A DNA stretch of 64,000 nt from IMG/VR virus record IMGVR_UViG_3300031992_000005, positions 96,001 to 160,000 of that record; one strand, 5' to 3'. The notes under the pieces are model-generated. The model worked only from the letters and a program-made list of their open reading frames with translations, did no database searches and was not told the DNA's origin. The stretch comes from a virus. Positions within the stretch are counted from its first letter, which is position 1. Each line of letters opens with the position of its first letter. This document shows positions 1 to 64,000 of the stretch, piece after piece. A program made the translations under genes and the position numbers.

Positions 1-693
1 TTTTTTCAGATATTACAAAAACTCTTTCAGACAGAAAAACTATTGAAAAGTTTATAGATAAATATGGATTTGATTTTATAAATCGAATAAATCACGATAG
101 AAACGGAGGATGCTATGAAGATGGCTGCCCTAAAAGATTACACTTTGAAATGGGCATTAGTCATGGCGAAGCTGCACAATCTCCAGAAAAAGTTTTAAAA
201 ATAATATCCTATAATAATGATATTATTGGATTATTTTACAATCACCCTAACTATTGCAAAGGATTTTCTGATTACCCAGGTGGATATCCAGTAACATGTT
301 CCTGTTGGAAAGGAAAAATGTATATTCAATGCCTAGATAAGGTTTTTGATGATTTATATGGATGGGGAACTAGGGAAATTATTGCGAAGATTTTAGGTTG
401 TAACGATAATAGCAGTTTTAGAAGCATATATCGTGCTGAAGAAGAAGAACGATATAATTCAAAATATTAATAATTATATACAAAAAATAAATATAAATTA
501 ACAAAAACTAATCTTTATAACTTCAACGACTATCCCCAAAAGGGAGTAGGGTAGCAAGTCTATAACGGCTACTCGAAAGATACGACATCTGACCAGGTTA
601 AGCTGAAGATGAAAATATAGTCTGATCTGTATGGAGACATACAGGAGTTCATAAGAGAACCGGGAATTAGTGACGCAATTCTTGAACAACATG
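1..693 (+). mobile_element. Group I intron, td-like (IA2-type), 3' portion; the 5' end lies upstream of the window
   Basis: Positions 520-693 read AACGACTATCCCC..GGGAGTAGGGT..CTCGAAAGATA..GAAAATATAGTCTGATCTGTATGGAGACATACAG..CCGGGAATTAG..GAACAACATG. This is colinear with the phage T4 td intron 3' core as I recall it (AACGACTATCCC..GGGAGTAGGGT..CTCGAAACGATAG..GATATAGTCTGCTCTGCATGGTGACATGCAG..CCGGGGTAAG..GAACATAATG). The terminal G693 is followed in frame by Toprim codons. Confidence 0.75.
3..470 (+). CDS. Intron-encoded ORF, 5'-partial; possible homing endonuclease C-terminal DNA-binding part
   Basis: The reading frame is open from nt 3, so the ORF track's 150 is only the first internal ATG. 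It sits just upstream of the intron catalytic core, as I-TevI does in td. The C-terminal GTREIIAKILGCNDNSSFRSIYR resembles the NUMOD1/IENR1-type HTH seen in ORF 1071-2258. No catalytic motif is visible in the part present. Confidence 0.45.
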   Translation, partial: FSDITKTLSDRKTIEKFIDKYGFDFINRINHDRNGGCYEDGCPKRLHFEMGISHGEAAQSPEKVLKIISYNNDIIGLFYNHPNYCKGFSDYPGGYPVTCSCWKGKMYIQCLDKVFDDLYGWGTREIIAKILGCNDNSSFRSIYRAEEEERYNSKY

Positions 694-916
694 GCAGATG
701 GAGATGCAATCTTTAATGAAATAATATACTTATTCAGTAAATTCGCACGTTTCTTATTAGACCATCATATGGTATATCGTGCTATGTCTCCTCTTTTCAG
801 AGGAATCAGTAAGACAACAGGACAAGTAACTTATTATTATCCAGATGATAAGTTCGACAATAAGGGTATTCCAGTAGATCTTGATATAAAGAAACCATAT
901 GATCGCTGGAAAGGAT
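694..916 (+). CDS. DNA topoisomerase II, GyrB/T4 gp39-gp60-like subunit, internal exon (Toprim DxDxD to KGL)
   Basis: ADGDAIFNEIIYLFSKF..MSPLFRG..YDRWKG matches the GyrB pattern D-A-D-x-D-G-x-H-I...PPLxGK...RYKGLG. The upstream exon must supply the first D. The exon ends at U916, which forms a U-G wobble in a P1 helix (913-918 with 924-929). Confidence 0.75.
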
Positions 917-2455
917 TAGGAAATAGTCCTAGTATGTAGAAATACATACCGTATAATTCTATTAAAAGCGGGGAACTCCTGTTAGGCTAATAGTACTAGA
1001 GATAGTAACAATCTATTAGATAGGGACAATCCGCAGTTGATGAGATTAGTTAAAAAATTAAAATAAAAACATGTTAAGACAAGACCTGAAGAAACAATTA
1101 GAGAACAAAGACTTAGACAAAATTTTCTTACAACATCGAGATAACATAGATCCAGGAAATTATAGAGTCGGGGAAATAGGCGAAGAAGTAGTTGTCTGGA
1201 ACCCTGACACTAATGAAATAATGGACTATTTCTTTGATGATAGTAAGGAAGAATGGTTTTGTTTAAGTATGATAAATAAAAATTTAGGTAATTATTCTAT
1301 AAATAAAAAAGGGGAAGTTAAAAGCCCAAAAAAACTACTAAAAAAAGTAGAACATGAAAGTTATTTATGCTATTTTCCATCTTATATTATAAATAAGAAA
1401 AGAAAATCTGTTAATCTCTATATTCATAGAGTATTAGCGATGATATTTATTCCAAACATAGATCCAAAAAATAAGGTAGATGTAGATCATATTGATAGGA
1501 ATAGGCATAATTTTTCACTAACTAACTTAAGATGGGTAACTAAAAAAGAAAGTGCTGAAAATAAAGAACAACCGCGTTGGCACGGGGAATATTCATACAT
1601 AGCCTACAAAGATAAAGAAAAGACACAAATCGCTTTCAAGCTAAATGAAGAGGATTTCCTTAAGAAAGGCTTTAAAAAGAAGCCATTATATGGTGCTATC
1701 AAGAACAATCATAGGTCACAAGGATATTATTGGACTAGAGTAAATCTACAGTTAGCAGAGTATCTAAAAAAGTTTAATATGCAAGAACAAGATATTGATG
1801 ATACAGAATGGAAATTACATTATTCTGGAACATTCTGGGTACATCCGCTAGGTTTAGTAAAAAAAACAAAACATAGTCCAATTATTTCTCCTGGTTGTCT
1901 TGACAGGAAGCGGAAAGAACGTCATTCAGTTAAAAGATATAATGGTAAACTAGTTCATATTTTGGTGGCAGAGGTGTTTTTAAACGACAATAAACCAATA
2001 CCTAAGAAATATGAGGTGGACCATACATCTGGAGATTCTCTGGATAATAGAGCCTCGAATTTAAATATTTGCACACACATCAAGAATATGAATAACCCAA
2101 ATACTTTAAAAAAAAAATATAAAAAAATAATCAATCTTGATACTGGTGAAATCTATAATTCGATAGCAGAATGTGCAAATGTATCTAAAATACATCGTGC
2201 CACGGTGTATAGAAATATAAAAAAAGGAATAAGATTTAAATATTACAAAGAAAATTAACAAAAAACTAATCTCATCAACTTCAACGACTATCCCTTTATG
2301 GGAGTAGAATAGCAAGTCTACAATGGCTATTCGAAAGATAGAACATCTGACCAGGTTAAGCTGAAGATGAAAATATAGTCTAAGCACCGTAGAGATGCGG
2401 TGGAGAGTTTACTACTCTCGCGTTTAAAGTAGGCGATTAAACGTAAATATAACTG
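917..2455 (+). mobile_element. Group I intron, td-like, complete, carrying an HNH endonuclease ORF
   Basis: P1 is GGAU|UA..UAGUCC with a U916-G926 wobble. A P2 hairpin GTATGT/ACATAC lies at 932-949. AAAGCGGGGAAC and GGGACAATCC boxes resemble td AAACGGGGAAC and AGACAATCC. The 3' core at 2257-2380 is about 88 percent identical to 500-622. The terminal G is 2455. TAGGAA occurs at both 917-922 and 2456-2461, so splicing restores ..KGLGSLSPE.. in frame. Confidence 0.8.
1071..2258 (+). CDS. Intron-encoded HNH homing endonuclease, tandem NUMOD4-HNH modules plus C-terminal HTH
   Basis: Two HNH_3-like motifs are present: VDVDHIDRNRHNFSLTNLRWVTKKES and YEVDHTSGDSLDNRASNLNICTHIKN. Each is preceded by a NUMOD4-like W..G.Y.I...G.V segment. 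The C-terminal LDTGEIYNSIAECANVSKIHRATVYRNIKKG looks like a NUMOD1/IENR1 HTH. Confidence 0.85.
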   Translation: MLRQDLKKQLENKDLDKIFLQHRDNIDPGNYRVGEIGEEVVVWNPDTNEIMDYFFDDSKEEWFCLSMINKNLGNYSINKKGEVKSPKKLLKKVEHESYLCYFPSYIINKKRKSVNLYIHRVLAMIFIPNIDPKNKVDVDHIDRNRHNFSLTNLRWVTKKESAENKEQPRWHGEYSYIAYKDKEKTQIAFKLNEEDFLKKGFKKKPLYGAIKNNHRSQGYYWTRVNLQLAEYLKKFNMQEQDIDDTEWKLHYSGTFWVHPLGLVKKTKHSPIISPGCLDRKRKERHSVKRYNGKLVHILVAEVFLNDNKPIPKKYEVDHTSGDSLDNRASNLNICTHIKNMNNPNTLKKKYKKIINLDTGEIYNSIAECANVSKIHRATVYRNIKKGIRFKYYKEN

Positions 2456-2643
2456 TAGGAAGTCTTTCGCCTGAAACAGGTGAAGTATATGATTCCTTCT
2501 ATAACCCTTATACAAGAAGACTTGTCTTAGTAACTCCTGAGGACATTGATTATTCGATGAAACTCAACGAGGACATTGATAGTAGGAAAAAGCTATTATA
2601 TGATAAAAATATTATTAGTAATCCTTATAATTTTACAGATTAA
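2456..2643 (+). CDS. DNA topoisomerase II GyrB-like subunit, last exon
   Basis: After splicing the protein reads (KG)LGSLSPETGEVYDSFYNPYTRRLVLVTPEDI. This parallels the GyrB C-terminus GLGEMNPEQLWETTMDPE.R.L..V...DA. The stop TAA 2641-2643 overlaps the ATG of the next gene (TAATG). Confidence 0.75.
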
Positions 2644-3980
2644 TGCCTAGAAAGAAAAAAGAAATAGAAGAACCAGTATTAAGGCCAATAGAGGTACTGC
2701 CTATTGGAGAAGCTACTGAACAAGCTATTCTAAATGCAGCCTCATATATAGATAATCAAAGAGCCTTAGCCAATGTAAAGGATGGATGTAAGGTTAGCTA
2801 TAGGCGACTCATTTGGTCTGCATTGCAATTCCCTAGAGGAGTAATGCAGCCAAGTGTAGAAGTTATTAACAAAATGGCTTCTTATCATCCACATAGCCTT
2901 GACTCAATGAAACTATTATCTGCATCTTTTGTTAGGACTGGTATATTTTCAGGAACAGGTTCTTTTGGAACAACTTCTATCTTAGGAGATGTTAAGGAAC
3001 CAGCTGCTCCTAGATACACGCACATGAGGTTAAGCGATCTATATTATGACCAGATCGCACCACTCCTATCGTGCGTAGATATGGTAGAGTCTCCTGTGGG
3101 AGCTCTTGAAATAGACTACTGTCCACTGGCATTGCCACTATGTTTATCTTTAAAAGGATTAGTTAGTGGTATTGGTGTAGGTATTAGTACTGTATATCCT
3201 AACTTTTCACCAAAATCATTATACCTGGCTTATAAGAATAATAATCCACAACTACTAGAACCGAATGTAGATCTAATTATGGATAAAAATAATTCAGAAT
3301 TAGAATCCCTTTGGACAACTGGAAAAGGTAGAATAATATATTCTTATAAACTCAGTCCATATACAAATGAAGACGGAAAGCCAGGATTCTTATTTGAGGG
3401 CGATACCTGTATCTTCACGCCAAACTTGAGAAAGATAAATAAATATGTTGATCAAGGACAGGTATTTATTGAAGATATGACAGACATGAATGGCCCTAAA
3501 ATGTTCGTTGGTCTGATAAGCAATAGAGGTAATCTTAGAATAGAAGACCTAGAGAAGCTTTGTAGACAATGCTGCTTTGATGCCACTGTTTATCAATTAA
3601 ATGTAACAGATGGAACCACCTGTTATAGAATTCCTCTCTATGATTGGATAAACTATACTTATAGAAGATATATCAAACTTCTTGAGCGAGTTAATTTAGA
3701 GAAGATAGAGAAGGTTAAGTTCGAAATAAAAGTACAAGAATCTTTGCCTGAAATTGCGAATTACATTATAAACGTAAATCCAGGTGCAACAGATAAAGAA
3801 ATTTGTACAAACCTAGGAATTGAACCTGAAGTAGTATCAACAGTAATGTCTAAGCCAATAGGACAACTTAGAAAAAATAAAGATAATACTGGGAAAATAA
3901 AAGCATTAAAACAAAGACTAAAGGATCTCCTAGTATTTGATCCAGAACTTTATGTTAAAAATTTAATAGAAAAATTATGA
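2643..3980 (+). CDS. DNA topoisomerase II subunit A (GyrA/ParC/T4 gp52-like)
   Basis: RALANVKDGCKVSYRRLIWSAL matches RALPDVRDGLKPVHRR. ASYHPHSLDSM matches YHPHGD. AAPRYTHMRLS holds the catalytic Tyr in the AxRYTExRL context. The length of 445 aa is similar to T4 gp52. Confidence 0.85.
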   Translation: MPRKKKEIEEPVLRPIEVLPIGEATEQAILNAASYIDNQRALANVKDGCKVSYRRLIWSALQFPRGVMQPSVEVINKMASYHPHSLDSMKLLSASFVRTGIFSGTGSFGTTSILGDVKEPAAPRYTHMRLSDLYYDQIAPLLSCVDMVESPVGALEIDYCPLALPLCLSLKGLVSGIGVGISTVYPNFSPKSLYLAYKNNNPQLLEPNVDLIMDKNNSELESLWTTGKGRIIYSYKLSPYTNEDGKPGFLFEGDTCIFTPNLRKINKYVDQGQVFIEDMTDMNGPKMFVGLISNRGNLRIEDLEKLCRQCCFDATVYQLNVTDGTTCYRIPLYDWINYTYRRYIKLLERVNLEKIEKVKFEIKVQESLPEIANYIINVNPGATDKEICTNLGIEPEVVSTVMSKPIGQLRKNKDNTGKIKALKQRLKDLLVFDPELYVKNLIEKL

Positions 3981-4279
3981 ATCAAAAATATTTTACAATT
4001 CGTATCCCAGGCAACTTATTGTCTGATGCTGCAGGAAGTAATTTCCCAATATTATGGAAAAATCTTCCAAGTGAATTAAAGAAACGTCTCCCAGAGTATT
4101 TCCTTGAGAATCTTTTCGTAGTCGATTCAAATGGTGAACTAAAAGAAAAAACCTTTGTTTACTTACAAGAATTAGAGCTCGATGAAGATCTAACAGAAGA
4201 AGTGGTACTGAGAGATTGTCAAGTATTTGATGGAGGAAATATTAATTTCCTGATTGACCCAGAAGCAGATGAAATATGA
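3977..4279 (+). CDS. Hypothetical protein
   Basis: ORF with an ATGA overlap with the upstream gene. No recognisable motif. Confidence 0.7.
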   Translation: MNQKYFTIRIPGNLLSDAAGSNFPILWKNLPSELKKRLPEYFLENLFVVDSNGELKEKTFVYLQELELDEDLTEEVVLRDCQVFDGGNINFLIDPEADEI

Positions 4280-4830
4280 TATTAGGAAATTCGCTTGAAG
4301 CAATAGTTGAGGCATGTTACCTAGGAGAATCCCTAACAAAGAAAACAGGAAGAGCTAATATTCTTGTTAATCCTAAAGACTACCTCGACTATATAATTGG
4401 AAGAACTATTATTATCAATAGTAGTGTAATCCCAATTGATACAATCAGGACTCTACAAGAAAATAAGAACAAAATTATCTGTAGAGTTAAGCGTGAGGAT
4501 TTTCCCTATTATCCTTATGTACTTAGAGTTAATTTCAATGTAAGATGGAATGGGCAGGTTCTTGATTGCCCTAAAACCAATATTCCTGAAATTAGCTCTT
4601 GGATCTGGGGATCAGAGGACTTTGAATTGGAATTTGATACCGGCGAAAAACCTGTAATGTATTTCCCAAAAATAAAAGGAATACCAAAGGAACTTCTTAT
4701 AGATGAATGTGGAAATCTGAACTTCCTAGGATGGGTTCTACAACAGGTAGGAGTTAATGTGACACTGGAAACAAAATTTCATGACATGGATATTATAAAA
4801 ACAAAAAAGCTTGTAACATTACCAGAATGA
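4276..4830 (+). CDS. Hypothetical protein
   Basis: ORF with an ATGA overlap with the upstream gene. No recognisable motif. Confidence 0.7.
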   Translation: MILGNSLEAIVEACYLGESLTKKTGRANILVNPKDYLDYIIGRTIIINSSVIPIDTIRTLQENKNKIICRVKREDFPYYPYVLRVNFNVRWNGQVLDCPKTNIPEISSWIWGSEDFELEFDTGEKPVMYFPKIKGIPKELLIDECGNLNFLGWVLQQVGVNVTLETKFHDMDIIKTKKLVTLPE

Positions 4831-4853
4831 ATCCTCCTAAATCCTTATATATG
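4831..4853 (+). promoter_or_regulatory. Promoter-like motif, class A (ATCCnnnTAAAnCCTTATATATG)
   Basis: ATCCTCCTAAATCCTTATATATG lies immediately after a stop codon. It is followed by an ORF-less ~95-nt unit that ends at terminator 4912-4948. Confidence 0.4.
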
Positions 4854-4911
4854 AGCATCACTGACAATAGTGGTGAATTGCAATAATTAGTTTTATATTC
4901 AAATGAATTCA

Positions 4912-4948
4912 AGAGATCCGTTCGTGAGAATAGATCTCTCTTTTTTTT
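4912..4948 (+). terminator. Intrinsic terminator, GNRA-capped family
   Basis: AGAGATC-cg-TTC-GTGA-GAA-ta-GATCTCT followed by T9. Confidence 0.7.
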
Positions 4949-4950
4949 CT

Positions 4951-4971
4951 TCCCTGAAACCCTTAATAATG
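4951..4971 (+). promoter_or_regulatory. Promoter-like motif, class A
   Basis: TCCCTGAAACCCTTAATAATG, 21 nt upstream of ATG 4992. Confidence 0.45.
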
Positions 4972-4991
4972 TATTATTAAATAGAAAAATT

Positions 4992-5909
4992 ATGGATTCA
5001 AGACAAAAATTTTTAATGATAAAGCTAGCAGCTCTTGAGAAGAGAGAGTTAGAATTTATAAATCATTCAAACCGTGATTGTCCTCAATGTAAAAAAATCA
5101 AAGAGATTTTTCAGATGGATTTGAATTTGAGGGCCCAAATCTTAGACATGGAAGTATCAGAATTAGAGAAAACAGCGGATGAAATCCTGAAAAGACACAA
5201 CAATATATATCGTTGGCCTCCTAAGCGCTTTAGGGAAATTAAAAAGGAACCTGCCCCAGAGATAGAATCTTATACTGATCCTCTTGAAAAGGAAATAGTA
5301 GAACTGTTAAAAAATCGAGTTGGAATACATATTGTCGACGATGACTTATTAAAAGGTCTGATTGAAAATTCTAAATTAAATGATCATATATGTAAAAAAG
5401 TTGGAGAACCATCAGTACAAATAACTGACGCTGAATTGAGACTAGACTATCGTACCTATCAGATAGAAATGATTACTGAATTTAGTGCATGTAGTTATAA
5501 TAATGAACTGATAATTCCTATTAAAGGAATGTTTTCAGAGGATTTTAAGAAAAATCTGATAGACTACGTTAATAGGAGTGAGAAAATTGATGATGAAATC
5601 CGAGAACTTGGTTTTAGTAACAATGAAATAAAAGATAAGAGAAATATTCGAAAATTAGCGAAAGCTATGTCTTTGGATCAAATCCCAATTAACGTCCGTG
5701 TTTTGGGACTGGCAGTAATTGGTACAGAGTTGTGTTTAGATTTTGGTCCAATACATTTTAAAAACAATACGTCATTACGAATTTATTGGAATGATGAAGA
5801 TTGGGAAGACAACAATCGATATATCAAACTTAGAGACTTACCTATTAAGGTGAAAGAAATAATAGTTAACATCTTAAAACGTAAGAAGAAAAATGCCAAA
5901 CTGGTGTGA
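4992..5909 (+). CDS. Hypothetical protein
   Basis: Long ORF behind the promoter-like motif. It contains CPQC but no diagnostic domain. Confidence 0.75.
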   Translation: MDSRQKFLMIKLAALEKRELEFINHSNRDCPQCKKIKEIFQMDLNLRAQILDMEVSELEKTADEILKRHNNIYRWPPKRFREIKKEPAPEIESYTDPLEKEIVELLKNRVGIHIVDDDLLKGLIENSKLNDHICKKVGEPSVQITDAELRLDYRTYQIEMITEFSACSYNNELIIPIKGMFSEDFKKNLIDYVNRSEKIDDEIRELGFSNNEIKDKRNIRKLAKAMSLDQIPINVRVLGLAVIGTELCLDFGPIHFKNNTSLRIYWNDEDWEDNNRYIKLRDLPIKVKEIIVNILKRKKKNAKLV

Positions 5910-6501
5910 TACAACTTACATTTGTGTAGGAAATCCTATCGAGATTCGTCAATTGCATAAAGCAATAGTAACGAATATGAGAAGAAAAACTAGTCGTGTC
6001 AAGAATGATTTTGGCACTCTCTGGTTAGGCAACATTATTGATCAACTCGGCGGTAATTGGAAAGACTGGAATTGTAGAGGTTCAATTCTAAACTATTATA
6101 TAGAAAGAGCCTCTAAAGTTAATTCTAATAAACTTGTAAAACTTACTATTTACCAAACAACTGCTTGGAATGAACAGGAGGGATTTAGAAAATTTATTGA
6201 ACAGAAGTTTCCATCTATCAAAGTCTACTACTTGGAAATAGAACCAGAAGATTCAAGGTTTAGAACAAACGATGATACTGGTAATTATTTTCCAGATCGC
6301 TATCTTATAGATACTCATTGCGGAATTAAGATGTTTAATACTCTTAAAGAAGTAGCTGAATTTGCATCGAAGAAAGTAGAAAAAACAGTAGATGCTAACG
6401 TAGATGCTATAAAGAAAGCTTTAGATGATATTATATTTGATGTAGACAGTAACGAGGAAGACATCTTTTATGAATTTCATGAAATCCAAGTCATCCCCTG
6501 A
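5893..6501 (+). CDS. Hypothetical protein (N-terminus reminiscent of DUF1281/Api92-like family)
   Basis: It starts MPNWCDTTYICVG, which resembles the MPNWC.N N-termini I recall for DUF1281-type proteins. This family call is tentative. Confidence 0.65.
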   Translation: MPNWCDTTYICVGNPIEIRQLHKAIVTNMRRKTSRVKNDFGTLWLGNIIDQLGGNWKDWNCRGSILNYYIERASKVNSNKLVKLTIYQTTAWNEQEGFRKFIEQKFPSIKVYYLEIEPEDSRFRTNDDTGNYFPDRYLIDTHCGIKMFNTLKEVAEFASKKVEKTVDANVDAIKKALDDIIFDVDSNEEDIFYEFHEIQVIP

Positions 6502-6515
6502 AACCCTTATATATG
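6493..6515 (+). promoter_or_regulatory. Promoter-like motif, class A (unit 1 of array)
   Basis: ATCCCCTGAAACCCTTATATATG overlaps stop codon 6499-6501. Confidence 0.45.
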
Positions 6516-6582
6516 TACCCAGGTATATTATGCCAACCCCAATTACCTGGGTTTGCCAAATTAATCATGTTTTTTTATTAAG

Positions 6583-6614
6583 AAGACTTGCTCGTGAGAG
6601 TAGGTCTTTTTTTT
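6583..6614 (+). terminator. Intrinsic terminator, GNRA-capped family
   Basis: AAGAC-ttg-CTC-GTGA-GAG-tag-GTCTT followed by a T-run. Confidence 0.7.
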
Positions 6615-6637
6615 ATCCCCTTAAATCCTTATTAATG
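6615..6637 (+). promoter_or_regulatory. Promoter-like motif, class A (unit 2)
   Basis: ATCCCCTTAAATCCTTATTAATG directly abuts the preceding T-run. Confidence 0.45.
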
Positions 6638-6686
6638 TCTCAGAAAAAAGTTTTTTTATGTCATCTTGTATTTGATTTTTTAAATG

Positions 6687-6722
6687 AATGGCTTGCTCGT
6701 GATGAGTAGGCCATTTTTTTTT
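6687..6722 (+). terminator. Intrinsic terminator, same family
   Basis: AATGGC-ttg-CTC-GTGAT-GAG-tag-GCCATT followed by T9. Confidence 0.7.
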
Positions 6723-6745
6723 ATCCCCTTAAACCCTTATTAATG
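6723..6745 (+). promoter_or_regulatory. Promoter-like motif, class A (unit 3)
   Basis: ATCCCCTTAAACCCTTATTAATG. Confidence 0.45.
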
Positions 6746-6757
6746 AATATGTCTTTA

Positions 6758-6828
6758 GGGAGCCTCGGCAATAGTAACCCCGGTCTTAGGTTATCACTAG
6801 CCACGTGGTAACGGGTTACTGGGCTCCC
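6758..6828 (+). ncRNA. Candidate structured small RNA (Y-shaped, ~71 nt), paralog of 7060-7125
   Basis: A 7-bp closing stem GGGAGCC/GGCTCCC is followed by T7. An internal long hairpin reads GGC-aa-TAG-TAACC[9-nt loop]GGTTA-tca-CTA-GCC. A short hairpin GTAA-CGGG-TTAC follows it. The unit lies between a promoter-like motif and a T-run and has no meaningful ORF. Confidence 0.5.
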
Positions 6829-6835
6829 TTTTTTT

Positions 6836-6858
6836 ATCCCTTAAATTCCTTATAATTG
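6836..6858 (+). promoter_or_regulatory. Promoter-like motif, class A (unit 4)
   Basis: ATCCCTTAAATTCCTTATAATTG. Confidence 0.45.
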
Positions 6859-6896
6859 GATTAATACTCATATTTTGTTTTTTATTTAATACTAAA

Positions 6897-6929
6897 GGCC
6901 CACGTCTGTGAAGATATGGGTCTTTTTTT
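6897..6929 (+). terminator. Intrinsic terminator, same family
   Basis: GGCCCA-cg-TCT-GTGA-AGA-ta-TGGGTC followed by T7. Confidence 0.65.
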
Positions 6930-6952
6930 ATCCCTTTAGTTCCTTATATATG
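6930..6952 (+). promoter_or_regulatory. Promoter-like motif, class A (unit 5)
   Basis: ATCCCTTTAGTTCCTTATATATG. Confidence 0.45.
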
Positions 6953-6986
6953 AACATTTGTTAATAATATTTTAATTGTTAATGTG

Positions 6987-7017
6987 AATGGTTTGCCTGG
7001 GAAGGTAGACCATTTTT
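6987..7017 (+). terminator. Intrinsic terminator, same family
   Basis: AATGGT-ttg-CCT-GGGA-AGG-tag-ACCATT followed by T6. Confidence 0.65.
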
Positions 7018-7021
7018 TCAA

Positions 7022-7044
7022 ATCCCTTTAAACCCTTATATATG
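7022..7044 (+). promoter_or_regulatory. Promoter-like motif, class A (unit 6)
   Basis: ATCCCTTTAAACCCTTATATATG. Confidence 0.45.
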
Positions 7045-7059
7045 AGTTAGTCGTGAGAA

Positions 7060-7125
7060 GGGAGCCATTCGAGTAGTCCGGACCTTGAGACCGTCTACGG
7101 ACGGTAATGGGATTACAGGCTCCCC
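7060..7125 (+). ncRNA. Candidate structured small RNA (~66 nt), paralog of 6758-6828
   Basis: It has the same closing stem GGGAGCC/GGCTCCC followed by T10. The internal hairpin reads GTCCG-GAC[9-nt loop]GTC-ta-CGGAC. The short hairpin is GTAAT-GGG-ATTAC. It shares GGTAAyGGGwTTAC..GGCTCCC with the first copy. Confidence 0.5.
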
Positions 7126-7139
7126 ATTTTTTTTTTCAA

Positions 7140-7162
7140 ATCCCGTTAAATTCTTATATATG
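7140..7162 (+). promoter_or_regulatory. Promoter-like motif, class A (unit 7)
   Basis: ATCCCGTTAAATTCTTATATATG. Confidence 0.45.
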
Positions 7163-7195
7163 TTAAGAACATGGCATAGATTTTTTTAGCATTTA

Positions 7196-7240
7196 AAGGA
7201 AATTCGCTCGTGATGAGTAGATTTCCTTGCTTTTTTTTCT
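7196..7240 (+). terminator. Intrinsic terminator, same family
   Basis: AAGGAAAT-tcg-CTC-GTGAT-GAG-tag-ATTTCCTT, then GC and T8. Confidence 0.7.
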
Positions 7241-7241
7241 G

Positions 7242-7271
7242 TTCCCAGAGAAGGATTTCCTTATAAGTATG
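7242..7271 (+). promoter_or_regulatory. Promoter-like motif, long-spacer variant
   Basis: TTCCCAGAGAAGGATTTCCTTATAAGTATG, 23 nt upstream of ATG 7294. Confidence 0.4.
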
Positions 7272-7293
7272 AATAGTATAAATTTTAGGTTAT

Positions 7294-8343
7294 ATGTTAA
7301 CAATTGTACCAGATGTTGAACAGGTTGTGGAAGATATTTATATAGAACATATTCAAAAAGGTAAAGGAGTTGGATTGAATTATAGAATTTATCCACTTAC
7401 CCCTGATGGCGGCGATATTTATACAGATACGGGATATATACCAACTATATGTTTTAATAATAATCCATCCACAGCAAAAACATTACCGATCATAAACCTA
7501 GTTTCTTCGAGAATAGATAAATTTAAATCTGGGAATACGGGTAATGCTATGAACGTATTTAACTATTTGAAAAATGACTACAGTCCTAGTATAGGGGTTC
7601 CCGATCTAATATTGATTAGAGAATACCCAATTCCTATAGATAATCCCAACGTATGGAAGAAATATGTAATTAAAGAATTTAAAAATGATCTGAATAATCT
7701 AGATTTTAAATTCCTAAATAGAAGTTTTATTAGTTTAGACGTTTATTCACCACAGCAAAAATTAGCAATAGAAGCAGATTCTAGTAAATATCACTCTGGA
7801 ATTAATGAAAGAAAAGATTGGGTAAGGGACAGATATTTAGAAGACGTTGTTGGAATAGATACAATTCGAATTATGGACTTTATTCCTTCTTCTGAATATA
7901 ATATAAACGAATTTAAAAAGAAACTGGATAATTATAAGATCAATAAAACTAAAGACGCTTATTACCCAGAACCTAAAAAACTTGCTTCTACAGTTTTTAA
8001 TTATAATAATACCCCACTAGTAAAAGAAACTGTTAATTATATAAGAAATTTCGTATACAGGGAAAATCACTTAGAAGATAAGCCCTCTAATAACCTAGCT
8101 TATAGAATTTTATCCTATTTTATGAGTCTTGAACTTAAAATTAAATTTGTGGGAGAAAGTTTATTTACAATGGGAGATTATAAGAATAGAGCAAGAAACT
8201 TTCTAATGACAGTAAAAACTATCATAAATAAAACAATCAAAGATCCAACACTGGAATTTTTAATTTCCGATGAAGATGTCCAATATTATATTGACTGTAA
8301 TTATAAAAAAGGAATTCTGAAGCACTTAATTCCTTACAAATGA
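7294..8343 (+). CDS. Vsr/DUF559-like (restriction-endonuclease-fold) domain protein; possible free-standing homing endonuclease
   Basis: The central LDVYSPQQKLAIEADSSKYHSGINERKDWVRDRYLEDVVGIDTIRI fits the DUF559/Vsr pattern (D...l.iE.DG..H......D..R...L...G..v.R). It is paralogous to 46331-46903. Confidence 0.6.
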   Translation: MLTIVPDVEQVVEDIYIEHIQKGKGVGLNYRIYPLTPDGGDIYTDTGYIPTICFNNNPSTAKTLPIINLVSSRIDKFKSGNTGNAMNVFNYLKNDYSPSIGVPDLILIREYPIPIDNPNVWKKYVIKEFKNDLNNLDFKFLNRSFISLDVYSPQQKLAIEADSSKYHSGINERKDWVRDRYLEDVVGIDTIRIMDFIPSSEYNINEFKKKLDNYKINKTKDAYYPEPKKLASTVFNYNNTPLVKETVNYIRNFVYRENHLEDKPSNNLAYRILSYFMSLELKIKFVGESLFTMGDYKNRARNFLMTVKTIINKTIKDPTLEFLISDEDVQYYIDCNYKKGILKHLIPYK

Positions 8344-8508
8344 TAGTAGCTACAATATAAATATATTTATATAGAGCCGGGGAATAAGATCATTCGATAA
8401 AAAGAACCTTATTCGAAACACTCAATACATATATAAATATAAACAGAAGGGAATTATAAATTATCTCCGGCCGGCTTAAGAGATAATAAATAATTCCCTC
8501 ACTTTTTT

Positions 8509-8901
8509 TTACTCGATCATAATAGACTTCTTATTTGTCTTCTCATAATCCTTTGGAATAGTAATAGTTAGAACACCTAGTTCAACTTTTGCTTTAATAT
8601 TACCTAGGTCACACCCATAAGGAATCTCTATTCTCTTATTGATCTTATCCGGCCTAAATTCGTGTCTCAACCATTTATTGTTTTTATTAGTAGTGTCGGT
8701 CTTACTTTTAACGATTAAAACATCATCTTCAACAGAAATATCAATGTCTTCTTTATTGAGACCAGTTGCTCTTAATTCAATTACAAAAGAATCTTCAGTT
8801 TCGCTAAGATTCATTAGAGATGCGCTTACCCATGAAGTAGGAAAAAATAAATCTTCAAACATAATTATTATAAATTTTAAAGTTAAACGTATTGGGTACA
8901 T
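8509..8901 (-). CDS. Small heat-shock protein (Hsp20/alpha-crystallin family)
   Basis: FVIELRATGLNKEDIDISVEDDVLIVKSK...RHEFRPDKINKRIEIP...IKAKVELGVLTITIPK is a typical alpha-crystallin domain. The real start may be the internal ATG at 8862 (MFEDLFFP..). Confidence 0.85.
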   Translation of the reverse strand: MYPIRLTLKFIIIMFEDLFFPTSWVSASLMNLSETEDSFVIELRATGLNKEDIDISVEDDVLIVKSKTDTTNKNNKWLRHEFRPDKINKRIEIPYGCDLGNIKAKVELGVLTITIPKDYEKTNKKSIMIE

Positions 8902-9012
8902 AATCGGTACCCTCTACAGTTAATGCAAATCCCATACCAACCAACATTAACTGACAAAAAGTCAGTTCAGATGACATAAAGTCCTTATCTTTGTATTCTA
9001 AATTTAAAATAT

Positions 9013-10068
9013 ATGAGTGATTTATTAAAGCAACTAGTAAACATTCCATCTCCTACGGGAAATGAAGAAAGAATTACAGAATTCTTAAATTCCGAATTTA
9101 CTAAGAAAGGATTTGAGGTAGAGTTCCAGGACAAGTTTGGAAATATTGCATTTTCAATAGGCTCTAATTGCCCAGGAACAAAGATCCTACTATCCGCACA
9201 CCATGATGAATTAGGATTTATGGTTTGTCATATAACGGATAATGGAGGATGTAGATTGATGAGAACTAGTGGAGAAGATAGAAGAATTCTTCCTGGAGCA
9301 TCACTCTTAGTACTTACAGACAAAGGTCCAGTAACAGGAGTAATTGTTCATAAGCCAATTCATGTTCAAGATGATGAAGAATATGGCGAAGTTACTAAAA
9401 TGAAGGACCTTATCCTTGACCTTGGTTGTAGCAATAAGCAAGAGGTATTAGATATGGGTGTTCATGTAGGAACAAGAGCCGTATTTACAAGAGGACAAGA
9501 AATGATACATTTCGGAAGTTCAGGAAAATACATTTGTGCACCTGGCCTGGATGATAAGATCGGTGTATACTGTGTAATGAGAGCTATGATTTATGCACAG
9601 GAACACGAAGAAGATCTAATTAGAAAAGGTATCAGAATATACTTTGCATCTCTCAGTGGAGAAGAATCCGGTTTAAGAGGAGCTAGAGTAGCAGCTAGAA
9701 GAATTAATCCAGATTATTCCATTGACATCGATGTTACTCCATCTACAGAGGATGACATGGGAATCTCTAAGGATGAATTCGGAGATATCGAATTGGGTAA
9801 AGGCGTAGTAATTGCTTATGGACCAGACAAGAATCTTGAATTGACAGAACTTCTTAGATCTTTAGCTGGTGACAAAGTTCAATTAGAGGCTACTAGAGCA
9901 GGAAGTACTAACACTGCTAAAATACAAGAAAATGCTCTAGACTGCGCAACTGCCCTCTTAAGTATCCCTAATAAAAATATGCATCAACCATTTGAGATTT
10001 GTCACTGGGATGATGTAGAGGATTGTATAAGTTTGTTGGAAAAATATATTTCTCACATTGCAGAATAA
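9013..10068 (+). CDS. M42-family metallopeptidase (FrvX/glutamyl aminopeptidase-like)
   Basis: LLKQLVNIPSPTGNEE, SAHHDELGFMV, APGLDDKIGV and SGEESGLRGA match the conserved metal-ligand blocks of the M42 family. Confidence 0.8.
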   Translation: MSDLLKQLVNIPSPTGNEERITEFLNSEFTKKGFEVEFQDKFGNIAFSIGSNCPGTKILLSAHHDELGFMVCHITDNGGCRLMRTSGEDRRILPGASLLVLTDKGPVTGVIVHKPIHVQDDEEYGEVTKMKDLILDLGCSNKQEVLDMGVHVGTRAVFTRGQEMIHFGSSGKYICAPGLDDKIGVYCVMRAMIYAQEHEEDLIRKGIRIYFASLSGEESGLRGARVAARRINPDYSIDIDVTPSTEDDMGISKDEFGDIELGKGVVIAYGPDKNLELTELLRSLAGDKVQLEATRAGSTNTAKIQENALDCATALLSIPNKNMHQPFEICHWDDVEDCISLLEKYISHIAE

Positions 10069-10074
10069 AATACC

Positions 10075-10105
10075 TTCCCGAAGTAAGAATAATGCCTTAT
10101 ATATG
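10075..10105 (+). promoter_or_regulatory. Promoter-like motif, class B (..AATGCCTTATATATG)
   Basis: TTCCCGAAGTAAGAATAATGCCTTATATATG, 16 nt upstream of small ORF 10121. Confidence 0.4.
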
Positions 10106-10120
10106 TAATATATAAGAGAT

Positions 10121-10264
10121 ATGATAGGGATTATATTTTTAGCATGGGTCGCATTGATGATTGCGATTCGTTGCAATGCAGAGAGTATAATAAAGAAGAG
10201 CACTGATGTTCTTGAACAACTAAACTCTTCAAGTACACAACAACAAAATAAAGGGGATGCGTAA
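10121..10264 (+). CDS. Small predicted membrane protein (47 aa)
   Basis: The ORF reads MIGIIFLAWVALMIAIRCNAESIIKKSTDVLEQLNSSSTQQQNKGDA. It lies between a class B motif and terminator 10252-10286. It falls below the ORF-track length threshold. Confidence 0.35.
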   Translation: MIGIIFLAWVALMIAIRCNAESIIKKSTDVLEQLNSSSTQQQNKGDA

Positions 10265-10286
10265 TCGACTCCCCTAATTTTTTTTT
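10252..10286 (+). terminator. Intrinsic terminator
   Basis: AGGGGA..12-nt loop..TCCCCT, then AA and T9. Confidence 0.65.
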
Positions 10287-10309
10287 GCCCCGTCATATCC
10301 TTATTATTG
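10287..10309 (+). promoter_or_regulatory. Promoter-like motif, class A variant
   Basis: GCCCCGTCATATCCTTATTATTG, 21 nt upstream of ATG 10330. Confidence 0.4.
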
Positions 10310-10329
10310 TAGATATAAATTTTAGTGAT

Positions 10330-11382
10330 ATGGAAAGATTTTATGAATTAAGTGAAATTACATTATTACCAAAAGCAGTGAATCATGGTTTTCAAAGTAT
10401 TGAGAAATATGATTTTTATGTAGAAGATCTTGAGGATCATACTGGAATTTCAAGAACCTTGCCAATATTTACTGCTCCGAGAGAAAGTATTATCGGGAAG
10501 GATAATGCTAAGTTATTCCAGGATAAAGGAATCCGACCAATTCTTCCGGCATCAGAGGATATTAATGTAAGATTGGAGTATTGTCAATGGATTTTCTGTT
10601 CTTTCACTCTCGGGGAAATAAGAAAACATTTCTGTGAGAGAAAGGCAATATATGATGATAGAACACAACTACACGTCAATATTGAAACAGATAACGGCCA
10701 TTCTGAAGGTCTCCTAGCTATATGTAAAAACCTTCGCCGATTATATGGTGCACAGATTATAATTATGGCAGGTAATATAGGAAGAGATACTACTTACAAG
10801 GAATATTGTAATTCCGGAGTTGATTACATTAGAGTGGGAATAGGAACAAGCTCCTTAGAGGAAGGAGACAATTCAGGTTTTTATTTCCCACTAGGTAGTC
10901 TCTTGGATGCTATAAAAAACTATAAAAGAGTAAACAGTGCAATATTACCTAGACAAACAAAATTAGTGGTCGATGGAGGACTTGAATCTATCACAGATGT
11001 TATAAAGGCCTTTGCATTAGGGGCTGATTATGTCATGATCGGATTTATGTTTGCAGGACTCTTGGAAGCTGCAGGACCACTCAGAAAAAGCGATAAGAAT
11101 AAAGATGGTTCTACAAACTTCAATGTAGTTGATCCAAATTCATTGGCGGGCATGACAGGACCACAACTCAGATCTAATGGGCTCTGTAGACAATATTACG
11201 GGAATAATGAGTTTAATTTCCGAAAATTCTCTCCAAAATGGATCGGAGTAAAGAAAACGTTAGATGAATGGGTACAAGAATTTATCGAAAAATCTTACTA
11301 TGCATTTACTATGTCAGATGTATCTAATTGGGCAGATTTTGGAAGATCAACAACTTACGGAATATCTTTGGGAGGTAGATAA
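10330..11382 (+). CDS. IMPDH/GMP reductase (GuaC)-family TIM-barrel protein, apparently lacking the catalytic Cys
   Basis: IMAGNIGRDTTYKEYCNSGVDYIRVGIGTSS and LVVDGGLESITDVIKAFALGADYVMIGFMFAG align with GuaC [36 protein letters not shown] and [32 protein letters not shown]. The start is set at ATG 10330 because the TTG at 10285 lies inside the terminator/promoter cassette. Confidence 0.7.
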   Translation: MERFYELSEITLLPKAVNHGFQSIEKYDFYVEDLEDHTGISRTLPIFTAPRESIIGKDNAKLFQDKGIRPILPASEDINVRLEYCQWIFCSFTLGEIRKHFCERKAIYDDRTQLHVNIETDNGHSEGLLAICKNLRRLYGAQIIIMAGNIGRDTTYKEYCNSGVDYIRVGIGTSSLEEGDNSGFYFPLGSLLDAIKNYKRVNSAILPRQTKLVVDGGLESITDVIKAFALGADYVMIGFMFAGLLEAAGPLRKSDKNKDGSTNFNVVDPNSLAGMTGPQLRSNGLCRQYYGNNEFNFRKFSPKWIGVKKTLDEWVQEFIEKSYYAFTMSDVSNWADFGRSTTYGISLGGR

Positions 11383-11384
11383 TT

Positions 11385-11732
11385 ATGGAAGAGGATAAAT
11401 TATATTTTTTATTAGGATTATTCGAAGACGATACTCAGAAAGTGAAACATTTTCTAATCACCGCCAAGAATATTAATAGTGCAAGAAAAAAAGTAGTAGA
11501 TTATTATAACGATAATCTAACTACATACCCAAAAGCTCTTGACGCAGCAGGCATAAAATTTCTAAATCCAAGAATCTTAGATAAATATACTTATGGAAGA
11601 GACATGGACTTCTTAGAAGTTTGGAAAGATAAAGTACTGGAGGATGGGTCACATCAATTTACCTTAGGCCTGGATGGAGTATTAGTTGGCGAAATAGATC
11701 CAATAGAAGAAGAAGAATTAATTAGATTATAA
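11385..11732 (+). CDS. Hypothetical protein
   Basis: ORF 2 nt downstream of the previous stop. No motif recognised. Confidence 0.7.
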   Translation: MEEDKLYFLLGLFEDDTQKVKHFLITAKNINSARKKVVDYYNDNLTTYPKALDAAGIKFLNPRILDKYTYGRDMDFLEVWKDKVLEDGSHQFTLGLDGVLVGEIDPIEEEELIRL

Positions 11733-11738
11733 AAAAGG

Positions 11739-11756
11739 TGGGGACATTGCGTCCCC
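11739..11756. terminator. Bidirectional intrinsic terminator between convergent genes
   Basis: The GGGGAC-attgc-GTCCCC hairpin is flanked by A6 upstream and T10 downstream. Confidence 0.75.
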
Positions 11757-11763
11757 TTTTTTT

Positions 11764-14097
11764 TTATTGTTCAACTATAGTCCAACCATATTTTCCTAAA
11801 TAATAATTTCCCGTTCCCATCCAAGTGTCGTAGCCTGTAGAACCAGCTGGAACTGTTAAAGTACCATTGGACTTAATATAATAAAAGGTACTAGAACTTA
11901 TACTTGGGGCTGTAGTTGCAAGAGAAGTAATATTAACTAGATGAGTACAGTATTCGAATGCGTGGTTACCAATACTAGTCACTGAATTACCTATTGTAAC
12001 AGAAGTTAAAGAACTACAATAAACAAATGCATTAATTCCAATACTAGTAACTAAATCTGGAATTGTAATAGAGGTTAGAGAAGAACAACTTCGAAATGCA
12101 CCGGCACCAATACTAGTTACTGAATCTGGTATTATAACAGAAGTTAGAGAGGTACAACTTTCAAATGCAGCGCCACCAATACTAGTAACTGAATCTGGTA
12201 TTGTAACAGAAGTTAGAGAGGTACAAGTCCGAAATGTAAAATCACTAATACTAGTAACTGAACTAGGAATTGTAATAGATGTTAAAGAAGTACAATTATA
12301 AAATGCACTATTACCAATACTAGTAACTAAATTTGGAATTGTAATAGATGTTAAAGAAGTACAATTATAAAATGCACTACTACCAATCCTAGTAACTGAA
12401 TCTCCTATTATGATAGAAGTTAGAGAAGTACAGTTTTGAAACGCATAATTATCAATACTAGTAACTGAACTAGGAATTGTGATAGAAGTTAAAGAAGTAC
12501 AACCATTAAATGCACTATTACCAATACTAGTAACTGATTCTGGAATTGTGATAGAGGTTAAAGCAGAACAATCACTAAATGCACTACTTCCAATACTAGT
12601 AACTGAACTTGGAATTATAATAGAAGTTAAGGAAATACAACCAGCAAATGCATTATTATCAATACTAGTAACTGAATTTGGAATTATAGTGTTCTTACAA
12701 CCAGTAATTAATTTATTACTAGATTTTCCTATAATTGCGTTACAATCATTTCTAGAGTCATAATAAGAATTATTTGGATCAACTACTATTACTTCAATAC
12801 TACTGCATCCATAAAATGCATACTGACCAATATTAGTAACTGAACTAGGAATTGTGATAGAAGTTAAAGAAGTACAACCATTAAATGCACTATTACCAAT
12901 ACTAGTAACTGATTCTGGAATTGTGATAGAAGTTAGGGAAGTGCAGCTCTGAAATGCCTGACCACTAATACCAACAACCGAATCTGGAATTATTACATCT
13001 AAGTTTATACCTCTATAACGATAGACTATGTTATTTTTTATACATAACCCGTCAATCTCCAAATCTATTATAGTAGCTCCCCAATAACTGTACACTGTCT
13101 CATCAAGAGAGCTATTATTAACAAAATTATTAGATAAAAATAAGCAACCAGCAAATGCACCCTGACCAATACTAGTGACTGATTCTGGAATTATGATAGA
13201 AGTTAATCCAGTACATCCAGCAAATGCACCACTACCAAGACTAGTGATTGAATCTGGAATTGTAACGGAAGATAAAGAAAAACAATTATTAAATGCACCA
13301 TTACCCATACTAGTAATTGAATTACCTAGCGTAAGACTAGTTAGTTCATGACAGCCAGAAAATTCTTGTCCACCGATGGCAGGAACGGAATCTCCTATAA
13401 TTAATGTTTTTAATTTTCGACAAAAACTAGAACCATTAGAACTAAAAATACCTGATAATGGCGCTTGTGCATTATAATTAATATACTCTAAATTAATACA
13501 CCTAGCAAATGCACCACTAAGACTAGTAACTGATTCTGGTATTGTAATAGAAGTTAAAGAAGTACAACTACTAAATGCACCATAATTAACCTCAATTACT
13601 GATTCTGGTATTGTAATAGAAGTTAGAGAAGTACAATTCTGAAATGCACTATTATTAATTTTAGTAACACTACTTCCGATAACAAGATTAACCAGTTTAG
13701 GACAATTATTAAATGCACCATTAGTAATAGTTGTTACAGAATCTCCTATGATTGCTGTTACAAGTTCTGGAGAATTAGAAAAAGATGAATTACTAATACT
13801 AGTACACAATTTACCTATTTCAGCTTTAACACAATTACTATTATATTCACCCAGTCCGGATGCAGTTAACTCACCTTCGCCCTCTATTTCAATAACACTT
13901 CCATCTATTAAGGTTAATTTGCAGAATCCTTCATAAGGAGGTTCTTCGCTATCACCCCCCCCCCCTTGGCCGATTAGGTCTTCACTATTAAGTGATGGGA
14001 AGTAGTCACTCTTAGTCTTCTTTTTCACATTTGAATAAATATATTCACTTAGTGTATCCCCACCTAATTCATGAGAGAAACAATCATTTACATTCAT
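11764..14097 (-). CDS. BspA-type leucine-rich-repeat (LRR_5) protein, putative tail fibre/receptor-binding protein, class I N-terminal module
   Basis: About 25 repeats of the type SLTSITIPxSVTSIGxxAFxxCT. The N-terminal MNVNDCFSHELGGDTLSEYIYSNVKKKTKSDYFPSLNSEDLIGQGGGGDSEEP is shared with ORFs at 51953, 57309 and 59707. The C-terminal NGTLTVPAGSTGYDTWM..GWTIVEQ is shared with 51953. Confidence 0.8.
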   Translation of the reverse strand: MNVNDCFSHELGGDTLSEYIYSNVKKKTKSDYFPSLNSEDLIGQGGGGDSEEPPYEGFCKLTLIDGSVIEIEGEGELTASGLGEYNSNCVKAEIGKLCTSISNSSFSNSPELVTAIIGDSVTTITNGAFNNCPKLVNLVIGSSVTKINNSAFQNCTSLTSITIPESVIEVNYGAFSSCTSLTSITIPESVTSLSGAFARCINLEYINYNAQAPLSGIFSSNGSSFCRKLKTLIIGDSVPAIGGQEFSGCHELTSLTLGNSITSMGNGAFNNCFSLSSVTIPDSITSLGSGAFAGCTGLTSIIIPESVTSIGQGAFAGCLFLSNNFVNNSSLDETVYSYWGATIIDLEIDGLCIKNNIVYRYRGINLDVIIPDSVVGISGQAFQSCTSLTSITIPESVTSIGNSAFNGCTSLTSITIPSSVTNIGQYAFYGCSSIEVIVVDPNNSYYDSRNDCNAIIGKSSNKLITGCKNTIIPNSVTSIDNNAFAGCISLTSIIIPSSVTSIGSSAFSDCSALTSITIPESVTSIGNSAFNGCTSLTSITIPSSVTSIDNYAFQNCTSLTSIIIGDSVTRIGSSAFYNCTSLTSITIPNLVTSIGNSAFYNCTSLTSITIPSSVTSISDFTFRTCTSLTSVTIPDSVTSIGGAAFESCTSLTSVIIPDSVTSIGAGAFRSCSSLTSITIPDLVTSIGINAFVYCSSLTSVTIGNSVTSIGNHAFEYCTHLVNITSLATTAPSISSSTFYYIKSNGTLTVPAGSTGYDTWMGTGNYYLGKYGWTIVEQ

Positions 14098-14113
14098 AAT
14101 TTAAGTATTTTTT

Positions 14114-15472
14114 TTAATTCATTGTTACTTTTATCCAGCCTCCTGGTAATGAGTTCATCCAGGTATCATAGCCTCTAGCACCTTGCGGAACATATAATGT
14201 ACCGTTAGGACAGATGTCTTTAAATGGGTTAAAGCCACTTGGGAAAGTTGGTGCAATTGCTGGTTTTGCTACTATTTCACATAAGTTACTACAATAAACA
14301 AATGTATCTTGACCAATAGATGTAATACTACCAGGTATTATTATACGAGATAAACCTGCACATCCAAGAAATACACCATGATCAATAGTAGTCAGTGAAC
14401 TATATTCAGGTAAATTAATTTCAATTAGCCTGTAACAATGGGAAAATGCATAAGAACCAATACTACTTAGATTATCCCCTAAGACAACTTTTTTCAAACC
14501 ACCACAACCATCGAACTTATCACCGGTGATACTAGTGACACCTTTTAAGACTACTGTTTCCAATGTATTAATTGCTCTGAAAAATCCATATTCAATACTT
14601 GTCACGGAATCCCCTAAGATTAATGTCTCTAGAGTTCTATGATTACCAAAAGTTTCTGTACTGAAATTAACCTGTGCATCATAATTAATATACTTAATAT
14701 TTGCACAATTCTTAAACGCATTACTTCCAATACTAGTAACTGAATGTGGAACTGTTATGTTAGCTAGGTTTGTACATCCGTCAAATGCATTATCTCCAAT
14801 ACTAGCTACTCCATCCTCTATTACTACATCAGTTAAGCTAGTACAACCTTGAAAGGTGGAGCTATTAATATTAGTTAACTTACCAGGGATTTCTATACTA
14901 ATTAAGCTAGTGCAGCCATAAAATGCACTACTACCTAAGGTAGTTAGATTCTTAGGCAACCTCACATTAACTAAGCTATTACAATTATATAAAGCCTGAT
15001 CACCAATACTAGTAACGGTATTAGGTATTACCACCTTGGTTAAATTATTACATCCATATAATGCAAATTTACCTATAGAAGTTACACCATCAGGTATAAT
15101 TAATTCCACCAATGCACCACTAAAGAAAATTGGAGCTGTCCCGCCCAAAGTGCCACTTGGATTAGTCAATTCAAACCTAATTGTATGTATTCCTGTAGTA
15201 TTAAAGGTATAGGTTACTACTATAGGATTATCCCCCGTTTGAAGTACTCCATCAATTTCAGTAGCTTTAATCACATCAGGTCCAGTATAACCAGATGTTA
15301 TAACAGTAGGTGAAGTAGTACTAGTGACATTATACTTACCTATCATCCATGCACTAGGCTTATTATAATGTACCTCATTTTCTGCTTCACAGTATACTAC
15401 ATTAGGTCCTTGGATGCTATCTTTTTGTTCTTCATACTCGGTATGAGTATTAAATTTCTTTAAATATTTCAT
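14114..15472 (-). CDS. BspA-type LRR protein, putative tail fibre, class II N-terminal module
   Basis: LRR_5-type repeats are present (VTSIGxxAFxxCxxL). The start is set at MKYLKKFNTHTEYEEQKDSIQGPNVVYCE because it aligns with the N-terminus of ORF 55986 (KYFNLFDSHNDYISAKNNLKKPNISYCE). The ORF-track start 15571 would run into the upstream gene's end. Confidence 0.75.
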   Translation of the reverse strand: MKYLKKFNTHTEYEEQKDSIQGPNVVYCEAENEVHYNKPSAWMIGKYNVTSTTSPTVITSGYTGPDVIKATEIDGVLQTGDNPIVVTYTFNTTGIHTIRFELTNPSGTLGGTAPIFFSGALVELIIPDGVTSIGKFALYGCNNLTKVVIPNTVTSIGDQALYNCNSLVNVRLPKNLTTLGSSAFYGCTSLISIEIPGKLTNINSSTFQGCTSLTDVVIEDGVASIGDNAFDGCTNLANITVPHSVTSIGSNAFKNCANIKYINYDAQVNFSTETFGNHRTLETLILGDSVTSIEYGFFRAINTLETVVLKGVTSITGDKFDGCGGLKKVVLGDNLSSIGSYAFSHCYRLIEINLPEYSSLTTIDHGVFLGCAGLSRIIIPGSITSIGQDTFVYCSNLCEIVAKPAIAPTFPSGFNPFKDICPNGTLYVPQGARGYDTWMNSLPGGWIKVTMN

Positions 15473-15518
15473 ATTAGAAAAAATAGAGCAACTCTCTCTC
15501 AAGTTGCTCATTTTAATT

Positions 15519-15905
15519 TTATAGTAAGTTCGTAAGTTTTTCAAAAAGACGATCGAGTTTAGCCATATCAAGAAGAGCCGTATAGCCTTTATGTGCTATT
15601 ACTTTTCCCTTGAACTGAACTAATGGATACATACCACCATCCCAGATATCAAGTCGTCTTTCATCAGGGATATATACGATTTCGCCCAGAGGGGTTTTTC
15701 TATGATCCTGACTACGAATTACGTATTTATATACATCGACACCTTCTGCGATTAGCATTGTTAATGTATTTAATCCAAACAATATCTTTATATTATCATA
15801 GATGGATTTTACTTTAAGGGCATTCTTATGCGTTTCATCCTTAAAGAATCCTGTAACATTCTTAACTTCCGCAAAAGGTAATCCTTGATAACTAAGCCTT
15901 AACAT
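15519..15905 (-). CDS. Hypothetical protein
   Basis: ORF in an operon-like minus-strand array. No motif recognised. Confidence 0.65.
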   Translation of the reverse strand: MLRLSYQGLPFAEVKNVTGFFKDETHKNALKVKSIYDNIKILFGLNTLTMLIAEGVDVYKYVIRSQDHRKTPLGEIVYIPDERRLDIWDGGMYPLVQFKGKVIAHKGYTALLDMAKLDRLFEKLTNLL

Positions 15906-16497
15906 CTGTTTGTAATTTTTGTTGTGCTAAATTTAAAGCCGAATTATAGTAGCAATTATTGCCCAGAGGATTATAACTCATATAATCAAGATTTCTGTTC
16001 AACGTTACTTTAGACACGATATTTCTTACCTCCAGTAGAATATCTTCAGGGTCTCCTAGAAAATTATACCAACCAGGGTCAGCAAATATCATTAGTTCCT
16101 TTGAAGTCAATTTCACAAACAAGTTAATCTCTGATACCCAAGCCTCAGGTAATGCTGTTAACCCAAATTCAATGTCTTTATTAAGAGAGCTTTGATCAAA
16201 ATTTCTCTGTACATCAACTAGAGTAAAATCCTTTATTTTATCAAATACTAGGTCATTCAATACAAAAAGCTTACTCTCTTCAATGATATCCTTGTAGTCC
16301 TTCACAACAAAGTCTCTATAATAAGACGGATAAAATGAGTCATAATAATAGTTTTTACTTAAAGTATCAATGCAAGAACTCAAGCTACTTGATAAATCAG
16401 TAGTAACACCAGTTATTTTAGAGAATGCATCATTAAGAACTATCTTTGATAAGCTACTTACTACTCCATTTTCATCTTTCATTTTTTCTTCCATCAT
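15892..16497 (-). CDS. Hypothetical protein
   Basis: ORF with a 4-nt overlap with the upstream nuclease gene. No motif recognised. Confidence 0.7.
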   Translation of the reverse strand: MMEEKMKDENGVVSSLSKIVLNDAFSKITGVTTDLSSSLSSCIDTLSKNYYYDSFYPSYYRDFVVKDYKDIIEESKLFVLNDLVFDKIKDFTLVDVQRNFDQSSLNKDIEFGLTALPEAWVSEINLFVKLTSKELMIFADPGWYNFLGDPEDILLEVRNIVSKVTLNRNLDYMSYNPLGNNCYYNSALNLAQQKLQTDVKA

Positions 16498-19214
16498 TTT
16501 ACTAAAACATTAGTTATTGCTGAATCATTTAATGTTAATTGAATGGACTTATTATTAAAGCTTGGAACAGAATCCATATGACTACATAATATTACGCAAT
16601 CAACCTTCATCTCTTTAATCAAGTCTAATACAATATCATGATTTTCTGAATCGAGGTGCTTTAAGAATTCATCCATAATTAAGAATCCCATTCCAGTTAC
16701 GATTTTCTGAAGAAAATCCACGTCAAGAATAGTTCTCTGACCATCACTACAGTTGATATAAGGCACTTCATTTCCCCTAAGATTATAAAAACTATCCAAG
16801 CTAAGATGTTCTTTTCCCCTAAAGGTAAAGTGATTTGTCTTATAAGTTACTCTATTGTCACTAAATTCTCCTGCAAGACGTTTCATAATCTCTTCATATA
16901 TATCACCGGTCGGACCAGTTAGTTTTATATACCTCTGGAAATCTTCCATGAGAGAAGAGGTTTTTTCAATCTCACTTTCGTAGGCTTTTATTTTTTCTTC
17001 TTCCTTAGATTTATCTAGAACTAGAGTATTGTACTGATTCCATGTACCAATCTCTGCCTCTATAAAACCGAGTTGTTCAATGAAACCCTCTGGAAGTTCA
17101 GGCTTCTCCGGGATATTACCAAGATTGGATAGATCTTCCTCTACCTTTTTCAGATCTTGCCTTACTTTATCATACTCAATACTAGTGAGAGTATTATTTT
17201 GTTTCTCTGTATAAAGTCTAGCAATACTGTTATTTAATTCAGCTTTTGCCTTATCATCCCAACCCAAGAGAACTTGATTTTGTTCCTGAATAGCCCTATC
17301 TACAGAGAAAATGCGCTGTTCAAATTCCTGAATATGACTTCCCGGATTTTTCTTAATAGGTTGGCCACATGTAGGACATATCGCACCGGCCATTAATTGA
17401 TCCTTTTCCCTAATTAACTTATCTTTTTCTACATTGAGTGAATAAAATTTCATATATTCAGCCTCAACCCAAGATTGTTGTTTCTTAAGTCGTTCTATTT
17501 CAGAATCAATAGTAGGAAAATCCCTAAAGGAGTCTAACTTTTGCTTCAATTCAGCTAATCTGAAAGTATCATTTTCCTTCCTGGCCATTAAGGAAGCACT
17601 TCTTTCTATAAAATCGTTATAAGCGATCAGTTTCTTTTGTAAAGATCTTCCATAATCTCTTTTAACAATCAAAGAATCTAGTGATTCTTGTGGAAGAACA
17701 ATACCTTGTAGTTTGGTTTCAATAAACCTAAGAACTTCTTTAGATTTATCGATACCCTCCAGCCACTTACTACTACCTCTCACCAACTGCTCGAGGAGTA
17801 CCTTAGCATGATCATTGTAGGTATCGATCCTATCCATCTTGAAAAACCTACTAATGATCTCAGATTTTCTCTCTGGAGTAATATCCCCAATGAATCTAGG
17901 GTGATCTGAGTCAAAGAAACATACATCCATGAAGTCTATGAAAGGAAATCTAATATGCATATCCTTTTCAAACTCTGCCTTCTTATTATATTTCTGTGGC
18001 TCACCTTCAATCCAAAAACCATACTTCTTACTACCTCTCTGAATTCTATAATTCACACCTTGATATATAAAATCTACTTCGGTTATACATTCTTTTGCTC
18101 CAAATTGAACAAAATCCTTGTAATGTGGATTTTCTACAAAGGCATACTTAATAGCAGATAAGAGACTAGATTTACCAGAACCATTATGTCCCGTCAAGAG
18201 GATTCTATCTCCTGCACCGAGATAAAGTTCTGCTTCTTCTATACTTCTCCAATTCTTACAATAGAATCTGGTGATAGTAAAGTTAAAATCTACCTCATTG
18301 GCATCTAAGTTTGGAATAGTTTTTATTACTTCAGAATGAATGTTCTCTAATTTTTCTCGAACTAATACATTTTCTATTAAGTGACCTATTTCTTCCCAAG
18401 CTGGGATATTGATATTTCTTACGCCACTATTTACTACGTGATTACTCGGCTTATATACATACCAAGTCTTATCTAATTCATTCCAACCCTCAAGATCCCT
18501 TTGTTCCGTATATTGAAACTTGATAAGATTATCATGAGGATTAAGATTTACCCAATAGCACTTACTTTCTACACAATCCACTATTACACCAGTACAGTAC
18601 TCTGAATCAGACATCCTACAACGTTGTGGAATACCTATACTCATATACTTACCACTGTTGGCTGGCTTATGTATATCTCCGCAAATAGCGAGTTTAAACT
18701 TGCTTTCATCTAGAACTTGGCTATGGAAATTATCTTCCCTCGAATAAGATATAGTAGCATGCGTAAATAAGATATCAAGCTGCCCATTTACCCAAGATAG
18801 GTCAAACTCAGGTCTCCAATTATAAAACCCTATTCTCTTGCCATCTACATTAATCTCCTTCATATCTGCATAATAAAGGTTCTTTGGTAGCATGACAGAT
18901 AATGCACAGTCAGTAAATTCAGAATTAACTCCCTTGTTATCCTGATCGTGATTTCCCCAGATTATAAAACCCATCTTAAAATGAGCCATTACAGTATCTA
19001 AGAAATTCTTTACTTCTGCCTGAACATAGGGTCTATTTAAAAAATTATCTACAGTATCTCCAGCGATAACTAAGATATCAGCCCCTTCAGACTCAGCAAC
19101 CTCTATTATATTAGAGGCTACTGTTCTAGTCTGATAGAGTCTATATTTATTTGTTGGATTTCTTTGTGGATAATCGTGTATATGAAGATCCGAAATTGCA
19201 AGAATTTTACTCAT
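16494..19214 (-). CDS. Fused Mre11/SbcD-like nuclease and Rad50/SbcC-like ATPase (T4 gp47+gp46 equivalents in one polypeptide)
   Basis: The N-terminus has phosphoesterase motifs ISDLHIHD, VIAGDTVDN, WGNHD and CGDIHKP. These are followed by Walker A LTGHNGSGKSSLLSAIKYAF, a long coiled-coil with a CPTCGQ zinc hook, the signature-like CSDGQRT, Walker B FLIMDEF and the H-loop LCSHM. Confidence 0.85.
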   Translation of the reverse strand: MSKILAISDLHIHDYPQRNPTNKYRLYQTRTVASNIIEVAESEGADILVIAGDTVDNFLNRPYVQAEVKNFLDTVMAHFKMGFIIWGNHDQDNKGVNSEFTDCALSVMLPKNLYYADMKEINVDGKRIGFYNWRPEFDLSWVNGQLDILFTHATISYSREDNFHSQVLDESKFKLAICGDIHKPANSGKYMSIGIPQRCRMSDSEYCTGVIVDCVESKCYWVNLNPHDNLIKFQYTEQRDLEGWNELDKTWYVYKPSNHVVNSGVRNINIPAWEEIGHLIENVLVREKLENIHSEVIKTIPNLDANEVDFNFTITRFYCKNWRSIEEAELYLGAGDRILLTGHNGSGKSSLLSAIKYAFVENPHYKDFVQFGAKECITEVDFIYQGVNYRIQRGSKKYGFWIEGEPQKYNKKAEFEKDMHIRFPFIDFMDVCFFDSDHPRFIGDITPERKSEIISRFFKMDRIDTYNDHAKVLLEQLVRGSSKWLEGIDKSKEVLRFIETKLQGIVLPQESLDSLIVKRDYGRSLQKKLIAYNDFIERSASLMARKENDTFRLAELKQKLDSFRDFPTIDSEIERLKKQQSWVEAEYMKFYSLNVEKDKLIREKDQLMAGAICPTCGQPIKKNPGSHIQEFEQRIFSVDRAIQEQNQVLLGWDDKAKAELNNSIARLYTEKQNNTLTSIEYDKVRQDLKKVEEDLSNLGNIPEKPELPEGFIEQLGFIEAEIGTWNQYNTLVLDKSKEEEKIKAYESEIEKTSSLMEDFQRYIKLTGPTGDIYEEIMKRLAGEFSDNRVTYKTNHFTFRGKEHLSLDSFYNLRGNEVPYINCSDGQRTILDVDFLQKIVTGMGFLIMDEFLKHLDSENHDIVLDLIKEMKVDCVILCSHMDSVPSFNNKSIQLTLNDSAITNVLVK

Positions 19215-19729
19215 TATATTGTCTTCATTATTGCCTGATAATTAGACATAACCCAAGATAAAGCTGCATATGCATGCTTACATAATGTAGTTACACCAGC
19301 TTTTCCCTTTGGGGCATCAGACAATGCTTGTCCTAATACAGTTTTTATTCGATCATTATTAAATAATGAATCTCTCTTAGATAAGATATAACTAGACCGA
19401 TATTTAAAGTCAGCGCAATCACAGTATATGCGAACTTGATTATTTCCCCAATTCCTAAGAGAAAAATCTGGCTCTAATTGAATAAATACATAATGAGTAT
19501 TGCCCGTATTGCTCTGAACCTTTAACTTTAACGTAATATAGAATACTTTAATAATATCGGTCTTAAAGAATTGTCGAATCTTAGCGGATAAACTTTCTTC
19601 CTTTAAGGTGAAAAATGTATCCGCCAATGAAACAGTACAACCACTTGCTCTAGCAGTTCTCTGTTCATCTATGCTCATTAATTCTCCAATTGTATACCTC
19701 TTACCAAATAGGTTATCTAATAGTCCCAT
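19214..19729 (-). CDS. SWIM zinc-finger protein
   Basis: RIYCDCADFKYR...TLCKHAY gives the CxCx(n)CxH SWIM signature. The stop overlaps the downstream ATG by 1 nt. Confidence 0.6.
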   Translation of the reverse strand: MGLLDNLFGKRYTIGELMSIDEQRTARASGCTVSLADTFFTLKEESLSAKIRQFFKTDIIKVFYITLKLKVQSNTGNTHYVFIQLEPDFSLRNWGNNQVRIYCDCADFKYRSSYILSKRDSLFNNDRIKTVLGQALSDAPKGKAGVTTLCKHAYAALSWVMSNYQAIMKTI

Positions 19730-19733
19730 AATA

Positions 19734-19961
19734 TTATCTGATTGAATTAATATCTACTACAGGTTTACTATTCCCTGAGAGGGTGATAATTGTATTAGTA
19801 GACTTTACATACAGTCCACTAAAAATAGGGACGTTCTCTTCAGAATTACCACTGAAAACAGGCTCCACATCAGATCTAGGTACATATTCACCGTCCTTGA
19901 AGAGTCTCTGTGTGGTTTCATCATAAGAGAATTTTCCTATACTTGAATTAATGTATATCAT
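19734..19961 (-). CDS. Hypothetical small protein
   Basis: 75-aa ORF tightly packed in the operon. Confidence 0.55.
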   Translation of the reverse strand: MIYINSSIGKFSYDETTQRLFKDGEYVPRSDVEPVFSGNSEENVPIFSGLYVKSTNTIITLSGNSKPVVDINSIR

Positions 19962-21016
19962 CTTCCTGAATATAATGTAGGATCAAACCTACTAATGAAT
20001 TCTGTAAAATATCTATCACTAATTCTAGTGATCCCATACTTACCGCAGAATTTATGAAACTCATCTAGTGTTCCTAATTTTCCTGCAGTTGGGAGATGAT
20101 CCGTTATCATTCTTTTTGCTTCCTCTAATCTAGGATACTTTGAAAGATCAAATGTTTCCATCTGTTTCTGAAATAATTCCGGATCCTCTAAGTCTGATAA
20201 GTCACCAGATACTATGTGTTGAATAGCCTCTACTTGATTAACATGTTCCTTAGCAGTTCTTCTCATAGCATTATGCCCAAATCCGAGAGAATCACTATAA
20301 GATTTATATGCATAAAGAGACATTCCGAGGTCTTTCATTTCCTGTGGCATCTCACTATACATTCTCTCATAAGTAATAAACTCTGGATCAGATTTACCAA
20401 TAGGCATTCTGAATTGGAGCATCTTAGGGGAAGTGAAATATGAAATATCACTGTCCTTAGTTACCATGACACTAGGCTTAGCATCTGGTTCATATAACAT
20501 CATTGAAGCCAAGTACATTAAGTTATCTGCTTCATATCCAGGTACAAATATTGAAGGTACACCAAACTTATCAAATTCATACATTAATGCAAACTTAGCC
20601 TTCTGCTTAGTCTCATTAAAGTATAATTTTTTATAAGCCTCCTGAATAACATCTTCAGTGACACCTGGAGTATTCTTTAATTCTTCAAATTTCTCCTTAG
20701 TCATGTATGTACTAAGAGGATCTTTATTTCCTCTGTTCCCTTCAATGTCACCTCTATTATCCTTATACCCACCACCTAGGAGATATGTTGTATAATACCC
20801 ATTCCATTCTGGATCCCACTTATCTGCTACAAAGACATATTTATCGGCCAAGACTTTATAATCTCGAGCAAACTTATTCAAAGACCAGATTGTCATCTGT
20901 ATCACATCTCCTGGAGTATATTCTCCTGGTTCTTTATCCTTACTTACAACAAAGCATGATCTATATAATAACATGCTTAAGTCTATAAGCGCGTATTTAA
21001 ACGTATTACTAATCAT
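19958..21016 (-). CDS. 5'-3' exonuclease / flap endonuclease (FEN, T4 RNase H-like)
   Basis: ALIDLSMLLYRSCF, FVADKWD, GGGYKDNRG and VMVTKDSDISYF correspond to the PIN-like FEN acidic-residue blocks (liDg..l.yr, FD, YK..R, D.D). Confidence 0.7.
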   Translation of the reverse strand: MISNTFKYALIDLSMLLYRSCFVVSKDKEPGEYTPGDVIQMTIWSLNKFARDYKVLADKYVFVADKWDPEWNGYYTTYLLGGGYKDNRGDIEGNRGNKDPLSTYMTKEKFEELKNTPGVTEDVIQEAYKKLYFNETKQKAKFALMYEFDKFGVPSIFVPGYEADNLMYLASMMLYEPDAKPSVMVTKDSDISYFTSPKMLQFRMPIGKSDPEFITYERMYSEMPQEMKDLGMSLYAYKSYSDSLGFGHNAMRRTAKEHVNQVEAIQHIVSGDLSDLEDPELFQKQMETFDLSKYPRLEEAKRMITDHLPTAGKLGTLDEFHKFCGKYGITRISDRYFTEFISRFDPTLYSGR

Positions 21017-21082
21017 GTATGAAATTAAAGGGGAGAGCTGAATGAGAAATCATCAACCCTCCCAATTTTATTTGAGTATTCC

Positions 21083-22393
21083 TTAGAAACTTACACCACT
21101 ACCCCAAGCACTGGTCTTTGCAAAATCAGGCTTAGTAAATGTTGTAGCACCACTATTACCACCGCCAACAGGACTTCCACTAATTGGATCATAATGACCT
21201 GCAGGAGGATTTGTGTACGGATTAGTATTCTTAGCAGCAATCTCTTCTGGATTTCTTGGTATATTAGTATTACCATAAGCTCCATTTGAAATCTGTGCTT
21301 GCTCATTCTTAGCAGCTTGTTCTGCCATCTGAGCTAAGATCGGATCATTTGTTTGCTGACCTCGAGTATTCGTAGGTTGCTGCTTCTTAATAATCATCTC
21401 ATTTGTGGCACTAATGGCTTCCTGGATGCTGGTCTTATTCTGCTTTGCCATTCTGATTCTTACAATCTGATCAGTCATGTACTGAATGGCCTCCTCAATG
21501 AGAGGACGATTAAACAGCCTCTTCTGTGAATGATCTGGCTGAGCATCATCCTTATTTGCTTGCCAACCAAGGAAAGTCTCTACTGGATTTTGCATGAGCT
21601 CCAAGTCCTCTTCTGGAATAACATAGCTACCAGTAATATTGCCAGTACCTATCTGATGGTTTACTGAAATATTAAATCCAGGACCATCAGCCTTATTGAC
21701 TGATAACATAACTAATCCAGTTCGACCTGTTGAGTTTCTGTTATAAATCTCATCAATCCAATTAGGATTTCCCTGACCAATCAAGAAATTGGTGTCATTA
21801 ATACTGTTATTAACAATGTCTAAGAAATTCTTAGCCGTTATAATAAACAGTGCGCAGAAGTTTTGACGAGATGGACTTCTCATATCACCACCAGCTGACC
21901 AGAACATAGTAGCCATTGCATGGAAGATAGTGTAGTTCTTCCTTCTAATAAGTTTACTAATAACTGGATCGAGGGCATTGTTCCTTCCATCTACTTCCTG
22001 ATAAAGCTCTTCCCATGTAGCATAAGCTCTTCTAAGAAGCTCTTCGTCTGAAGCAGTTAAACTAGATACTTCACGACCACTACTAGGATCTTTAATTGTA
22101 TAAGCTGACTCTGGAAGTAATTTAATCCAAGAATAGTATACGGTCTCTTGACCATCACTGCTCAAATTCTTTCTTGGCATATTAATCTCCCTAGTATTCT
22201 TCAAAAATACATAAGGGAAACCATCACTAATGGTGCTTGTAATTGGAAGTAACTGATACTTTCCAAAAGCCCCTGGGAAAGAACAATAAATCTTTTCAAT
22301 TAATCTCTTTTTCTCAAATTGTACTTGTTTGTTCGAAGGAGAAATACTTTGAAGCTTTCCTAAAAACTGCTCTAAACCGTTTGAATTACTCAT
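21083..22393 (-). CDS. Hypothetical protein with a long disordered N/Q/P/G-rich C-terminal tail; possible ssDNA-binding protein
   Basis: It lies in the replication block. It has its own promoter-like motif with a ~110-nt leader. The last ~110 aa are low-complexity and end in ..WGSGVSF. The SSB assignment is context-based speculation only. Confidence 0.6.
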   Translation of the reverse strand: MSNSNGLEQFLGKLQSISPSNKQVQFEKKRLIEKIYCSFPGAFGKYQLLPITSTISDGFPYVFLKNTREINMPRKNLSSDGQETVYYSWIKLLPESAYTIKDPSSGREVSSLTASDEELLRRAYATWEELYQEVDGRNNALDPVISKLIRRKNYTIFHAMATMFWSAGGDMRSPSRQNFCALFIITAKNFLDIVNNSINDTNFLIGQGNPNWIDEIYNRNSTGRTGLVMLSVNKADGPGFNISVNHQIGTGNITGSYVIPEEDLELMQNPVETFLGWQANKDDAQPDHSQKRLFNRPLIEEAIQYMTDQIVRIRMAKQNKTSIQEAISATNEMIIKKQQPTNTRGQQTNDPILAQMAEQAAKNEQAQISNGAYGNTNIPRNPEEIAAKNTNPYTNPPAGHYDPISGSPVGGGNSGATTFTKPDFAKTSAWGSGVSF

Positions 22394-22506
22394 AAAATTA
22401 ATGAAATTAAAATTAAATTAAATATAAAATTAGAAATTTTTATTATGTCTGCTAGAACAAAACTAACAGAATTTATCATCAAAGATAAGATTTTAAAGTG
22501 ATTTCA

Positions 22507-22526
22507 CATTAATAAAGAGTTCCCTG
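22507..22526 (-). promoter_or_regulatory. Promoter-like motif, class A variant (minus strand)
   Basis: The reverse complement reads CAGGGAACTCTTTATTAATG. It is preceded on that strand by terminator TTCCCTGGGAAAATTCCCGGGGAA followed by T8. Confidence 0.35.
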
Positions 22527-22603
22527 CTTCTAAACTCCGTTTTTTACATGTAGAAAAAAAATTCCCCGGGAATTTTCCCAGGGAACACAGATATATACAA
22601 CGA

Positions 22604-23341
22604 TTATTTCTTCACGGATAATGAGCTCTTAAATCCATGAAGTTTTTTCAAATTCTCATCTGACAGAGGGCTACTAGTTCTAATAACCCTCTTGACAATA
22701 TTGTAGGAGCCATGATTCTCGATATTTGATGGCGGCTTCAAAAGACCTAACTGAATCTTAGCAGCCTTATCACCCGAAGCGTTTACCTCATTATAGAAAG
22801 TTTTGAGCGCAATCAATGCCTCAAAGGAGATATAGATGCAATCACCACTCTCCAATGGCAATGCACAAGCTCGAGTGCCCTTCACCGTCTCAATAGGGAA
22901 ATTCAGGTCAAACCTTCTGAGAGCCTTGTTCTCTTCTTCACCGAACTCAGTCTTTCCTTGCTTTGACATTCTTTCCTGTATCTTCTTAATCTGGTTCTTA
23001 CGATCCTTGTGATACTTTTCAATGCTATCAAGGTCAGATAGACGAATATTCAAGATAGGACATCTTGCTATATTGTTCACCTTCAACTGTGGATCAAGCT
23101 TCTTAATGAGGAATGTGCCAAGATCCTTCTTATCAGTTACTTGGCCAACCACTTTGAAAAGGAACCTGATATACTTCAGTTTTCCTCCACCAGCCTCAAT
23201 CAGATCAGCAATCTTCAAGATGGCCTCTTGAGCTTTCACCAGGTCAAAAGGATGTTTTCCTGCTGCATCCCACTTAGTGTCTTCTTCTAGACAATATTTC
23301 TCCTTAATGGAGAGAAACACACTTTTCCTTTTCTTTATCAT
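22604..23341 (-). CDS. Hypothetical protein
   Basis: 245-aa ORF with its own promoter-like motif and terminator. Confidence 0.7.
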   Translation of the reverse strand: MIKKRKSVFLSIKEKYCLEEDTKWDAAGKHPFDLVKAQEAILKIADLIEAGGGKLKYIRFLFKVVGQVTDKKDLGTFLIKKLDPQLKVNNIARCPILNIRLSDLDSIEKYHKDRKNQIKKIQERMSKQGKTEFGEEENKALRRFDLNFPIETVKGTRACALPLESGDCIYISFEALIALKTFYNEVNASGDKAAKIQLGLLKPPSNIENHGSYNIVKRVIRTSSPLSDENLKKLHGFKSSLSVKK

Positions 23342-23367
23342 ACTCTTTTAATTATTAAAAATTAATA

Positions 23368-23390
23368 CATATATAAGATTTTAAAGGGAA
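23368..23390 (-). promoter_or_regulatory. Promoter-like motif, class A (minus strand)
   Basis: The reverse complement reads TTCCCTTTAAAATCTTATATATG. It is preceded by a UUCG-capped terminator (GCC-TTCG-GGC plus T-run). Confidence 0.45.
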
Positions 23391-23444
23391 GAAAAAAGAA
23401 AAGGCCCGAAGGCACTTTTCTTATGCTACCGGAAGAGAGTTGTG

Positions 23445-23750
23445 TTACTTTTTCTCTTCTTCCTTGTTGTTCTTTTCCTGCTGACCTTGACCTGGTTCTG
23501 GTTTTTGTTCAGGTTGTTCAGTCGTTGGAAACCTCTTATCGAGGCCCCTTTTTGCAGATTTCATTGTGTCACCAATAGCATCGGTAACTTTGTCCATCGC
23601 TGCGTTAGCTACAATCGCTACTAAGATAGCGGCTCCGACCAATGTACCTGCGGCAATAATGCCGAGGATGATCATAATGATCGACTTCACCACTTTGTTA
23701 ATGCTACGTTTCTGAGCAGTCTTGATCTGTTTTTTGTTAATCTTTTCCAT
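23445..23750 (-). CDS. Small membrane protein (one TM helix, charged C-terminal tail)
   Basis: The TM segment is IIMIILGIIAAGTLVGAAILVAIVANAA. The tail is rich in K, E, Q and P. It forms a monocistronic unit with a class B motif and a terminator. Confidence 0.65.
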   Translation of the reverse strand: MEKINKKQIKTAQKRSINKVVKSIIMIILGIIAAGTLVGAAILVAIVANAAMDKVTDAIGDTMKSAKRGLDKRFPTTEQPEQKPEPGQGQQEKNNKEEEKK

Positions 23751-23792
23751 GATTTCTTAAGTTTTAAAGTTGAACATAAAATTTAACTGTTT

Positions 23793-23828
23793 CTATATAT
23801 AAGGCATTTTTCCTCTTTTAGGAAGGAA
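23793..23828 (-). promoter_or_regulatory. Promoter-like motif, class B (minus strand)
   Basis: The reverse complement reads TTCCTTCCTAAAAGAGGAAAAATGCCTTATATATAG. It is preceded by terminator GGGCGGAATTTCCGCCC plus a T-run. Confidence 0.4.
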
Positions 23829-23858
23829 AAAATAAAGGGCGGAAATTCCGCCCACCTT

Positions 23859-23930
23859 TTAAAAATAGAAGATTTTCTGGAGAAAACCTGATATGATTGG
23901 CCAGATTACTTCGTCAAATACTCTAAACAT
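23859..23930 (-). CDS. Micro-ORF (23 aa, hydrophobic)
   Basis: MFRVFDEVIWPIISGFLQKIFYF. Its ATG lies 1 nt after the stop of the preceding micro-ORF. Confidence 0.25.
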   Translation of the reverse strand: MFRVFDEVIWPIISGFLQKIFYF

Positions 23931-23931
23931 A

Positions 23932-24081
23932 TTAATACAACGTTTTTTTTAAGTTAGACATAAATCTTTTAAAACCATAATCTTGTATAGCTCTCATCAA
24001 GTCATACGTCTGATCACCTATTGCTGTGCCATGATGTCCACATATATATGCAGATAATCCAGTTAAAATCTTCATAATCAT
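23932..24081 (-). CDS. Micro-ORF (49 aa)
   Basis: MIMKILTGLSAYICGHHGTAIGDQTYDLMRAIQDYGFKRFMSNLKKTLY. It has an ATGA-type overlap with the preceding micro-ORF. Confidence 0.3.
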   Translation of the reverse strand: MIMKILTGLSAYICGHHGTAIGDQTYDLMRAIQDYGFKRFMSNLKKTLY

Positions 24082-24221
24082 AATCCTCTGCTGTTTCTAA
24101 TTTTTTCATCAGCCTTTCTTCCAAAAGCTGAATCTAAATAATATCGATATAAAATTTCGGTACCAATCGCCGCTACTGCAGCTTCCATACCTACTACAAT
24201 AATTGTTGCTAAATAATACAT
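24078..24221 (-). CDS. Micro-ORF (47 aa, N-terminal TM helix)
   Basis: MYYLATIIVVGMEAAVAAIGTEILYRYYLDSAFGRKADEKIRNSRGL. It is the first cistron behind class B motif 24264-24293. Confidence 0.3.
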   Translation of the reverse strand: MYYLATIIVVGMEAAVAAIGTEILYRYYLDSAFGRKADEKIRNSRGL

Positions 24222-24263
24222 AATGTTGTTTATTTTTAAAATTGTTAGAAATTATTAATATTT

Positions 24264-24293
24264 ATATATATAAGGCATTAAAAGGACGAGCAA
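24264..24293 (-). promoter_or_regulatory. Promoter-like motif, class B (minus strand)
   Basis: The reverse complement reads TTGCTCGTCCTTTTAATGCCTTATATATAT, downstream of a hairpin plus T-run. Confidence 0.4.
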
Positions 24294-24346
24294 AAAAGAA
24301 AGGGAGGCAATCCCTGCTTCCTTTCTTTTGATGTGTTCAGATGAAC

Positions 24347-24733
24347 TTAACCCCTTTTCTTTCCGTGGGGTTGCTTACGATGATTCTTCCTATACTTAAG
24401 ACTTAATCCCAATCGGGTCTTGCGACCGAAGGTTTTGATCTCTTCCTCTGTCAAATCTTCATCCATGTGCTTTATCGTTGACATAAGACGCTTTCCCAGC
24501 ACTTCGACTGGGGTCTTGATGTCTACAAAGAATCTTGCGGTTGCCCTAATTGCACGGACAACTGCAAAGAATTTCTGTAAAAATGGGATTTTTGAATCCC
24601 TATCCCTTCTTTTCCAGACGAACTTCCACATCTGGATTAGTAAATTGACCCTTTCGATCAGGCCAACCAAAAAGTTACTCACTACGTATATGATCATAAT
24701 GACCGAATACACGAAGTTAAATTTCTTTTTCAT
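24347..24733 (-). CDS. Membrane protein (N-terminal TM helix, basic C-terminus)
   Basis: The TM segment is FVYSVIMIIYVVSNFLVGLI. It forms a monocistronic unit with class B motif 24774-24809. Confidence 0.65.
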   Translation of the reverse strand: MKKKFNFVYSVIMIIYVVSNFLVGLIERVNLLIQMWKFVWKRRDRDSKIPFLQKFFAVVRAIRATARFFVDIKTPVEVLGKRLMSTIKHMDEDLTEEEIKTFGRKTRLGLSLKYRKNHRKQPHGKKRG

Positions 24734-24773
24734 AATTTTTTGAAATTAAAAGTTAGACATTTTTTAATTAACT

Positions 24774-24809
24774 CTATATATAAGGCATTTTCCCTCTTTT
24801 GGGAAGGAA
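24774..24809 (-). promoter_or_regulatory. Promoter-like motif, class B (minus strand)
   Basis: The reverse complement reads TTCCTTCCCAAAAGAGGGAAAATGCCTTATATATAG, nearly identical to 23793-23828. It is preceded by terminator GGTGGGTAAAACCACC plus a T-run. Confidence 0.4.
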
Positions 24810-24839
24810 AAATAAAAGGTGGTTTTACCCACCTTCTTT

Positions 24840-25376
24840 TTAGAAGAAATCCACTATTATATAAGAAACAGAATTATATACAGGCCTTCTATACAACAAT
24901 TTATTCCAGATCCAAGGAATAGGTAATAAACAATACCAGAAGTGCTTTTTATCTATTTCTGGAAAATAGTTATGTGATGTAATATCAGACGTTGTAATAA
25001 AATTCCACTTAGGCTTTTTTATTGCAATAAAACCTACCTTACAACCTTCTGGTATCCAACCTGCAACTAGGTTAATAAAATCCTCAGGATAAGAATGCCA
25101 ATCTCCCTCATAAGTAAAGTTAAGAATACACTCATGACCCTTAAAGAGATTCATTGCTTCTTTAACTGTCATCTTACTTCTCCAAAGACCATGAGCAAAT
25201 ACCCACGTATCTCCCTTTTCTTTTACTCTAAGATCAAACCAGGTAATACCACTATTAAGCTGTTCTGACAAAGTTTTTCTTTGACACTTAGCAAAGATCT
25301 TACCTAGTCGACTTAAAAACCCAGAACTTTTCTCACCTGTCGCACTATTATGCGTTCCGATTTTCAATGAATTCAT
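24840..25376 (-). CDS. PI-PLC X-domain-like phosphodiesterase
   Basis: IGTHNSATG...QRKTLSEQLNSGITWFDLRV...FAHGLW fits the PLC-X pattern (GTHdS ... Q..i..QL..G.R.fDlRv ... HG). Confidence 0.5.
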   Translation of the reverse strand: MNSLKIGTHNSATGEKSSGFLSRLGKIFAKCQRKTLSEQLNSGITWFDLRVKEKGDTWVFAHGLWRSKMTVKEAMNLFKGHECILNFTYEGDWHSYPEDFINLVAGWIPEGCKVGFIAIKKPKWNFITTSDITSHNYFPEIDKKHFWYCLLPIPWIWNKLLYRRPVYNSVSYIIVDFF

Positions 25377-26727
25377 TATATTTAATTTTAATAAAATTTT
25401 CCAAAGCCTCAGGAGTATTTTCTAACACTCCATCTAAAACTGCCTCTTTCATAGCATTTTTTATTAGACCGACCATTCTTCCTTTTCCAATACCTAGGAT
25501 TTCCATTATCTCATTTCCTCCAAGGCATGGTTGAAAAAGCCGAACGAGATCTTTTTCTTGCAGGTCACTAATCATCTTTCTTAACTTATCATAGTGATCC
25601 TGTAACCTCATTCTTTTCGAGGGTCTTCTCGAAGTTACGTCAGATTCACAAAGGAGTAGTAGGTCTTCTAAATCTTCTCCAGCATCATAAATAAGCCTTC
25701 TAACAGCACTATCAGTAATAACTGAAGTACTAATCATAGCTGGCCTCATGTGCATATCAACCAGCTTTTGAACATAGTCTTTCTTACCTATCCTAAGCCT
25801 ATCAAGAACTCCTGGTATTAAGTTAGCCCCAATATGTTCATGATTATAGAAGGTCCACTCTCCTGTAGTAGGATCAAATCTCTGAGTAGAAGCTTTTCCA
25901 ATATCATGAAGAAGAGCCGCTATTCTAAGGTAAGGATTAGTTGTTTTCCCCACAATATTTCTCAAAACCTGTAAAGAATGCTTATAATTATCCTTATGTC
26001 CTTCAAGATCATTTCCTGCTTTAAGGGCAGTTAACTCAGGGAGAATCATTTCAAGGAGTTCAGCTGCATCTAGGAGTTCAATTCCTGCAACTGGATCGGG
26101 AGAAGCCATGATTTTTAGAAATTCCGTGCCAATCCTATCAGGGGTTAGAATTTTTATTCTATCCTTCAAAACCTTCATTGCATCAATTAGTCTCGAATCT
26201 ATGAGAAAACCCAATTTACACGTGAATCTAATAGCTCTGAACATGCGCAATGGATCATCCTTGAAAGTAATCATGGGATCCGTTGGTGTCATTATAATCT
26301 TACTTTTTAAATACTTTCGTCCATCAAACGGATCAACATACTCCCCAAAATGCTTCTCATTAAGACACATGGCAATAGTATTTATAGTAAAATCCCTTCT
26401 CATCTGATCATCATATAATGTACCTGGTACTACAGAAGGTTTTCTACTATCTGGGCTATAGGATTCTTTCCTAGCCCCAACAAATTCTACTTCTAGGTTA
26501 TTATACTTTACTGCGGCAGTTCCATAACGTTCATATCTGAGAACCTTACTCTGATGAATCTCCTTGGCAAATTCATCCGCCATCTTTACACCATCACCGA
26601 CGACAACAATATCAATGTCGTCATTTTCTATACCTAGAAGCTTATCTCTTACGTATCCACCTATAACATAACATGGTAGATTAATTTTGTCTGCTACTTT
26701 TCCAATTAATTTTAATAAGTCTTCCAT
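25348..26727 (-). CDS. cca: tRNA nucleotidyltransferase (CCA-adding enzyme) with HD domain
   Basis: YVIGGYVRDKLLG..DDIDIVVVGDG holds the Pol-beta nucleotidyltransferase GG/DxD. RRDFTINTIAM and DPLRMFRAIRF are head/neck motifs. LLHDIGK is the HD domain. Confidence 0.85.
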   Translation of the reverse strand: MEDLLKLIGKVADKINLPCYVIGGYVRDKLLGIENDDIDIVVVGDGVKMADEFAKEIHQSKVLRYERYGTAAVKYNNLEVEFVGARKESYSPDSRKPSVVPGTLYDDQMRRDFTINTIAMCLNEKHFGEYVDPFDGRKYLKSKIIMTPTDPMITFKDDPLRMFRAIRFTCKLGFLIDSRLIDAMKVLKDRIKILTPDRIGTEFLKIMASPDPVAGIELLDAAELLEMILPELTALKAGNDLEGHKDNYKHSLQVLRNIVGKTTNPYLRIAALLHDIGKASTQRFDPTTGEWTFYNHEHIGANLIPGVLDRLRIGKKDYVQKLVDMHMRPAMISTSVITDSAVRRLIYDAGEDLEDLLLLCESDVTSRRPSKRMRLQDHYDKLRKMISDLQEKDLVRLFQPCLGGNEIMEILGIGKGRMVGLIKNAMKEAVLDGVLENTPEALENFIKIKYNEFIENRNA

Positions 26728-26747
26728 AATTTTTCTTTTTAATTATA

Positions 26748-26770
26748 CATATATAAGGAAAATAAAGGGA
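26748..26770 (-). promoter_or_regulatory. Promoter-like motif, class A variant (minus strand)
   Basis: The reverse complement reads TCCCTTTATTTTCCTTATATATG, 20 nt upstream of the cca ATG. Confidence 0.4.
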
Positions 26771-26941
26771 GGCATTTCGCTATTAGGAGAGTTGAGCCTA
26801 AGTATCTTCACCTCATACTCAGACCCAAACTCCTAATAATAGATAAGACTTTCCAGTCTCACCGACCAAGACCCCTCCATTAATGGGCCTTAAGCGAAAT
26901 CCTCATTAGTAAGGGGATAATGGGTAGTGAAGTGAGTTTTT

Positions 26942-26966
26942 ATTCCCTTTAATGCCTTATATATAG
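26942..26966 (+). promoter_or_regulatory. Promoter-like motif, class B
   Basis: ATTCCCTTTAATGCCTTATATATAG. It is followed by a ~65-nt ORF-less unit ending at terminator 27002-27035. Confidence 0.4.
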
Positions 26967-27001
26967 CTAGAAAGCATTTTATTATTATTAATACTGCAGA
27001 A

Positions 27002-27035
27002 AGAGTCGGTCCGGGATGGATAGACTCTTTTTTTT
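27002..27035 (+). terminator. Intrinsic terminator
   Basis: AGAGTC..GGTCCGGGATGGATA..GACTCT followed by T9. Confidence 0.65.
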
Positions 27036-27060
27036 ATTCCCGTTAAAACCTTATTAAAAG
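27036..27060 (+). promoter_or_regulatory. Promoter-like motif, class A
   Basis: ATTCCCGTTAAAACCTTATTAAAAG, 17 nt upstream of ATG 27077. Confidence 0.4.
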
Positions 27061-27076
27061 AAATAAAATAAAATAA

Positions 27077-27532
27077 ATGGGAACAAATGGTTTTTTCGAG
27101 AAAATGAAAAGAGGTTTTAGAGAACCTACAAAACTCGAATGGGAAAATAATCAACCGTCGACCCAGGGACAGAGAGTAGATGAGAATAAAGAAAAAGACT
27201 CATCTAATGAAGAACCCCTCCCCGTATTTGGAACAATATATTTATCGGGATTAGGGAAAGAACAGAGATCTATGAAAAGAGTATCTGGATCAGAGGTAAG
27301 ACTTCTTCATTCAACCGGAAAGTTATTTGTAGATATTCCGGGATTCTCTCAAGTAGATTCGAGTATATGGGTAATAGGTGACAGATATAGATTCATACCC
27401 ACATCTAAGTTACCGGGTCGATTTAACAATCTCTTATTCGAAGTGAAACACTTTGATGGAGATTTGATTAATGCTAGACTAATAACAAATGACGGCGAAT
27501 TACTCGTCGGAAAAGTATTGGTTAGGCTATGA
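27077..27532 (+). CDS. Hypothetical protein
   Basis: 151-aa ORF. No motif recognised. Confidence 0.7.
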   Translation: MGTNGFFEKMKRGFREPTKLEWENNQPSTQGQRVDENKEKDSSNEEPLPVFGTIYLSGLGKEQRSMKRVSGSEVRLLHSTGKLFVDIPGFSQVDSSIWVIGDRYRFIPTSKLPGRFNNLLFEVKHFDGDLINARLITNDGELLVGKVLVRL

Positions 27533-27554
27533 ACAAAACTAATCTTAATTATAT

Positions 27555-27884
27555 ATGGAAAATAAGAATAACGTACTATATAACATACTAATCTTAATCA
27601 TAGTACTAATCTTGATCACAGTTTGTTCAAAATTTATTTTTTTTAAGTGGGAAAAAAGTAAGTTGAACGAAGAATGTGATCAGCTTTACGGAGATTATGA
27701 ACGCGAAGCAAATGCTATAAAAAATATAGTAGATACTATTGATAAGAAAAAGAAACAAGGCGCAACAAAGGATGACCTTGTAGACTTAAATAATGAGATA
27801 AATATACACGAACAAAACTTAAGTGAAATATTTAAAAAATATGAATCTACAATTGAAAAACGTAACAGTAGCTTTCGACTTTAA
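27555..27884 (+). CDS. Hypothetical membrane-anchored protein
   Basis: N-terminal TM segment LYNILILIIVLILITVCSKFIFF followed by a coiled-coil-like tail. Confidence 0.65.
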   Translation: MENKNNVLYNILILIIVLILITVCSKFIFFKWEKSKLNEECDQLYGDYEREANAIKNIVDTIDKKKKQGATKDDLVDLNNEINIHEQNLSEIFKKYESTIEKRNSSFRL

Positions 27885-28428
27885 AAGTTCATCCGTAAAC
27901 GTGAAATTCAACCCATTTGAACGCGTTGATGAGAAAAAGAGGGCTAAAGAATTCGCAAGAATTTGTAAGAAAGTGAGTAAACACACTACTGTAAAAGAAA
28001 ACGAGATTGCTATCGTGAAGTGTAAGGTCTGGGATAAGGATGAGAGTAAACCTCTCTTCTATATTGACATTCCTGCCTTGACTAATAAGCTGGAAAGAAA
28101 AAAGGAGGGCGACATTCTCCGCATTAAGTGGGATGGAAAAATATACCACTTAGTCTTGAAGCAGCTTGGTACCCGGAATGGATACGCTACGTTTGAGCAA
28201 ACCGTTGGATCTTTTTCATCTATATTTTCAAAACTCTATAAAAGAGAGCAAGCCCAAAAGGATGTTCTTAGGGAGAAGAGAGCCAAGATACAAGATGAAA
28301 AAGAAGCTAGAGAAAAGAAAATGAAAGAAGAAAGGATGAGGAAGAAGCAGGTAGAAAAACTTATAAGAAGGGCAGAATTTCTACATCCTTGGGAAATTGA
28401 TAACGAATTCTTTTCTCGAATTCACTAA
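27823..28428 (+). CDS. Hypothetical protein, lysine/glutamate-rich C-terminus
   Basis: The ORF overlaps the previous gene. The start is uncertain, with ATG 27841 as an alternative. Confidence 0.6.
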   Translation: MKYLKNMNLQLKNVTVAFDFKSSSVNVKFNPFERVDEKKRAKEFARICKKVSKHTTVKENEIAIVKCKVWDKDESKPLFYIDIPALTNKLERKKEGDILRIKWDGKIYHLVLKQLGTRNGYATFEQTVGSFSSIFSKLYKREQAQKDVLREKRAKIQDEKEAREKKMKEERMRKKQVEKLIRRAEFLHPWEIDNEFFSRIH

Positions 28429-28527
28429 AAGATTGGGGAATAATTCCCCTTTCTTTTTTTTTCTAACTTAAAAAACTCCACTCAGAACCTAGGAATTCCC
28501 TATAAGTGAAATTTAAATTCAGATTTT

Positions 28528-28791
28528 ATGAAAACAATAGATTCAAAAATTTTAGTAAAAAAAGTCGAAGAAGACGGTGTTGAAGATTATACTGAAAAAG
28601 TAGGTAATCTTGTCATTCCGAATAGAAATAAGCAGACTGAAAAGTATGAAGTTATTTCTGTTGGGGAGAAAATTACTTCCTTGAAGGAAGGAGATGTTGT
28701 TATTACATTTCCTAATCCAGGGACAACAGTAAAGCATGACGGAGTAGATTACCGTGTTATATCAATACCAGACATTCTTATTGTACTTTAA
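28528..28791 (+). CDS. groES: Co-chaperonin GroES (Cpn10)
   Basis: At 87 aa, ILVKKVEE..GNLVIP...YEVISVGEKITSLKEGDVVIF....V.HDGVDYRVISIPDILIVL follows the Cpn10 pattern. It lies immediately upstream of groEL. Confidence 0.8.
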   Translation: MKTIDSKILVKKVEEDGVEDYTEKVGNLVIPNRNKQTEKYEVISVGEKITSLKEGDVVITFPNPGTTVKHDGVDYRVISIPDILIVL

Positions 28792-28803
28792 AATTTAAAA
28801 AAA

Positions 28804-30438
28804 ATGGATAGTAAAATTATTAGAAAAGGCGATGGTGTTCAAGAGAAGATCATCGCTGGTGTATCAGAATCAGTTAAAGCAATTAAAACAACTCTTGGTC
28901 CAAGTGGAAAAGGAGTAGCACTAGATGAAGGTGATATGTTAGGAATAACTATCACACGAGATGGGGCTACTGTTGCTAAAGCTATTCACCTAAAAGATAG
29001 AGAGGAAAATATTGGCGCAGAACTCGTTAAGAAAGCTGCCACTATGACTGAAGATCTGGCGGGTGATGGAACATCCACGACATCAATTCTCATAGAAGAA
29101 TTTTGTAAGAAAGGTCAGAAAGCAGTAAATGCCGGAGCTAATGTAAATGAGCTCAAAAGTGGTATGCTGAAAGCCGGTAAGTGGATGGAGAACTTTATCA
29201 AGGATAACGCCATTGAAATTGATGGTGACTTAACTAAGATTGAAAAAGTTGCTACATTATCAGCAAACAATGATCCTGAAATAGGTAGATTAGTAGTGAA
29301 AGGTCTTAGCGAAGTTGGTCTTAATGGTCTTATTACGGCTGACTTAGCATCCGGACTTGACACTATTATTGATATTACTACTGGTATGAAATTAGATAAA
29401 GGTTGGGCAAGTCCACAATATGTGACCGAACCTGAAACAGGAAAATGTATCCTAGAGGATCCTTATGTCTATGTGGTAGGTGAAAAGATTAGTTCAGTAT
29501 CTCAGATAATGAACTTCTTAGAGTCTTATCAAAATTCCGGTGGTGGTCGTCCATTACTCATTGTATGTGATGATATGGATGATAATGTTAATAGTATGCT
29601 GGTAATCAATACTTTACGTGGAGCTCTCAGATGCTGTGTAGTAAAAGGAATTGATTTTGGTGATGGTAGAAAGAATGCTATGGCTGACTTAGCAGTAGCA
29701 GTTAATGCTAATTATATCTGCCCTGATAATAACTCTGACCTAAGTAAGAGTACTATTGGAGATGCAGGTTTTGCTAAGAAGGTAGTTGTTAGTAGAGACT
29801 CTTGTATTATCTTTGAAGGCTATGGTGATCCACAGGCTATTAAAGATAGAGCTAATATCATTAAGGCTAGACTAGAAAGCAATGAAATTAGTGACTATGA
29901 CAAGAAGAAGTTCGAAAAACGCTTAGCCAACTTAACGGGCGGTATTGCAGTCATTCGAGCTGGTGGAGCTGTTGAATCTGAAAAGAGAAACAGAAAAGCA
30001 ACTATTGAAGATGCTGTCCTAGCTGCTAAGAGTGCTATTGAAGAAGGATGTTGTCCTGGTGGTGGATATGTTTTCTGGAAAGGAAGTATTGAAGCTAAGG
30101 AAGACAGGGAGTTTTGGAAAAAACTCACAGAAGATGAAGCACAAGGAGCTAAGATTGTATTCGATTCACTACCAATTATCCTAAAGACCGTGGCAGAAAA
30201 TGCCGGTGTCTCTGGAGATGTAGTTCTGAATGAGATGGTTAAGTCTAAGAAGAAAGAAAACTATGGCTTTAATGCTAAAACTAAGAACTTCGGTAACTTA
30301 GTAGATACTGGAATTCTTGATAGTGCTAAAGTTCTTAGAGTTAGCCTAGAAAATAGTATCAGTACAGCATCAATGATTCTCTTGATTGACTGTACTATTA
30401 TACAGGAAGAAGAAAATAAGGAAAACAGTGGACAATAA
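28804..30438 (+). CDS. groEL: Chaperonin GroEL (Cpn60)
   Basis: TLGPSGKGVALD, ITRDGATVAKAI, EENIGAELVKKAA, DLAGDGTSTTSILI, AVIRAGGAVESE and GCCPGGG are present. It is 544 aa long. Confidence 0.9.
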   Translation: MDSKIIRKGDGVQEKIIAGVSESVKAIKTTLGPSGKGVALDEGDMLGITITRDGATVAKAIHLKDREENIGAELVKKAATMTEDLAGDGTSTTSILIEEFCKKGQKAVNAGANVNELKSGMLKAGKWMENFIKDNAIEIDGDLTKIEKVATLSANNDPEIGRLVVKGLSEVGLNGLITADLASGLDTIIDITTGMKLDKGWASPQYVTEPETGKCILEDPYVYVVGEKISSVSQIMNFLESYQNSGGGRPLLIVCDDMDDNVNSMLVINTLRGALRCCVVKGIDFGDGRKNAMADLAVAVNANYICPDNNSDLSKSTIGDAGFAKKVVVSRDSCIIFEGYGDPQAIKDRANIIKARLESNEISDYDKKKFEKRLANLTGGIAVIRAGGAVESEKRNRKATIEDAVLAAKSAIEEGCCPGGGYVFWKGSIEAKEDREFWKKLTEDEAQGAKIVFDSLPIILKTVAENAGVSGDVVLNEMVKSKKKENYGFNAKTKNFGNLVDTGILDSAKVLRVSLENSISTASMILLIDCTIIQEEENKENSGQ

Positions 30439-30766
30439 TTCAGAAGAAGACTATAACGGCTATTTACCGGAGAACATAGAGAGAGCGGATGATGGAACCT
30501 GCTCTCTTTATGACTCCATCTTAGCCTTATCTCTCATGCCAAGACCTTTTGGTGTGGTATGGAGCTTAGATAAGATAGAGGAATTCTTAACGAAAAGAGG
30601 CTACCTAATAATAACCAGGTATACAGATGATGATGATGAATATAAATATGCTGTAAAACCCGATGAAGACCTTATACCTGATAATGGAAAATCCAATATA
30701 ATGGAAACTTTCAGACAAGAAGTAGAAGGTATAATGTTTAACTGGTTATTAAAAATAGCAAAATGA
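30386..30766 (+). CDS. Hypothetical protein (start uncertain)
   Basis: The ORF-track start is a TTG inside the groEL 3' end. The body has a clear coding look, and its end overlaps the next gene by ATGA. Confidence 0.5.
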   Translation: MTVLLYRKKKIRKTVDNNSEEDYNGYLPENIERADDGTCSLYDSILALSLMPRPFGVVWSLDKIEEFLTKRGYLIITRYTDDDDEYKYAVKPDEDLIPDNGKSNIMETFRQEVEGIMFNWLLKIAK

Positions 30767-32259
30767 TTGTAGAACAAGCAGTTTTAGACAAGTGGTCAGG
30801 ACTTATCGATTGTGCTAAGAGGTATTGGATAGATTCATTACCAACTGGCATATCGGATGGTGATTTCGACGAACTCGAAAGAAAAGCTATCATTGAGGAT
30901 AAGTTTTATGTACGAGATTATGTCTTAGAAACCTACTTAAAAGGTACTAGGACACAGAATAAGTACATTGAGAAGATCACAAAATTTAAAGTCGTAGGAA
31001 AATCAATGCTTCAGGGAATGATAGACTCAGCCAAGGAATTAAGTATTCCTGCGGAAGAACTCTATTGTGACCTAAAGTACGATGGATCTAGTATAGCAAT
31101 ATACTTAAATCCAGAAAAAGGAACAGTTGAAAGAATCGTAACCGTTGGAAATTTAAATCTTGATGGTTATGGTATCGATCAAACTTGGAAATTAATAAAC
31201 CATGTTCCTAAAAAGTTCCCACTAGGTATTGCTGCCATTCAATGCGAAGCTCTCATTGATCTCACTAGATATTCTGGTGATGTTGAAAGGGCTAGACAAA
31301 AGGCAAATGGCCTAATTAACTCTAAGTATTGTGACAGTGATGTTAATAATCTCTTGACCTTAAGAGCTTATCGATATTACTTAGCAAAAACTCAAGATGG
31401 ATATACATTGTCTACCAGAGGTTACAAAGGAGTTATAGAATCATTACCAACAGTAAAATCTCCTTGTGATGGCCATATTCTGTTTAGTCCAGCACAAGTT
31501 TGGACATTGGCAGACTTAATGGCTAAAGGAGGTGATTTTACAGAAACCGATCGAGTAGTAACTAATACTGGAACATTCTTATGTGATGGTTGGGTTCTCT
31601 ACAACAAAGCGGGAATCTGTCAGAGAGCATTAAAGTTTTCTGGTGCTGGTAGTGGGACAGAAGCAATAAAAACTACAGTTAAGAGTATTCTCTGGAATGA
31701 TCAATCTCCTAAGGGAAAAGATTCCTGGTCAGCTAATGTTATTATTGATCCAGTCACTATAAAAGGTTGTACTATCACAAAACCTAGTGCTGGTAGTGTA
31801 TCAAAGCTGATCAAAGGAAACTGTACTCCAGGGGCTAGTGTAGGCATTATCCTAGCAAACAGTACTATTCCAATGGTAGGAGAAATATTCTCCCCTGGGG
31901 ATGGTAATTATTCATGGCCAACATGTGGTTGTGGATATAAGTTAGGACCTGGTGATATATACGGTAGTCTCCTGAAGTGTGGAAATCCAGAGTGTACGGA
32001 AAGACTGAGTAGGATGAGACAATATCTTAGCGGTATATCAAACTTCGAAGACATTGACCTAAATAAACTACTAGTGTTAGATAGATTTAAATGGGAAAAT
32101 GTTAACGTAAGCCTGGATAAATTACTAGGAATAGTAAAAGCTGATAAGATAGATGATTATCATGCATACTTAGAATCATTCTTAACTACGGATCTTCAAA
32201 AAAGAAACCTGAACTTGGTTTATAGGACTAGCTTTAAAGCACTGAAAGAAAAATGGTAG
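30763..32259 (+). CDS. DNA ligase, NAD-dependent (LigA)-like, truncated architecture
   Basis: The Ia-like segment is RYWIDSLPTGISDGDFDELERKAI. Adenylation motif I is CDLKYDGSSIAIY (KxDG). ERARQKANGLINS is similar to motif IV, and LTLRAYRY is also present. A C4 zinc finger reads CGCGYKLGPGDIYGSLLKCGNPEC. No BRCT domain is present. Confidence 0.7.
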   Translation: MIVEQAVLDKWSGLIDCAKRYWIDSLPTGISDGDFDELERKAIIEDKFYVRDYVLETYLKGTRTQNKYIEKITKFKVVGKSMLQGMIDSAKELSIPAEELYCDLKYDGSSIAIYLNPEKGTVERIVTVGNLNLDGYGIDQTWKLINHVPKKFPLGIAAIQCEALIDLTRYSGDVERARQKANGLINSKYCDSDVNNLLTLRAYRYYLAKTQDGYTLSTRGYKGVIESLPTVKSPCDGHILFSPAQVWTLADLMAKGGDFTETDRVVTNTGTFLCDGWVLYNKAGICQRALKFSGAGSGTEAIKTTVKSILWNDQSPKGKDSWSANVIIDPVTIKGCTITKPSAGSVSKLIKGNCTPGASVGIILANSTIPMVGEIFSPGDGNYSWPTCGCGYKLGPGDIYGSLLKCGNPECTERLSRMRQYLSGISNFEDIDLNKLLVLDRFKWENVNVSLDKLLGIVKADKIDDYHAYLESFLTTDLQKRNLNLVYRTSFKALKEKW

Positions 32260-32645
32260 AGTCATATGTGAAAACTAGATATGACAACGACCTAGAGAAT
32301 GATGATGTCGTAAGAAGCACTTACAAGTTAATTGTAGGTGCTTTTTATCCAAACATAAGAATATCTTCGTTTATGGAAATGCTAAAGAGAGCGTTTTACA
32401 TAGATGAATGGTTACTGTTTGATCCAAAGACCACAGATAACTATAAGATCGAGGCATATCTTATGGATAGGTTGAAAGATTTCATAGACGGAAAACCTAT
32501 CGACTTTGTTACTATCTATAATAAATTAATAGACGAGTGTGATTTTCTTGAATCAGAGAAATTTCAATTCACTGAAGGTAACGTAGAAAAGCGGATCTAC
32601 GCTATTTACCTAGCACTTGTTGATCCGCATAAAAAATTAATATGA
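32253..32645 (+). CDS. Hypothetical protein
   Basis: ORF overlapping both neighbours by a few nt. Confidence 0.65.
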   Translation: MVESYVKTRYDNDLENDDVVRSTYKLIVGAFYPNIRISSFMEMLKRAFYIDEWLLFDPKTTDNYKIEAYLMDRLKDFIDGKPIDFVTIYNKLIDECDFLESEKFQFTEGNVEKRIYAIYLALVDPHKKLI

Positions 32646-33268
32646 TTGAAGTAAGTTTATATTCAGTTCCCACTGGTAGCGATGTTAATGTATCTATGGG
32701 AAAGTGTCTTGACCGTGTCCGCTATGATAAAGAAAAGATGGGCACAGGTGTAATGTCTTTTGTTAAGGGATTCTTGAAGGCAAATATTCAATCCATTGAA
32801 CCAGCTCTTGGTAATAACAAGGATATTACAGAATTTATTACATCCGACACTGCAATGACCACAAAGGACTTAGCTAGTATCAATTATTTCTTGGCTAAGG
32901 GTGGACTCTTGGTAAAGGTAGTTAATGTAACTGAAGATGAAGAGAATCCAACTGGTCCATCTGCAGAAACAGCTGAATGGAATATAATTGATTATAATTT
33001 CATCCAGAATGAATATCCAACTGCAGTAAAGATCATCCCAGGTACAGGAATGGATGTAGTTAGTGTTCTTAAGCAAGTAGTAGATAATTCTGATCTTTTC
33101 GATCCTAGTAAGTTTGGTGAGGATATCAAGAACCCTCTTAAAGAAACTGTTAGAAGACTTGAACTCGCTAAGGAAAAGTTGGGTCGCATTGAACCAGGTC
33201 TTGCTACTAAGATTTACGAAATTCTTGAACAAACAGGCTTTAAGGTATTCCTAGCAACTGGTGAATAA
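32642..33268 (+). CDS. Hypothetical protein
   Basis: 208-aa ORF. No motif recognised. Confidence 0.7.
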   Translation: MIEVSLYSVPTGSDVNVSMGKCLDRVRYDKEKMGTGVMSFVKGFLKANIQSIEPALGNNKDITEFITSDTAMTTKDLASINYFLAKGGLLVKVVNVTEDEENPTGPSAETAEWNIIDYNFIQNEYPTAVKIIPGTGMDVVSVLKQVVDNSDLFDPSKFGEDIKNPLKETVRRLELAKEKLGRIEPGLATKIYEILEQTGFKVFLATGE

Positions 33269-33720
33269 TGTTAGCATTACAGAATGACCTACTAGAGATT
33301 TATAACAACTTAGTAATATTCAGTAAAACTACCGTTCAATCCAGTAACCCAATTCCCATCACAGTAAGAGTAGAAAATGGTCAATACGGATCCCCCATTG
33401 TATTTGAACAAGGGGGAATTTCCGTCAGACTAAGACTTCCTATCTATTATTGCCTGGGATTTGATACATTAACAAAGCCAACATATCTTCTTCCTAGGGA
33501 TTATGATTTTATGATGTCATCCTTACAAAGTCTTATTGCTAATGATAAGATCCTGGAAGATAGAACATGTCTTAGCCCAGAAAATTACGGATTTGATGTC
33601 TATTCTGTTGATTATAAGGACTTTTGGAAAGGTCCTAATATCATAGGAAGCGTAAGGTTCATTTCTGGAAATTCTTGGCTATTCAGAACATACGTAAAAT
33701 GGAAGTACAAGTTAAAGTGA
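33268..33720 (+). CDS. Hypothetical protein
   Basis: TAATG junction with the upstream gene. No motif recognised. Confidence 0.7.
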
Positions 33721-33737
33721 TAAGTGAAAAAATAAAT

Positions 33738-34178
33738 ATGAGTAAACCTTGTGTAAAAGTAGTAAATACTTCTAATTACCCACTCCCAGAGTATAAAACT
33801 CCAGGCAGCGCCGGTATGGACCTTATAAATGTGGGGAATCAAGTTATCCTTGAGCCAGGAAAACGGGCTCTTTTCCCAACTGGACTCTGCATTGAACTTC
33901 CACAAGGAATGGAAGCACAGGTTAGACCTAGAAGTGGACTTGCCTTAAAGCAAGGAATAACTGTTTTAAATACCCCAGGAACAATAGATTCAGATTATAG
34001 AGGCGAAATAGGAGTAATTCTTATTAACCTTGGAGAAGAACCTGTTACTATTAATCCTGGAGATCGTATTGCTCAGCTTGTATTTTCATGGGTTAATCAA
34101 GTTGATTGGATTCCCTCTAATACATTAGGGGAAACTGATCGAGGAGCTGGTGGATATGGACATACAGGGAAGCAATGA
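33738..34178 (+). CDS. dut: dUTP diphosphatase (trimeric dUTPase)
   Basis: [52 protein letters not shown] and the C-terminal [11 protein letters not shown] are present. The start is set at ATG 33738, after the previous stop. Confidence 0.9.
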
Positions 34179-34515
34179 AATCTCTAGACTCCTAGGGATG
34201 AGAGGTTATAAGCGACTGGAAGTAGATGATGATATAACACAAAGACTATTAGGATTTGATTATTCATTACTTCCAGGCTTAAACCTAAGATTCTTAGAGA
34301 CAAAGAAAAAAGAAAATGATTGGACTGAGTACTTAATACTCTATCAAGTCCAAAAATACAGAGATACCACACAATACTTTAAACATATTTTTGATATCCT
34401 ATCAGTGATATCAAAAGAGCTTGCCAAAATTACGGATATCGATTCCATTGGCATTCAAGAAGTAGAGTGTGGACTAACAAATTATTATTACTTTTTAATT
34501 TATATTTTAAAATGA
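34150..34515 (+). CDS. Hypothetical protein (start uncertain; 34198 is an alternative)
   Basis: The ORF overlaps the dut 3' end. The in-frame ATG at 34198 lies 20 nt after the dut stop. Confidence 0.55.
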
Positions 34516-34931
34516 AAAGACTTAATGAAGAAGGACAAGTAGTAAATCCAATTTTAGCTGAATTTGAAGAAGACTCCGATAAGGAAAGAGCAGATCAGAT
34601 TGTACTTGGTTGGAATAATGTAGAAGAAGCCGCTAAGGAAATTCTTAGTACAGTACTAAGCAGACTAGTATCTCCAGAGACAATCCCAGTATTTCTTTGG
34701 AAAAATACAGATTCAAACTCTGACCTACAACAGATCGTAGTTGTAGATAATAATACAGGATCAGATGATTTCGGATTAGGTATTATTCATGCAGGATATA
34801 CAATGGTTTTGCCACACATCCCTTTCTCCTACTTAGAAACAGATGTCATTACTGACATGAAGAAGTATAAGATTGGTAAGGATATTATTACGGCATATGA
34901 AAAAATTCTAAACAGATGGAGAAAAGAATGA
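34512..34931 (+). CDS. Hypothetical acidic protein
   Basis: The start is set at ATG 34512 (ATGA overlap with the previous stop). No motif recognised. Confidence 0.65.
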   Translation: MKRLNEEGQVVNPILAEFEEDSDKERADQIVLGWNNVEEAAKEILSTVLSRLVSPETIPVFLWKNTDSNSDLQQIVVVDNNTGSDDFGLGIIHAGYTMVLPHIPFSYLETDVITDMKKYKIGKDIITAYEKILNRWRKE

Positions 34932-35944
34932 GAATATTAGCCCTAGATCTTGGATATTCCGCTCTCAAATATACTTACATAGATGAGAACGGAAAAATGG
35001 TCAGTGATAAGATTATTTCTGCTGCAGCTAAACTACCTGAAGCTCCTATCGAAGTGGATAACGATGAACTGTTCAGACTAGGCACAGATTGGTACCTCCT
35101 AGGACCAAGTGCTCTTAGGACAGCTAGAAGTTATCTCCTTCCTTTGGAGACATTTGATGATATGCTGGCAGTTTATCCAGCATGGATTAGCTATCTCCTA
35201 AAGAAGCTTGAACATATTAAGTTTGATAAAGTAACAATCGGCCTATCATTTGCATTTGTAAATGAAGCCGATAGACTTCTTACTCACTTATACGATACCC
35301 TAATGATAGATCCTAGTACGAAATTCTTCGTATGCTTACCACAAGCATTATCTGCTAGACGTGGCTTAGTGAAATACGGAGTTAGTATTAAGGACAATGC
35401 AGCAAATGCAACAAAAGCCTCTGACTTTCAATCTTTTGTAATTATCGATGTAGGTCAGAATACAGTTGATGGTTGTAGTGTGATTAATGGAAAATCTGCT
35501 GCGGGTGCAAACTTAGGTATAGCTGATTCTGGTGTAATTGTTGTAGCTAGAAATATCGCAGATTATATCTATAAGAAATATGAATATAGAATCTCCATTA
35601 AAGAGGCACAGACAGTTGTAGATACAGGTATCTTAACTAGACGTGGCCGAGAAATTGACTTGACGGATATCGTTAAGCAATTGAAGAAGAGATACTTAAT
35701 TGATCTTCTTAACCTAATTGAAGAAAGGTATGGAGAATTCTTAGATGCTGCTGATAATCTTGTTATTATTGGCGGAGGAGCATACTTATTTAATCAAATG
35801 CTAGGGGATAAGGATTTCTGCGCAGAAGTAGAAAAGCATTTCCCAGTTAGCTTTATCATTACGCCAAAGGATAGTAGTGAATATTATAACAGTATATCTT
35901 ATTTATTAATTACGGAGGATCTTGTAAATTCGGGAAAGATTTAA
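34928..35944 (+). CDS. Actin-like ATPase (ParM/Alp family)
   Basis: Phosphate-1 is ILALDLGYSALKY. Phosphate-2 is FVIIDVGQNTVDG. The adenosine motif is LVIIGGGAYLF. The start is at the ATGA overlap (34928). Confidence 0.7.
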   Translation: MRILALDLGYSALKYTYIDENGKMVSDKIISAAAKLPEAPIEVDNDELFRLGTDWYLLGPSALRTARSYLLPLETFDDMLAVYPAWISYLLKKLEHIKFDKVTIGLSFAFVNEADRLLTHLYDTLMIDPSTKFFVCLPQALSARRGLVKYGVSIKDNAANATKASDFQSFVIIDVGQNTVDGCSVINGKSAAGANLGIADSGVIVVARNIADYIYKKYEYRISIKEAQTVVDTGILTRRGREIDLTDIVKQLKKRYLIDLLNLIEERYGEFLDAADNLVIIGGGAYLFNQMLGDKDFCAEVEKHFPVSFIITPKDSSEYYNSISYLLITEDLVNSGKI

Positions 35945-36023
35945 ATTTTAATTAAACACAGGAGAGCATGACATAGTTCTTGTTGATAGAGGACTACCTG
36001 TCATGCTTTTCATTTTCTAATAT

Positions 36024-36527
36024 ATGGAGACAAAGATTATTAAAGGACAAGCATGGATCGTTGGTGATAAGCTTGTTCAGGATCAAACAATGTTTACTAC
36101 AACTGGTGCAGTTAGTTCAAATATTGTTCCCCTGATAAATAATATATGGGATGACTTGTTGAGTGCTAATGGTACATTCAAGTGCAATTCCAAGAAAAAT
36201 TTCTTCTACTGGGAGTATAAAATGACAGATTCAACAGATGATACTCTTGAAGTAGATGTCATAATTGAATGTCCTAGACCTAAACCTGGCATTTTTACTG
36301 AACCTTACGACCCTGAAAATGGTACAAGTGATTGGGCTAAGTATTGGCTAGGAAGATTGAAGACTACTTATGATAATGCAAAGAAAGCTTACACAATTCA
36401 GCCTCAGGAAGTTATTTTTCCAGGCACAGAATATGTAGCTCCAACAGGGGAAATTGTTACAGTTGAAGAAAATACAGTAGTAAGAGATGATTTGGGTGAT
36501 ATTACAAATCTTCTTATATCATTTTAA
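36024..36527 (+). CDS. Hypothetical protein
   Basis: 167-aa ORF between two hairpin terminator-like elements. Confidence 0.7.
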   Translation: METKIIKGQAWIVGDKLVQDQTMFTTTGAVSSNIVPLINNIWDDLLSANGTFKCNSKKNFFYWEYKMTDSTDDTLEVDVIIECPRPKPGIFTEPYDPENGTSDWAKYWLGRLKTTYDNAKKAYTIQPQEVIFPGTEYVAPTGEIVTVEENTVVRDDLGDITNLLISF

Positions 36528-36600
36528 TTAAAAGGCCGGGGATTTAGTAATAACCTTGGCCTAAATTTTTCACAACAGAGCCACTCATTTCTTTATCTAT

Positions 36601-38106
36601 ATGATAAATTCACGGAATTATAAATTTAAGATCAATGTAAGCGCAGAAGCTTATACTAGTAAAATAGAAGCTAGAGCCTGTTTAACGCAAGAAAGTGCCA
36701 AAAAAATTGGAAGATCCAAGATGGCATTTAAAGAACAGTGGTTAACTGTAGATGAATTTCTAGAAAAAGCTACATCAGGTTATTGTTTCTGTAATATCTT
36801 TGAATTTGATCCTAATGTAATGTACAAGATATCAACAAGTCGCTCTAAAGTTTGGAAGATCTATCCAGTTTATAAAACCGGAGTTAACGCGGGTTGTATG
36901 AAATTAGGATTCAAAAGAGATGAGTTCTTTAAGGAAAGTTATGCGGTTTTTGTTGATATAGATTCCACCAGATTTCAGAGAGTTGATGCTTATATTAATA
37001 AGTTAACTTTTAAGCCAACTTGCGTATACATGTCTTATAGTGATGGTCTTGAGAAAAATGAAGTCACTAGTAGAAGATTTCACTTAATATATGTATTTGA
37101 TTCTCCCTTAGGAAAGCAAGATTTTCTTAAAGTATCTGAAATAATAACAAGGCAAATAGAAGAGGATACTGGGGAAATAGTTGAAGATTACTGTGGAACT
37201 AGACTCAGCCAATACATGAATGGTTGTTTTGGAAATCAAGAAGTGTACAAAACATACCTAGTTTATTCAATCTTAGATATCTTAGAGAAAGCAGAAAAAT
37301 TTTCTATTCCAATTATTGTCAAAGAAAAGCCTTCAATTAGTTTTAATGAATGGGTACTTATCGATTTTGATAATTTTGAAGAAGAGGAATTTAAATCAAA
37401 GCCTTGTTGGATAAACTGTTTGAGTACTTATACTTATCTTTGGAGAATAACAAAACCTGAATGGATCAATGGTGCTTATCAATTTGTTGATCCTGGTTAC
37501 TTTAGGCTTTTTTTCTATCCAGAAAAAGTTGAGGATGGAAATAAAAGAAGAAGAAAGCTATATGAAAGAATGTGTCTCAGGCGAATTATGAAGCCAGAGA
37601 TAACATCAGAGGAATTACAGTTTAATACAATAATGGATGTGCTTAAGTTTTTCGATAATAGCGATAGAGTAATAGATTCGGATTTTATTAAAAGAAATAT
37701 TACAAATTGTTTTAGTTATTCTGTTGAAGAGTTAATAGAACAATATTCTACAGAAATAGAATATCTTAGAAAAATATTCTATCCTAGGAGAGGAATTATT
37801 TATAGAACAAGATCTCATCATACCAGAGATATTACTTGGTGTATCCTAGATGAAATGTTTAATGATAATTTATCAGTTAGGGAAAATTTTGAAAATATTA
37901 ATAATGATGGATTTCCTATTAGTTTGAGATCTTTATATGATTACATAAATGATAGGGGTATTGTTATTAAAGGAAAAATAAGAGATGATGAATTACAAAA
38001 CCTAATTAATCCTAATTTATCGGGAAGAGAAAATTATAAGCTTTTAAGGGAGAAAGGATATAAAGTAGATATTCGAAGAATTAATGAATTACTAAAACGT
38101 AAATAA
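36601..38106 (+). CDS. Putative AEP-superfamily primase / replication initiator
   Basis: AVFVDIDSTRF is DxD-like and TSRRFHLIYVFDSPL is sxH-like, arranged as in archaeo-eukaryotic primase/prim-pol catalytic modules. The gene lies immediately upstream of the iteron array. The assignment is tentative. Confidence 0.4.
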   Translation: MINSRNYKFKINVSAEAYTSKIEARACLTQESAKKIGRSKMAFKEQWLTVDEFLEKATSGYCFCNIFEFDPNVMYKISTSRSKVWKIYPVYKTGVNAGCMKLGFKRDEFFKESYAVFVDIDSTRFQRVDAYINKLTFKPTCVYMSYSDGLEKNEVTSRRFHLIYVFDSPLGKQDFLKVSEIITRQIEEDTGEIVEDYCGTRLSQYMNGCFGNQEVYKTYLVYSILDILEKAEKFSIPIIVKEKPSISFNEWVLIDFDNFEEEEFKSKPCWINCLSTYTYLWRITKPEWINGAYQFVDPGYFRLFFYPEKVEDGNKRRRKLYERMCLRRIMKPEITSEELQFNTIMDVLKFFDNSDRVIDSDFIKRNITNCFSYSVEELIEQYSTEIEYLRKIFYPRRGIIYRTRSHHTRDITWCILDEMFNDNLSVRENFENINNDGFPISLRSLYDYINDRGIVIKGKIRDDELQNLINPNLSGRENYKLLREKGYKVDIRRINELLKRK

Positions 38107-38110
38107 TACA

Positions 38111-38213
38111 ATGCAACAAATGTTACATTGGAATGCAACAAATGTTACATCAGAGTTTAATTAAAAAAGAACTATGCAACAAATGTTACATTAGGATGCA
38201 ACAAATGTTACAT
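38111..38213 (+). repeat. Four direct copies of the 18-mer ATGCAACAAATGTTACAT, arranged as two pairs
   Basis: Copies lie at 38111-38128, 38133-38150, 38174-38191 and 38196-38213. Spacing within pairs is 22 nt and between pairs 63 nt. Confidence 0.95.
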
Positions 38214-38223
38214 TAATGGTTTA

Positions 38224-38356
38224 ATGTTACAAATTCAAAAATATGTTACAAATTCAAAAATATGTTACAAATTCAAAAATATGTTACAAATTCAAAAATA
38301 TGTTACAAATTCAAAAATATGTTACAAATTCAAAAATATGAAATTTTGTAACAAAT
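38224..38356 (+). repeat. Six perfect tandem copies of the 19-mer ATGTTACAAATTCAAAAAT plus an inverted core copy
   Basis: Copies start at 38224, 38243, 38262, 38281, 38300 and 38319. The core TGTTACA is shared with the 18-mer repeats. TTGTAACAAAT at 38346-38356 carries the inverted core. Confidence 0.95.
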
Positions 38357-38381
38357 AAAAAAATCGCTAAATAAAAGATAG

Positions 38382-38527
38382 TATAATATATATTATTAAA
38401 TATAAATATAATAAATAATATAATATATATAATTATTATTAAATATAAATATAATAATTAATATAATATAAATAATATAAATATAATAAATATAAATATA
38501 TATAATATAATATAATATATATATATA
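38382..38527. other. 146-nt tract of pure A/T; candidate DNA-unwinding element
   Basis: There is no G or C between 38382 and 38527. The tract is built from ATAATA/TATAAA-type short repeats and lies directly after the iteron-like arrays. Confidence 0.6.
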
Positions 38528-38638
38528 CAACACCAACCAACCTTTAATCTTAAATTGCAAAAACGCATCACCTTTATAAAACACTGAAATAGAAGGACTT
38601 AAAGCCTTACTTATGTTTATAAATTTAAAATAAGGGTT

Positions 38639-39487
38639 ATGATATTTACAGTATTAGAACAGATGTACAAATGTGGATGTGAAAAGGGCGTAGCAGACCT
38701 AATATCTGAAGGAATACTAGACAAGATCAATGATTTAGCTGAATGGGATTTATGTAGATTCCCTTCTAAAGAAATTGAAAGACGTCAGATTACATTTCCA
38801 ATCTATCTTGATGAGACTGGAACAGTATCTGCCGAATCTAAAGTAGAAACAAAACCCATCTATGAAGAGAATAGGAAGTTCTTAGGAGAGACACCAAAAC
38901 TTGCTCCCGGGAATTGTATCTTAGTAGATGGGCAGGTTATTGCAATAGATAGGCCGGATAGATTAGTCCTAGTTGTGTCCAAGACTGGTGGAAGAGCATT
39001 GACTAGAATTTACGATGAGATCATAACTCCTGAGTATGAGTTGTACCATAGTAAGAATACATCTCTTAAGTTTACTTGGGATTCACCTGGAGTAGAAATA
39101 CCAAAGGAATTTGATGGGGAATATAGAGTTCCTTATTCTAAGTATAAATATTGGAAGGAGTTTTTTGTTAGGGGAAGAGATCTCACTCCAGACCCTAATG
39201 GAAACTTGGCAATCTTAGTTAATATAGATTATATATTTCCGGTAGAACTATACTTTACTCCTTGGACGGTTAAGTTTAAGAAAACTGATTTCGAAGAAGG
39301 GGAAGAGTCTTTGGTTGAATATCTTGTAGATTCTGTTCTTCGGGATTTTTGTGTAGGATATACAAGACTTGTGAACCCATTAGGAGAATTTCCAACTCCA
39401 GCTGAACAAGTACAGAGATTATTGGAGTTTGACAAGCAGGTTCAGATTAATCAATTCAAGCTAATGAATGGAGCAAAAAATTTATAA
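38639..39487 (+). CDS. Hypothetical protein
   Basis: 282-aa ORF. No motif recognised. Confidence 0.7.
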   Translation: MIFTVLEQMYKCGCEKGVADLISEGILDKINDLAEWDLCRFPSKEIERRQITFPIYLDETGTVSAESKVETKPIYEENRKFLGETPKLAPGNCILVDGQVIAIDRPDRLVLVVSKTGGRALTRIYDEIITPEYELYHSKNTSLKFTWDSPGVEIPKEFDGEYRVPYSKYKYWKEFFVRGRDLTPDPNGNLAILVNIDYIFPVELYFTPWTVKFKKTDFEEGEESLVEYLVDSVLRDFCVGYTRLVNPLGEFPTPAEQVQRLLEFDKQVQINQFKLMNGAKNL

Positions 39488-39496
39488 AAATAAAAA

Positions 39497-39513
39497 GTAG
39501 GCCAAGTGCCTAC
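39497..39513. terminator. Bidirectional intrinsic terminator between convergent genes
   Basis: The GTAGGC-caagt-GCCTAC hairpin is flanked by A5 upstream and T8 downstream. Confidence 0.7.
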
Positions 39514-39519
39514 CTTTTT

Positions 39520-40221
39520 TTAACTTAGTTTGTCTGTGATATTATCAATGAGCCCGAATTTTCCATATCGACCTGGAAGACATTCTTCTGCCTTAAGATA
39601 ATGATCTCGACTTGCATCATTCTTAACTTCTACTAGATCTTTTCCAGAAGCATCGGCTAAGATTTGCATAAGTTCTTCGTTGAGGGTTTTTGTCTCTCTT
39701 GTCATGATTTCTAGGTCGGGATATGTAATTCTATCGCTACCAGTGGAAACTGAGTGAATCATAATCCTACTGTGTTCTAGGGCAGATCTATTTCCTATAG
39801 TTCCGCCGACCATTAGGATACTTCCCATACTAGCAGCTAGACCTAAACAAGTAGTACTCAAAGTACAATCTTGTTTTACAAGTTGCATTGTATCATACAG
39901 GGCTAAGCCATGATAAACGGAACCTCCTCCAGTACTAAGATACATCCTAATACCTTCGTTTTTATCTATGGCGTGAAGATATAATAATTGACTGAGGGCT
40001 ATATTTGCCGAGTCTGAGGTTACTTCATCGCCGAAGAAAATAATTCTGTTACTCATGAGCTCTGAGAATACATCAACTTGTACCATTCTCTCTTGGCTCT
40101 CTTTTGTAATGTAAGGGGTAATAATACCATTCTGAAACTTAGCATAATCATCAACTACGCTTGTGCTAACTGTTTTCTTACTCTTACAAAACTTTCTGAA
40201 ATCTTTGAATAAATTAAACAT
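39520..40221 (-). CDS. clpP: ATP-dependent Clp protease proteolytic subunit (ClpP)
   Basis: RIIFFGDEVTSDSANIALSQLLYL, YLSTGGGSVYHGLALYDTMQ, GLAASMGSILMVGG (catalytic Ser) and SRIMIHSV (catalytic His) are present. Confidence 0.85.
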   Translation of the reverse strand: MFNLFKDFRKFCKSKKTVSTSVVDDYAKFQNGIITPYITKESQERMVQVDVFSELMSNRIIFFGDEVTSDSANIALSQLLYLHAIDKNEGIRMYLSTGGGSVYHGLALYDTMQLVKQDCTLSTTCLGLAASMGSILMVGGTIGNRSALEHSRIMIHSVSTGSDRITYPDLEIMTRETKTLNEELMQILADASGKDLVEVKNDASRDHYLKAEECLPGRYGKFGLIDNITDKLS

Positions 40222-40309
40222 AAGTTAATAGTTTTTGGAACAATACATTTGTAAGGATTTGAAGCGTAGTTTTTGCTGATCTCTGCCCATAGAAACCTTA
40301 TCTTTGATT

Positions 40310-41029
40310 ATGAAAACTTTATATATTTGTGGTGACATTCATGGAGAATTAGTACCATTAGTGAATGATGCCGCCAAGGAGATAAAAGATGCCTCAATTC
40401 TTATCGTTGGAGATTTTGGGGCTGGTTTTGGCGGAACAATAGAGAGTTATAAGAAAATAGAAAAGAACTTGGAAGAACGGAATATTGAACTCTATGCTAT
40501 TAGAGGAAATCACGATGACCCTTCTTGGTTTATTGATGGAAGTCATGATCTTCCAAGGTTAAAGTTTTTGAAAGACCACACGTTGATTGACATATGTGGT
40601 TATTCAATTTATCCGGTGGGTGGGGCTACTTCGGTTGACATTGACTTGCCAGATTTCTCTGGAAAAACAAGAAGACAGAGAAACAATGACCTAATAAGAT
40701 ATAGATCTCATAAGAGAGTCTGGTGGCCGGGGGAAGTTATTGACACAAGTGTAGAAACTTTTCCTATTAAGGTGGATATTATTGTTTCTCATGATGCCCC
40801 TCTTGGTTTTGAACCTATTCCAACTAGGACAGAATATATGTCTTTAGAAACATGGAATAGTGTACTGGAGGGAAGAAAGTATCTAGACAAAGTCTTGAAG
40901 GAGATTAATTGTAAGAGATGGTTTTATGGACATCATCATAAATCTTATTCAGGACATGTTGGAGATTTGTTATACAGATGTTTAGGAATACAAGAATTAT
41001 ATCAAGTACCAGAAAAGGAAAAAGAATGA
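40310..41029 (+). CDS. Calcineurin-like metallophosphoesterase
   Basis: YICGDIHGE, IVGDFG, IRGNHD, VSHDAP and YGHHH are present. The start is set at the first ATG (40310). Confidence 0.8.
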   Translation: MKTLYICGDIHGELVPLVNDAAKEIKDASILIVGDFGAGFGGTIESYKKIEKNLEERNIELYAIRGNHDDPSWFIDGSHDLPRLKFLKDHTLIDICGYSIYPVGGATSVDIDLPDFSGKTRRQRNNDLIRYRSHKRVWWPGEVIDTSVETFPIKVDIIVSHDAPLGFEPIPTRTEYMSLETWNSVLEGRKYLDKVLKEINCKRWFYGHHHKSYSGHVGDLLYRCLGIQELYQVPEKEKE

Positions 41030-41835
41030 AAAGGAAAGTTTTATACCTAGTTATCGGTCTTATACTAGGATTAATTGCAGGTAATCAAGTAATTGGTTGT
41101 TCTGGAGAAGAAAACAGTGATCTTCCTTCTTTCAGAGAATGGAAATATGCTATTGAAGTTCCAGACTCGAAGACAGATAAAATGGTAATTAGCCATACTG
41201 GATTTACTGTCTCTTATAATCCCGATACCAATTGTCCCTCTTGGGTAGCTTGGAACTTAACAAAGGAAGAAGTAGAGCTTAAAAATGTACCGAGGAGTGA
41301 TGAGTTTTTACCAGACCCAGATCTTCTCCCAGAATACAGAGTAGTCACTTCAGATTATACTGGGAGTGGATATGATCGAGGTCATATGTGTCCTGCAGCA
41401 GATATGAGATGGAGTAAGGACGCAATGAGGGACTGCTTTTATATGTCAAATATCTGTCCACAAATTCCTGTCTTGAATAGACAATGGTGGGAACATGCTG
41501 AAGAAGCTTGTAGAAGATGGGCAGTATCTGAAGGCAGTGTTTATATTTGTTGTGGTCCTATTTATGATCCAGACCTAGTTCCAGTTTATATAAGAAAGAG
41601 TCACTCCATTAGAGTACCAGATGGATTCTTTAAAGTTGTCTTATCTTTAAGACCTGGACATGAAAAAGCAATAGGATTTATTTATAGTAATACCGATTCG
41701 CGTCAGCCTATGGAAGATGTAGCCATGACGGTTGATAATGTAGAGGAAGCTGTTGGCATAGACTTCTTCTATTATCTACCTGATAGCTTAGAATCTAGAT
41801 TAGAAGCTGAGTATAACCTTAATTCCTGGAACTGA
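41026..41835 (+). CDS. Secreted lipoprotein, DNA/RNA non-specific endonuclease (NucA/EndoG family)
   Basis: A signal peptide plus lipobox reads MKRKVLYLVIGLILGLIAGNQVIGC. The active-site block is GSGYDRGHMCPAADM, followed by NICPQ. The start is at an ATGA overlap. Confidence 0.8.
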   Translation: MKRKVLYLVIGLILGLIAGNQVIGCSGEENSDLPSFREWKYAIEVPDSKTDKMVISHTGFTVSYNPDTNCPSWVAWNLTKEEVELKNVPRSDEFLPDPDLLPEYRVVTSDYTGSGYDRGHMCPAADMRWSKDAMRDCFYMSNICPQIPVLNRQWWEHAEEACRRWAVSEGSVYICCGPIYDPDLVPVYIRKSHSIRVPDGFFKVVLSLRPGHEKAIGFIYSNTDSRQPMEDVAMTVDNVEEAVGIDFFYYLPDSLESRLEAEYNLNSWN

Positions 41836-42044
41836 TGGAGAGGTATTACAAGCATTATAAGGGGAATATCTATAAGTTTATTCTTGAATGTATAAATTCG
41901 GAGACCTTAGAGCCTATGATTGTCTATCAAGCAACATATGGAGATCATCAGGTCTGGGTCCGGCCAAAAAGGATGTTTGATGAGATGGTTACTCTTCCTA
42001 ATGGTGAGACAGTCAAGAGATTTACTGAAATTCCCCCAGATTAA
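41835..42044 (+). CDS. DUF1653-like small protein
   Basis: YKHYKGNIYKFILECINSETLEPMIVYQATYGDHQVWVRPKRMF matches the Y.HYKG..Y......hsET.e..VvY.....WvRP..mF pattern as I recall it. Confidence 0.55.
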   Translation: MERYYKHYKGNIYKFILECINSETLEPMIVYQATYGDHQVWVRPKRMFDEMVTLPNGETVKRFTEIPPD

Positions 42045-42074
42045 TTTATTTATTTTTAAAACCCTTAAGTTATT

Positions 42075-42239
42075 ATGAGCATGGAATCTATGGCCAAGAA
42101 AATACTTGGTAATGAAGGAGCTATCAAAGATCTCATTAAGAAGATGGAAAAGTTAGGTAAAAAAATAAGTCTCATGGCTAGTGAGATAACTCATCTAAAG
42201 AGAGAGAACAAAGACTTAAGGCGAAGACTATCGGATTAG
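42075..42239 (+). CDS. Small coiled-coil protein (54 aa)
   Basis: MSMESMAKKILGNEGAIKDLIKKMEKLGKKISLMASEITHLKRENKDLRRRLSD. It falls below the ORF-track threshold and is followed by a GGGCTG..CAGCCC hairpin. Confidence 0.45.
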   Translation: MSMESMAKKILGNEGAIKDLIKKMEKLGKKISLMASEITHLKRENKDLRRRLSD

Positions 42240-42293
42240 AAAAATACGGGCTGGGGATGTCATGCTGGATACCTTCAGCCCCTTATTCATGTT

Positions 42294-42983
42294 ATGAAGC
42301 AGAATAAATCTATTTTACTGATTAAGAGTAATCGTTCTTTTCCTGGTTTCTTATCAACGGAAGAAGTGATTATATATAATCTTGTGTTTTCTGAACCGTC
42401 GTTAAGTATATATAACCTACAAAATATACACTTAATAGGGGACGGTGACCGTATATTAAGAGATACAATAAATAAATTAATTGGAGGTAGGGGATGGGTA
42501 CCGGTATATTCTGAATCTTCATTGAAGAATTTTGATGAAGAGAAATTTGTATCATTTCTTGAAAAATATCGTCCCGAATTTACAACAAAGTTGGGACGGA
42601 TTAAGACGAAGCTGGAGATTAGTTTCGCAACGAGATCTAAAGTTAAACTAGTCAGAGTAGAAAGATTGCTTAACATAATTAAGATTCCAGGGAGAGTAGC
42701 AGTTCATACTATAAATAAGAAGTTATATAGGAGCTTAAAGGCCACAGGGCCAGAAGTAGATCCTAATAGCTATTTATTAAGTTTCCCTGATGATGAAAGT
42801 TTAGCAAAATTTTCTAAGAGATTTGTGGATTACTGTTGGAAAGAAGTATTACCAGATTTATCTTGGTACTTAGGTTACATCAGAAACAAGGATAGTTGTT
42901 TTGGTTTACCACATGATCCTTATGTTCGATTGGAATTGCTTGGAGCAGTAATTACAGCTTGGTATGAAAAGAATCCCCTTTAA
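42294..42983 (+). CDS. Hypothetical protein
   Basis: 229-aa ORF on the locally dominant strand. I prefer it over the antisense ORF 42287-42676. Confidence 0.65.
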   Translation: MKQNKSILLIKSNRSFPGFLSTEEVIIYNLVFSEPSLSIYNLQNIHLIGDGDRILRDTINKLIGGRGWVPVYSESSLKNFDEEKFVSFLEKYRPEFTTKLGRIKTKLEISFATRSKVKLVRVERLLNIIKIPGRVAVHTINKKLYRSLKATGPEVDPNSYLLSFPDDESLAKFSKRFVDYCWKEVLPDLSWYLGYIRNKDSCFGLPHDPYVRLELLGAVITAWYEKNPL

Positions 42984-42997
42984 AACCTTATAGATAT
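42973..42997 (+). promoter_or_regulatory. Promoter-like motif, class A
   Basis: ATCCCCTTTAAAACCTTATAGATAT overlaps stop 42981-42983. It heads the 646-nt non-coding region. Confidence 0.35.
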
Positions 42998-43630
42998 AAG
43001 GGTGAAGTGTAGAGTTAATTAAAATTTATATTAATCTCTAATTATGTAATATTGTTTGAAGAAAAAAAACACTTCACCTTAACTACTATCAAATCCTAGG
43101 AGCCTTTCCGTGGCATAGTAGATCAGTACTACTAAAGTTAGGAAGCTAATGCCTAGGCGATGGCATTATTAGAAATAATTTTGCCGGAGTATGGTGACAT
43201 TCGAGATTTATTATTAAATGTCAATTTGCCTAAACACAATAACAACTTATAGACATATGAAAACAACAATGAATATTAAAATGAGTTATAAACAGAACAG
43301 TAACAACGATTATGTTGATTATTATTCATAGTAATCAACTGATCCAAATACTTCTATCTTTATATTATGATTATTAATTGTGGAGACTATTAAAAAGAAT
43401 TTTGAAAGATAAAAAGGTTTGGATAGTTGGGGCAATTACTTTAAAGCGGGAAAACCAATTACTATGAATAATTCTACAGAAATTACAAATAATGTTCACG
43501 AGTCTTCTGGGCTTATTTGATTGAAATTTCTGTAGAAATGACGAGGAAACATTACGTTTCCCTTTATTTTTGCTCTTCCCAGCCAGGAAATTCCTTACGG
43601 ATGAATGATAAAATGTAAATTAAAGGTATT

Positions 43631-45154
43631 ATGTTTATAGATATAGAACAATTATTAGACTACGATTGTATGCCACTCCCAAATAAGTTAGTGGTATATG
43701 CAGTAGGTAAAACTCCTCCAGGTGCAGTTAAATCTGCTTACACTGAACTGTTTGATGTGAACAATGTGGTTCCATTAGCAATTTCTCCAGATTATAGAGC
43801 ATCTAGGGATAAGAAGAGTAAATTGAGTGTACTTACATCGCTTCTTGGAATATCCGAACCTTGTTGGTGGGTGAATCCAGATTTTGGTATGAAAACTTTT
43901 CAGATTGAAAATAAAAATATCAAAATCGGCTTACCTAAGTTAAAAGTAAATGCTGGGGATGATCTGAAATATTTATGGTATTGTTCCGGAGCAGGAATCC
44001 CAAATAACTATTTATCTATCGTTAGTATAACTTCTCCTGAATTAGAGAAAATTTTTCCGGGGAAACAGTTTATCTTAGGCTTAACTGGTGATATCTTTAT
44101 GAAATTAATTTATTCACAAAGGACTATGATAGATGGATGGTATCCCATAAATTTTTCATTTTATCCAGCTAGGGGAAATAATTGTGTAATGTTTCCTATT
44201 ATTCAAGATGATAGGAGTAAGATTCAAAATACTCTTCGTGGCTATGCTGAGAAATTATCTCACAAAATTGAGAAAACTCTTATTCCGGGTCACTTATATA
44301 TTAGGAAGGACTTAAAAAACTTTGTTTATCTCTACCTAGGGAAAATAAAGAATACCTTAATCAGTCGGCCTTTCTTTGGAGGGCATCCTATTTATTATAA
44401 TTTCACTGATGTCAAGCTCAATGCTTGGGATAATCCTTATTATGATTATAGTCATAGAAAATTATCAGGTGACTTGTTCTTGAAGTATACCTGGGAAGAA
44501 GGTTATGGGACAAAATGTATAATAGATTTTGAAAGAAAAAGAAAAATAGATTTCCTAAGGTTTATTGATACATACATATTTATGCCCTATGCAGATTGTA
44601 TGAAGAACAACCTGTATCTTTCATCTGAAAATTCTAATATCGGATGTGTAGATCTTGGAGAAGTTTTTGAGTTTGATGATAGCATGCATGACTTAGATTC
44701 TTATCTTAAGGGAAAATCAAAGAAAGCCGCATTGGAGGCTTTACATTCTCTCCGCTCAGATGAGAAGTCGATTAAGAGTATTAATTTCTTTAAGAAATGG
44801 TATTTTGCTTGGTATCCAGATATTATTAACGAAAACCCTGACCTTAAGTCTTTATATATAGAAGTAATCTCAGATGAACTCTTTATACGACTGGCTAATA
44901 TGTTAGGTCATAAGATAAGTTCAATGGTATATAGTGCCCCTGATATTATGTCTAAAGCATACGACAAATTCTTTGAAGTTGATGAAATTAGTCAATTGGA
45001 AAAAATTTGGAAATCTGATATGGAAGACTTTTTCAGTAATATAATGATTAATTTAACGGAGAAAGAGAAGATTAACGTTCTAAACTCTGTTAGAGATAGA
45101 GGAATAGATTATGTAAAAACTAAGAGACAGCAAATTTCAAAAATAAATGAATGA
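43631..45154 (+). CDS. Hypothetical protein
   Basis: 507-aa ORF. No motif recognised. Confidence 0.75.
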   Translation: MFIDIEQLLDYDCMPLPNKLVVYAVGKTPPGAVKSAYTELFDVNNVVPLAISPDYRASRDKKSKLSVLTSLLGISEPCWWVNPDFGMKTFQIENKNIKIGLPKLKVNAGDDLKYLWYCSGAGIPNNYLSIVSITSPELEKIFPGKQFILGLTGDIFMKLIYSQRTMIDGWYPINFSFYPARGNNCVMFPIIQDDRSKIQNTLRGYAEKLSHKIEKTLIPGHLYIRKDLKNFVYLYLGKIKNTLISRPFFGGHPIYYNFTDVKLNAWDNPYYDYSHRKLSGDLFLKYTWEEGYGTKCIIDFERKRKIDFLRFIDTYIFMPYADCMKNNLYLSSENSNIGCVDLGEVFEFDDSMHDLDSYLKGKSKKAALEALHSLRSDEKSIKSINFFKKWYFAWYPDIINENPDLKSLYIEVISDELFIRLANMLGHKISSMVYSAPDIMSKAYDKFFEVDEISQLEKIWKSDMEDFFSNIMINLTEKEKINVLNSVRDRGIDYVKTKRQQISKINE

Positions 45155-45455
45155 TTATACTGTAATTATAAAAGTTTTTGCAAAAGAGGGTGAACAAGAT
45201 ATATCTGTATCTAATGTATCTAGGGAAGACTTAGAACTATTAAGTCCTCTAATAATAGAAATTAGAAATCATAAAGGATGGTTTCCTCACAATATGGTAG
45301 GTCCGGAGAGATTTCCAACGGCAGAGGAATTGTATTGTAAGTTTCCTGCACTTGAAATACTAAACTCAATGGTACCAGAACCTCTATCTGGTTTCAATAC
45401 TATCATCTTCTTAAAAGTGTTTAGTGAAGATCCGCAAGAAATTGTAATGGTCTAA
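45147..45455 (+). CDS. Hypothetical protein
   Basis: ORF with an 8-nt overlap with the upstream gene. Confidence 0.65.
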   Translation: MNDYTVIIKVFAKEGEQDISVSNVSREDLELLSPLIIEIRNHKGWFPHNMVGPERFPTAEELYCKFPALEILNSMVPEPLSGFNTIIFLKVFSEDPQEIVMV

Positions 45456-45491
45456 AAACCTTATATGTGTATTACAACAAACACACTATAT

Positions 45492-45605
45492 ATGGCTATG
45501 GCTAACAACTTTCAAAAAGAAGATGCACCAATTGAAATAGCAAATCAGGGTGCGGGTAATGAAACAACAACAATGGTAGGATATCCAGAAATTTATCTAC
45601 CATAG
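45492..45605 (+). CDS. Micro-ORF (37 aa)
   Basis: MAMANNFQKEDAPIEIANQGAGNETTTMVGYPEIYLP. It lies 21 nt after the motif AAAACCTTATATGTG and is followed by terminator GTGAGGT..ACCTCAC plus T5. Confidence 0.3.
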   Translation: MAMANNFQKEDAPIEIANQGAGNETTTMVGYPEIYLP

Positions 45606-45666
45606 TTATTAGAGTGAGGTATTTTCTATTATTGGGAAAACCTCACTTTTTAAATCTTTAAATTTT

Positions 45667-46218
45667 ATGGGAAATTTTAAAGAAGCAATAGATCAGTTAA
45701 CCGGAAAAACCTCTAAAGAGATAATAGAGAACTTAACTCCTAGGACAGACCTAAGTAATCAAGAGAAAACGATTGTATATACTTACTTATGTCCAGAGCC
45801 ATTAAGCGATAGGGAATTACCTAATGTTCTCTTGGCCGGTAGAGGAGATCATAAGGAAGGATTTTTATCTGAGAATTTTGGAGAGATCATGTCATTACTC
45901 AGAGCATATAGATCACCGCAATATAATAGGTTTATCTTACACTTACTTCATTCCTATGTACAGAATCAATCCAGTATTTACATAGTGAATGAACAGGATA
46001 ATGCAAACTGTTGTGTATGTGGAAAACCATTATATGCGCATGATGTTTGGTCAAAGAAATGCGCAGAGAATCCATCCTTTGGTGAACAAGATAGAAAAGA
46101 ATACCTAGAATATGCCAGTTCACAAAGCACACTTAGAATATGCTTAAACTGCGCATTACAATTAGCAGGACTTCATCGATTATTAACTATCGTAGAGGGT
46201 CCTGGATATCTACACTAA
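45667..46218 (+). CDS. Hypothetical Cys-rich (zinc-binding?) protein
   Basis: It contains CCVCGKP...H and CLNC pairs. Confidence 0.65.
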   Translation: MGNFKEAIDQLTGKTSKEIIENLTPRTDLSNQEKTIVYTYLCPEPLSDRELPNVLLAGRGDHKEGFLSENFGEIMSLLRAYRSPQYNRFILHLLHSYVQNQSSIYIVNEQDNANCCVCGKPLYAHDVWSKKCAENPSFGEQDRKEYLEYASSQSTLRICLNCALQLAGLHRLLTIVEGPGYLH

Positions 46219-46330
46219 AGTGAAAAAACGCAGTTCTTGAGGCATAAATACCTTAAGGTTGAAAGAGCGTTTGTTAAGGTTGAGTCTAAACAATGATGTT
46301 CTTGGACTCAGCCCTTCTTTTATTTATCTT

Positions 46331-46903
46331 ATGAAAATTGAAGAGTTTTATTTCCCTGATATTCCATATCAGCCGTACCCAGTACATCTCATTTCTTCTA
46401 GTGGAAGATTAACCAATTTCAAATCAATAATATATCCTAGTGCATCGTCGGCCAAGAGATATACTAGGAATAAGCAGTTAAAGCATAGAAGCTTACAGGC
46501 TAAGATATTTGACTCATTGATAAATATTGGTTATTTTGATCCACTCATAGTCTATAGAGAATTTCCAGTGCCAGTTCAGAATTGCTATAGACTTCAAGGG
46601 CAGAAGAGATTATATTATATATGTGATTACTATTTTCCTACTTTAAAATTAGCGGTAGAACTTGATTCAGACTATCATGACAATCAAGTAAAAGATACTG
46701 ATGAGATTAGAGATCGTTACCTAAAGGAGGTTCATGGAGTTTCTGTTTTTAGAATAAGAGATTTTCAGAAAAGTACTGTTCAGAAAACTAAGTTCTTAGA
46801 GCTTAGGAATCTTATGAAATCATTGGTACCTTTAGAAAAACCTGAGGTCCTGATTTTCACTACGGATTTATGTAAGTTCTATAGTGAAAAAAGTAATCCC
46901 TGA
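46331..46903 (+). CDS. Vsr/DUF559-like endonuclease domain protein (paralog of 7294-8343)
   Basis: ICDYYFPTLKLAVELDSDYHDNQVKDTDEIRDRYLKEVHGVSVFRI has the same block as in 7294-8343. The start is set at ATG 46331, because the TTG at 46259 lies in a hairpin-rich leader. Confidence 0.6.
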   Translation: MKIEEFYFPDIPYQPYPVHLISSSGRLTNFKSIIYPSASSAKRYTRNKQLKHRSLQAKIFDSLINIGYFDPLIVYREFPVPVQNCYRLQGQKRLYYICDYYFPTLKLAVELDSDYHDNQVKDTDEIRDRYLKEVHGVSVFRIRDFQKSTVQKTKFLELRNLMKSLVPLEKPEVLIFTTDLCKFYSEKSNP

Positions 46904-46924
46904 ACCGTCTAATACCTTATAGAA
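46896..46924 (+). promoter_or_regulatory. Promoter-like motif, long-spacer variant
   Basis: ATCCCTGAACCGTCTAATACCTTATAGAA, 27 nt upstream of ATG 46951. Confidence 0.35.
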
Positions 46925-46950
46925 GAAATATTAATTTGTAGATCGTAATT

Positions 46951-47574
46951 ATGGTAAAAGTTACAGCCGGAATTGATGCTAGTAACGGAACATTCTTTTG
47001 TGTGTCCGTAGATACAAATTTATTGAAGAGCTTTTATAATAATCTGCACGGGATGTTAGTAAATACTAAAAATATCCCTGAAGGATTAAAATTGGAGAGA
47101 ACCAGCCAGCACTCTGTTCTCATTACGTTCCCTATAAAAGAGGAATCGTTAAAGAGAAGTAGTGGTAATGATAAGATGGTTGGTGTATCTGATGAAGTTC
47201 AGAGCTCGTATGATAGAATTATAGAAGTGATACAGAAATTCTGTAGTGAATCTATCAAGCATATGATGAAGCGGGTTGAGTTTATACCTCTATTCGATTT
47301 TGACGGTGTCGGAAAAGCGAAAGATTATTCCCTTGAACAGATGAGAGGGGATGTTGAAAATGCAAATAAGAAGCATAGAGATATATGCATAATTCGCAGT
47401 TATGATCAATTCCTTAATATGGTGGATAGACACTATACATTTGATCAGCATTATATTTGCTATAAGGAAGATAGTAATGAGTATACTGACTTTGTACTTG
47501 ACGTGCATTGCGGCAAGTTAAAGGAGTTGAGAAAGAAATATAAAGGAAAATTGAAAACATTAAATTGGGTTTAA
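46951..47574 (+). CDS. Hypothetical protein
   Basis: 207-aa ORF followed by terminator GTGAGAGAAG..TCTTTTCTCAC plus a T-run. Confidence 0.7.
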   Translation: MVKVTAGIDASNGTFFCVSVDTNLLKSFYNNLHGMLVNTKNIPEGLKLERTSQHSVLITFPIKEESLKRSSGNDKMVGVSDEVQSSYDRIIEVIQKFCSESIKHMMKRVEFIPLFDFDGVGKAKDYSLEQMRGDVENANKKHRDICIIRSYDQFLNMVDRHYTFDQHYICYKEDSNEYTDFVLDVHCGKLKELRKKYKGKLKTLNWV

Positions 47575-47637
47575 AGATAAGTGAGAGAAGAAAAATGATG
47601 AGTTTCTTTTCTCACTTTTTAATTATATGAAAATTAT

Positions 47638-48246
47638 ATGATAACGTTAGCAGATCGAGGTGCCAGTAATATAACAGTAATGACAACGGGGGAACCATTA
47701 CCTCCAGATGGAACTGACGATTACATCAAGATTGCTCTCTTAGGATCAACTGATATGATCGATGGGGGCGAGTTAGACTGGTATCAGAAATTTTGTACAG
47801 GCTTGGCTATTATAGCAGGCCGAGAATCCAGTAGAGGAGTAAATATATTTAAGAGTCTTAATTACTTAATCTTTAATTGTAAGACTCCACCAGTACCAGA
47901 CGGTACTATGTCTGTTAATAATCCAGCTTTTGTTAACCACCTTAGCTGGTGTTGTGACGTAGCTACTGCAGCAGATGGTATATTTGTTAATTTCTTGAAG
48001 AATAGTCAAAGTGTAATGCCAGTGTATTGGTTTTCGCTTTTTGCACAATCAGGGAAGCTAGTATGTAGAGTTCCCCTAGAGCAAGATTATATCTTTTCGG
48101 GACTAGTAAATACTACGTGCCAACGCTTTAATATTCCATGTTTCCCAGGGAAAATGGGAAATGTAATGTCAGTCATTCAGGCATTTTTCAACTTTGTGCC
48201 TAAAATGCAAATCCTTAGTAATCCAGCAATACAGTTACCTGAATGA
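47638..48246 (+). CDS. Hypothetical protein (weak resemblance to nucleoside 2-deoxyribosyltransferase-like fold)
   Basis: IKIALLGS...LDWYQKF and W..DVATAADGIFVNF are vaguely like the Nuc_deoxyri_tr2 pattern. The functional call has low confidence. Confidence 0.6.
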   Translation: MITLADRGASNITVMTTGEPLPPDGTDDYIKIALLGSTDMIDGGELDWYQKFCTGLAIIAGRESSRGVNIFKSLNYLIFNCKTPPVPDGTMSVNNPAFVNHLSWCCDVATAADGIFVNFLKNSQSVMPVYWFSLFAQSGKLVCRVPLEQDYIFSGLVNTTCQRFNIPCFPGKMGNVMSVIQAFFNFVPKMQILSNPAIQLPE

Positions 48247-49451
48247 GAAGCCTTATCATATTGAAGGGCTTAGTTAAATCAGATAAACAGAATTGGGTGA
48301 AAAGGGAAGGCCTTATGAACTTTTTCTTAGACATTGATTATATTAAGAAACTATTCTATAGGCCAGATTATAAGGGGAGCAAAGAATTCCTAACGAGATC
48401 TTTTGATGATGTAGTTTATAAAGTATTTCTTCAGGCACTTTGCTCCCGTTTATCAACGGGGACCTTAGTGGTCGTTGATATTGATAATGATTCTGTCTCT
48501 TCGATAGAAGACTTAGCGTTTATATTTGGATATACTGTTTTTTATCATGTTGAATCAACACCATACGATTACGTTGGAAAGAATAAAAAATATTGTAATT
48601 TTCAATATATAGTACCGACTAAAGATACATTGAAGAGGGAAGTATTGGATTTTAATAATATTGATTATACAGGAAAAAACCTAATTAATAATTATGCAGA
48701 TATAGAGGATTATTGGAAACCTTTGACACGAACAACAATAATTGATAAGAATGATACGGTTCTACATATATCAGACCTACATTCACATTGGAATTTACTT
48801 AACACTAAAGTACCTAAATTTTCCAAATATCCTCTAGTCGTGTTTGCCGGAGATTACATAGATGGACCAGAAAAAGGTGGTAGCAGAAGATTAATAGAAC
48901 AAATCCTTGGGTATAAAGGAACGAATGCTATTTTCCTGGAGGGAAATCATGAACTTCGACTTAGAAAATACTTGGGTTATACCTATATCAAAGGAAAAGG
49001 AAAGAAAATAGTATCTGAAGTTTTATTAAATGAATTATCAGAAGAATTTCTTCAAAAAACGGCAGATGAATTCTCAGACTTAAAAATGCTAGATTCATAT
49101 GAAATGTTGTTGGGGATGAATAATATATTCAGAGAATCTTTTATTTATGAAAGAGGAAAAGATACATATATTTGTACTCATGCGGGTCTTAGATGGATAG
49201 ATCAGATAAGCCCAAAATTTATAGGAAATGTAATATATTCAAATAAGAATACCGAGAGAGTAGATCTTGCTTTCTCTGAGAGATATAATCAAGATAATAT
49301 ATGGTCAATTCATGGACATTGTAAGTATAATGTCATGGAGTTCTGCCGATTCCCTGGAGTCATTAACTTTGATACCGAGGATGAAACTAAGGTAAACTAT
49401 TTTATAAATTATCCGAATAAAAAAATTAAAGTATGTGTAGTAAAAGATTAG
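48243..49451 (+). CDS. Two-domain protein: P-loop-kinase-like N-domain (degenerate Walker A) plus metallophosphoesterase C-domain; Pnkp-like end-healing enzyme?
   Basis: The C-domain has HISDLHSHW, VFAGDYIDGPEKGG, LEGNHE, THAG and IHGHC. The N-domain has LIILKGLVKSDKQ in place of GxxGxGKS/T, and TLVVVDIDN like the kinase Walker B/lid region. Confidence 0.6.
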   Translation: MRSLIILKGLVKSDKQNWVKREGLMNFFLDIDYIKKLFYRPDYKGSKEFLTRSFDDVVYKVFLQALCSRLSTGTLVVVDIDNDSVSSIEDLAFIFGYTVFYHVESTPYDYVGKNKKYCNFQYIVPTKDTLKREVLDFNNIDYTGKNLINNYADIEDYWKPLTRTTIIDKNDTVLHISDLHSHWNLLNTKVPKFSKYPLVVFAGDYIDGPEKGGSRRLIEQILGYKGTNAIFLEGNHELRLRKYLGYTYIKGKGKKIVSEVLLNELSEEFLQKTADEFSDLKMLDSYEMLLGMNNIFRESFIYERGKDTYICTHAGLRWIDQISPKFIGNVIYSNKNTERVDLAFSERYNQDNIWSIHGHCKYNVMEFCRFPGVINFDTEDETKVNYFINYPNKKIKVCVVKD

Positions 49452-50137
49452 TAAAACTGAGACTTAAGGCGAGAGATTTCTATAGTATAGAAAAAGCTCT
49501 TGGCCTAATACAAGCTAAGGAGTATAATGATGAAATTGAGTTTGAGGCTGAAATTCCAGATGATAAGAAAACTATGGAATTCCTAGTAACTTCTCCAGAG
49601 GTATTACATTGGGATTTTATTGAACAGCCTAAACCTAGGGAATATACTATTCCTAGTGGAGATGCTGTATCTGCCTCTGTACATGAACCTGGAGTAGATG
49701 AACCTAAGGTAGTATTTTCATATTCAGGTGGAGATGTACAAGGACAACTTGACCCAGAAGATCCAGAGAATGTGATTGGGCTGTTAATGGAAAAGTATGG
49801 TTCCGAGTACTTGACAGTGGCTAGTATTCTTAGGATAGTTCTTCAATTTAAGAAATTTTATACAAAAAGTCCTGCCCTGAGATTTACTTCAAATATTATC
49901 ACTTCTTATGTTATCAAGGTTGATGTTGAGGCTGAGTTTGAAGAATTCAGAAGTTCACATAAAGACTTAGTGGATAAGCTCATAGTACATCTTAGAAATG
50001 AATGTACGGGAGAACCAAATGCTTATTATGACTATCAGTATCTGATCAGAACATTGAAAAAGTTTTGGTTACTTGGGAAATTATCTAAGGAGAATGTTGA
50101 TGAACTCCTAACTAATATTTATGGAGTCTTAGAATGA
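49433..50137 (+). CDS. Hypothetical protein
   Basis: 234-aa ORF. Confidence 0.65.
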   Translation: MCSKRLVKLRLKARDFYSIEKALGLIQAKEYNDEIEFEAEIPDDKKTMEFLVTSPEVLHWDFIEQPKPREYTIPSGDAVSASVHEPGVDEPKVVFSYSGGDVQGQLDPEDPENVIGLLMEKYGSEYLTVASILRIVLQFKKFYTKSPALRFTSNIITSYVIKVDVEAEFEEFRSSHKDLVDKLIVHLRNECTGEPNAYYDYQYLIRTLKKFWLLGKLSKENVDELLTNIYGVLE

Positions 50138-50469
50138 TTACATTAACTCCTGGCATTAAGTCCTCTCTCTTATTAGCTAGAATCAAGAATATAATTTATT
50201 ATAGACTTGAAGTTGAGCCTAAAGATCCTGAGAGAATAAGATGTCAATATCAACCTGTCTTAAGAAAACTTAGGAAGGATATCTTGGATATCCTACCTGA
50301 GATAATGGATGATAAGGAAACTTATCAAATATTGGATGAAGTAGTCCAAACAATACCTCCTATGGTAAAAACTGAGAATTGCTTGGAAGTTATTCAAGAA
50401 CTATGTCAAGTGATAAGAAAAAAGAACGAAGAAAACAGAGACATGACAAACATGTCAAAGAAGAATTAA
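50134..50469 (+). CDS. Hypothetical protein
   Basis: ATGA overlap with the upstream gene. Confidence 0.65.
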   Translation: MITLTPGIKSSLLLARIKNIIYYRLEVEPKDPERIRCQYQPVLRKLRKDILDILPEIMDDKETYQILDEVVQTIPPMVKTENCLEVIQELCQVIRKKNEENRDMTNMSKKN

Positions 50470-50798
50470 CTTATAAACAGGAAGCATGGGAAGCTGGGAA
50501 ATTGATTATGGAAAATCATAACCAGAGTCAGTTTTCACCAACCTTTACTTCGAAGTTAACTGATAGATTATATTCCTATATCCTGGGGGAACGTAATTCC
50601 TGTAAGTCAGCAGAGGATTTTGTTGTGGGCTTCAGAAAATATAAAGCCGCTATACAAGAACTATTGATCTACTGGAATCCTACATGTAACAAAGGTAGTG
50701 AATATGATTATCTCAAGAGACTCCTGGAAGTATACTGGGATGAAGTTAGGGATAAACAAAATCCTATGGCCTTATTAGATTCTGCTTATGATCAATGA
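50379..50798 (+). CDS. Hypothetical protein (start uncertain)
   Basis: The ORF overlaps the previous gene by up to 91 nt. Internal ATGs at 50403 and 50505 are alternative starts. Confidence 0.55.
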   Translation: MLGSYSRTMSSDKKKERRKQRHDKHVKEELTYKQEAWEAGKLIMENHNQSQFSPTFTSKLTDRLYSYILGERNSCKSAEDFVVGFRKYKAAIQELLIYWNPTCNKGSEYDYLKRLLEVYWDEVRDKQNPMALLDSAYDQ

Positions 50799-51246
50799 TG
50801 AAAGATTAATCCGACTTGTTAGATCAAGAGGACATAAGAGCGATTGGCCAGAAGCAGTGTGGGATATGAAACAGAGAATTCTAGAACAACATCTAGGGTT
50901 TCCTGGACTTGGTGATCCACACCTATCTATCCTCGAATTCTCCAAAATACAAGAAGGAGATCTCTTTATCTGGGATCCTTATCTGGAGTCTAGTGAAAGA
51001 GGTGATGCTGCTCCCACTATGTATAAATTACTCCCAGGAAATATGGGGTATGTTGAGGGAATTGGCTGTGGATTAGATATGGATAGAGATCCATCCAGAA
51101 CTCTCATTCGGTGGGGTGATACTGTTAAACTCCCGGACATAGATCCTATGGAATTAGTAATGCGAGTTGACGTTAAACCCTCATTAATAACAGGAGGTCC
51201 TGGATATTACTATTTCTACAAAGCTTATAGAGATTGGAGATATTAA
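50788..51246 (+). CDS. Hypothetical protein
   Basis: 152-aa ORF. Confidence 0.65.
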   Translation: MINDERLIRLVRSRGHKSDWPEAVWDMKQRILEQHLGFPGLGDPHLSILEFSKIQEGDLFIWDPYLESSERGDAAPTMYKLLPGNMGYVEGIGCGLDMDRDPSRTLIRWGDTVKLPDIDPMELVMRVDVKPSLITGGPGYYYFYKAYRDWRY

Positions 51247-51264
51247 CTTAATAATTTTAAGATT

Positions 51265-51894
51265 ATGAAAAAGAATTTGTTTTTAGGTTTCTTGCTTGCG
51301 ATAGCTTGCATTATGACCACGGGCTGTTCCTCTTGTAAGTCCGAAAATAAGAATCAGGAGATTAGCGAAGTAAAAACATTGGAACTTGTACCTGAAAATG
51401 TTATCAGTGCAGACCGTGAAGTAATGTATTTCCGTACACCAAAGGGATCGGATCTTAGGTGGATGGAATCTACAGCTGTATCAACTGCTTTCCTTACAGA
51501 TGATAGCGCAGCTGATGCTACATTCATGGAAGTAACTAATAGTTTTCAGACAGTAACTTGGTATGAGACTAGTGGTGATTCAAAGGTTACTATCATTACT
51601 ACCAATACAATGACAACTGATTCCCTCGTAACTAGTGGCTTTTTCCTAGATGATGAACCACTTAATGAGAAGGAAATCGTCCTGACATTCGCAGAAGCAC
51701 GTGAAGCAGCTCTTAAGGCAAATTGTCCAAAGCCTCAGACTCGTATCTGCGTCCTACGTTGTCCAATTGGTCCATATGATGTAGAAGATGCATACTACAT
51801 CTTTGGTAATGGTGATGAAGATACACCTATGATCTATGTAAATTCTCGTACTGGCGAAGTACTTACTCAAGATCCATCTTATATTAAACCTTAA
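51265..51894 (+). CDS. Lipoprotein
   Basis: The signal peptide and lipobox read MKKNLFLGFLLAIACIMTTGCSSC. Confidence 0.75.
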   Translation: MKKNLFLGFLLAIACIMTTGCSSCKSENKNQEISEVKTLELVPENVISADREVMYFRTPKGSDLRWMESTAVSTAFLTDDSAADATFMEVTNSFQTVTWYETSGDSKVTIITTNTMTTDSLVTSGFFLDDEPLNEKEIVLTFAEAREAALKANCPKPQTRICVLRCPIGPYDVEDAYYIFGNGDEDTPMIYVNSRTGEVLTQDPSYIKP

Positions 51895-51952
51895 ATAGAA
51901 CTTTCCTAGAGTGATGAAAATTTCACTCTAGGATTTTATTTTTACTTAAATT

Positions 51953-53467
51953 ATGAATGTAAATGATAGTTTTTCCCATAAACTTGGGGGAGATACACTG
52001 AATGAGTATATTTATTCAAATGTGAAGAAGAAGGTGAAGGAGGATAAGTTTCCTGCTAAGAATAGTAGAGACCTAATTGGAGATGGTGTAGTAGATGAGG
52101 ATATGGGCGAAGCTATAGAGCCAATTGATCCTATTAGGTTTGTTGCAAAGGTTAACGTAACTGACACATCAAGTCCTACTAAACTGTTTAATAATCCAAG
52201 TAATCTGGCGGCAATCGAGATAGATGGTGTTGTGTATGAAGGTAATGATATATCTAGTAATCTTAATCATACCTTTGATAGTGTTGGAATACATACAGTG
52301 AAGTATACACTTAAAGATGGAATGACTACTATTAATGATGGCAGTTGTTTTCAATTTATAACTGCCTTAGTTAGTATAACAATACCAGAAAGTATTACTA
52401 GTATTGGTGGTGGTGCATTTAGTAGTTGTTATTCTTTATCTTCCGTTACAATTCCTGGTTCAGTTACTAGTATTGGTAGTGGTGCATTTGGTAGTTGTAC
52501 TTCCTTAACCTCTATTACAATCCCTGGTTCAGTTACTGAGATTGGTGGTAGTGCATTTAGTGGTTGTACTAATTTAACAAATGTAGTAGTAAGTGATTAT
52601 GAAGGTGGTAATACAACTATTACTAATGCTGCATTTTCAGGTTGTACTGGATTAGTTTCCCTGATTTTGGGAAATTCCGTGACAACTATTACTAATTCAG
52701 CATTTGCTAGTTGCGCTGGACTGGTTTCCTTGACATTGGAAAATTCCGTGACAACTATTAGTAATGGTGCATTTAATGGTTGTATTAGTTTAGCTAAAGT
52801 TAATATTCCCAATTCTGTTATTAATCTTAGTAATAGTCCATTTGCAGGTTGTATTCGACTGACTAGATTAACAATACCTAGTTCCGTTGTTCATTTAAAT
52901 AATATTGGAGGACATTTTAAGTTTAATGATATTAAATTTAGAACAATTAATCCGGATGCTGATTTTACCCGTGATGCTACAAATAAAGTAATCCTTGATA
53001 AGACGGGTACTATATTATTATGGGGATTCGAAGATACAGTAGCAATTCCGAATACAGTAACTAGTATTGGTCAGAGAGCATTTAGTGATTGTACTTCTCT
53101 AACTTCCATTACAATACCAGATTCAGTAACTAGTATTGGTGAGTATGCATTTCAGAAGTGTACCTCCCTAACTTCTATTACAATTCCTAGTTCAGTTACT
53201 AGTATTGGTGGTAGTGCATTTTATAATTGTACTTCCCTAACCTCTATTACTATTCCAGGTTCAGTTACTAGTATTGGTAGTCAAGCATTTTATAGTTGTA
53301 CTTCTCTAATTTCTATAACATCATTAGCGACAACTGCTCCGACGATTAGCTCTTATACTTTTTGGGAAATCAAATCTAATGGTACTCTAACAGTCCCTGC
53401 CGGTTCTACAGGTTACGATGCCTGGATGGAACAATTACCTAGTGGTTGGACTCTAGTTGAGCAATAA
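51953..53467 (+). CDS. BspA-type LRR protein, putative tail fibre, class I N-terminal module
   Basis: The N-terminus is MNVNDSFSHKLGGDTLNEYIYSNVKKKVKEDKFPAKNSRDLIG. LRR_5 repeats are present. The C-terminal ATTAPTISSYTFWEIKSNGTLTVPAGSTGYDAWM..GWTLVEQ is homologous to the C-terminus of 11764-14097. Confidence 0.8.
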   Translation: MNVNDSFSHKLGGDTLNEYIYSNVKKKVKEDKFPAKNSRDLIGDGVVDEDMGEAIEPIDPIRFVAKVNVTDTSSPTKLFNNPSNLAAIEIDGVVYEGNDISSNLNHTFDSVGIHTVKYTLKDGMTTINDGSCFQFITALVSITIPESITSIGGGAFSSCYSLSSVTIPGSVTSIGSGAFGSCTSLTSITIPGSVTEIGGSAFSGCTNLTNVVVSDYEGGNTTITNAAFSGCTGLVSLILGNSVTTITNSAFASCAGLVSLTLENSVTTISNGAFNGCISLAKVNIPNSVINLSNSPFAGCIRLTRLTIPSSVVHLNNIGGHFKFNDIKFRTINPDADFTRDATNKVILDKTGTILLWGFEDTVAIPNTVTSIGQRAFSDCTSLTSITIPDSVTSIGEYAFQKCTSLTSITIPSSVTSIGGSAFYNCTSLTSITIPGSVTSIGSQAFYSCTSLISITSLATTAPTISSYTFWEIKSNGTLTVPAGSTGYDAWMEQLPSGWTLVEQ

Positions 53468-53481
53468 TTTAATTTTAACAT

Positions 53482-54153
53482 ATGATAATTAAAAAGAGGC
53501 AGGTGGGTATAGATAGGATGATAACATTAAATCCCGTTCTTGGTTGTCCGATTGGCTGTCCTTATTGTTATGCCAGGAAGATGAATCAGAGATTTAAGTT
53601 TACGCCAGACTTTTCTATACCTACTAAGATGCCTAATGCCCTGAATAGGTTAAAGACTATTCATAACAAAGATATATTCATGACCTCCATGTCAGATTTC
53701 AGTTATTGGGATCCGGAGTGGAGAGAGCAAGTTTTTGAAGAAATGAAGAAAAATACTAGTAACCAATACTTATTCCTAACAAAGAACCCAAAAGGCTTAG
53801 CAGGTTTTGACTGCTCTACCTTCCCGAATGTTTGGATAGGCGTGACGGTTACTAGGAATATGGATTTACATAGATTAACTGAAATCCTAAGTTCAGTTAA
53901 GGCTAGACATTATTGGATTACTTTCGAGCCACTTCATGAAGATATTAACCCAATTCCCCTTAATGTAAAGAAGAGGTTTGATTGGATCGTAATTGGAGAT
54001 GAAACGGGTAATAGAGCGGGGAAGATTGTGGCAAAGGATAGTTGGATTTTGAACCTGGCCAATCAATTCCCTAATACACCTGTTTGTATGAAGGAAAGAC
54101 TACAAGATAGCCTTGGTGATGAGTGGAGAAACGAATATCCTAGCGAGTTTTAA
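53482..54153 (+). CDS. DUF5131 (phage Gp37/Gp68) family protein with CX3CX2C motif
   Basis: TLNPVLGCPIGCPYCYARKMNQRF matches the family N-terminal signature (WNP..GC...S.GC..CYA) as I recall it. Cys spacing is C-x3-C-x2-C. Confidence 0.65.
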   Translation: MIIKKRQVGIDRMITLNPVLGCPIGCPYCYARKMNQRFKFTPDFSIPTKMPNALNRLKTIHNKDIFMTSMSDFSYWDPEWREQVFEEMKKNTSNQYLFLTKNPKGLAGFDCSTFPNVWIGVTVTRNMDLHRLTEILSSVKARHYWITFEPLHEDINPIPLNVKKRFDWIVIGDETGNRAGKIVAKDSWILNLANQFPNTPVCMKERLQDSLGDEWRNEYPSEF

Positions 54154-54157
54154 GAAA

Positions 54158-54868
54158 ATGGTAATATTCAGAGAGCTTGATTTTAAAAAAGTATTAAGCT
54201 ATGTAAAACAGTATAAGTCAGTCCCTGTTTTTGCCTTTACTTACAAAGGAGGAGTGACTTCAACTGGTTTATGGATGGAAGGGAACTATACTCCAGATAT
54301 GAAGGAGTTTGTGAAAGGACTTTTGGAGAAATTTGATTATCAATTCTGTTATGGTTGGGTAAACGAAACTATATATAAGTTTTGTGATGTATATTCTTTG
54401 ATTGATCCAGAGAAAAGACAACCTGGAGATAAAGTGAAGTTATTGTTCCAGCCGACGGGGAGAGTTAAGCTTACGCCTCTTACTGAATTTAAACCAGAAC
54501 ATTTCTTATTTCACTGTACAAGCAAAGAAAATTTAAAGTCCATTCAGGATAATGGTTTAATACCTATGGCGAGAGATAGGGGATACAAATACCCACCTCT
54601 TGTGCATCTGTTAATTAAGCCGTACCACATGGTGAGTCTCTCTGGAAATAAATTGGTCGGTGTAAGTAATTGGAAAACAGACTTAATTTTATTTAAAGTT
54701 AATCCTAATAATTATAAGTTTATGCCGGATCCTGCTTTTGAGTGGGGGCTAATTACGAAAGATAGAATCTTACCAGAGGATATCGAATTAATTTCACCAA
54801 AAGAATATAAGTATTATTTTAATTATAATAACTACGATAATACTCTTTTGACAAAAGTTAGATTATAA
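54158..54868 (+). CDS. Hypothetical protein; C-terminal part weakly similar to the Tpt1/KptA NAD-binding (ADP-ribosyltransferase-fold) lobe
   Basis: FLFHCTSKENLKSIQDNGLIPMARDRGYKYPPLVHL compares with KptA [28 protein letters not shown]. The N-terminal RNA lobe motifs (RH.P, QGHS) are not evident. Confidence 0.6.
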   Translation: MVIFRELDFKKVLSYVKQYKSVPVFAFTYKGGVTSTGLWMEGNYTPDMKEFVKGLLEKFDYQFCYGWVNETIYKFCDVYSLIDPEKRQPGDKVKLLFQPTGRVKLTPLTEFKPEHFLFHCTSKENLKSIQDNGLIPMARDRGYKYPPLVHLLIKPYHMVSLSGNKLVGVSNWKTDLILFKVNPNNYKFMPDPAFEWGLITKDRILPEDIELISPKEYKYYFNYNNYDNTLLTKVRL

Positions 54869-55971
54869 TGAGTGATTTTAGGAGAAGAACAGTTATAGCG
54901 AAAAAGCCTTATGATGCTGAGATTGAGTATTTGGAGACTACTGGAACACAATGGATCGATACACTAATTGTCCCTACAGTAAACGAGAATACTGAAGTAA
55001 TTGCAATTGTTTGTCCAACAGCTACAGGTTCATACTATTTTGGTTCTAATTTTAACTTAAATGTTCAAGCATCGACGGAAGGATGGAGAGTAAATGGTTA
55101 TCAGACGGATCATAGTGTTTTGATAGATTCTTTTACAACAATTTCCCTTAAGCAAACTACTTCTGGACGTTATTATAATATAAATAATACAACAGAAGGG
55201 TATGGTAATAAACAAGCGGGTGCAAATAATTTTATAATAGGTGCTTTAGGAGGTGCTGTTGGACAATATAAATTTAAGGGGAAATTTAGAGGTGTTATAA
55301 TTAAAGAGAATGAAATCGTAGTTCGTGATTTAATTCCCGTTAGAATAGGTCAAGTTGGCTATATGTATGACAAAGTAAGTGGTCAACTATTCGGCAATAG
55401 TGGAACGGGGGATTTTGTGTTGGGAGAAGATATTGTAGAGATTGAATATCTTGAGACTACGGGAACTCAGCAGATTATGACGAATTTTGTAGTAGATAAT
55501 ACCATAGATATTGATACTTCTGTTATGTTCTTAGATTTATCCAAACAGTCGAGTATTTGTTTTTCGTTTAATGAAGAGAATAGAACTTGTTTTGGTGTAT
55601 TTAAAAGTGCATCTACTAATATTGGGTTTTACTTTGGTAATAGTAATGCAGTAAATCTATTTACTCCAACAGTTAATACTAAGTATAAATTTTCGACGAA
55701 TAAGAACATATTATATATAAATGATACACGTAAATCTACATTAACAGACAATACATTCGTTGGTTTTACTCCTTTGGGTTTATTGCAAAATAATATTCAA
55801 AATATACAAGCAAGTTTTAGGATGTATTATTTTAAAGCAACCTCCGATAATGGTAATTTAGATTTTAAACCAGTCCGCTTAGGCACCATTGGTTATATGT
55901 ACGATAAAGTTTCCCACCAACTTTTCGGCAATAGTGGCACAGGCAATTTCATTCTTGGTCCCGACTTATAA
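54868..55971 (+). CDS. Tail-fibre-like protein made of two tandem homologous domains
   Basis: Each half begins (A/V)EIEYLETTGTQ(W/Q)I. Each half ends P-V-R-(I/L)-G-x-(V/I)-GYMYDKVS-x-QLFGNSGTG-x-F-(V/I)-LG. Confidence 0.7.
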   Translation: MSDFRRRTVIAKKPYDAEIEYLETTGTQWIDTLIVPTVNENTEVIAIVCPTATGSYYFGSNFNLNVQASTEGWRVNGYQTDHSVLIDSFTTISLKQTTSGRYYNINNTTEGYGNKQAGANNFIIGALGGAVGQYKFKGKFRGVIIKENEIVVRDLIPVRIGQVGYMYDKVSGQLFGNSGTGDFVLGEDIVEIEYLETTGTQQIMTNFVVDNTIDIDTSVMFLDLSKQSSICFSFNEENRTCFGVFKSASTNIGFYFGNSNAVNLFTPTVNTKYKFSTNKNILYINDTRKSTLTDNTFVGFTPLGLLQNNIQNIQASFRMYYFKATSDNGNLDFKPVRLGTIGYMYDKVSHQLFGNSGTGNFILGPDL

Positions 55972-55985
55972 TCTTGATATAATAT

Positions 55986-57305
55986 ATGAATAGAGATAAA
56001 TATTTCAATCTTTTTGATTCGCACAATGATTATATTAGTGCGAAGAATAATTTAAAGAAGCCAAATATAAGTTATTGTGAGGATGTAGGTGTACTATACA
56101 ATCCTTGGACTTGGGAAGAGGAATATTTAACTACGGAGGCGCTTGAGAGCGGTACGATTTCTTTTGAGATAGGAAAGAATGTAACGGTTAATGACTTAGC
56201 TTCCGTTTCTTATTCCAAAGATTCTGGTGAAACATGGACTACCACAGAAAATACTAGGGGAAGAACAAATACTCTCACAATTTCAGTATCAGTTGTTGCT
56301 GGTGATAATGTAATATGGAAAGGTTCAGGGGATCGAGTATCAGTTGGAGAAGGAATTGGAAGTTATTCTAGGTTTGGAACAACTGGAAATATAAATGTAA
56401 AGGGAAATATAATGTCGCTTATTTATGGCGATGATTATAAGGGCCAGACCGACCTTAGTGGGAAGATTGATTGTTTTACTAAGCTTTTCACAAGTTCTAA
56501 AGTAGTTAGTGCTGAGAATTTATCCTTACCTGCCATGACATTGGAAGAGAATTGTTATAAGAAACTGTTTTCTTCCTGTGGTAGCTTAGTAACGGCACCT
56601 AAACTCCCGGCTACAACATTAGCAACTAACTGTTATAATAGTATATTTGATGGTTGTACTAGTTTAACGTCAGTACCAGAACTTCCTGCTACAACATTAG
56701 CAAGTGGCTGTTATAGTTACATGTTTAGCGATTGCTCCAGTCTTGTTGAAGCCCCAGAATTACCAGCCCTTACCTTAGCAGATAATTGTTATAATGGCAT
56801 GTTTAGTGGATGTTCTGGTCTTATAAAGGCGCCTAGACTTATTGCCAATGAATTAGAGATGGGCTGTTATAGTTCTATGTTCGCTGATTGTACCAGTTTA
56901 GTGGTAGCTCCTAAACTCCCAGCTACAGTAATGGAATGGGGATGCTATACGGAAATGTTCGTAGGCTGTACTAGTTTAGTAGAGGCCCCACAACTTCCAG
57001 CCATGACTTTGGAGGAAGATTGCTATGGCAGTATGTTCATGGATTGTACAAGCCTAGTTAAAGCTCCAGACCTACCTGCTACTGTATTGGCAAATTATTG
57101 CTATATGTCCATGTTCTTTGGATGTACTAGCCTAAATTACATTAAGGTAATGGCAACGAGTATTAATCGAGATGTGCACTTAGGCGAAGAATGGATGGGA
57201 GATGTTCCAGCAACAGGAACATTTGTGAGAAATAAAGATGCAACGTGGCCAATTCAACCTAATTATGGTATTGTGCCACGAGGATGGACCGTAATAAATG
57301 AATAA
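55986..57305 (+). CDS. LRR-like repeat protein, putative tail fibre, class II N-terminal module
   Basis: About 9 repeats of ~24 aa read LPATTLAxNCYxxMFxGCTSLVxAPx. The N-terminus is homologous to that of 14114-15472. Confidence 0.75.
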   Translation: MNRDKYFNLFDSHNDYISAKNNLKKPNISYCEDVGVLYNPWTWEEEYLTTEALESGTISFEIGKNVTVNDLASVSYSKDSGETWTTTENTRGRTNTLTISVSVVAGDNVIWKGSGDRVSVGEGIGSYSRFGTTGNINVKGNIMSLIYGDDYKGQTDLSGKIDCFTKLFTSSKVVSAENLSLPAMTLEENCYKKLFSSCGSLVTAPKLPATTLATNCYNSIFDGCTSLTSVPELPATTLASGCYSYMFSDCSSLVEAPELPALTLADNCYNGMFSGCSGLIKAPRLIANELEMGCYSSMFADCTSLVVAPKLPATVMEWGCYTEMFVGCTSLVEAPQLPAMTLEEDCYGSMFMDCTSLVKAPDLPATVLANYCYMSMFFGCTSLNYIKVMATSINRDVHLGEEWMGDVPATGTFVRNKDATWPIQPNYGIVPRGWTVINE

Positions 57306-57308
57306 AAT

Positions 57309-58484
57309 ATGAATGTAAATGATTGTTTCTCCCATGAATTAGGTGGAGATACTTTAAGTGAATATATCTATTCAAATGTGAAGAAAAGAACAAAAGGAGA
57401 TTACTTCCCAGCTAAAAATAGCGAAGACCTGATCGGAGAAGGGGGAGGGGGAGATAGTGAAGAACCCATAGAAACTGTACCTAATAATATGATTAGGTAT
57501 TATGCCCCTGAAATATTACCAGAAACAACAAGTAATAAAAATGTAGGAATTCACATTAATGCCTTCAATACTACTGTTATCTCACATACATTTGAAGATG
57601 GGGTTGGTATAGTAGAATTTGAAGGAGATGTAACAGATATTGGAGATAAGGCGTTTTATCAATGTGGAAATATAACAAAATTAGTCTTACCAAAAAGTAT
57701 AACTAGTATTGGGAATAGTTCTATAAGTGGCTGTCAAAAATTAATAAGTATTAATATTCCAAACGGTGTTACTAGTATTGGTGATGGTGCGTTTCATTAT
57801 TGTTGGAGACTGACTAAGATCATAATTCCAACTAGTGTTACTAGTATTGGTAGTAGTGCATTTAGTCAAGATTTTTTTTATGTAGGTAATTTCATTAATA
57901 ACAGTTCTCTTGATGCAGAAGCTAATAACTATTGGAAAGCTACTTTAGCGGATATTGAAATGAACGACGGTATATTAATGAAAAATAATGAAATTGTATT
58001 GTTTAGAGGTAATAATACGGATATTATAATACCTAGTGGTGTAACTAGTATTGGTGAGTATGCATTTAGTGGTGATTCGTATGGTGGTGGTGATCTTGTA
58101 AGCATAACAATACCAAACAGTGTTACAAATATAGCTGCTTCTGCATTTAATACTTGCAAAAGTTTGACTAGTATAACAATTCCTAATTCTGTAACTAGTA
58201 TTGGTTATAATGCATTCGGTGGTTGTAGAAACATGACAGCAGTAGTTATTGGAACTAGTGTAACTGATATGGGTGAAATGGTATTTTGTGATTGTAATAA
58301 TTTATCTAGTGTAACAGTATTAGCTACAACTCCACCCACACTTGGGTCATATCATGGTCAATACTCGAATTTTTCTAATACAAACGATTGCCCTATCTAT
58401 GTTCCAGCTGCCAGTGTAGATGCGTATAAATCTGCCCAAGGCTGGAGTACCTATGCTAGTAGAATTCAAGCAATTTCAGAATAA
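57309..58484 (+). CDS. BspA-type LRR protein, putative tail fibre, class I N-terminal module
   Basis: MNVNDCFSHELGGDTLSEYIYSNVKKRTKGDYFPAKNSEDLIGEGGGGDSEEP is nearly identical to the N-terminus of 11764-14097. LRR_5 repeats are present. Confidence 0.8.
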   Translation: MNVNDCFSHELGGDTLSEYIYSNVKKRTKGDYFPAKNSEDLIGEGGGGDSEEPIETVPNNMIRYYAPEILPETTSNKNVGIHINAFNTTVISHTFEDGVGIVEFEGDVTDIGDKAFYQCGNITKLVLPKSITSIGNSSISGCQKLISINIPNGVTSIGDGAFHYCWRLTKIIIPTSVTSIGSSAFSQDFFYVGNFINNSSLDAEANNYWKATLADIEMNDGILMKNNEIVLFRGNNTDIIIPSGVTSIGEYAFSGDSYGGGDLVSITIPNSVTNIAASAFNTCKSLTSITIPNSVTSIGYNAFGGCRNMTAVVIGTSVTDMGEMVFCDCNNLSSVTVLATTPPTLGSYHGQYSNFSNTNDCPIYVPAASVDAYKSAQGWSTYASRIQAISE

Positions 58485-58488
58485 TTAA

Positions 58489-59058
58489 ATGAAAATACGT
58501 TATATGAATTCCCAGATAGAGTTTCATGAAAAATATATGGATGATTTTTTAAATGCCGATGAAGAAGGCATGAAGATCGCCGTAATGGATCGAACAGAAG
58601 CTCTATATGGTGGAGATTGGACCATAGATAAAGAGTGGTGTGATGAGAATGGAGTACCGTATTCACAAGGTAAACTTATTCAAAATACTGGATGTATTAT
58701 TGCAGTGAAAGGAAACGTTCTTCTTGATATAAAAAAGAAGTTTACTGGTGGGGAGTGTCTTTGTGATATTTTCTCCAAGAAGCTTGTTCAGTATTTTAAA
58801 GACAGGGGCATGAATTCGGTAAGGCAAGATAATAATGATGTATTGGTGGATGACTTTAAGGTTGCTAGTGGTGCTGAGGTTACTTTACCTGGGGGATATC
58901 ATTATATAGCTTACCAGATTTCAATAAATCAGGACCTTGATATAATAAAACACGCTTGCTTAAAGCCAATGGTGAAAGTACCAAAAGCATTAAGTGAGTA
59001 TGGTATTACTACAGAGGAAATGGTTAAGTTTTGTGAAGATTATTGGTTAAATGTTTAA
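58489..59058 (+). CDS. Hypothetical protein, weak similarity to BPL/LplA/LipB catalytic fold
   Basis: RQDNNDVLVDDFKVASGA resembles LplA GRNDLxxxxxKxSGSA. NTGCIIAVKGNVLLDI is similar to GGGAVxHDxGNxxF. The functional call is tentative. Confidence 0.55.
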   Translation: MKIRYMNSQIEFHEKYMDDFLNADEEGMKIAVMDRTEALYGGDWTIDKEWCDENGVPYSQGKLIQNTGCIIAVKGNVLLDIKKKFTGGECLCDIFSKKLVQYFKDRGMNSVRQDNNDVLVDDFKVASGAEVTLPGGYHYIAYQISINQDLDIIKHACLKPMVKVPKALSEYGITTEEMVKFCEDYWLNV

Positions 59059-59701
59059 TTTTGATTATAAAGGTTATAATTTTAGGTGTGATATAGGAAC
59101 AATGACACCCAAACAATATGAAAGACTAATCGATTTATTGGAGGACTTTAAGCCAAGAAATATATGTGAAATGGGTAGTGGTGAGTCTACTAAGATTTTT
59201 GAGAATTATAAATCAAGGACTGGTGCATCACTTTACTCAATCGAACATGATAAATTTTATGCTAGGGGGAATGCAGTTGTGTTTCCCCTAGTAGAAAAAA
59301 TAAACTTTAAAATCGGGGGAATTGATTTTGGAGATTGTTCAATTTATCGTGGCTTTGAAGAATGGCTAGGGTTACAGGGTAAGTTTGATTTAGTCTTTTC
59401 AGATGGGCCAAATGATACGTTGCCATATAATTATAATAACTTAGTTTATTCTAGAATTCAGGTTGTCGATTTTCCTATTCTAGATAAATTAAGTGATAAG
59501 TCTATAGTGATGTATCATGATTGTCAGTTGACAGAAGCAAAAAATACCTTAGAAAAATTTGAAGACGAATTATTAAAACGAGGATTTGCATTTAGTAAGG
59601 AGGAGATTGTTGAGGATAATATGGAAGTTGTTAAATACAATGAGAACATATTAGGCTTTTGCCCTAATCTCTTAATCTATAAATGTAATCGTGAAAATTA
59701 A
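59051..59701 (+). CDS. Class I SAM-dependent methyltransferase-like protein
   Basis: NICEMGSGESTKIF is motif I (E/DxGxGxS). DLVFSDGP is the post-II/III block, as in Methyltransf_24-type enzymes. Confidence 0.55.
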   Translation: MFNFDYKGYNFRCDIGTMTPKQYERLIDLLEDFKPRNICEMGSGESTKIFENYKSRTGASLYSIEHDKFYARGNAVVFPLVEKINFKIGGIDFGDCSIYRGFEEWLGLQGKFDLVFSDGPNDTLPYNYNNLVYSRIQVVDFPILDKLSDKSIVMYHDCQLTEAKNTLEKFEDELLKRGFAFSKEEIVEDNMEVVKYNENILGFCPNLLIYKCNREN

Positions 59702-59706
59702 TAGCA

Positions 59707-60699
59707 ATGATTATAAACGATAATTTTACAAGTAATTCTTGTGGGAACAATGTTCTAACAGAATATTATTACGATAAAGTAAGGCGTCATCTTAAGGGTG
59801 ACTACTTTCCTCCAAAGAACAGCGAGGACTTAATTGGTTATGTCGCTGGTGAAGGGGAAGAAGGTGAAGGTGAAAATAATGGCCCACAATTATTAGATTA
59901 CCTCTTCACTGATGGAACTTTCGGTTCTGAGATTGGAGATAAGGTGCCAGTTGGTATATGTGTAGCCCCTGCCAGTCATTTTGCTGATGGTAAGGCTAGA
60001 TTTATGTCATTGAAAGAAATGTCGGCCAGTGATACAGCTGGAACCACTGAACATACTAGCCTAGGATGGGGAACTGCTAATACAGATGCTGGTTTGACTA
60101 AGTATTCATCTGTGGCAGTTGTTGACAGTGAAGGTGCACTTAAAGGTGTTAACCAGAATTATGGTTTTATTCCTTCCAAGAGAGCTGAATGGAGTTCTGC
60201 TTCACAGCCGGCAGCAAGACCAGTTGAAGGAGTATATTATGCAGGTAATATGGACCCTAATAATCCATCTCCTTATCCATTCTTGGCTGATGGTTCATTA
60301 AATCCCGATTATTCTGCTACAGAATTTGATGGTTCGCCAATTGTGAATATGCTGAGTGATGTCAATGGTGCTGCAAATACTACAACCTTGGTAGGTTTGG
60401 GCAGTGATTATGTAGCTGCCAATGCATGTCATAATTTCGCCCCAGGAGTACATGATGGAGAATGGTATCTCCCAGCAATAGGTGAGCTTGGATATATGAT
60501 AGCATTATACGATGACATTAATGCTAAGATTACAGCTGCTGGAGAAGGTAATGGAGTTGTAGTTGCTCCTAGTAACTTTTATTGGTCTTCTACTGGGGTT
60601 AGTGAGAGTGGTGCTTGCAATCTGCGTATGAATAACGGTTACGTGGGCAACCTCGATAAGACGGGTACGCCTTACGTTCGTGCCTTTTTAGCTCTATAA
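59707..60699 (+). CDS. Tail-fibre-like protein: class I N-terminal module plus DUF1566 (Lcl-like) C-terminal domain
   Basis: The N-terminal MIINDNFTSNSCGNNVLTEYYYDKVRRHLKGDYFPPKNSEDLIG is homologous to the class I module. The C-terminal GEWYLPAIGELGYM...FYWSSTGVSESGA...YVRAFLAL fits the DUF1566 pattern (W.LP...EL ... yWSS ... vR). Confidence 0.7.
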   Translation: MIINDNFTSNSCGNNVLTEYYYDKVRRHLKGDYFPPKNSEDLIGYVAGEGEEGEGENNGPQLLDYLFTDGTFGSEIGDKVPVGICVAPASHFADGKARFMSLKEMSASDTAGTTEHTSLGWGTANTDAGLTKYSSVAVVDSEGALKGVNQNYGFIPSKRAEWSSASQPAARPVEGVYYAGNMDPNNPSPYPFLADGSLNPDYSATEFDGSPIVNMLSDVNGAANTTTLVGLGSDYVAANACHNFAPGVHDGEWYLPAIGELGYMIALYDDINAKITAAGEGNGVVVAPSNFYWSSTGVSESGACNLRMNNGYVGNLDKTGTPYVRAFLAL

Positions 60700-60712
60700 G
60701 ATTTAAAGAATT

Positions 60713-60985
60713 ATGTTACAGAATATTTTAGGTTGTAGATTTTTATCTGCAATTATATCCTTCATTGTCACTTTCCTTGTGGTTGGTGAGCAGGCAGGAT
60801 ATACAGAAACAGCTCCTAATATAACTTTTGGCTTAGTTCTAGGAGCATGTATTAGTGTTTTTATAGAATTTGCCAGATGGGGAGTTCTTGATAACTTAAT
60901 GGCTGGTAAATTTCAAGCAACAAACTTATTACTTGGCTTATTGGGTGCTGGCTTAGGTTCAGCACTAGCAGTACTTATTAACTAA
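60713..60985 (+). CDS. Small membrane protein (about 3 TM helices); holin candidate
   Basis: Three hydrophobic segments are present in 90 aa. It is paired with the next membrane ORF. Confidence 0.6.
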   Translation: MLQNILGCRFLSAIISFIVTFLVVGEQAGYTETAPNITFGLVLGACISVFIEFARWGVLDNLMAGKFQATNLLLGLLGAGLGSALAVLIN

Positions 60986-61005
60986 TAACTTAAAGGGTGT
61001 CAATT

Positions 61006-61359
61006 ATGAAACGTATTAAGCAATTTTTCAGGGATCTTATAAATTACCTTGGCACCTTCCCAAATGTATTTAGTGAAAATAGTACAAAGTTATTAGCTCT
61101 CTTAATCTCTGCAATAACTGGTGGTTTTCTCGTAGCCATTGTAATTCCACTAATCCTAATTTGGGATGTAGCAGTTAATGGTTATATTAAGACTGATCTT
61201 ATTGACCTTGGTATCTTTTTGCTTTGTGTTGGGGGATATGTTTTTGGTGCAGGAGCTACAGTAAAGGTTCCTGACTTAGAGAATCTCAACAAAGAGAGTA
61301 AGAGGCATCGGAGATTAAAGGAGGAAGTAGAAGACACTTGTGAAGGGGAAGATGAATAA
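61006..61359 (+). CDS. Small membrane protein (2 TM helices, charged C-terminus); holin/antiholin candidate
   Basis: The start is set at ATG 61006. TM segments are LLALLISAITGGFLVAIVIPLILIW and LGIFLLCVGGYVFGAGA. The tail is acidic/basic. Confidence 0.6.
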   Translation: MKRIKQFFRDLINYLGTFPNVFSENSTKLLALLISAITGGFLVAIVIPLILIWDVAVNGYIKTDLIDLGIFLLCVGGYVFGAGATVKVPDLENLNKESKRHRRLKEEVEDTCEGEDE

Positions 61360-61472
61360 GATCCCGGGGAGATAGTTCTTAGTGATAAGGACTATTTCTC
61401 TTTTCCCCGAAACGTAAAAAACTCCGGTATCCTCCGGGGAAGCTCTTATTTATAGTTATAAATTTTAGTTTT

Positions 61473-62069
61473 ATGGGAATTAGAAAAATATATTATGGTA
61501 TGAGTGGAGCATTTAAAGGTTCTACAATAAGACATGACTTAAAATTAAATCCCGACACTCAGGTAATGTATTCCGGCATAAAATCATGGAAGAAATTTCA
61601 TGAAAGCTTATTTAAAGACCTATTACCTCAGAGCGATCTTCATTTCAGCCTATTACACTTAGTTAGATTGGAGGAATTTATGTCGGGAAAACCAGAGAAT
61701 TTCATCATTGAGAGGGGTGTAACCGACTCCTTATTTTACAATTTATACAATGATGAGTATAATTCTAGCAAACCCTCAGAAGAGACAATTAAGAAGACTG
61801 TTGAGGCGGAGCAGAGTCTATTAGGGGGCATTGATAATTTAGAGAGGGTACTCTTAATTCAAGAGGATGTTGATTTTGTAAAGAACATTGTCTTTAAAGA
61901 AGAGTCTCGTGCAAAAACATTTAACTATGATCCAGACTATTATTTCCAACTCCAGAAAACCTATGTAGAGTTTACGATGACTCACAATAAAGTTGATAAT
62001 GTTGTCAGGATTAAGGATGCAAGAGAGTATATTCTTAATACTCTAGAAGAACAAATTAAATTTTTCTAA
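61473..62069 (+). CDS. Hypothetical protein, possibly nucleoside/nucleotide kinase-like with degenerate P-loop
   Basis: YYGMSGAFKGST is P-loop-like and IIERGVTDSLFY resembles the dNK ERS..sd..F block. It lies adjacent to nrdD. The functional call has low confidence. Confidence 0.55.
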   Translation: MGIRKIYYGMSGAFKGSTIRHDLKLNPDTQVMYSGIKSWKKFHESLFKDLLPQSDLHFSLLHLVRLEEFMSGKPENFIIERGVTDSLFYNLYNDEYNSSKPSEETIKKTVEAEQSLLGGIDNLERVLLIQEDVDFVKNIVFKEESRAKTFNYDPDYYFQLQKTYVEFTMTHNKVDNVVRIKDAREYILNTLEEQIKFF

Positions 62070-62071
62070 TT

Positions 62072-64000
62072 ATGACGGTAATCAAAGTAGATGAGTCAAA
62101 AGAGCCTTTTGATATTATCAAAATTCATAAGGCCCTAGAAAAAGTTTTCTCTCAATGCGGAGAAGATTTAACAGAAGAGATCTTAACTAACCTGGATGAA
62201 TATGTCAAGAAATCGTTAGACACTGAAGCAGATGTTGAGATTGAGGTGGATGATATTCACAACCTAGTTGAGCAATTTCTTATGTTGAATAACTTCTTTG
62301 CTGCATCTAAGTCTTATATCTTAGGACGATATAAGAAGGCCTTAGAGAGAGCAGAGAACAAAATGTATATTAAAAGTTTATCAGAAAAATTAAGTGCAAT
62401 TGATGTAGCTAATCAAAATGCAAACGTAGATGAGAAGAGCTTTGGTGGTAGAATAGGTGAGGCTAGTAGATATGTTGTAAAAGACTTTGCCTTGAACTAT
62501 TGTATGAGCCGAAAATCAAAGAACAATCATCTTAATAATGAAATCTATATTCACGACCTCGATTCTTACACAATTGGTTCTCATAATTGCGCCCATGGTA
62601 AGTCATGGGTTAAGATAAAACATGGTGGCAAAATTCATTTAACTCGTATTGAAGATCTTGCTAAAGAAGTTGGTTTGACTGATGGTAAACTAGCTGATGT
62701 ATCAAAAGACTGTTGGCAGATTTTGTCACGTGATGGATGGACAAAGCTCAAGAATATTTCCCAGAGAAAATTAAGGGAAGATGAAGAGCTTTTTACAATT
62801 AAGACAAGAACAGGCATACCACTTAAATTGACTGGTGAGCATAGATTGCCTATTCTAGATGAAAACGGTGAAGAAAAAGTAGTGAAGGTTAAGAACCTAA
62901 AGGTAGGTGATTCTCTGCTTGATATAGGGAATATTCGTTTTTCAGAGGAAGATTTGAATGAGTCTTTCTTGAACTTATTAGAACTTAACGACGATGTTGT
63001 AGATATTAGGATAACTAATCTATCTTCATTAAAAAGCTATTTGGAGTATCATTATGGTATTAATTTTACGGAGTTTGCTAGAAAGAATAATTTTGCAATA
63101 GATCCTAGGGCAAAAACGATGAAATTATGCGATTTCGTAAAGTTAACAAGAGAATATCCAATTTCATTTGAAGTTTATAGTAATTTATTAATTAAGTCCA
63201 GTGGTTCAAAGCATACTTATCCACTTCACATACCGTATACACCACAATTAGCTAAACTTTATGCTTATATTTATGCAGATGGTGGAGTATATGTGAATGA
63301 GGAGAAAAGCATGTTTCAGATTACTTTTACAAATACTAATGAGAAGCTTTTGGATGATTTCATTGATTGCTATGAAGATGTATTTGGATATAGACTTAAC
63401 AAATCGTATCCAGGTGCTACGGCAACTTCTCCTTGTATTAGAGTAACTGACGGAACCAGACTCATAGTAAAGATCTTTAGAGATTTTGCTGGGGCTAGAA
63501 AAAATGGATCCAATAATATCTCGGTACCAGACTTTGTTATTAATGGAACAAATGAGATCAAGTATGCATATTTATCTGCTTGTATAGATACTGACGGTTG
63601 TCTCAATAATAATAGAATTACCTATCACTCCTGTTGTGAAAGATATTGTCAGCAGTTAGCAATTATGTTAAACTCGCTTGGTTATCATCCAACCGTAGTA
63701 CAGTCAGGTAAAGCAGGTGAAGAATATCATTTCGGAAATAAGGTCGGAAAAAGAAACTTTGATTCTTTTGCAGTTGCGTTGTCGCGTAAAGATGAACTTG
63801 CTGCATTACAGTCAAAATTATCTTGCCTTAAGCACAATGATACTTATGTGTATCGTGGACTTAAGGATAAGTATGTTGAGAATAGGATTGTATCTATTTC
63901 AACCAGTTATGAAGATTGTTCCGTATATGATATGGAAACTGCTTCACATTGGTATATTATAAATAATTATGTCAGTCATAATTGTCTCACAATTCCATTT
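62072..64000 (+). CDS. nrdD: Anaerobic ribonucleoside-triphosphate reductase (NrdD), 3'-partial, interrupted by an intein
   Basis: The ATP-cone is MTVIKVDESKEPFDIIKIHKALEKVF. QNANVDEKSFGGR and EIYIHDLDSYTIGSHN-C parallel E. coli NrdD ENANKD... and IHYHDLD...MFNC. The frame is open to the window end; the ORF is absent from the track only because it has no stop. Confidence 0.8.
   Translation, partial: MTVIKVDESKEPFDIIKIHKALEKVFSQCGEDLTEEILTNLDEYVKKSLDTEADVEIEVDDIHNLVEQFLMLNNFFAASKSYILGRYKKALERAENKMYIKSLSEKLSAIDVANQNANVDEKSFGGRIGEASRYVVKDFALNYCMSRKSKNNHLNNEIYIHDLDSYTIGSHNCAHGKSWVKIKHGGKIHLTRIEDLAKEVGLTDGKLADVSKDCWQILSRDGWTKLKNISQRKLREDEELFTIKTRTGIPLKLTGEHRLPILDENGEEKVVKVKNLKVGDSLLDIGNIRFSEEDLNESFLNLLELNDDVVDIRITNLSSLKSYLEYHYGINFTEFARKNNFAIDPRAKTMKLCDFVKLTREYPISFEVYSNLLIKSSGSKHTYPLHIPYTPQLAKLYAYIYADGGVYVNEEKSMFQITFTNTNEKLLDDFIDCYEDVFGYRLNKSYPGATATSPCIRVTDGTRLIVKIFRDFAGARKNGSNNISVPDFVINGTNEIKYAYLSACIDTDGCLNNNRITYHSCCERYCQQLAIMLNSLGYHPTVVQSGKAGEEYHFGNKVGKRNFDSFAVALSRKDELAALQSKLSCLKHNDTYVYRGLKDKYVENRIVSISTSYEDCSVYDMETASHWYIINNYVSHNCLTIPF
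62588..63982 (+). mobile_element. Intein (465 aa) with LAGLIDADG homing endonuclease domain, inserted before the conserved NrdD Cys
   Basis: It starts at Cys1 (CAHGKSWVKI). Block B is LTGEHRL. LAGLIDADG motifs are LAKLYAYIYADGGVY and IKYAYLSACIDTDGCL. Block F is VYDMETASHWYII. It ends ..YVSHN followed by the +1 Cys (CLTIPF). Confidence 0.85.

Follow-up and report, generated by a model that had tools for sequence, protein, structure and literature searches.

Two td-type group I introns in a phage gene for the topoisomerase II large subunit

The viral DNA analysed here, called the window below, is a stretch of 64,000 nucleotides (positions 96,001 to 160,000 of IMG/VR record IMGVR_UViG_3300031992_000005), and all features described lie on its + strand. 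It opens inside a gene that is broken into pieces. Two short exons, at 694..916 and 2456..2643 (the latter coding to 2640 and ending with the stop TAA at 2641-2643), are separated by an element of 1539 nt at 917..2455 and preceded by another that runs off the window; this is the layout given in the first-pass annotation, and it holds. The parent contig L001, identical to the window over 12,258 nt at an offset of +8930, supplies the upstream part. It carries an exon 1 of 535 codons that ends in ...GAT at L001 8755, followed by an intron 1 of 868 nt (L001 8756-9623; window -174..693), which starts 174 nt before the window and whose 3' 693 nt form 1..693. Exon 2 (74 codons plus 1 nt; ADGDAIFNEI...DRWKG) encodes the C-terminal half of a Toprim domain. 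Exon 3 encodes the region of the GyrB C-terminal motif; here T916 and TA make up a Leu codon, which is followed by GSLSPETGEVYD...NFTD. Directly downstream lies an intact gene for a GyrA/T4 gp52-like topoisomerase II subunit of 445 aa (2643..3980; PF00521, E=7e-13), the ATG of which overlaps the exon-3 stop by one base. Gene callers render such split genes as fragments of 535, 82 and 0 aa.

Judged by its sequence, the split gene is a GyrB-like, T4-type topoisomerase II large subunit, as had been proposed. Conceptual joining of the three exons yields one ORF of 671 codons, with the junctions ...IIASDAD/ADGDAIF... and ...RWKG-L-GSLSPETGEVYD... in the protein. A domain search of this protein gives a Toprim signal (E=1.8e-9), and HATPase_c, DNA_gyraseB and DNA_gyraseB_C are found in the right order with scores below the curated cut-offs. 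The make-up is that of a type IIA B-type subunit: GHKL ATPase, transducer, Toprim (E...DxDxD), a C-terminal GyrB motif and an adjoining A-type gene. Compared with uninterrupted homologues of 667-682 aa, the 671-aa product is 55-76% identical at 100% coverage and gapless at both junctions, so that removal of both introns restores a frame colinear with the intron-less genes; the product also aligns to T4 gp39+gp60. When exons 2+3 are used as a tblastn query, intact phage GyrB/topoisomerase genes are matched in a single piece. A search of metagenome and viral contig collections for the exact junction sequences found no spliced or intron-less copy with the exact exon flanks.

Intron 2 (917..2455) sits inside the conserved KG/LG motif and folds as a group I intron of IA2 type. 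In P1 (912..930), exon AGGAU (912-916) pairs with the guide GUCCU (926-930), with U916·G926 at the splice site; this pair, the terminal G2455 and the in-frame KG-LG junction are as first described, and the junction is colinear with uninterrupted homologues. The 5' half of the core (932..1034; nhmmer 5'-core profile, E=8e-19) contains P2 with a GAAA loop (932-938 with 943-949), the 5' strand of P3 (957-962 with 2338-2343), P4 (968-972 with 1030-1034), P5 (977-980 with 1023-1026), P5a (987-993 with 1013-1019) and P5b with a GAGA loop (994-998 with 1003-1007). P6 is a perfect 17-bp helix (1035..1051 with 2264..2280) and holds an ORF in its loop. The catalytic 3' core at 2281..2402, in which all pairs are standard, scores 123.6 bits (E=8e-28) with the custom covariance model R1 described below and comprises P7 (2286-2291 with 2375-2380), P7.1, P7.2 (2307-2313 with 2326-2332), P3' (2338-2343), P8 (2344-2348 with 2365-2369) and P9 with a GAGA loop (2385-2391 with 2396-2402). 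The remainder, 2403..2455, has P9.1 (2403-2407/2415-2419), P9.2 (2421-2427/2437-2443) and the 3' splice site ...AUAACUG/. A minimum-free-energy fold of the ORF-trimmed intron recovers P2, P3, P4, P5, P5a/b, P6, P7.1, P7.2, P8, P9, P9.1 and P9.2.

Intron 1 lies within the DxDxD metal-binding motif (SDAD/ADG) and is built in the same way. The last U of exon 1 (L001 U8755) forms the U·G pair of P1 with the guide sequence GUCCGU. The 3' strand of P6 at 506..521 forms a perfect 16 bp with L001 8882-8897, an inverted match upstream of the window. The catalytic 3' core at 523..644 (model R1, 126.7 bits, E=1.5e-28; all pairs standard) comprises P7 (528-533 with 617-622), J6/7, P7.1, P7.2 (549-555 with 568-574), P3' (580-585), P8 (586-590 with 607-611) and P9 with a GAGA loop (627-633 with 638-644). 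The P9.1/P9.2 region and the 3' splice site occupy 645..693 and end in ...GAACAACAUG/, colinear with ...GAACAUAAUG/ of T4 td, the terminal guanosine being G693. The two introns share an 82% direct repeat, 476-623 and 2234-2381.

That both interruptions are td-type IA2 group I introns is supported by structure, covariation, the custom covariance model and similarity to T4 td. The colinear td blocks named in the first-pass annotation are found in both elements in the same order (AACGACTATCC, GGGAGTAG, CTCGAAAGATA, ATATAGTCT) and also in T4 td (NC_000866), with CTCGAAACGATA as its version of the third; the 64 kb contain exactly two copies of AACGACTATCC, at 525 and 2283. Among 18 related introns aligned over 82 pairs, 91.7% of the cells are paired, as against 37-44% in slid controls, and 48 of the 82 pairs show compensatory changes on both sides, a count reached by none of 500 shuffles. 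For this count P3, misaligned by MAFFT, was shifted by one column, and P6 was left out and is shown per intron as helices of 16 or 17 bp. P3 covaries in five of its six pairs, while P7 is invariant. P7.1 and P7.2, extra hairpins that together with P9.1/P9.2 extensions mark IA2, are 100% paired, with three of three and five of seven pairs covarying. The splice-site U·G is kept in all 18 introns, and exon and guide sequence covary (CG 8, GC 5, AU 3).

The covariance-model check that had been suggested gave a divided result. Rfam RF00028 has no match, either in the whole window at the gathering threshold or in 1-3000 at E≤10, and it likewise misses T4 td; since the same model overlooks this genuine intron, its silence is uninformative here. 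T4 nrdB reaches 35.7 bits with it, below the 50-bit threshold, and the homologous intron of contig L008 29.4 bits (E=6e-5). Model R1, in contrast, was trained on other contigs plus T4 td with the present contig excluded, and matches both cores at E≈1e-28; it also matches the T4 nrdB intron, absent from its training, at E=2e-8. A profile built without T4, from topoisomerase introns only, retrieves the T4 td core (E=2.5e-8). No further copies of the intron family turned up in the 64-kb window, whether by blastn, motif search, nhmmer or model R1. With ORF-trimmed intron 2 as query against phage genomes, blastn gave four weak partial matches only. In a separate blastn search with a 4-kb query, the P8-P9.1 segment of intron 1 was 74-92% identical in 124 phage records, with many of the matches lying in unannotated gaps or RNR genes.

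The two introns carry different proteins. The ORF of intron 2 (1071..2258, 395 aa) encodes a putative homing endonuclease with two HNH_3 domains (PF13392, E=2e-18, 2 stretches) and also matches HNH endonuclease PHROGs; it is placed between the P6 strands, in a peripheral loop. Homologues of 387-393 aa are found in the equivalent introns of contigs L005, L008, L012, L013 and L030 and in the site-1 introns of L018 and L024. Intron 1 likewise has its ORF in the P6 loop (1..470 in the window, the last 155 codons plus stop); in full, this ORF is 161 aa long and begins 16 nt before the window. Its product belongs to a conserved orphan family that consists of only 6 clusters at 90% identity and has a homologue in the P6 loop of the site-1 intron in L031. 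No match to it was found in Pfam, PHROG, NCBIfam or, by profile search, PDB, nor any recognisable nuclease motif. A profile search of 1.84 billion proteins returned 2 representatives of the family only and no annotated relative. In the AlphaFold model the mean pLDDT is 58.5, with values below 50 in the conserved Cys-rich part.

Among relatives the introns come and go. A relative that is 97% identical (P0001/L005) lacks intron 1 and has intron 2, L010 lacks both, and other contigs are occupied at site 1 alone, at site 2 alone or at both, by introns that either lack an ORF (about 317-345 nt) or bear one. In some relatives the same gene carries an intein at the glutamate motif of the Toprim domain, at about aa 445. 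Compared with the relative that lacks intron 1, the exons are 92-100% identical at the nucleotide level, except for nt 1351-1710 around site 1, where identity is 76-88%, and the 90 nt downstream of site 1 are 90% identical to L014, the carrier of the closest relative of intron 1. This divergent tract looks like a co-conversion footprint of homing. Part of it could be due to intein traffic instead, since the tract starts just downstream of the intein site of the relatives.

Taken together, we consider it highly likely (probability about 0.9) that this gene of a large, gut-type phage is interrupted by two paralogous self-splicing introns of the td type (IA2). What is observed is that the exons are colinear with intact genes, that covariation backs the RNA structure, that presence and absence of the introns vary among relatives, and that one tract resembles a co-conversion footprint; actual splicing and endonuclease activity we infer. 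In the pre-mRNA each intron would fold into its P3-P9 core, and guanosine would attack after the U of the P1 U·G pair (L001 T8755; window T916). The freed exon would then attack after the terminal G (G693; G2455), leaving one ORF of 671 codons. The tandem-HNH endonuclease of intron 2 presumably cuts intron-less alleles of co-infecting relatives, and repair would copy the intron plus flanking exon sequence into the cut allele.

The exact position of junction 1 leaves some room. A junction after G693, giving ADGDAI, had been proposed. G693 is as described and the joined protein is colinear with uninterrupted homologues, with the one qualification that the register is ambiguous by ±1 nt (GAT/GCA vs GATT/CA). 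One nucleotide to the right, exon 1 would end at L001 T8756 and the intron at G694, and the protein would read DAD-S-DGD, not DAD-A-DGD. Such a junction is likewise in frame, with a U before it and a G at the end; P1 and P10, read from the sequence, would be contiguous on the guide AUCUG/AGUCCGU; uninterrupted homologues show S, P, A or E at this residue; and it is the sole register that gives the introns of L018, L024 and L030 a terminal G. It would nevertheless turn the splice-site pair into U-A, against the U·G of every aligned intron including T4 td, and L008-type relatives, in which the product does not depend on the register, show the identical one-nucleotide offset between P1 and P10. 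The rightward register is on these grounds rather unlikely.

It is very improbable that decay has left either intron, or both, unable to splice, with this gene copy a pseudogene or only partly functional. Some relatives do hint at decay: in the U·G register, no terminal G is present in the site-1 introns of L018, L024 and L030, and L011 would yield a product two residues short; moreover, the intron-1 ORF has no nuclease signature. Both window introns nevertheless retain the U·G, the terminal G, the invariant P7 and fully paired core helices, the exons are free of stops and frameshifts and 97% identical to those of a relative, and the downstream subunit gene is intact, with its start overlapping the exon-3 stop. 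We give hardly any credence to a gene in pieces without splicing, in which endonuclease cassettes split the gene, the products of the three fragments are made by separate translation and then come together, and the RNA folds are relics. There is a precedent in the same domain in T4, where mobA splits 39/60, and an in-frame ATG (691-693) precedes exon 2; that ATG, however, belongs to the conserved td-type 3' end (T4 td ...AUAAUG), and exon 3, which lacks a start codon in frame, would make a 61-aa fragment. ORF-less versions of 317 nt at the same sites and the exact in-frame joining of exons to canonical motif lengths also speak against separate translation, as do the compensatory changes that keep all core helices, which would have no reason to persist without ribozyme function. 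An intein reading of the interruptions was rejected because stop codons follow right after both 5' junctions and RNA structure is present.

Among known systems, the T4 td intron is close. Its set of helices is that of the window introns, P7.1/P7.2 between P7 and P3' included. The loop of P6 likewise holds its ORF, a U·G pair marks its 5' splice site, and its 3' end has the same form ...GAACAxxAUG/; identity to its core is 69% for the 3' core of intron 1 and 60% for intron 2. It differs in its host gene, thymidylate synthase instead of topoisomerase II, in lacking the extended P5a/P5b arm with GNRA loop of the window introns, and in its endonuclease, the GIY-YIG protein I-TevI, where the introns described here have a tandem HNH_3 protein (intron 2) or an orphan ORF (intron 1). 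The T4 nrdB intron (I-TevIII) shares an IA2-type core and, by annotation, an HNH-family endonuclease, but interrupts another host gene; in the window, a single protein of 395 aa has the HNH domain in duplicate. Another phage group I intron that bears an HNH endonuclease is that of SPO1, with I-HmuI.

Such introns are the expected kind of selfish element, as an abundance of group I introns and inteins has already been described for gut jumbo phages (PMC12880540). The 'Jug' gut jumbo phages of that study (Sci Adv 2026) are large and AT-rich, and each genome has some 18 group I introns, for the most part with HNH endonucleases, as well as inteins; ruminant relatives are mentioned, and metatranscriptomes support splicing for about half of the introns. 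Its main text describes introns in terL, nrdD and DNA polymerase, and not in the topoisomerase large subunit. The present family resembles these phages in residing on contigs of 0.2-0.4 Mb and in also carrying an intein, and differs in base composition (G+C 33-36% in the window vs 27-30%).

T4 interrupts its own topoisomerase in another way, and the parallel is closer than the first-pass annotation stated. The 50-nt bypass gap of gene 60 follows ...TDADHDG46, in the same Toprim metal-binding motif as intron 1, three alignment columns from the intron 1 site and one codon from the intron site of L015. The T4 gene 60/MobA cassette is likewise a mobile element with an HNH endonuclease (10.1101/2022.08.31.505936), but it has no ribozyme, and the interruption is overcome during translation, by a ribosome hop, and through assembly of subunits instead of RNA splicing.

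In the repeat GAT-GCN-GAT-GCN-GAT, which encodes the Toprim DxDxD, related introns are inserted at three points spaced by 6 nt. Those of L014, L011, L018, L024, L030 and L031 follow D1, those of this window and the L008 group follow D2, and that of L015 follows D3. These registers match the guide sequence of each intron, and what nearby sites have in common is limited to the 5-6 nt that are complementary to it. As an example, intron 1 of the window and the L014 intron have the guide GUCCGU in common and lie two codons apart, each where its own exon reads CGGAU. The D3 intron of L015 has a 5' module 90% identical to that of window intron 2, with the guide GUCCU in both, and AGGAU is the only sequence common to the two sites. 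The intron found at the ectopic site is mosaic in make-up, and the host is a protein-coding gene of a phage; module swaps between the two introns of one gene are also found among relatives. It is possible, as a tentative reading of these patterns, that the DxDxD-coding repeat serves as a multi-register landing pad in which group I introns settle at any stretch of 5-6 nt that matches their guide. The ectopic site might instead have been reached by homing with slippage in the GAT-GCN repeats. If true, the landing pad would lend circumstantial support to the idea that group I introns in a protein-coding gene of a phage relocate under RNA guidance (reverse-splicing type), and it would represent convergent targeting with the T4 gene-60 bypass element.

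In the searchable literature, no description was found of the topoisomerase II large subunit as host of a td-type intron. For annotation, the consequence is that the genes are called in fragments and that Rfam leaves the introns unflagged. With the gene described here, the topoisomerase II large subunit joins the genes of DNA metabolism that host td-type mobile introns, and its Toprim domain has been invaded, across phage lineages, by group I introns, an intein and the T4 MobA/bypass cassette. The relatives form a natural data set, with ORF-less and ORF-bearing forms, all occupancy states, three registers and a co-conversion tract, on which ideas about site choice and site change by group I introns could be tested.

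The large-subunit gene of a GyrB-like topoisomerase II is split by two group I introns at the start of the window, and its first exon lies upstream. Within the window, all on the + strand, a long ORF runs in from upstream and ends at 470, followed by a structured AT-rich stretch (471–693), an open frame of 82 codons (from 694, with its stop at 939), an ORF of 395 aa (1071–2258), a second structured stretch (2259–2455), and a short open frame ending in TAA at 2641–2643. There is a direct repeat (82%) between 476–623 and 2234–2381. The parent contig L001 (107.7 kb) holds an identical 395-aa ORF, equals the window base for base across 12,258 nt (window 1 is L001 8931), and reaches 8.9 kb further upstream. 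There, the ORF crossing the window start turns out to be only 161 aa (L001 8915–9400, starting 16 nt upstream of the window), and exon 1 is an ORF of 535 codons (L001 7151–8755) followed by TAG. Joining L001 7151–8755 with window 694–916 and 2456–2643 gives 2016 nt in frame, encoding a 671-aa protein. The first-pass annotation had proposed exons 694–916 and 2456–2643, separated by a 1539-nt element and preceded by another running off the window; the two elements are intron 2 (917–2455, 1539 nt) and intron 1 (L001 8756–9623, 868 nt, ending at window 693).

A Toprim signal is found in the spliced protein (E=1.8e-9), together with sub-threshold HATPase_c, DNA_gyraseB and DNA_gyraseB_C in the expected order. 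A search among 5.8 billion proteins finds uninterrupted homologues of 667–682 aa (55–76% identity, 100% coverage), and the alignment to these is gap-free at both junctions, which bears out the proposed exons. At junction 1, in the Toprim DxDxD motif (site 1), the window protein reads IIASDAD/ADGDAIFNEIIYLFSKFARFL and the homologue P0003 reads IIATDSDPDGDSIFNEIIYLFSKFARFL, the slash marking the intron position; at junction 2, in the KG/LG motif (site 2), the sequences are RWKG(L)GSLSPETGEVYDSFYNP and RWKGLGSLSPKTGEVYDSFFNP. In tblastn, exons 2 and 3 match annotated phage GyrB/topoisomerase genes as one piece. There are also truncated gene calls that stop exactly at the exon ends of the window (P0010 at IIASDAD, P0039 at RFKGL), and P0001, which is 97% identical, is continuous across site 1 and ends just inside intron 2. 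The exon-3 TAA (2641–2643) and the ATG of the GyrA/gp52-like subunit gene (2643–3980, PF00521) overlap by one base (TAATG), and therefore the start of the second subunit abuts the exon-3 stop; large-subunit translation can arrive at this stop only once the RNA is spliced. Intron 2 and exon 3 begin with the same six bases (TAGGAA, 917–922 and 2456–2461), so that read-through of unspliced RNA still encodes KGLG before a stop at 937–939. Such a repeat is shorter in L005, the contig that encodes P0001, and absent in the human-gut clade.

With its ORF trimmed, the minimum free energy fold of intron 2 shows P2, P3, P4, P5, P5a/b, P6, P7.1, P7.2, P8, P9, P9.1 and P9.2, and its P7 (GACUAU/AUAGUC) crosses P3, which is the expected pseudoknot. 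In P1, exon AGGAU (912–916) pairs with GUCCU (926–930), including the U916·G926 wobble that had been predicted along with the terminal G. Intron 1 also has a terminal G, and here exon GCGGAU pairs with the guide sequence (the intron strand of P1) GUCCGU. In each intron P6 is a perfect helix of 16 or 17 bp, and its loop holds the ORF. Relatives of the gene were gathered from viral contigs and assemblies, interruptions were mapped by tblastn, and 28 introns were extracted, of which 18 were aligned on a hand-drawn structure with ORF loops trimmed and T4 td included. Here, 91.7% of 1440 cells pair, as against 37–44% after sliding the 3' partners by 1–3 columns, with the caveat that one of the aligned sequences served to derive the structure and that the sequences are related. 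Both sides change in 48 of 82 pairs, and none of 500 shuffles matches the observed values on four of five measures (for the fifth, further pair types, 3 of 500 do so). P1, P4, P5, P7, P7.1, P7.2 and P8 are paired at 99–100%, all 18 introns have the U·G at the splice site, and the guide sequence covaries with the exon side of P1. A genuine signal is indicated by the slid control and by the many independent pair types. Both introns belong to subgroup IA2, on account of P7.1 and P7.2 and of their resemblance to td and nrdB.

The first-pass annotation had pointed to Rfam as a check, and this failed to confirm it: the search gave no match in the window. The same search (E≤10) on a 10-kb control stretch of T4 shows that RF00028 misses the td intron (L004 7553–8568) entirely and that the nrdB intron receives 35.7 bits, below the gathering score of 50; a homologous intron in the relative L008 scores 29.4 bits. 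Because a genuine td intron is missed and nrdB falls below threshold, the silence of Rfam on the window is uninformative, and a standard scan with Rfam will in effect overlook IA2 introns that bear ORFs. A custom covariance model of the 3' core from P7 to P9 (R1), trained on 13 introns of other contigs and T4 td with nothing from the window's contig, matches window 523–644 (126.7 bits, E=1.5e-28) and 2281–2402 (123.6 bits, E=8e-28). All pairs are standard in these two matches, and the model has no other credible match in the 64 kb. It also finds the T4 nrdB intron, which is outside its training set (E=2e-8). A profile from the topoisomerase introns alone finds the T4 td core (E=2.5e-8), and the 3' half of intron 1 is 69% identical to td across P7–P9.2, including the GAACAxxAUG 3' end. 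Fold, covariation, R1 and td similarity all agree on td-like group I introns; the finding is real, and its original interpretation is correct. Five non-coding inter-ORF gaps of 450–650 nt (6709–7294, 23750–24347, 38106–38639, 41835–42294 and 42983–43631) gave no match to the intron models used.

The ORF of intron 2 (1071–2258) matches HNH endonuclease PHROGs and contains two HNH_3 domains, each with catalytic-looking DH...N...N motifs in the one chain, and a single such protein could cut both DNA strands. Five other contigs have homologues of 387–393 aa in the same intron, and two more have them in site-1 introns. For the ORF of intron 1, searches of Pfam, PHROGs, NCBIfam and PDB sequences gave no match. 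This ORF is a conserved orphan from a tiny family, with relatives detected in a handful of clusters only and with the invariant motifs ISYNNDI, YPVT.SCWKG.MY and GTR.II; the one other member checked (P0124, on L031) is likewise encoded in the P6 loop of a site-1 intron. The predicted structure of the intron 1 product was of too low quality to be used; this product could represent a novel type of intron-encoded protein. Other site-1 introns contain a different ORF of 279–320 aa, whose PHROG matches are endonuclease-like but weak.

Among 27 contigs, the gene is found uninterrupted, interrupted at site 1 only, at site 2 only, or at both, and the introns occur in ORF-less and ORF-bearing forms. 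Inteins have invaded this gene as well: many relatives (L016–L023, L027–L030; P0002, which is 98% identical, P0005–P0008 and others) carry one in frame at about residue 445, in exon 1 upstream of the window, in a 417-nt mini or a 1389-nt full form (PF14890). Exon nucleotide identity to the intron-1-less L005 is 92–100%, but drops to 76–88% at nt 1351–1710 of the spliced coding sequence (L001 8501–8755 and window 694–798), around the insertion site at nt 1605. The 90 nt just downstream of site 1 are 90% identical to L014, which carries the closest relative of intron 1; elsewhere, identity to L014 is 51–77%. This divergent tract looks like the pattern expected of homing with co-conversion, and some of it may be of different origin, as it adjoins the intein site. 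The P4–P5 domains of introns 1 and 2 (L001 8809–8880 and window 968–1034) are 97% identical, whereas the L014 orthologue of intron 1 has only 85% identity in this domain, a pattern suggesting that the two introns of the gene have exchanged sequence within the genome.

Site 1 in fact comprises three positions in D-x-D-x-D-G, each 6 nt from the next. Introns are inserted after the first D in L014, L011, L018, L024 and L030 (exon ACGGAU) and in L031 (GUGGAU), after the second in the window contig (GCGGAU) and the L008 group (GCAGAU), and after the third in L015 (GAGGAU); at each register the exon end matches the guide sequence of its own intron. The L015 intron is a mosaic, since its P1–P3 module is 90% identical to that of window intron 2 and its 3' core is closer to site-1 introns. 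Both have the guide GUCCU, and AGGAU is the only sequence common to the two host sites. This pattern fits guide-sequence-directed relocation, proposed earlier for rDNA introns. Alternatives would be relaxed specificity of the endonuclease, or slippage in the GAT-GCN repeats during homing. In the L011 site-1 intron (7602 / 9256), the 5' junction is of the type after the first D and the 3' exon of the type after the second, and its spliced product would be two residues shorter (TD/ADGD).

For junction 1 of the window, placed after G693 to give ADGDAI in the first-pass annotation, two in-frame registers obey the U...G rule: GAT/GCA (DADADG) and GATT/CA (DADSDG). The latter makes P1 and P10 contiguous and is the sole register giving a terminal G in L018, L024 and L030. 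We prefer GAT/GCA, the original placement, because it keeps the U·G pair that is invariant in the alignment, and the rival register is equally in frame. The site-1 introns at L018 9552, L024 9151 and L030 8341 end in AAAAAAA/GCAGAT and have no terminal G when the 5' splice site is placed at the U·G; a shift of one nucleotide regains this G, with D-S-D as the product.

Elsewhere in the window there are genes for a GroEL-type chaperonin (28804–30438), a CCA/poly(A) polymerase that includes an HD domain (25348–26727, − strand) and a Mre11/Rad50-like fusion (16494–19214, − strand); no tRNA and no other Rfam family was found at gathering score. At least five BspA-type leucine-rich-repeat proteins are also encoded in regions 9013–32259 and 40304–58484, as are an M42 peptidase, an IMPDH-like protein and a non-specific endonuclease.

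Phage DNA-metabolism genes are a classic setting for group I introns with homing endonucleases, and the contigs bearing this topoisomerase family reach up to 0.2–0.4 Mb. A 2026 report on gut "Jug" phages of 360–402 kb (PMC12880540) describes inteins and, in each genome, about 18 group I introns, most of which have HNH endonucleases; it also mentions ruminant relatives. Our literature search found no paper on introns in a phage topoisomerase/GyrB gene, and the case may be in the tables of PMC12880540.

T4 genes 39 and 60 were translated from NC_000866 and aligned with the spliced protein, and the parallel with T4 drawn in the first-pass annotation is closer than stated there. The IKGLGSL motif of gp60 aligns with site 2. 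In gene 60, the 50-nt bypass gap (L032 2803–2852, compared with window 691–700) follows TDADHDG46, only three alignment columns downstream of the intron 1 site, and the L015 intron site is one codon from the bypass site. The MobA/bypass element has been described as always in the Toprim domain (10.1101/2022.08.31.505936). With introns, intein and MobA/bypass element, three classes of selfish elements therefore strike one catalytic motif in different phages. The case is of moderate interest, for its staggered, guide-matched insertion registers and for their coincidence with the T4 hop site.

Follow-up and report, generated by a model that had tools for sequence, protein, structure and literature searches.

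The 64,000-nt stretch of phage DNA analysed here (the window) carries seven short units arranged back to back within 6493-7273, each consisting of a promoter-like motif, a short body, and a hairpin followed by a U-run. The array units measure 92-122 nt, and every one has its own promoter motif and terminator as well as a body of 35-70 nt that is found in that unit only. The motif of unit 1 overlaps the stop codon of ORF 5893-6501. The product of the gene downstream of the array, 7294-8343, has a PD-(D/E)xK nuclease-like domain. Two outlying units, at 4831-4948 and 26943-27035, had been described in a preliminary description of this DNA as sharing the design of the array, and both indeed possess the motif, a hairpin and a U8 run. 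The first is succeeded by a gene promoter at 4949-4971 and ORF 4992-5909, the second by a gene promoter at 27037-27059 and ORF 27077-27532. The features, with the basis of each call in brackets, are as follows.

4831, 6493, 6615, 6723, 6836, 6930, 7022, 7140 and 26943, plus strand: motif matches (pattern scan)
23390, minus strand: motif match (pattern scan)
4831..4948, plus strand: outlying unit with motif 4831-4853, hairpin 4912-4939 (tip G-UUC-GUGA-GAA-UA) and U8
6493..6515, plus strand: promoter-like motif of unit 1, ATCCCCTGAAACCCTTATATATG (matrix score 32.9)
6517..6552, plus strand: 5' stem-loop of unit 1, 9-bp stem and C-rich 18-nt loop (fold)
6580..6614, plus strand: terminator of unit 1, CUUG-CUC-GUGA-GAG-UAGG and U8 (fold, covariation)
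6615..6637, plus strand: promoter-like motif of unit 2 (matrix score 32.2)
6638-6685, plus strand: body of unit 2, U-rich and unstructured
6686..6722, plus strand: terminator of unit 2, CUUG-CUC-GUGAU-GAG-UAGG and U9 (fold, covariation)
6723..6745, plus strand: promoter-like motif of unit 3 (matrix score 32.9)
6757..6835, plus strand: three-helix GC-rich structure of unit 3, ~70 nt (GGGAGCC...GGCUCCC), and U7 (fold)
6836..6858, plus strand: promoter-like motif of unit 4, ending in TTG, not ATG (matrix score 27.8)
6894..6929, plus strand: terminator of unit 4, tip G-UCU-GUGA-AGA-UA and U7 (fold, covariation)
6930..6952, plus strand: promoter-like motif of unit 5 (matrix score 30.2)
6986..7018, plus strand: terminator of unit 5, UUUG-CCU-GGGA-AGG-UAGA and U6 (fold, covariation)
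7022..7044, plus strand: promoter-like motif of unit 6, the exact consensus (matrix score 34.4)
7060..7136, plus strand: GC-rich structure of unit 6, ~65 nt, and U10 (fold; homologous to unit 3)
7140..7162, plus strand: promoter-like motif of unit 7 (matrix score 30.1)
7196..7238, plus strand: terminator of unit 7, tip G-CUC-GUGAU-GAG-UA and U8 (fold, covariation)
7242..7273, plus strand: degenerate eighth motif, TTCCC...TTCCTTATAAGTATG (below the matrix cut-off)
26943..27035, plus strand: outlying unit with motif 26943-26965, hairpin 26998-27032 (tip G-UCC-GGGAU-GGA-UA) and U8

Eight motif copies had originally been claimed for the array. Seven are strong, but the copy at 7242 falls under the matrix cut-off: its 3' half (TTCCTTATAAGTATG) is good, while its TTCCC block is shifted by ~5 nt. 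We assign this eighth motif as the predicted promoter of the downstream protein gene 7294-8343. The accompanying claim, that each of the seven strong motifs is followed within 65-100 nt by a hairpin and T-run abutting the next motif, holds throughout. The resulting terminator-promoter junctions are ~45-60 nt long and near-identical from unit to unit; they fill the stretch 6580-7273 and lie also at 4912-4971 and 26998-27059, with looser versions near 23390 and 24290 on the minus strand. What is repeated is really this composite of terminator and promoter, which borders ordinary small genes as well.

Scanning the window for ATCCCNTTAAANCCTTATAWATG with up to 3 mismatches returned 10 matches, against 0.03 expected from shuffled sequence, and a position weight matrix gave 15 matches compared to 0.15 in shuffles. 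Beyond the array, copies of the motif occur singly on both strands, a short fixed distance before many genes and always directed toward the gene, e.g., 17-26 nt ahead of the starts of ORFs 4992, 27077 and 22604-23341 (minus strand). The motif also precedes genes in other phages (loci L005, L016 and L014). Since it lies upstream of real genes both here and in relatives, the motif appears to behave as the promoter of this phage. Its 3' end, TATAWATG in the window, resembles the -7 box of Bacteroidota sigma-A promoters, given as TAnnTTTG for Bacteroides thetaiotaomicron (PMC7366714) and for Segatella copri (bioRxiv 10.1101/2024.04.05.588293). The window copies agree with this box at 5 of its 6 specified positions. 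Agreement is complete for two copies in L016, which have TATATTTG at their end, and copies of the L014 group end in TAWTAGTG. No -33 box (TTTG) was found ~19-21 nt 5' of the -7 box, where the preceding T-run or unrelated sequence lies; such a box is present in only 15% of S. copri promoters (bioRxiv 10.1101/2024.04.05.588293). A conserved TCCC-N-TTAAA block is located instead at about -15 to -25. This part of the motif is specific to the phage clade and has no known reader, so that it is the position of the motif and its -7-like end that carry the promoter assignment.

All nine units, array and outlying, end in a stable hairpin with an immediate U-run, the signature of an intrinsic terminator; for the array hairpins, folding energies were ~-12 to -20 kcal/mol and the runs comprised 6-10 T. 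A common tip, G-YYY-GNGA-RRR-UA, is shared by five array hairpins and both outlying units. Within the 64-kb window, all seven GNGA-type hairpins (six found by pattern, plus the variant of unit 4) belong to ORF-less units, and the GNGA tip was absent from the other listed terminator-like sites of the window. The fold and covariance analysis that had been suggested for the units was performed on 24 hairpins from four phages and supported a strand-specific RNA helix: 98.5% of cells were paired and 11 of the 12 pairs showed compensatory changes, values reached by none of 500 shuffles. A G.U pair was retained in 22 of the 24 hairpins, which indicates that the helix is strand-specific.

A strict version of the hairpin pattern matched at least 120 times each in GTDB genomes and in IMG/VR; of the GTDB matches listed, ~85% are in Bacteroidales. 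Since so common a hairpin of Bacteroidales, where it often follows ORFs, can hardly be peculiar to phages, we rejected the idea of a phage-specific terminator; the covariation-supported, strand-specific hairpins are best described as predicted RNA terminators of the host type. We also discarded the notion that the bacterial matches lie antisense to gene starts: the 'UUUUUCAU' that precedes many of them is an anti-start-codon seed of the FopS type. The window genes lack Shine-Dalgarno sites, a core being present before 4 of 67, compared to 7 of 67 for control positions within genes. The host is probably a gut or rumen member of the Bacteroidales and the phage a large one, with a genome exceeding 200 kb; it carries a T4-type gp46/SbcC-like recombination nuclease.

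In units 3 and 6, a homologous GC-rich structure of ~70 nt takes the place of the GNGA-type hairpin. Its GC content is ~55%, against 33% for the genome, and its helices have been kept through divergence, including a compensatory change in the middle helix that can be read from the two sequences (GUAACCC/GGGUUAC in unit 3, GUAGUCC/GGAUUAC in unit 6). We found no homologues of this structure in the fetched loci or in IMG/VR. A tRNA-like fold was considered and dismissed, as there is no T-arm and unit 3 does not conserve the D-arm-like pairing of unit 6; ARAGORN detected neither tRNA nor tmRNA genes anywhere in the window.

The bodies are non-coding. As had been reported, no unit holds a credible ORF, and the peptides opened by the ATG within the motif are short and share nothing (22, 24, 22, no ATG, 4, 2 and 9 codons for units 1 to 7). 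The only longer ORF, 6470-6709 (79 amino acids), crosses a terminator and a promoter. Similarity among the units is confined to the ends: the promoters are 82% and the hairpin tips 62% identical, whereas the bodies remain at shuffle level (0.60, versus 0.55 ± 0.14 for shuffled sequences). Those of units 1, 2, 4, 5 and 7 are AU-rich, U-biased and mostly single-stranded; whole-unit fold z-scores ranged from -2.6 to -5.6 across the seven array units. T exceeds A in the bodies (501 versus 395). A contrast between A-rich leaders and U-rich bodies was not robust, the leaders of the window being roughly balanced, and a modest enrichment of CAU in the bodies is a figure uncontrolled for dinucleotide bias.

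No unit, either in the window or in related arrays, reached an Rfam gathering threshold; permissive E-values brought up sub-threshold matches only. Units 2 and 5 give weak alignments to the FopS and BTnc201 models, via the terminator. We rejected FopS membership, the best FopS (RF04319) scores being terminator-driven and amounting to 21.0 bits for unit 2 and 16.7 bits for unit 5, against a gathering score of 56; nor did the related arrays yield a match to this family at threshold. The FopS R1 seed (UUUUUCAUGGUAUUAGAUUUAAGG) gave a best p value of 0.026 in local alignments to 25 unit bodies compared with shuffles, which is not significant given 25 tests, and mimicry of this seed was rejected too. 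The search for antisense targets in the window returned only low-complexity matches of 14-17 nt, and duplexes with 67 translation-initiation regions had energies no better than those with internal gene segments or those of reversed sRNAs. The units do not fit a CRISPR array or the solitary repeats of an RNA anti-CRISPR, in which repeats of 23-47 nt alternate with spacers of comparable size in one precursor transcript: they are 92-122 nt long with their own terminator and promoter, and the hairpin is a common Bacteroidales terminator.

A search for syntenic arrays in related phages had also been proposed, and it revealed that at least three diverged lineages (L014/L017; L067/L116/L132/L135/L138; L016) possess such arrays, made of 2 to about 10 units, each again with a different body. 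Near-identical genomes differ in copy number, with breakpoints inside the modules: L014 exceeds L017 by one unit, with a chimeric junction, and L116 is without units found in L067 and L132. Between L014 and L132, the flanks are 80-82% identical, but the array bodies are unalignable and not collinear. The bodies are unconserved between diverged phages, a pattern that unconstrained spacer DNA would produce as well. For the window phage itself no close but non-identical relative was found: its flanking proteins identified no close relatives in IMG/VR and only near-identical copies in the protein collection, and there was no DNA match among GenBank phages. Samples that contain this phage are JGI 3300024342 and 3300035054 and SRA SRR9006729/30. 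A motif scan of IMG/VR gave five single-match loci; two genes of L005 are preceded by the motif, and the SbcC/gp46-like region recurs in L001 with 42-47% amino acid identity. The tandem-motif scan of IMG/VR returned chance matches only. Three further candidates were discarded, L015 and L018 as simple repeats and L019 as a pentapeptide-repeat gene.

The preliminary description had left the choice between a battery of small RNAs and a decoy. The anatomy fits independent mini transcription units, and we favor the battery over the decoy because related phages repeat the design with bodies that differ from unit to unit throughout. We tentatively propose, at somewhat less than even odds, that the array represents seven self-contained small-RNA genes, linked through terminator-promoter modules which promote the shuffling of cassettes as well. 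Each unit would combine the standard 23-nt promoter of the phage with a unique body and a strong intrinsic terminator of the host type. Transcription would start a few nucleotides past the motif and stop in the U-run, so that seven distinct RNAs, each roughly 60-95 nt long, would arise and read-through would be slight. Given an architecture like that of the Bacteroides sRNAs FopS and GibS, these RNAs would most likely act by base-pairing with host or phage RNAs, or by protein sequestration on them, early in infection. The junctions may double as recombination substrates through which cassettes are added, deleted or swapped, as do the PeSL modules of T4-type phages, in which a terminator stem-loop combined with an early promoter mediates insertions and deletions (PMC2839356; PMC4122927). 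From the sequence we infer in this way the transcription of the units as well as the ends, abundance, timing and regulatory function of their RNAs.

A possible but rather less probable explanation is that the units are empty regulatory cassettes. Here the functional element would be the junction, working like a PeSL to insulate the small early genes of the phage and to drive their expression, with the bodies as filler; the array would accumulate as modules recombine and lose, or never gain, their genes, the RNAs would be by-products, and the array may be kept as a landing site at which genes are shuffled. The presence of the same hairpin, T-run and motif around ordinary small genes on both strands is in line with this, as is the gain and loss of units between near-identical genomes with breakpoints in the modules. 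The same can be said of bodies that show random similarity within the array and are unalignable between phages with 80-82% identical flanks, and of the T4-type recombination genes of the phage, given that PeSLs mediate indels in T4-type phages (PMC2839356; PMC4122927). However, recombination between direct modules leaves a single module lacking a unique 35-70-nt body, so empty units are not its expected product, and unequal crossing-over predicts duplicated bodies, of which none were seen. Moreover, direct repeats 100 nt apart should vanish rapidly if unselected, yet at least three diverged lineages have retained such arrays, with 2 to about 10 units whose bodies all differ. The helices of the GC-rich structure in units 3 and 6 have been kept despite divergence, and within the window the GNGA hairpin type is confined to ORF-less units, both of which also argue against mere filler.

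The remaining alternatives appear far weaker. That promoter and terminator are the only conserved parts, leaving the body free to vary, would suit a DNA-level decoy that titrates host RNA polymerase, its sigma factor or a reader of TCCC-N-TTAAA, and seven strong terminators in series before gene 7294-8343 could form a barrier that shields this nuclease-like gene from early transcription arriving from upstream. We nevertheless regard both as very unlikely: 7-10 extra promoters add little to the ~15 copies that the 64-kb window alone already contains, in a genome of more than 200 kb; a barrier has no use for promoters behind its individual terminators, the final one of which drives the downstream gene in any case; and a decoy would require neither distinct bodies nor the structured RNAs found in units 3 and 6. 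Micropeptides translated from the ATG of the motif, leaderless or with a short leader, or from another start in the body, are even harder to credit. The motif does end in ATG in six of the seven units, units 1-3 have open stretches of 22, 24 and 22 codons, the host clade can dispense with Shine-Dalgarno sequences, and genuine small genes of 45-100 amino acids lie behind the same promoter in this region. But the remaining units open only 2-9 codons or lack the ATG, the peptides have nothing in common, and two of them run into the terminator stem. Before real genes (4949, and 23390 on the minus strand) the motif ATG soon meets a stop while the real start lies 17-26 nt further on, and in relatives the motif copies end in GTG or TTG. 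Least credible of all are sites at the DNA level that a protein of replication, partition or packaging would recognise, be they iterons, a centromere, a pac site or a transcription-activated origin. Eight direct repeats spaced ~100 nt apart in an AT-rich non-coding stretch, an actin/ParM-like gene at 34916-35944 in the window, and the location of one outlying unit at a strand switch and GC-skew minimum near 26.9 kb would be compatible with such sites. They are, however, contradicted by the single, always gene-directed copies of the motif before many genes on both strands, by hairpins that keep G.U pairs and covary like RNA, and by a skew that is unchanged at 6.5-7.3 kb.

Returning to the small-RNA genes, no description of such genes in phages of Bacteroidales was found in the literature searched. 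Phage-encoded regulatory RNAs are poorly known, and the Bacteroidales are a dominant clade of gut and rumen. If expressed as predicted, the array would amount to a small collection of seven phage sRNAs, made from host signals and readily put to the test; the related arrays would then illustrate a cassette-like evolution of sRNAs, with a conserved chassis, replaceable bodies and changes in copy number, and would link modular shuffling of the PeSL type with RNA-based manipulation of the host. A broader reading, which we consider unlikely though worth stating, is that a clade of large T4-like Bacteroidales phages keeps a hypervariable array of 2 to about 10 sRNAs, with their own promoters and exchangeable cassettes, as an RNA arsenal. 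Its unique targeting or decoy bodies would sit on a shared chassis of the host type and be swapped at the junctions in an integron-like manner, and they might serve host takeover or anti-defence, e.g., by silencing host mRNAs via RbpB, an RNA chaperone of the host, or by titrating RNA-binding defence proteins. Such an arsenal would be the first system of its kind described for phages of a clade without Hfq and ProQ. Should the RNAs be by-products, the array would still document PeSL-like modules outside the T4 relatives that infect Proteobacteria. For these phages, the 23-nt promoter motif and the sequence-conserved GUGA terminator hairpin provide rules for annotation, and the hairpin, common to Bacteroidales hosts, is in addition a clue to host assignment.

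Among known arrangements, clusters of sibling sRNAs such as LhrC1-4 of Listeria and PrrF1/F2 of Pseudomonas likewise consist of several short genes in head-to-tail order, every one of them equipped with a separate promoter and terminator. Siblings share body and seed and differ little, whereas here only promoter and terminator are shared and the bodies are all different. Phage T4 encodes within its tRNA cluster the small, stable and structured RNAs species 1 and 2 (RNA C and D), whose function is unknown and for which units 3 and 6 form the closest analogy. Processing of a tRNA precursor transcript gives rise to the T4 RNAs, in contrast to the units described here, which have their own promoter-terminator pairs.

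The FopS and GibS families (RF04319 and RF04182; Ryan et al. 2020, PMC7366714; Ruttiger et al. 2025, PMC11697453) resemble the array units in having their own promoter, a single-stranded 5' region and a Rho-independent terminator within 60-100 nt. The terminator moreover bears a GUGA tetraloop on a Y-rich/R-rich tip, and both are multicopy with differing members. Unlike FopS, the array units show neither an Rfam-threshold score nor a conserved R1 seed, and they lie head to tail, whereas FopS genes are dispersed in the chromosome. Binding of RbpB and targeting of susC mRNAs are features of the FopS-type sRNAs.

The junctions closely recall the PeSLs (promoter-early stem-loop cassettes; Arbiol et al. 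2010, PMC2839356; Comeau et al. 2014, PMC4122927). In both cases a stem-loop terminator directly precedes an early-type promoter for the host polymerase, forming a composite module, and many repeats lie amid small accessory genes. Recombination between copies produces indels in close relatives, seen here between L014 and L017 and between L067 and L116, i.e., in the related phages only, and a gp46-like T4-type nuclease is present in this phage also. PeSLs, however, flank ORFan protein genes; flanking of small protein genes is observed here outside the array, e.g., at 23445-24240 on the minus strand, whereas inside arrays up to ~10 consecutive modules enclose 35-70 nt of non-coding, unit-specific sequence. 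The promoter also differs, being Bacteroidota-like with an extra conserved upstream block rather than of the sigma-70 type.

We confirmed the array of ORF-less mini units in the 790 nt that separate ORF 5893-6501 from ORF 7294-8343, a stretch without a credible gene. The 23-nt promoter-like motif, searched with at most three mismatches, had 10 matches across the window where 0.03 were expected, and a weight matrix built from the motif copies gave 15 matches against 0.15 in shuffled sequences. Seven of the eight motif copies listed in the preliminary description were strong by both pattern and weight matrix, whereas the eighth, at 7242, is degenerate (good 3' half, displaced TTCCC block) and is simply the promoter-like element of gene 7294-8343, 20 nt upstream of its start. 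In line with the preliminary description, each of the seven strong motifs is followed, 65 to 100 nt on, by a hairpin and a T-run abutting the next motif; the hairpins are stable and the T-runs 6 to 10 nt long. Both outlying units were found to have the same design.

6493, 6615, 6723, 6836, 6930, 7022, 7140, plus strand: strong motif copies, units 1 to 7
4831-4948, plus strand: outlying unit, then another motif copy, then a real gene
26943-27035, plus strand: outlying unit, then another motif copy, then a real gene

The bodies are indeed devoid of conserved peptides: the ATG within the motif opens frames of 22, 24, 22, none, 4, 2 and 9 codons in units 1 to 7, with nothing in common. The sole 79-aa ORF in the array (6470-6709), which came from a mechanical ORF listing, covers the upstream gene's end together with two promoter motifs and one terminator; annotating it would create a false gene.

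The motif is not restricted to the array: copies also stand 17 to 26 nt before the start codons of ORF 4992, ORF 27077 and ORF 22604-23341 (minus strand), looser copies precede other window genes on both strands, always oriented towards the gene, and further contigs of viral or metagenomic origin (L005, L016, L014) likewise have the motif in front of genes. The 3' end of the motif, TATAWATG, is similar to the -7 box (TAnnTTTG) of Bacteroidota sigma-A, described for B. thetaiotaomicron (PMC7366714) and S. copri (bioRxiv 10.1101/2024.04.05.588293), and two motif copies of L016 end in TATATTTG, an exact match to that box. A canonical -33 box was not found in the motif, which has a conserved TCCC-N-TTAAA block in its place. 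Because of its position before genes and its resemblance to the -7 box, we regard the motif as a putative promoter of this phage clade, read by the host polymerase, possibly with a phage factor. A further promoter-like motif at 42974 (plus strand) is followed by ∼650 nt (42974-43630) without an ORF of at least 80 aa and with the long-range complementarity GGTGAAGTG...CACTTCACC; either one longer non-coding RNA or several very small genes may lie in this stretch.

The hairpins of units 1, 2, 4, 5 and 7 and of both outlying units have tips of the same form, G-YYY-GNGA(U)-RRR-UA, above a lower stem that varies. The folding and covariance check proposed in the preliminary description returned stable hairpins: in an alignment of 24 copies from four phages, 98.5% of cells were paired, with compensatory changes in 11 of the 12 pairs, and shuffles and shifted registers came nowhere near this. 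A G.U pair was retained in 22 of the 24 copies. Pairing, covariation and the kept G.U pair therefore indicate an RNA helix on the plus strand, not a DNA palindrome. All seven tip copies in the 64-kb window lie in ORF-less units, and the tip G-YYY-GNGA is absent from all other terminator-like sites listed there. Scanning IMG/VR and GTDB genomes with a strict form (CTTG-YYY-GTGA(N)-RRR-TAGG, 2 to 8 nt, TTTTT) gave at least 120 matches in each. Among the matches listed, ∼85% of those in GTDB were from Bacteroidales, with a chance expectation of a few to ∼15; the hairpin lay 3' of ORFs in 46 to 72% of cases and also terminated sRNAs, including homologues of the Bacteroides trans-acting sRNA FopS. 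The hairpin therefore represents a terminator flavour of the host type rather than one peculiar to this phage. As an observation in its own right, among the matches listed (loci L020-L259) the hairpin CUUG-YYY-GUGA(N)-RRR-UAGG with its U-run recurs in Bacteroidales and in their phages as a terminator conserved in sequence, and it retains two wobble pairs; GUGA is also the commonest loop (13/296) among the other terminator-like hairpins of these loci. We found no description of the hairpin sequences in the literature searched.

Between promoter and terminator, the units differ. The bodies of units 1, 2, 4, 5 and 7 and of the two outlying units are AU-rich and for the most part unstructured, units 0 and 1 having a 5' stem-loop; the GC content of the single-stranded 5' parts, pooled over 25 unit bodies from four phages, is 21%, and T exceeds A. 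In place of such a body, units 3 and 6 carry a GC-rich structure of ∼70 nt followed by U7-U10 and built from a closing helix (GGGAGCC/GGCUCCC), a second helix in the middle and a hairpin at the apex. The middle helix, partly read from the sequence, is kept by compensatory change between the two units (GUAACCC/GGGUUAC versus GUAGUCC/GGAUUAC), and the structures are clearly homologous. Unit types thus follow the order A-A-B-A-A-B-A, and lower-stem similarity between units 2 and 5 suggests that a three-unit block was duplicated long ago. Identity between units is 82% for promoters and 62% for hairpin tips, and at the level of shuffled sequence for bodies.

The proposed search for arrays in related phages, carried out by scanning metagenome contigs for two tandem motifs and for hairpins, recovered arrays of two to ∼ten units: six and five in L014 and L017 (contigs of 111 and 326 kb), ∼ten in L067 (162 kb) and L132, ∼six to seven in L116, partial arrays in the short loci L135 and L138, and two units before a gene in L016 (1.4 kb). 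Their bodies are different in every unit. Unit number varies even between near-identical genomes (L014 versus L017; L067/L132 versus L116/L138), and the breakpoints fall in the terminator-promoter junctions, which are chimeric; in L017, the second unit combines parts of two L014 units. Promoter 3' ends are swapped between the otherwise identical units 3 and 4 of L067 and L132, which suggests gene conversion. L014 and L132 share 80 to 82% identity over 4 kb of flanking genes, and their array bodies are not collinear. Arrays of these relatives are also adjoined by 2 to 5 copies of an ORF-less promoter-to-terminator unit of ∼270 nt (L014 6157-7078; also L017, L067, L116, L132, L135, L097 and L043). 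Its copies share the blocks ACCCTKGTAGCGRTRTAGGTWAGCTA and GGTAGAGATAGRGAGTCGAAAGGA...CTGTCG plus a T-run, differ by indels whose lengths are not divisible by three, and have a covarying terminal stem. It has no Rfam match and no homologue in the window, and is a candidate new structured RNA family.

The window comes from rumen or gut assemblies (contig 0.2 to 1 Mb) and has 31 to 38% GC in 2-kb steps. Shine-Dalgarno cores precede 4 of 67 genes, compared to 7 of 67 control positions, a scarcity typical of Bacteroidota, and gene leaders are 78% A+T over the whole window. An HNH endonuclease and a gp46/SbcC-like nuclease are encoded, most records matching the latter being phages of enterobacteria, T4-type among them. 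Other genes are as follows.

7294-8343 and 46259-46903 (in L014, 3589-4536 and 5388-6140): PD-(D/E)xK nuclease-like paralogous family
8509-8901, minus strand: HSP20
9013-10068: M42 aminopeptidase
10285-11382: IMPDH/FMN-dehydrogenase-like protein
11764-14097 and 14114-15571 (minus strand), 51953-53467, 55986-57305, 57309-58484: BspA-type LRR proteins, at least six in the window
25348-26727, minus strand: CCA-adding enzyme
28804-30438: GroEL
34916-35944: actin/ParM-like protein
40978-41835: non-specific nuclease

The paralogous family, weakly matching PD-(D/E)xK endonucleases of the PvuRts1I/methyl-directed restriction-enzyme type, adjoins arrays in both phage lineages, including those of L014 and L017; a large protein collection gave near-identical homologues only. 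Two short public contigs carry gene 7294-8343 alone (L008, JGI 3300035054; L009, SRR9006729) and begin just where the promoter motif ends, 12 and 23 nt before the ATG of the gene; they could be transcript-derived assemblies or reflect assembly breaks at the repeated motif. Directly upstream of the CCA-adding enzyme gene and its promoter-like motif at 26758 (minus strand), in the same orientation, lies a GC-richer intergenic stretch of ∼140 nt (26770-26905) with a closing stem and three hairpins. Its minus strand folds at -65 kcal/mol (z = -4.8; plus strand, z = -1.3); it is not a tRNA, has no Rfam match and is a candidate structured RNA.

Taken together, the sequence parts form putative autonomous transcription units of ∼60 to 95 nt with an sRNA-type gene architecture. 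Each would yield one RNA of that length in which a terminator hairpin follows a single-stranded 5' stretch, and the terminator-promoter junctions would allow cassettes to be shuffled by recombination. A battery of small-RNA genes, with junctions that double as sites of such shuffling, is the reading that we tentatively prefer, at somewhat under even chances, and it is the better, if unproven, of the two offered in the preliminary description. Against it count the lack of body conservation between diverged phages, of any unit assignable to an Rfam family, of any body resembling the FopS seed, and of targets for the bodies, sought within the window.

The units might instead be empty cassettes resembling the promoter-early stem-loop modules (PeSLs) of T4-type phages, with the RNAs as by-products, which we consider somewhat less likely. 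Recombination would be expected to eliminate direct repeats spaced 100 nt apart, but such arrays have lasted in three diverged lineages, and their bodies are distinct in every case; unequal crossing-over would yield duplicated bodies instead, and after recombination between modules a bare module would remain. Array persistence with distinct bodies and the structure maintained in units 3 and 6 favour functional cargo over filler, and it is these arguments, set against the null results, that determine our weighting of the two readings. The other reading of the preliminary description, a promoter/terminator decoy or barrier, receives little weight, as do micropeptides from the short frames at the motif ATG and a role of the units as DNA sites.

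Neither arrays of this kind nor small-RNA genes of Bacteroidales phages were found described in the literature searched, which does not in itself prove novelty. In Bacteroides trans-acting sRNAs, a terminator hairpin comes after a single-stranded 5' region (PMC11697453), and the units share the architecture of FopS/GibS-type sRNA genes and would work alike, although they are not members of those families. The array junctions similarly resemble in their working the PeSLs known from T4-type phages (PMC2839356, PMC4122927), but one defining feature of PeSLs is missing inside the array because its junctions enclose no ORFs. Finally, members of bacterial sibling-sRNA clusters have a body in common, whereas the units of the array share only their chassis.

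Follow-up and report, generated by a model that had tools for sequence, protein, structure and literature searches.

The locus considered here raises the question of whether two short elements of a phage genome, each closed by the same inverted repeat and followed by a run of T, are plain transcription terminators or structured RNAs in their own right and, in the latter case, which fold these RNAs adopt. The elements lie in a 64-kb stretch of DNA, analysed as a whole and referred to as the window, which belongs to an uncultured jumbo phage with a genome of 0.2-1 Mb. The window encodes GroEL, SbcCD, topoisomerase II, an NAD-type ligase and BspA-type LRR proteins, and no cultured phage is close to it, the best identity found for the topoisomerase being 28%. 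A sequence-only reading of the same DNA had proposed that the elements are structured RNAs and not plain terminators, and we conclude that this is probably the case on the basis of their paralogy, their shared architecture, their outlying size and stability, and a conservation above that of four-fold degenerate sites.

Two elements with an identical closing stem

When the halves GGGAGCC and GGCTCCC are searched for at a spacing of 40-70 nt, exactly two pairs are obtained in the 64 kb, both on the plus strand and both accompanied by a T-run (6758-6828, hereafter u3, and 7060-7124, hereafter u6), while shuffled sequence gives no match in 100 shuffles; the sequence-only reading was accurate in this respect. 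In u3 the closing strand runs directly into seven T (3' end GGCUCCC-UUUUUUU), and in u6 a CA spacer precedes ten T (3' end GGCUCCC-CA-U10). The two elements are the third and the sixth units of a seven-unit array and are composed as follows, P1 being the closing stem, MFE the minimum free energy, L073 and L090 two related phage sequences, and the leaders being read from the sequence:

6493-7260, plus strand: surrounding array of seven units, each with a promoter-like motif, a short RNA and a hairpin with T-run; 770 bp
6723-6745, plus strand: promoter-like motif of u3, ATCCCCTTAAACCCTTATTAATG; 23 nt, 0 mismatches to the consensus; abuts the T-run of the unit 2 terminator
6746-6757, plus strand: 5' leader of u3; replaced or diverged in L073; putative transcription start near 6749-6751
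6758-6828, plus strand: structured core of u3, 71 nt; MFE -31.8 kcal/mol, z -3.05; orthologs in L073 and L090
6829-6835, plus strand: U-tract of u3, 7 T; with P1 it makes an intrinsic-terminator-like end
7022-7044, plus strand: promoter-like motif of u6, ATCCCTTTAAACCCTTATATATG; 23 nt, 0 mismatches to the consensus
7045-7059, plus strand: 5' leader of u6; putative transcription start near 7049-7050
7060-7124, plus strand: structured core of u6, 65 nt; MFE -28.9 kcal/mol
7127-7136, plus strand: U-tract of u6, 10 T behind the CA spacer

The 23-nt motif, ATCCCYTTAAAYYCTTATWWATG, occurs 9 times in the window, where 0.04 occurrences would be expected; seven of the copies are inside the array, and in 7/7 units it directly abuts the preceding T-run; u3 and u6 each begin 12-15 nt downstream of it. 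Two protein genes also carry the motif, 24-27 nt ahead of their start codons, and we therefore read it as a putative promoter: it is the position together with the conservation of the motif that suggests this identity. No enrichment was found for the sigma-70 consensus or for the canonical Bacteroides promoter, and as the end of the motif, TAnnWWTG, only partly resembles TAnnTTTG, we make no claim as to the host. Units 1b, 2, 4, 5 and 7 have AU-rich leaders that end in GNRA-capped (GUGA or GGGA) hairpins, and an extra unit of this type is present at 4831-4945.

The segments upstream of the two elements, which comprise the terminator of unit 2 or 5 and the motif of u3 or u6, are 77% identical, which is consistent with a segmental duplication. 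Taken with an identical P1 and a similar second helix (P2, see below), this supports the view that u3 and u6 are paralogs, as had been proposed from the sequence.

The predicted fold is a nested rod

The sequence-only reading had drawn both elements as a Y, in which the closing stem encloses a long bulged hairpin with a 9-nt loop and, just before the closing strand, a short hairpin. The segments concerned are present (GGTAACGGGTTAC at 6807-6819 in u3, GGTAATGGGATTAC at 7103-7116 in u6) and the hairpins can be drawn, but in the computed ensembles of both u3 and u6 the hairpins of the Y have a pair probability of ~0. Instead, RNAfold predicts for both RNAs one and the same nested rod, made of P1, a 5' bulge of 6-7 nt, P2, a 5' loop of 9-10 nt and a third helix, P3:

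6758-6765 with 6821-6828, plus strand: u3 P1 (RNAfold)
6766-6772, plus strand: u3 5' bulge (RNAfold)
6773-6780 with 6813-6820, plus strand: u3 P2, AGUAACCC with GGGUUACU
6781-6789, plus strand: u3 5' loop, with 0 nt opposite
6790-6797 with 6805-6812, plus strand: u3 P3, 8 bp
6798-6804, plus strand: u3 apical loop, 7 nt
7060-7066 with 7118-7124, plus strand: u6 P1 (RNAfold)
7067-7072, plus strand: u6 5' bulge (RNAfold)
7073-7079 with 7110-7116, plus strand: u6 P2, GUAGUCC with GGAUUAC
7080-7089 (5' side) and 7106-7109 (3' side), plus strand: u6 internal loop, 4 nt opposite 10 nt
7090-7095 with 7100-7105, plus strand: u6 P3, 6 bp
7096-7099, plus strand: u6 apical tetraloop c(UACG)g capping P3, as read from the sequence

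P1 and P2 are each 7-8 bp long, with 6/7 G-C pairs in P1, and in the rod they stack into a helix of 14-16 bp whose 3' strand is continuous. The pair probabilities of the nested helices are 0.94-1.0 in u3, with the exception of the terminal U-G of P1 (0.68), and 0.90-1.0 in u6; the ortholog of u3 in L073 has the same fold, with an MFE of -34.4 kcal/mol and probabilities of at least 0.9 throughout P1, P2 and P3. When the span of u6 is taken as 7060-7125 its MFE is -29.7 kcal/mol and its z -3.2. Both RNAs fold better than shuffled sequences, with z values of -3.0 to -4.0 on the plus strand as compared to -1.3 to -2.2 on the minus strand.

The cost of the Y is substantial, as folds made to include the short hairpin lie at best 9.0 kcal/mol (u3) or 6.4 kcal/mol (u6) above the MFE, and in u3 the formation of all 5 pairs of this hairpin leaves a loop of 2 nt. 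In fact, the Y can be drawn only because GUAAC/GGUUA recurs within u3 and thereby provides alternative partners. The three-way junction is rejected on the grounds of energy and ensemble probability: the sequence-only reading had held that folding should bear out its three-helix model, and in the sense of a junction it does not. Three helices do exist in the prediction, stacked one upon the other, and the shared architecture of u3 and u6, as modelled, is that of three nested helices forming a rod. Candidate K-turn, T-loop and bulge-loop pseudoknot arrangements were also looked for by eye and discarded, as they are not conserved between the paralogs.

Conservation in relatives and between the paralogs

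Several assemblies of this phage contain identical copies of u3 and u6, and in L090, a 99% relative, a single unpaired position of u3 differs. A larger set of changes is available from L073, whose flanking protein is 93% identical: its u3 ortholog carries 5 changes over the 71 core positions (7%), whereas the flanking gene, compared between the same two phages, has changed at 13 of 63 four-fold sites (21%), which corresponds to a slower change of the core (binomial P ~0.002). Two of the substitutions are unpaired and three fall in stems, where pairing is kept in 3/3 cases (A-U to G-U, U-G to C-G and U-A to U-G). The new G-U pairs of L073 would be C-A mismatches on the opposite strand, which places the constraint on the plus-strand RNA. 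Around the core, the leader and the linkers between hairpins are scrambled or have indels in L073, and the promoter-like motifs are kept.

A reading as small open reading frames is rejected: the 22-codon frame that starts at the ATG of the u3 motif is truncated in L073 and so not retained there, and the corresponding frame of u6 has only 2 codons.

When u3 is compared with u6, P1 is identical and P2 is similar, with two compensating changes, one of them double (C-G to U-A) and the other single; the sequences of P3 are unrelated, yet each forms a perfect helix. The statement of the sequence-only reading that the architecture is conserved while the internal helices differ holds for the common layout and for P3, and has to be amended as regards P2, which is similar, and as regards the layout itself, which is a rod. 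A covariance model built from the three u3-type sequences only retrieves u6 as its second-best hit (14.5 bits, E ~0.4 over 128 kb), a weak match that goes through P1 and P2 only.

Homologs with compensatory changes had been named as a check on the fold: the stem changes of L073 all preserve pairing, but over the four distinct sequences the covariation is not significant, 138/500 shuffles reaching the observed score. As homologs were found only in two close relatives, the power of this analysis is almost nil; moreover, the stem transitions observed fit the pairings of the Y equally well, so that it is thermodynamics, and not sequence comparison, that decides between rod and Y.

Comparison with the ordinary terminators of the window

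The sequence upstream of every T-run of at least 6 in the window was folded, which yielded 16 sites with a hairpin and a T-run. The ordinary ones, some of them inside the array, are 17-28 nt long with folding energies of -7 to -17 kcal/mol, whereas u3 and u6 in the same survey reach 65-71 nt and -29 to -32 kcal/mol and are thus ~3x longer and ~2x as stable; they do not match the terminator size that is usual for this genome. In form they do agree with intrinsic terminators, with a G+C-rich P1 followed by a U-run after 0 nt (u3) or 2 nt (u6). As in Rho-independent terminators generally, a G+C-rich closing stem passes at once into a U-tract, but what would be the loop is here a two-helix domain of 50-57 nt.

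These observations bear directly on the main rival explanation, according to which u3 and u6 are nothing else than compound intrinsic terminators or insulators in an array resembling the PeSL cassettes of T4-like phages, their role being an efficient stop between closely packed promoters and the RNA a by-product. An over-built terminator or insulator of this kind is a tentative explanation that nevertheless keeps substantial weight. Indeed, P1 and the U-tract have the form that it predicts, every unit of the array ends in a hairpin with T-run with the next promoter motif following at once, the gain and loss of units appears to fall on the borders of cassettes when strains are compared, a behaviour reported for PeSLs (PMC4122927, PMC2839356), and no trans target was found in the window. 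In addition, a conserved hairpin is also expected of a mere terminator, which counts against the small-RNA reading. On the other hand, a structure of 65-71 nt and about -30 kcal/mol is unnecessary in a genome that terminates with hairpins of 17-28 nt, and the three-helix layout is kept in both paralogs even though the similarity of P3 is lost. Also, conservation in u3 is as high in the unpaired bulges and loops as in the stems (2/24 against 3/47 positions changed, with a neutral value of ~21%; the numbers are small). Finally, a promoter-like motif placed 12-15 nt before a terminator structure would produce essentially only this RNA.

Searches for homologs, known families and targets

The distribution of the elements was probed by several searches. 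A blastn comparison with 50,697 phage records gave no match, pattern scans of IMG/VR (P1 with its complementary strand and T-run; promoter motif) turned up nothing but unrelated sequences or chance hits, and a pattern scan of JGI metagenomes gave 9 hits, all in unrelated high-GC sequence; a scan of GTDB genomes with promoter and P1 returned 3 hits attributable to chance. Neighbouring genes were used as guides as well. The 202-aa protein encoded upstream has many relatives, and a u3 homolog is found only beside the 93% one (L073), the relatives with 48-60% identity having a different downstream sequence and no covariance-model hit; the sole relative found for the 349-aa protein downstream is that of L090 (99%); and no such RNA accompanies the relatives of the M42 peptidase (~50% identity). 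Searched with the u3 covariance model, neither the window nor its flanks (9 kb upstream and ~3 kb downstream) nor the relatives yielded a further copy. So far, the family is known from a single phage species and one close relative.

As to known families, the comparison with Rfam that had been suggested as a check gives no match at the gathering threshold over the whole window, and with E up to 10 the region 6400-7350 gives only chance hits below threshold, to generic sRNAs that carry a terminator, with no tRNA, tRNA-like or C4-type family among them. Y RNA/YrlA was considered too: Rfam gives no match, and a Pfam scan of 30 proteins of the window gives no TROVE hit. As to antisense targets, nothing in the window is complementary to u3 or u6 over 12 nt or more, and no RNA-binding gene linked to them was found.

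A tRNA-like RNA and other alternatives

The sequence-only reading had speculated that the 7-bp acceptor-like stem of a Y-shaped RNA might be a substrate of the CCA-adding enzyme, an idea that would make u3 and u6 tRNA-like and perhaps substrates of RNase P as well, and the presence of the enzyme is confirmed, as shown by the following feature:

25348-26727, minus strand: class II CCA-adding enzyme with HD domain, 18 kb from u3 and u6

We consider this explanation very unlikely. It can draw on the enzyme itself, on the fact that ARAGORN detects no tRNA or tmRNA gene in the ~76 kb formed by the window and its flanks, on the short 5' leader ahead of P1 and on a loose resemblance of the P1/P2 stack to an acceptor/T minihelix: as in tRNAs and minihelices, the 7-bp closing stem starts with G, the next helix stacks upon it and the 3' strand is continuous. 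However, ARAGORN and Rfam (E up to 10) are both negative for the elements themselves, and the Y fold that is presupposed has a probability of ~0. Unlike tRNAs, u3 and u6 are devoid of cloverleaf, anticodon arm, T-loop and UUCRA-type hairpin loop, as well as of an encoded CCA, u3 having no discriminator with CCA; the helix that follows P1 is 7-8 bp long and opens into an asymmetric loop of 9-10 nt and a third helix, which is not the arrangement of an acceptor/T stem; and the 3' end is the U-tail of a terminator. The enzyme is encoded on the opposite strand, and genes for CCA-adding enzymes are common in jumbo phages, where they serve tRNA repair (PMC7824862). Moreover, with a genome of 0.2-1 Mb, tRNA genes may well lie outside the ~76 kb examined. 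The proposed link between enzyme and stem is thus not borne out.

Among phage-encoded RNAs, the C4 antisense RNAs of phages P1 and P7 and the CI antisense RNA of phage P4 measure ~70-80 nt and have their ends paired in an acceptor-stem-like closing stem. An immunity RNA of this type, of ~77 nt, whose closing stem is processed by RNase P and whose internal loops pair with the transcript of a phage leader, would share with u3 and u6 the size, the pairing of both ends in a closing stem, and the phage origin. We give it very little credence, since no Rfam model is matched at the gathering threshold (C4 being presumably represented by RF01695), no C4-type family appears in 6400-7350 at E up to 10, the two side-by-side hairpins of C4/CI are not predicted for u3 and u6, which are modelled as rods, the window offers no target with a complementarity of at least 12 nt, and no lysogeny or immunity genes are present in the neighbourhood of the array.

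The least credible alternative is a feature of the DNA itself, either a palindromic site that binds a protein or forms a cruciform, or a miniature mobile element with inverted repeats at its ends: the perfect 7-bp terminal inverted repeat GGGAGCC/GGCTCCC in two copies would suit it, but the G-U pairs of u3 and the new G-U pairs of L073 would be C-A mismatches on the opposite strand, the minus strand folds much worse, no target-site duplication flanks the elements, and both copies occupy the same place within their unit with no further copy in ~76 kb.

Proposed function of u3 and u6

Considering all of the above, u3 and u6 are, on balance, likely to be paralogous, lineage-specific, independently transcribed small non-coding RNAs with an embedded terminator, set in a PeSL-like array of cassettes. 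Transcription of each RNA would be started by the conserved 23-nt promoter-like motif and ended by its own P1 (GGGAGCC/GGCUCCC) together with the U-tract, in which case the RNA body includes its own terminator. The primary transcripts would then comprise a leader of 7-11 nt, a core of 65-71 nt and the U-tail, in total ~85-90 nt. Their body may be pictured as a rigid rod in which three helices are nested coaxially, with a 3' strand that is almost continuously paired and a 5' strand that displays two single-stranded bulges (of 6-7 and 9-10 nt) and the apical loop. Such a stable rod could make the RNA long-lived, and the bulges and loops could serve as a contact surface for a partner in trans; as to the nature of this partner, a protein that is decoyed or sequestered would be favoured over antisense pairing. 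The array itself would evolve through duplication and through the gain and loss of units, in the manner of the PeSL cassettes of T4-like phages.

A more specific proposal, which we regard as improbable, is that u3 and u6 stand for a new class of phage decoy RNAs, rod-shaped, compact, hyper-stable and closed by their terminator, made early from dedicated promoters and sequestering a host factor or a defence protein, or else that they are trimmed minihelix substrates. If the first were true, the sequestered defence protein would be of the nucleic-acid-sensing type and the RNAs would be a bacterial-virus analogue of the decoys of the adenovirus VA RNA type; if the second were, the 3'-trimmed RNAs would occupy tRNA-end-processing, CCA-adding or repair enzymes.

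If u3 and u6 are expressed, they would represent two members of a previously undescribed family of small RNAs in an uncultured jumbo phage lineage, set in an array that packs about eight small-RNA genes, each with its own promoter, into a short stretch. Compact arrays of small-RNA genes are rarely documented, and this one might offer a handle on RNA-based takeover of the host by huge phages; the practical value of u3 and u6 is modest.

Related systems and variation of the array

Small RNA candidates bounded by a promoter and an early terminator have been reported in numbers by ONT-cappable-seq for phiKZ and other virulent phages such as PAK_P3 (PMC10914365), so that RNAs of this kind are known, the family of u3 and u6 being new. 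Common to both are short transcripts running from promoter to terminator (predicted here), an occurrence limited to close relatives and the lack of an ORF. Those candidates derive from 5'UTRs by premature termination, whereas u3 and u6 belong to free-standing units in tandem whose terminator stem encloses the body of the RNA; there is no sequence or Rfam relationship between the two sets.

The closest parallel to the array as such is provided by the PeSLs, composite terminator/promoter cassettes of T4-like phages (PMC2839356, PMC4122927). As in these, a stem-loop terminator is directly followed by a conserved motif, here a candidate promoter, and the cassette is repeated in many copies across a variable region; the indels between close strains may likewise fall at the boundaries. 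PeSLs flank protein-coding modules, while the modules of the present array are non-coding RNAs of 40-90 nt, and the motif sequences are unrelated. The indels are illustrated by L073, in which unit 2 is missing and the gap falls precisely between two cassettes, and by another related sequence, L004, in which other genes are joined after unit 1a, though this may be a chimera of the assembly. The array thus appears to vary between strains at cassette boundaries, which may reflect recombination at these positions. Several assemblies also break inside the array.

A second candidate small-RNA family in the array

The analysis of window positions 4831-4945 and 6493-7260 evidenced about eight free-standing units, each composed of a promoter motif, a short AU-rich RNA and a GNRA-capped hairpin followed by a T-run, the hairpin apex GCUCGUGA(U)GAGUAG being nearly identical in three of them. 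These AU-rich units constitute a second paralogous small-RNA family, which outnumbers the pair of rod-shaped candidates u3 and u6 (units 3 and 6 of the array) and is possibly of greater interest than that pair. A 79-aa open reading frame on the plus strand (6470-6709) crosses the promoter motifs and terminators of units 1 and 2; it almost certainly does not represent a gene.

Variation of the array between strains

Comparison of the window (6501-6900) with the 93%-related phage L073 (3255-3559) shows that unit 2 is absent from the latter, in which unit 1 is directly followed by the u3 ortholog; this is a clean, unit-sized indel bounded by two promoter motifs. A JGI 3300024342 contig (L004, 1481-1800) matches window 6400-6581 as far as the end of hairpin 1a, past which it is joined to a different minus-strand module with NUDIX, PARG-like and metallophosphatase genes. 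Either the array has been rearranged in this strain or the contig is chimeric; several further assemblies break off within the array.

The upstream gene and its equivalents

Immediately upstream of the array is a gene (5893-6501, 202 aa) with numerous homologs in elements carrying BT4734-like_N, DUF3871, resolvase and dynamin-like genes, among them those of contigs L091-L093, at 52% identity. This context hints at a mobile gene pool associated with Bacteroidota. In contigs L074-L076 the equivalent intergenic region, 3' of a homolog with 60% identity, has unrelated features, namely long hairpins with perfect stems, such as TTGAGGGAGAACGTC...GACGTTCTCCCTCA, as well as AACYGAACTCTGCA repeated three times in tandem, and is possibly an analogous, non-homologous small-RNA region.

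Other loci in the phage genome

Three genes form a possible RNA-repair set:

Window 25348-26727, minus strand: CCA-adding enzyme with an HD domain
Window 48243-49451, plus strand: metallophosphoesterase protein, matching an 'RNA ligase' PHROG
Contig L102, 1360-1866: PNK3P-type polynucleotide kinase/phosphatase

No tRNA genes were found in the approximately 76 kb of phage genome examined.

Immediately beyond the window lies nrdD (L096/L097, 10600-14964), the gene for anaerobic ribonucleotide reductase, which contains an intein with a LAGLIDADG domain and is in fragments in L096. The non-coding stretch at ~14160-14800 had no match in Rfam; it appears G+C-rich and could be structured.

A possible split topoisomerase locus comprises the following genes:

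Contig L102, 7151-8758: Toprim-domain gene (faint Pfam match)
Window 1071-2258, plus strand: HNH endonuclease gene, 395 aa
Window 2643-3980: topoisomerase II A-subunit gene, ~400 nt downstream of the HNH gene

The Toprim-domain gene lies ~2.5 kb upstream of the HNH gene, two small open reading frames separating them. This arrangement suggests that the HNH gene encodes a homing endonuclease inserted into a topoisomerase locus that is split.
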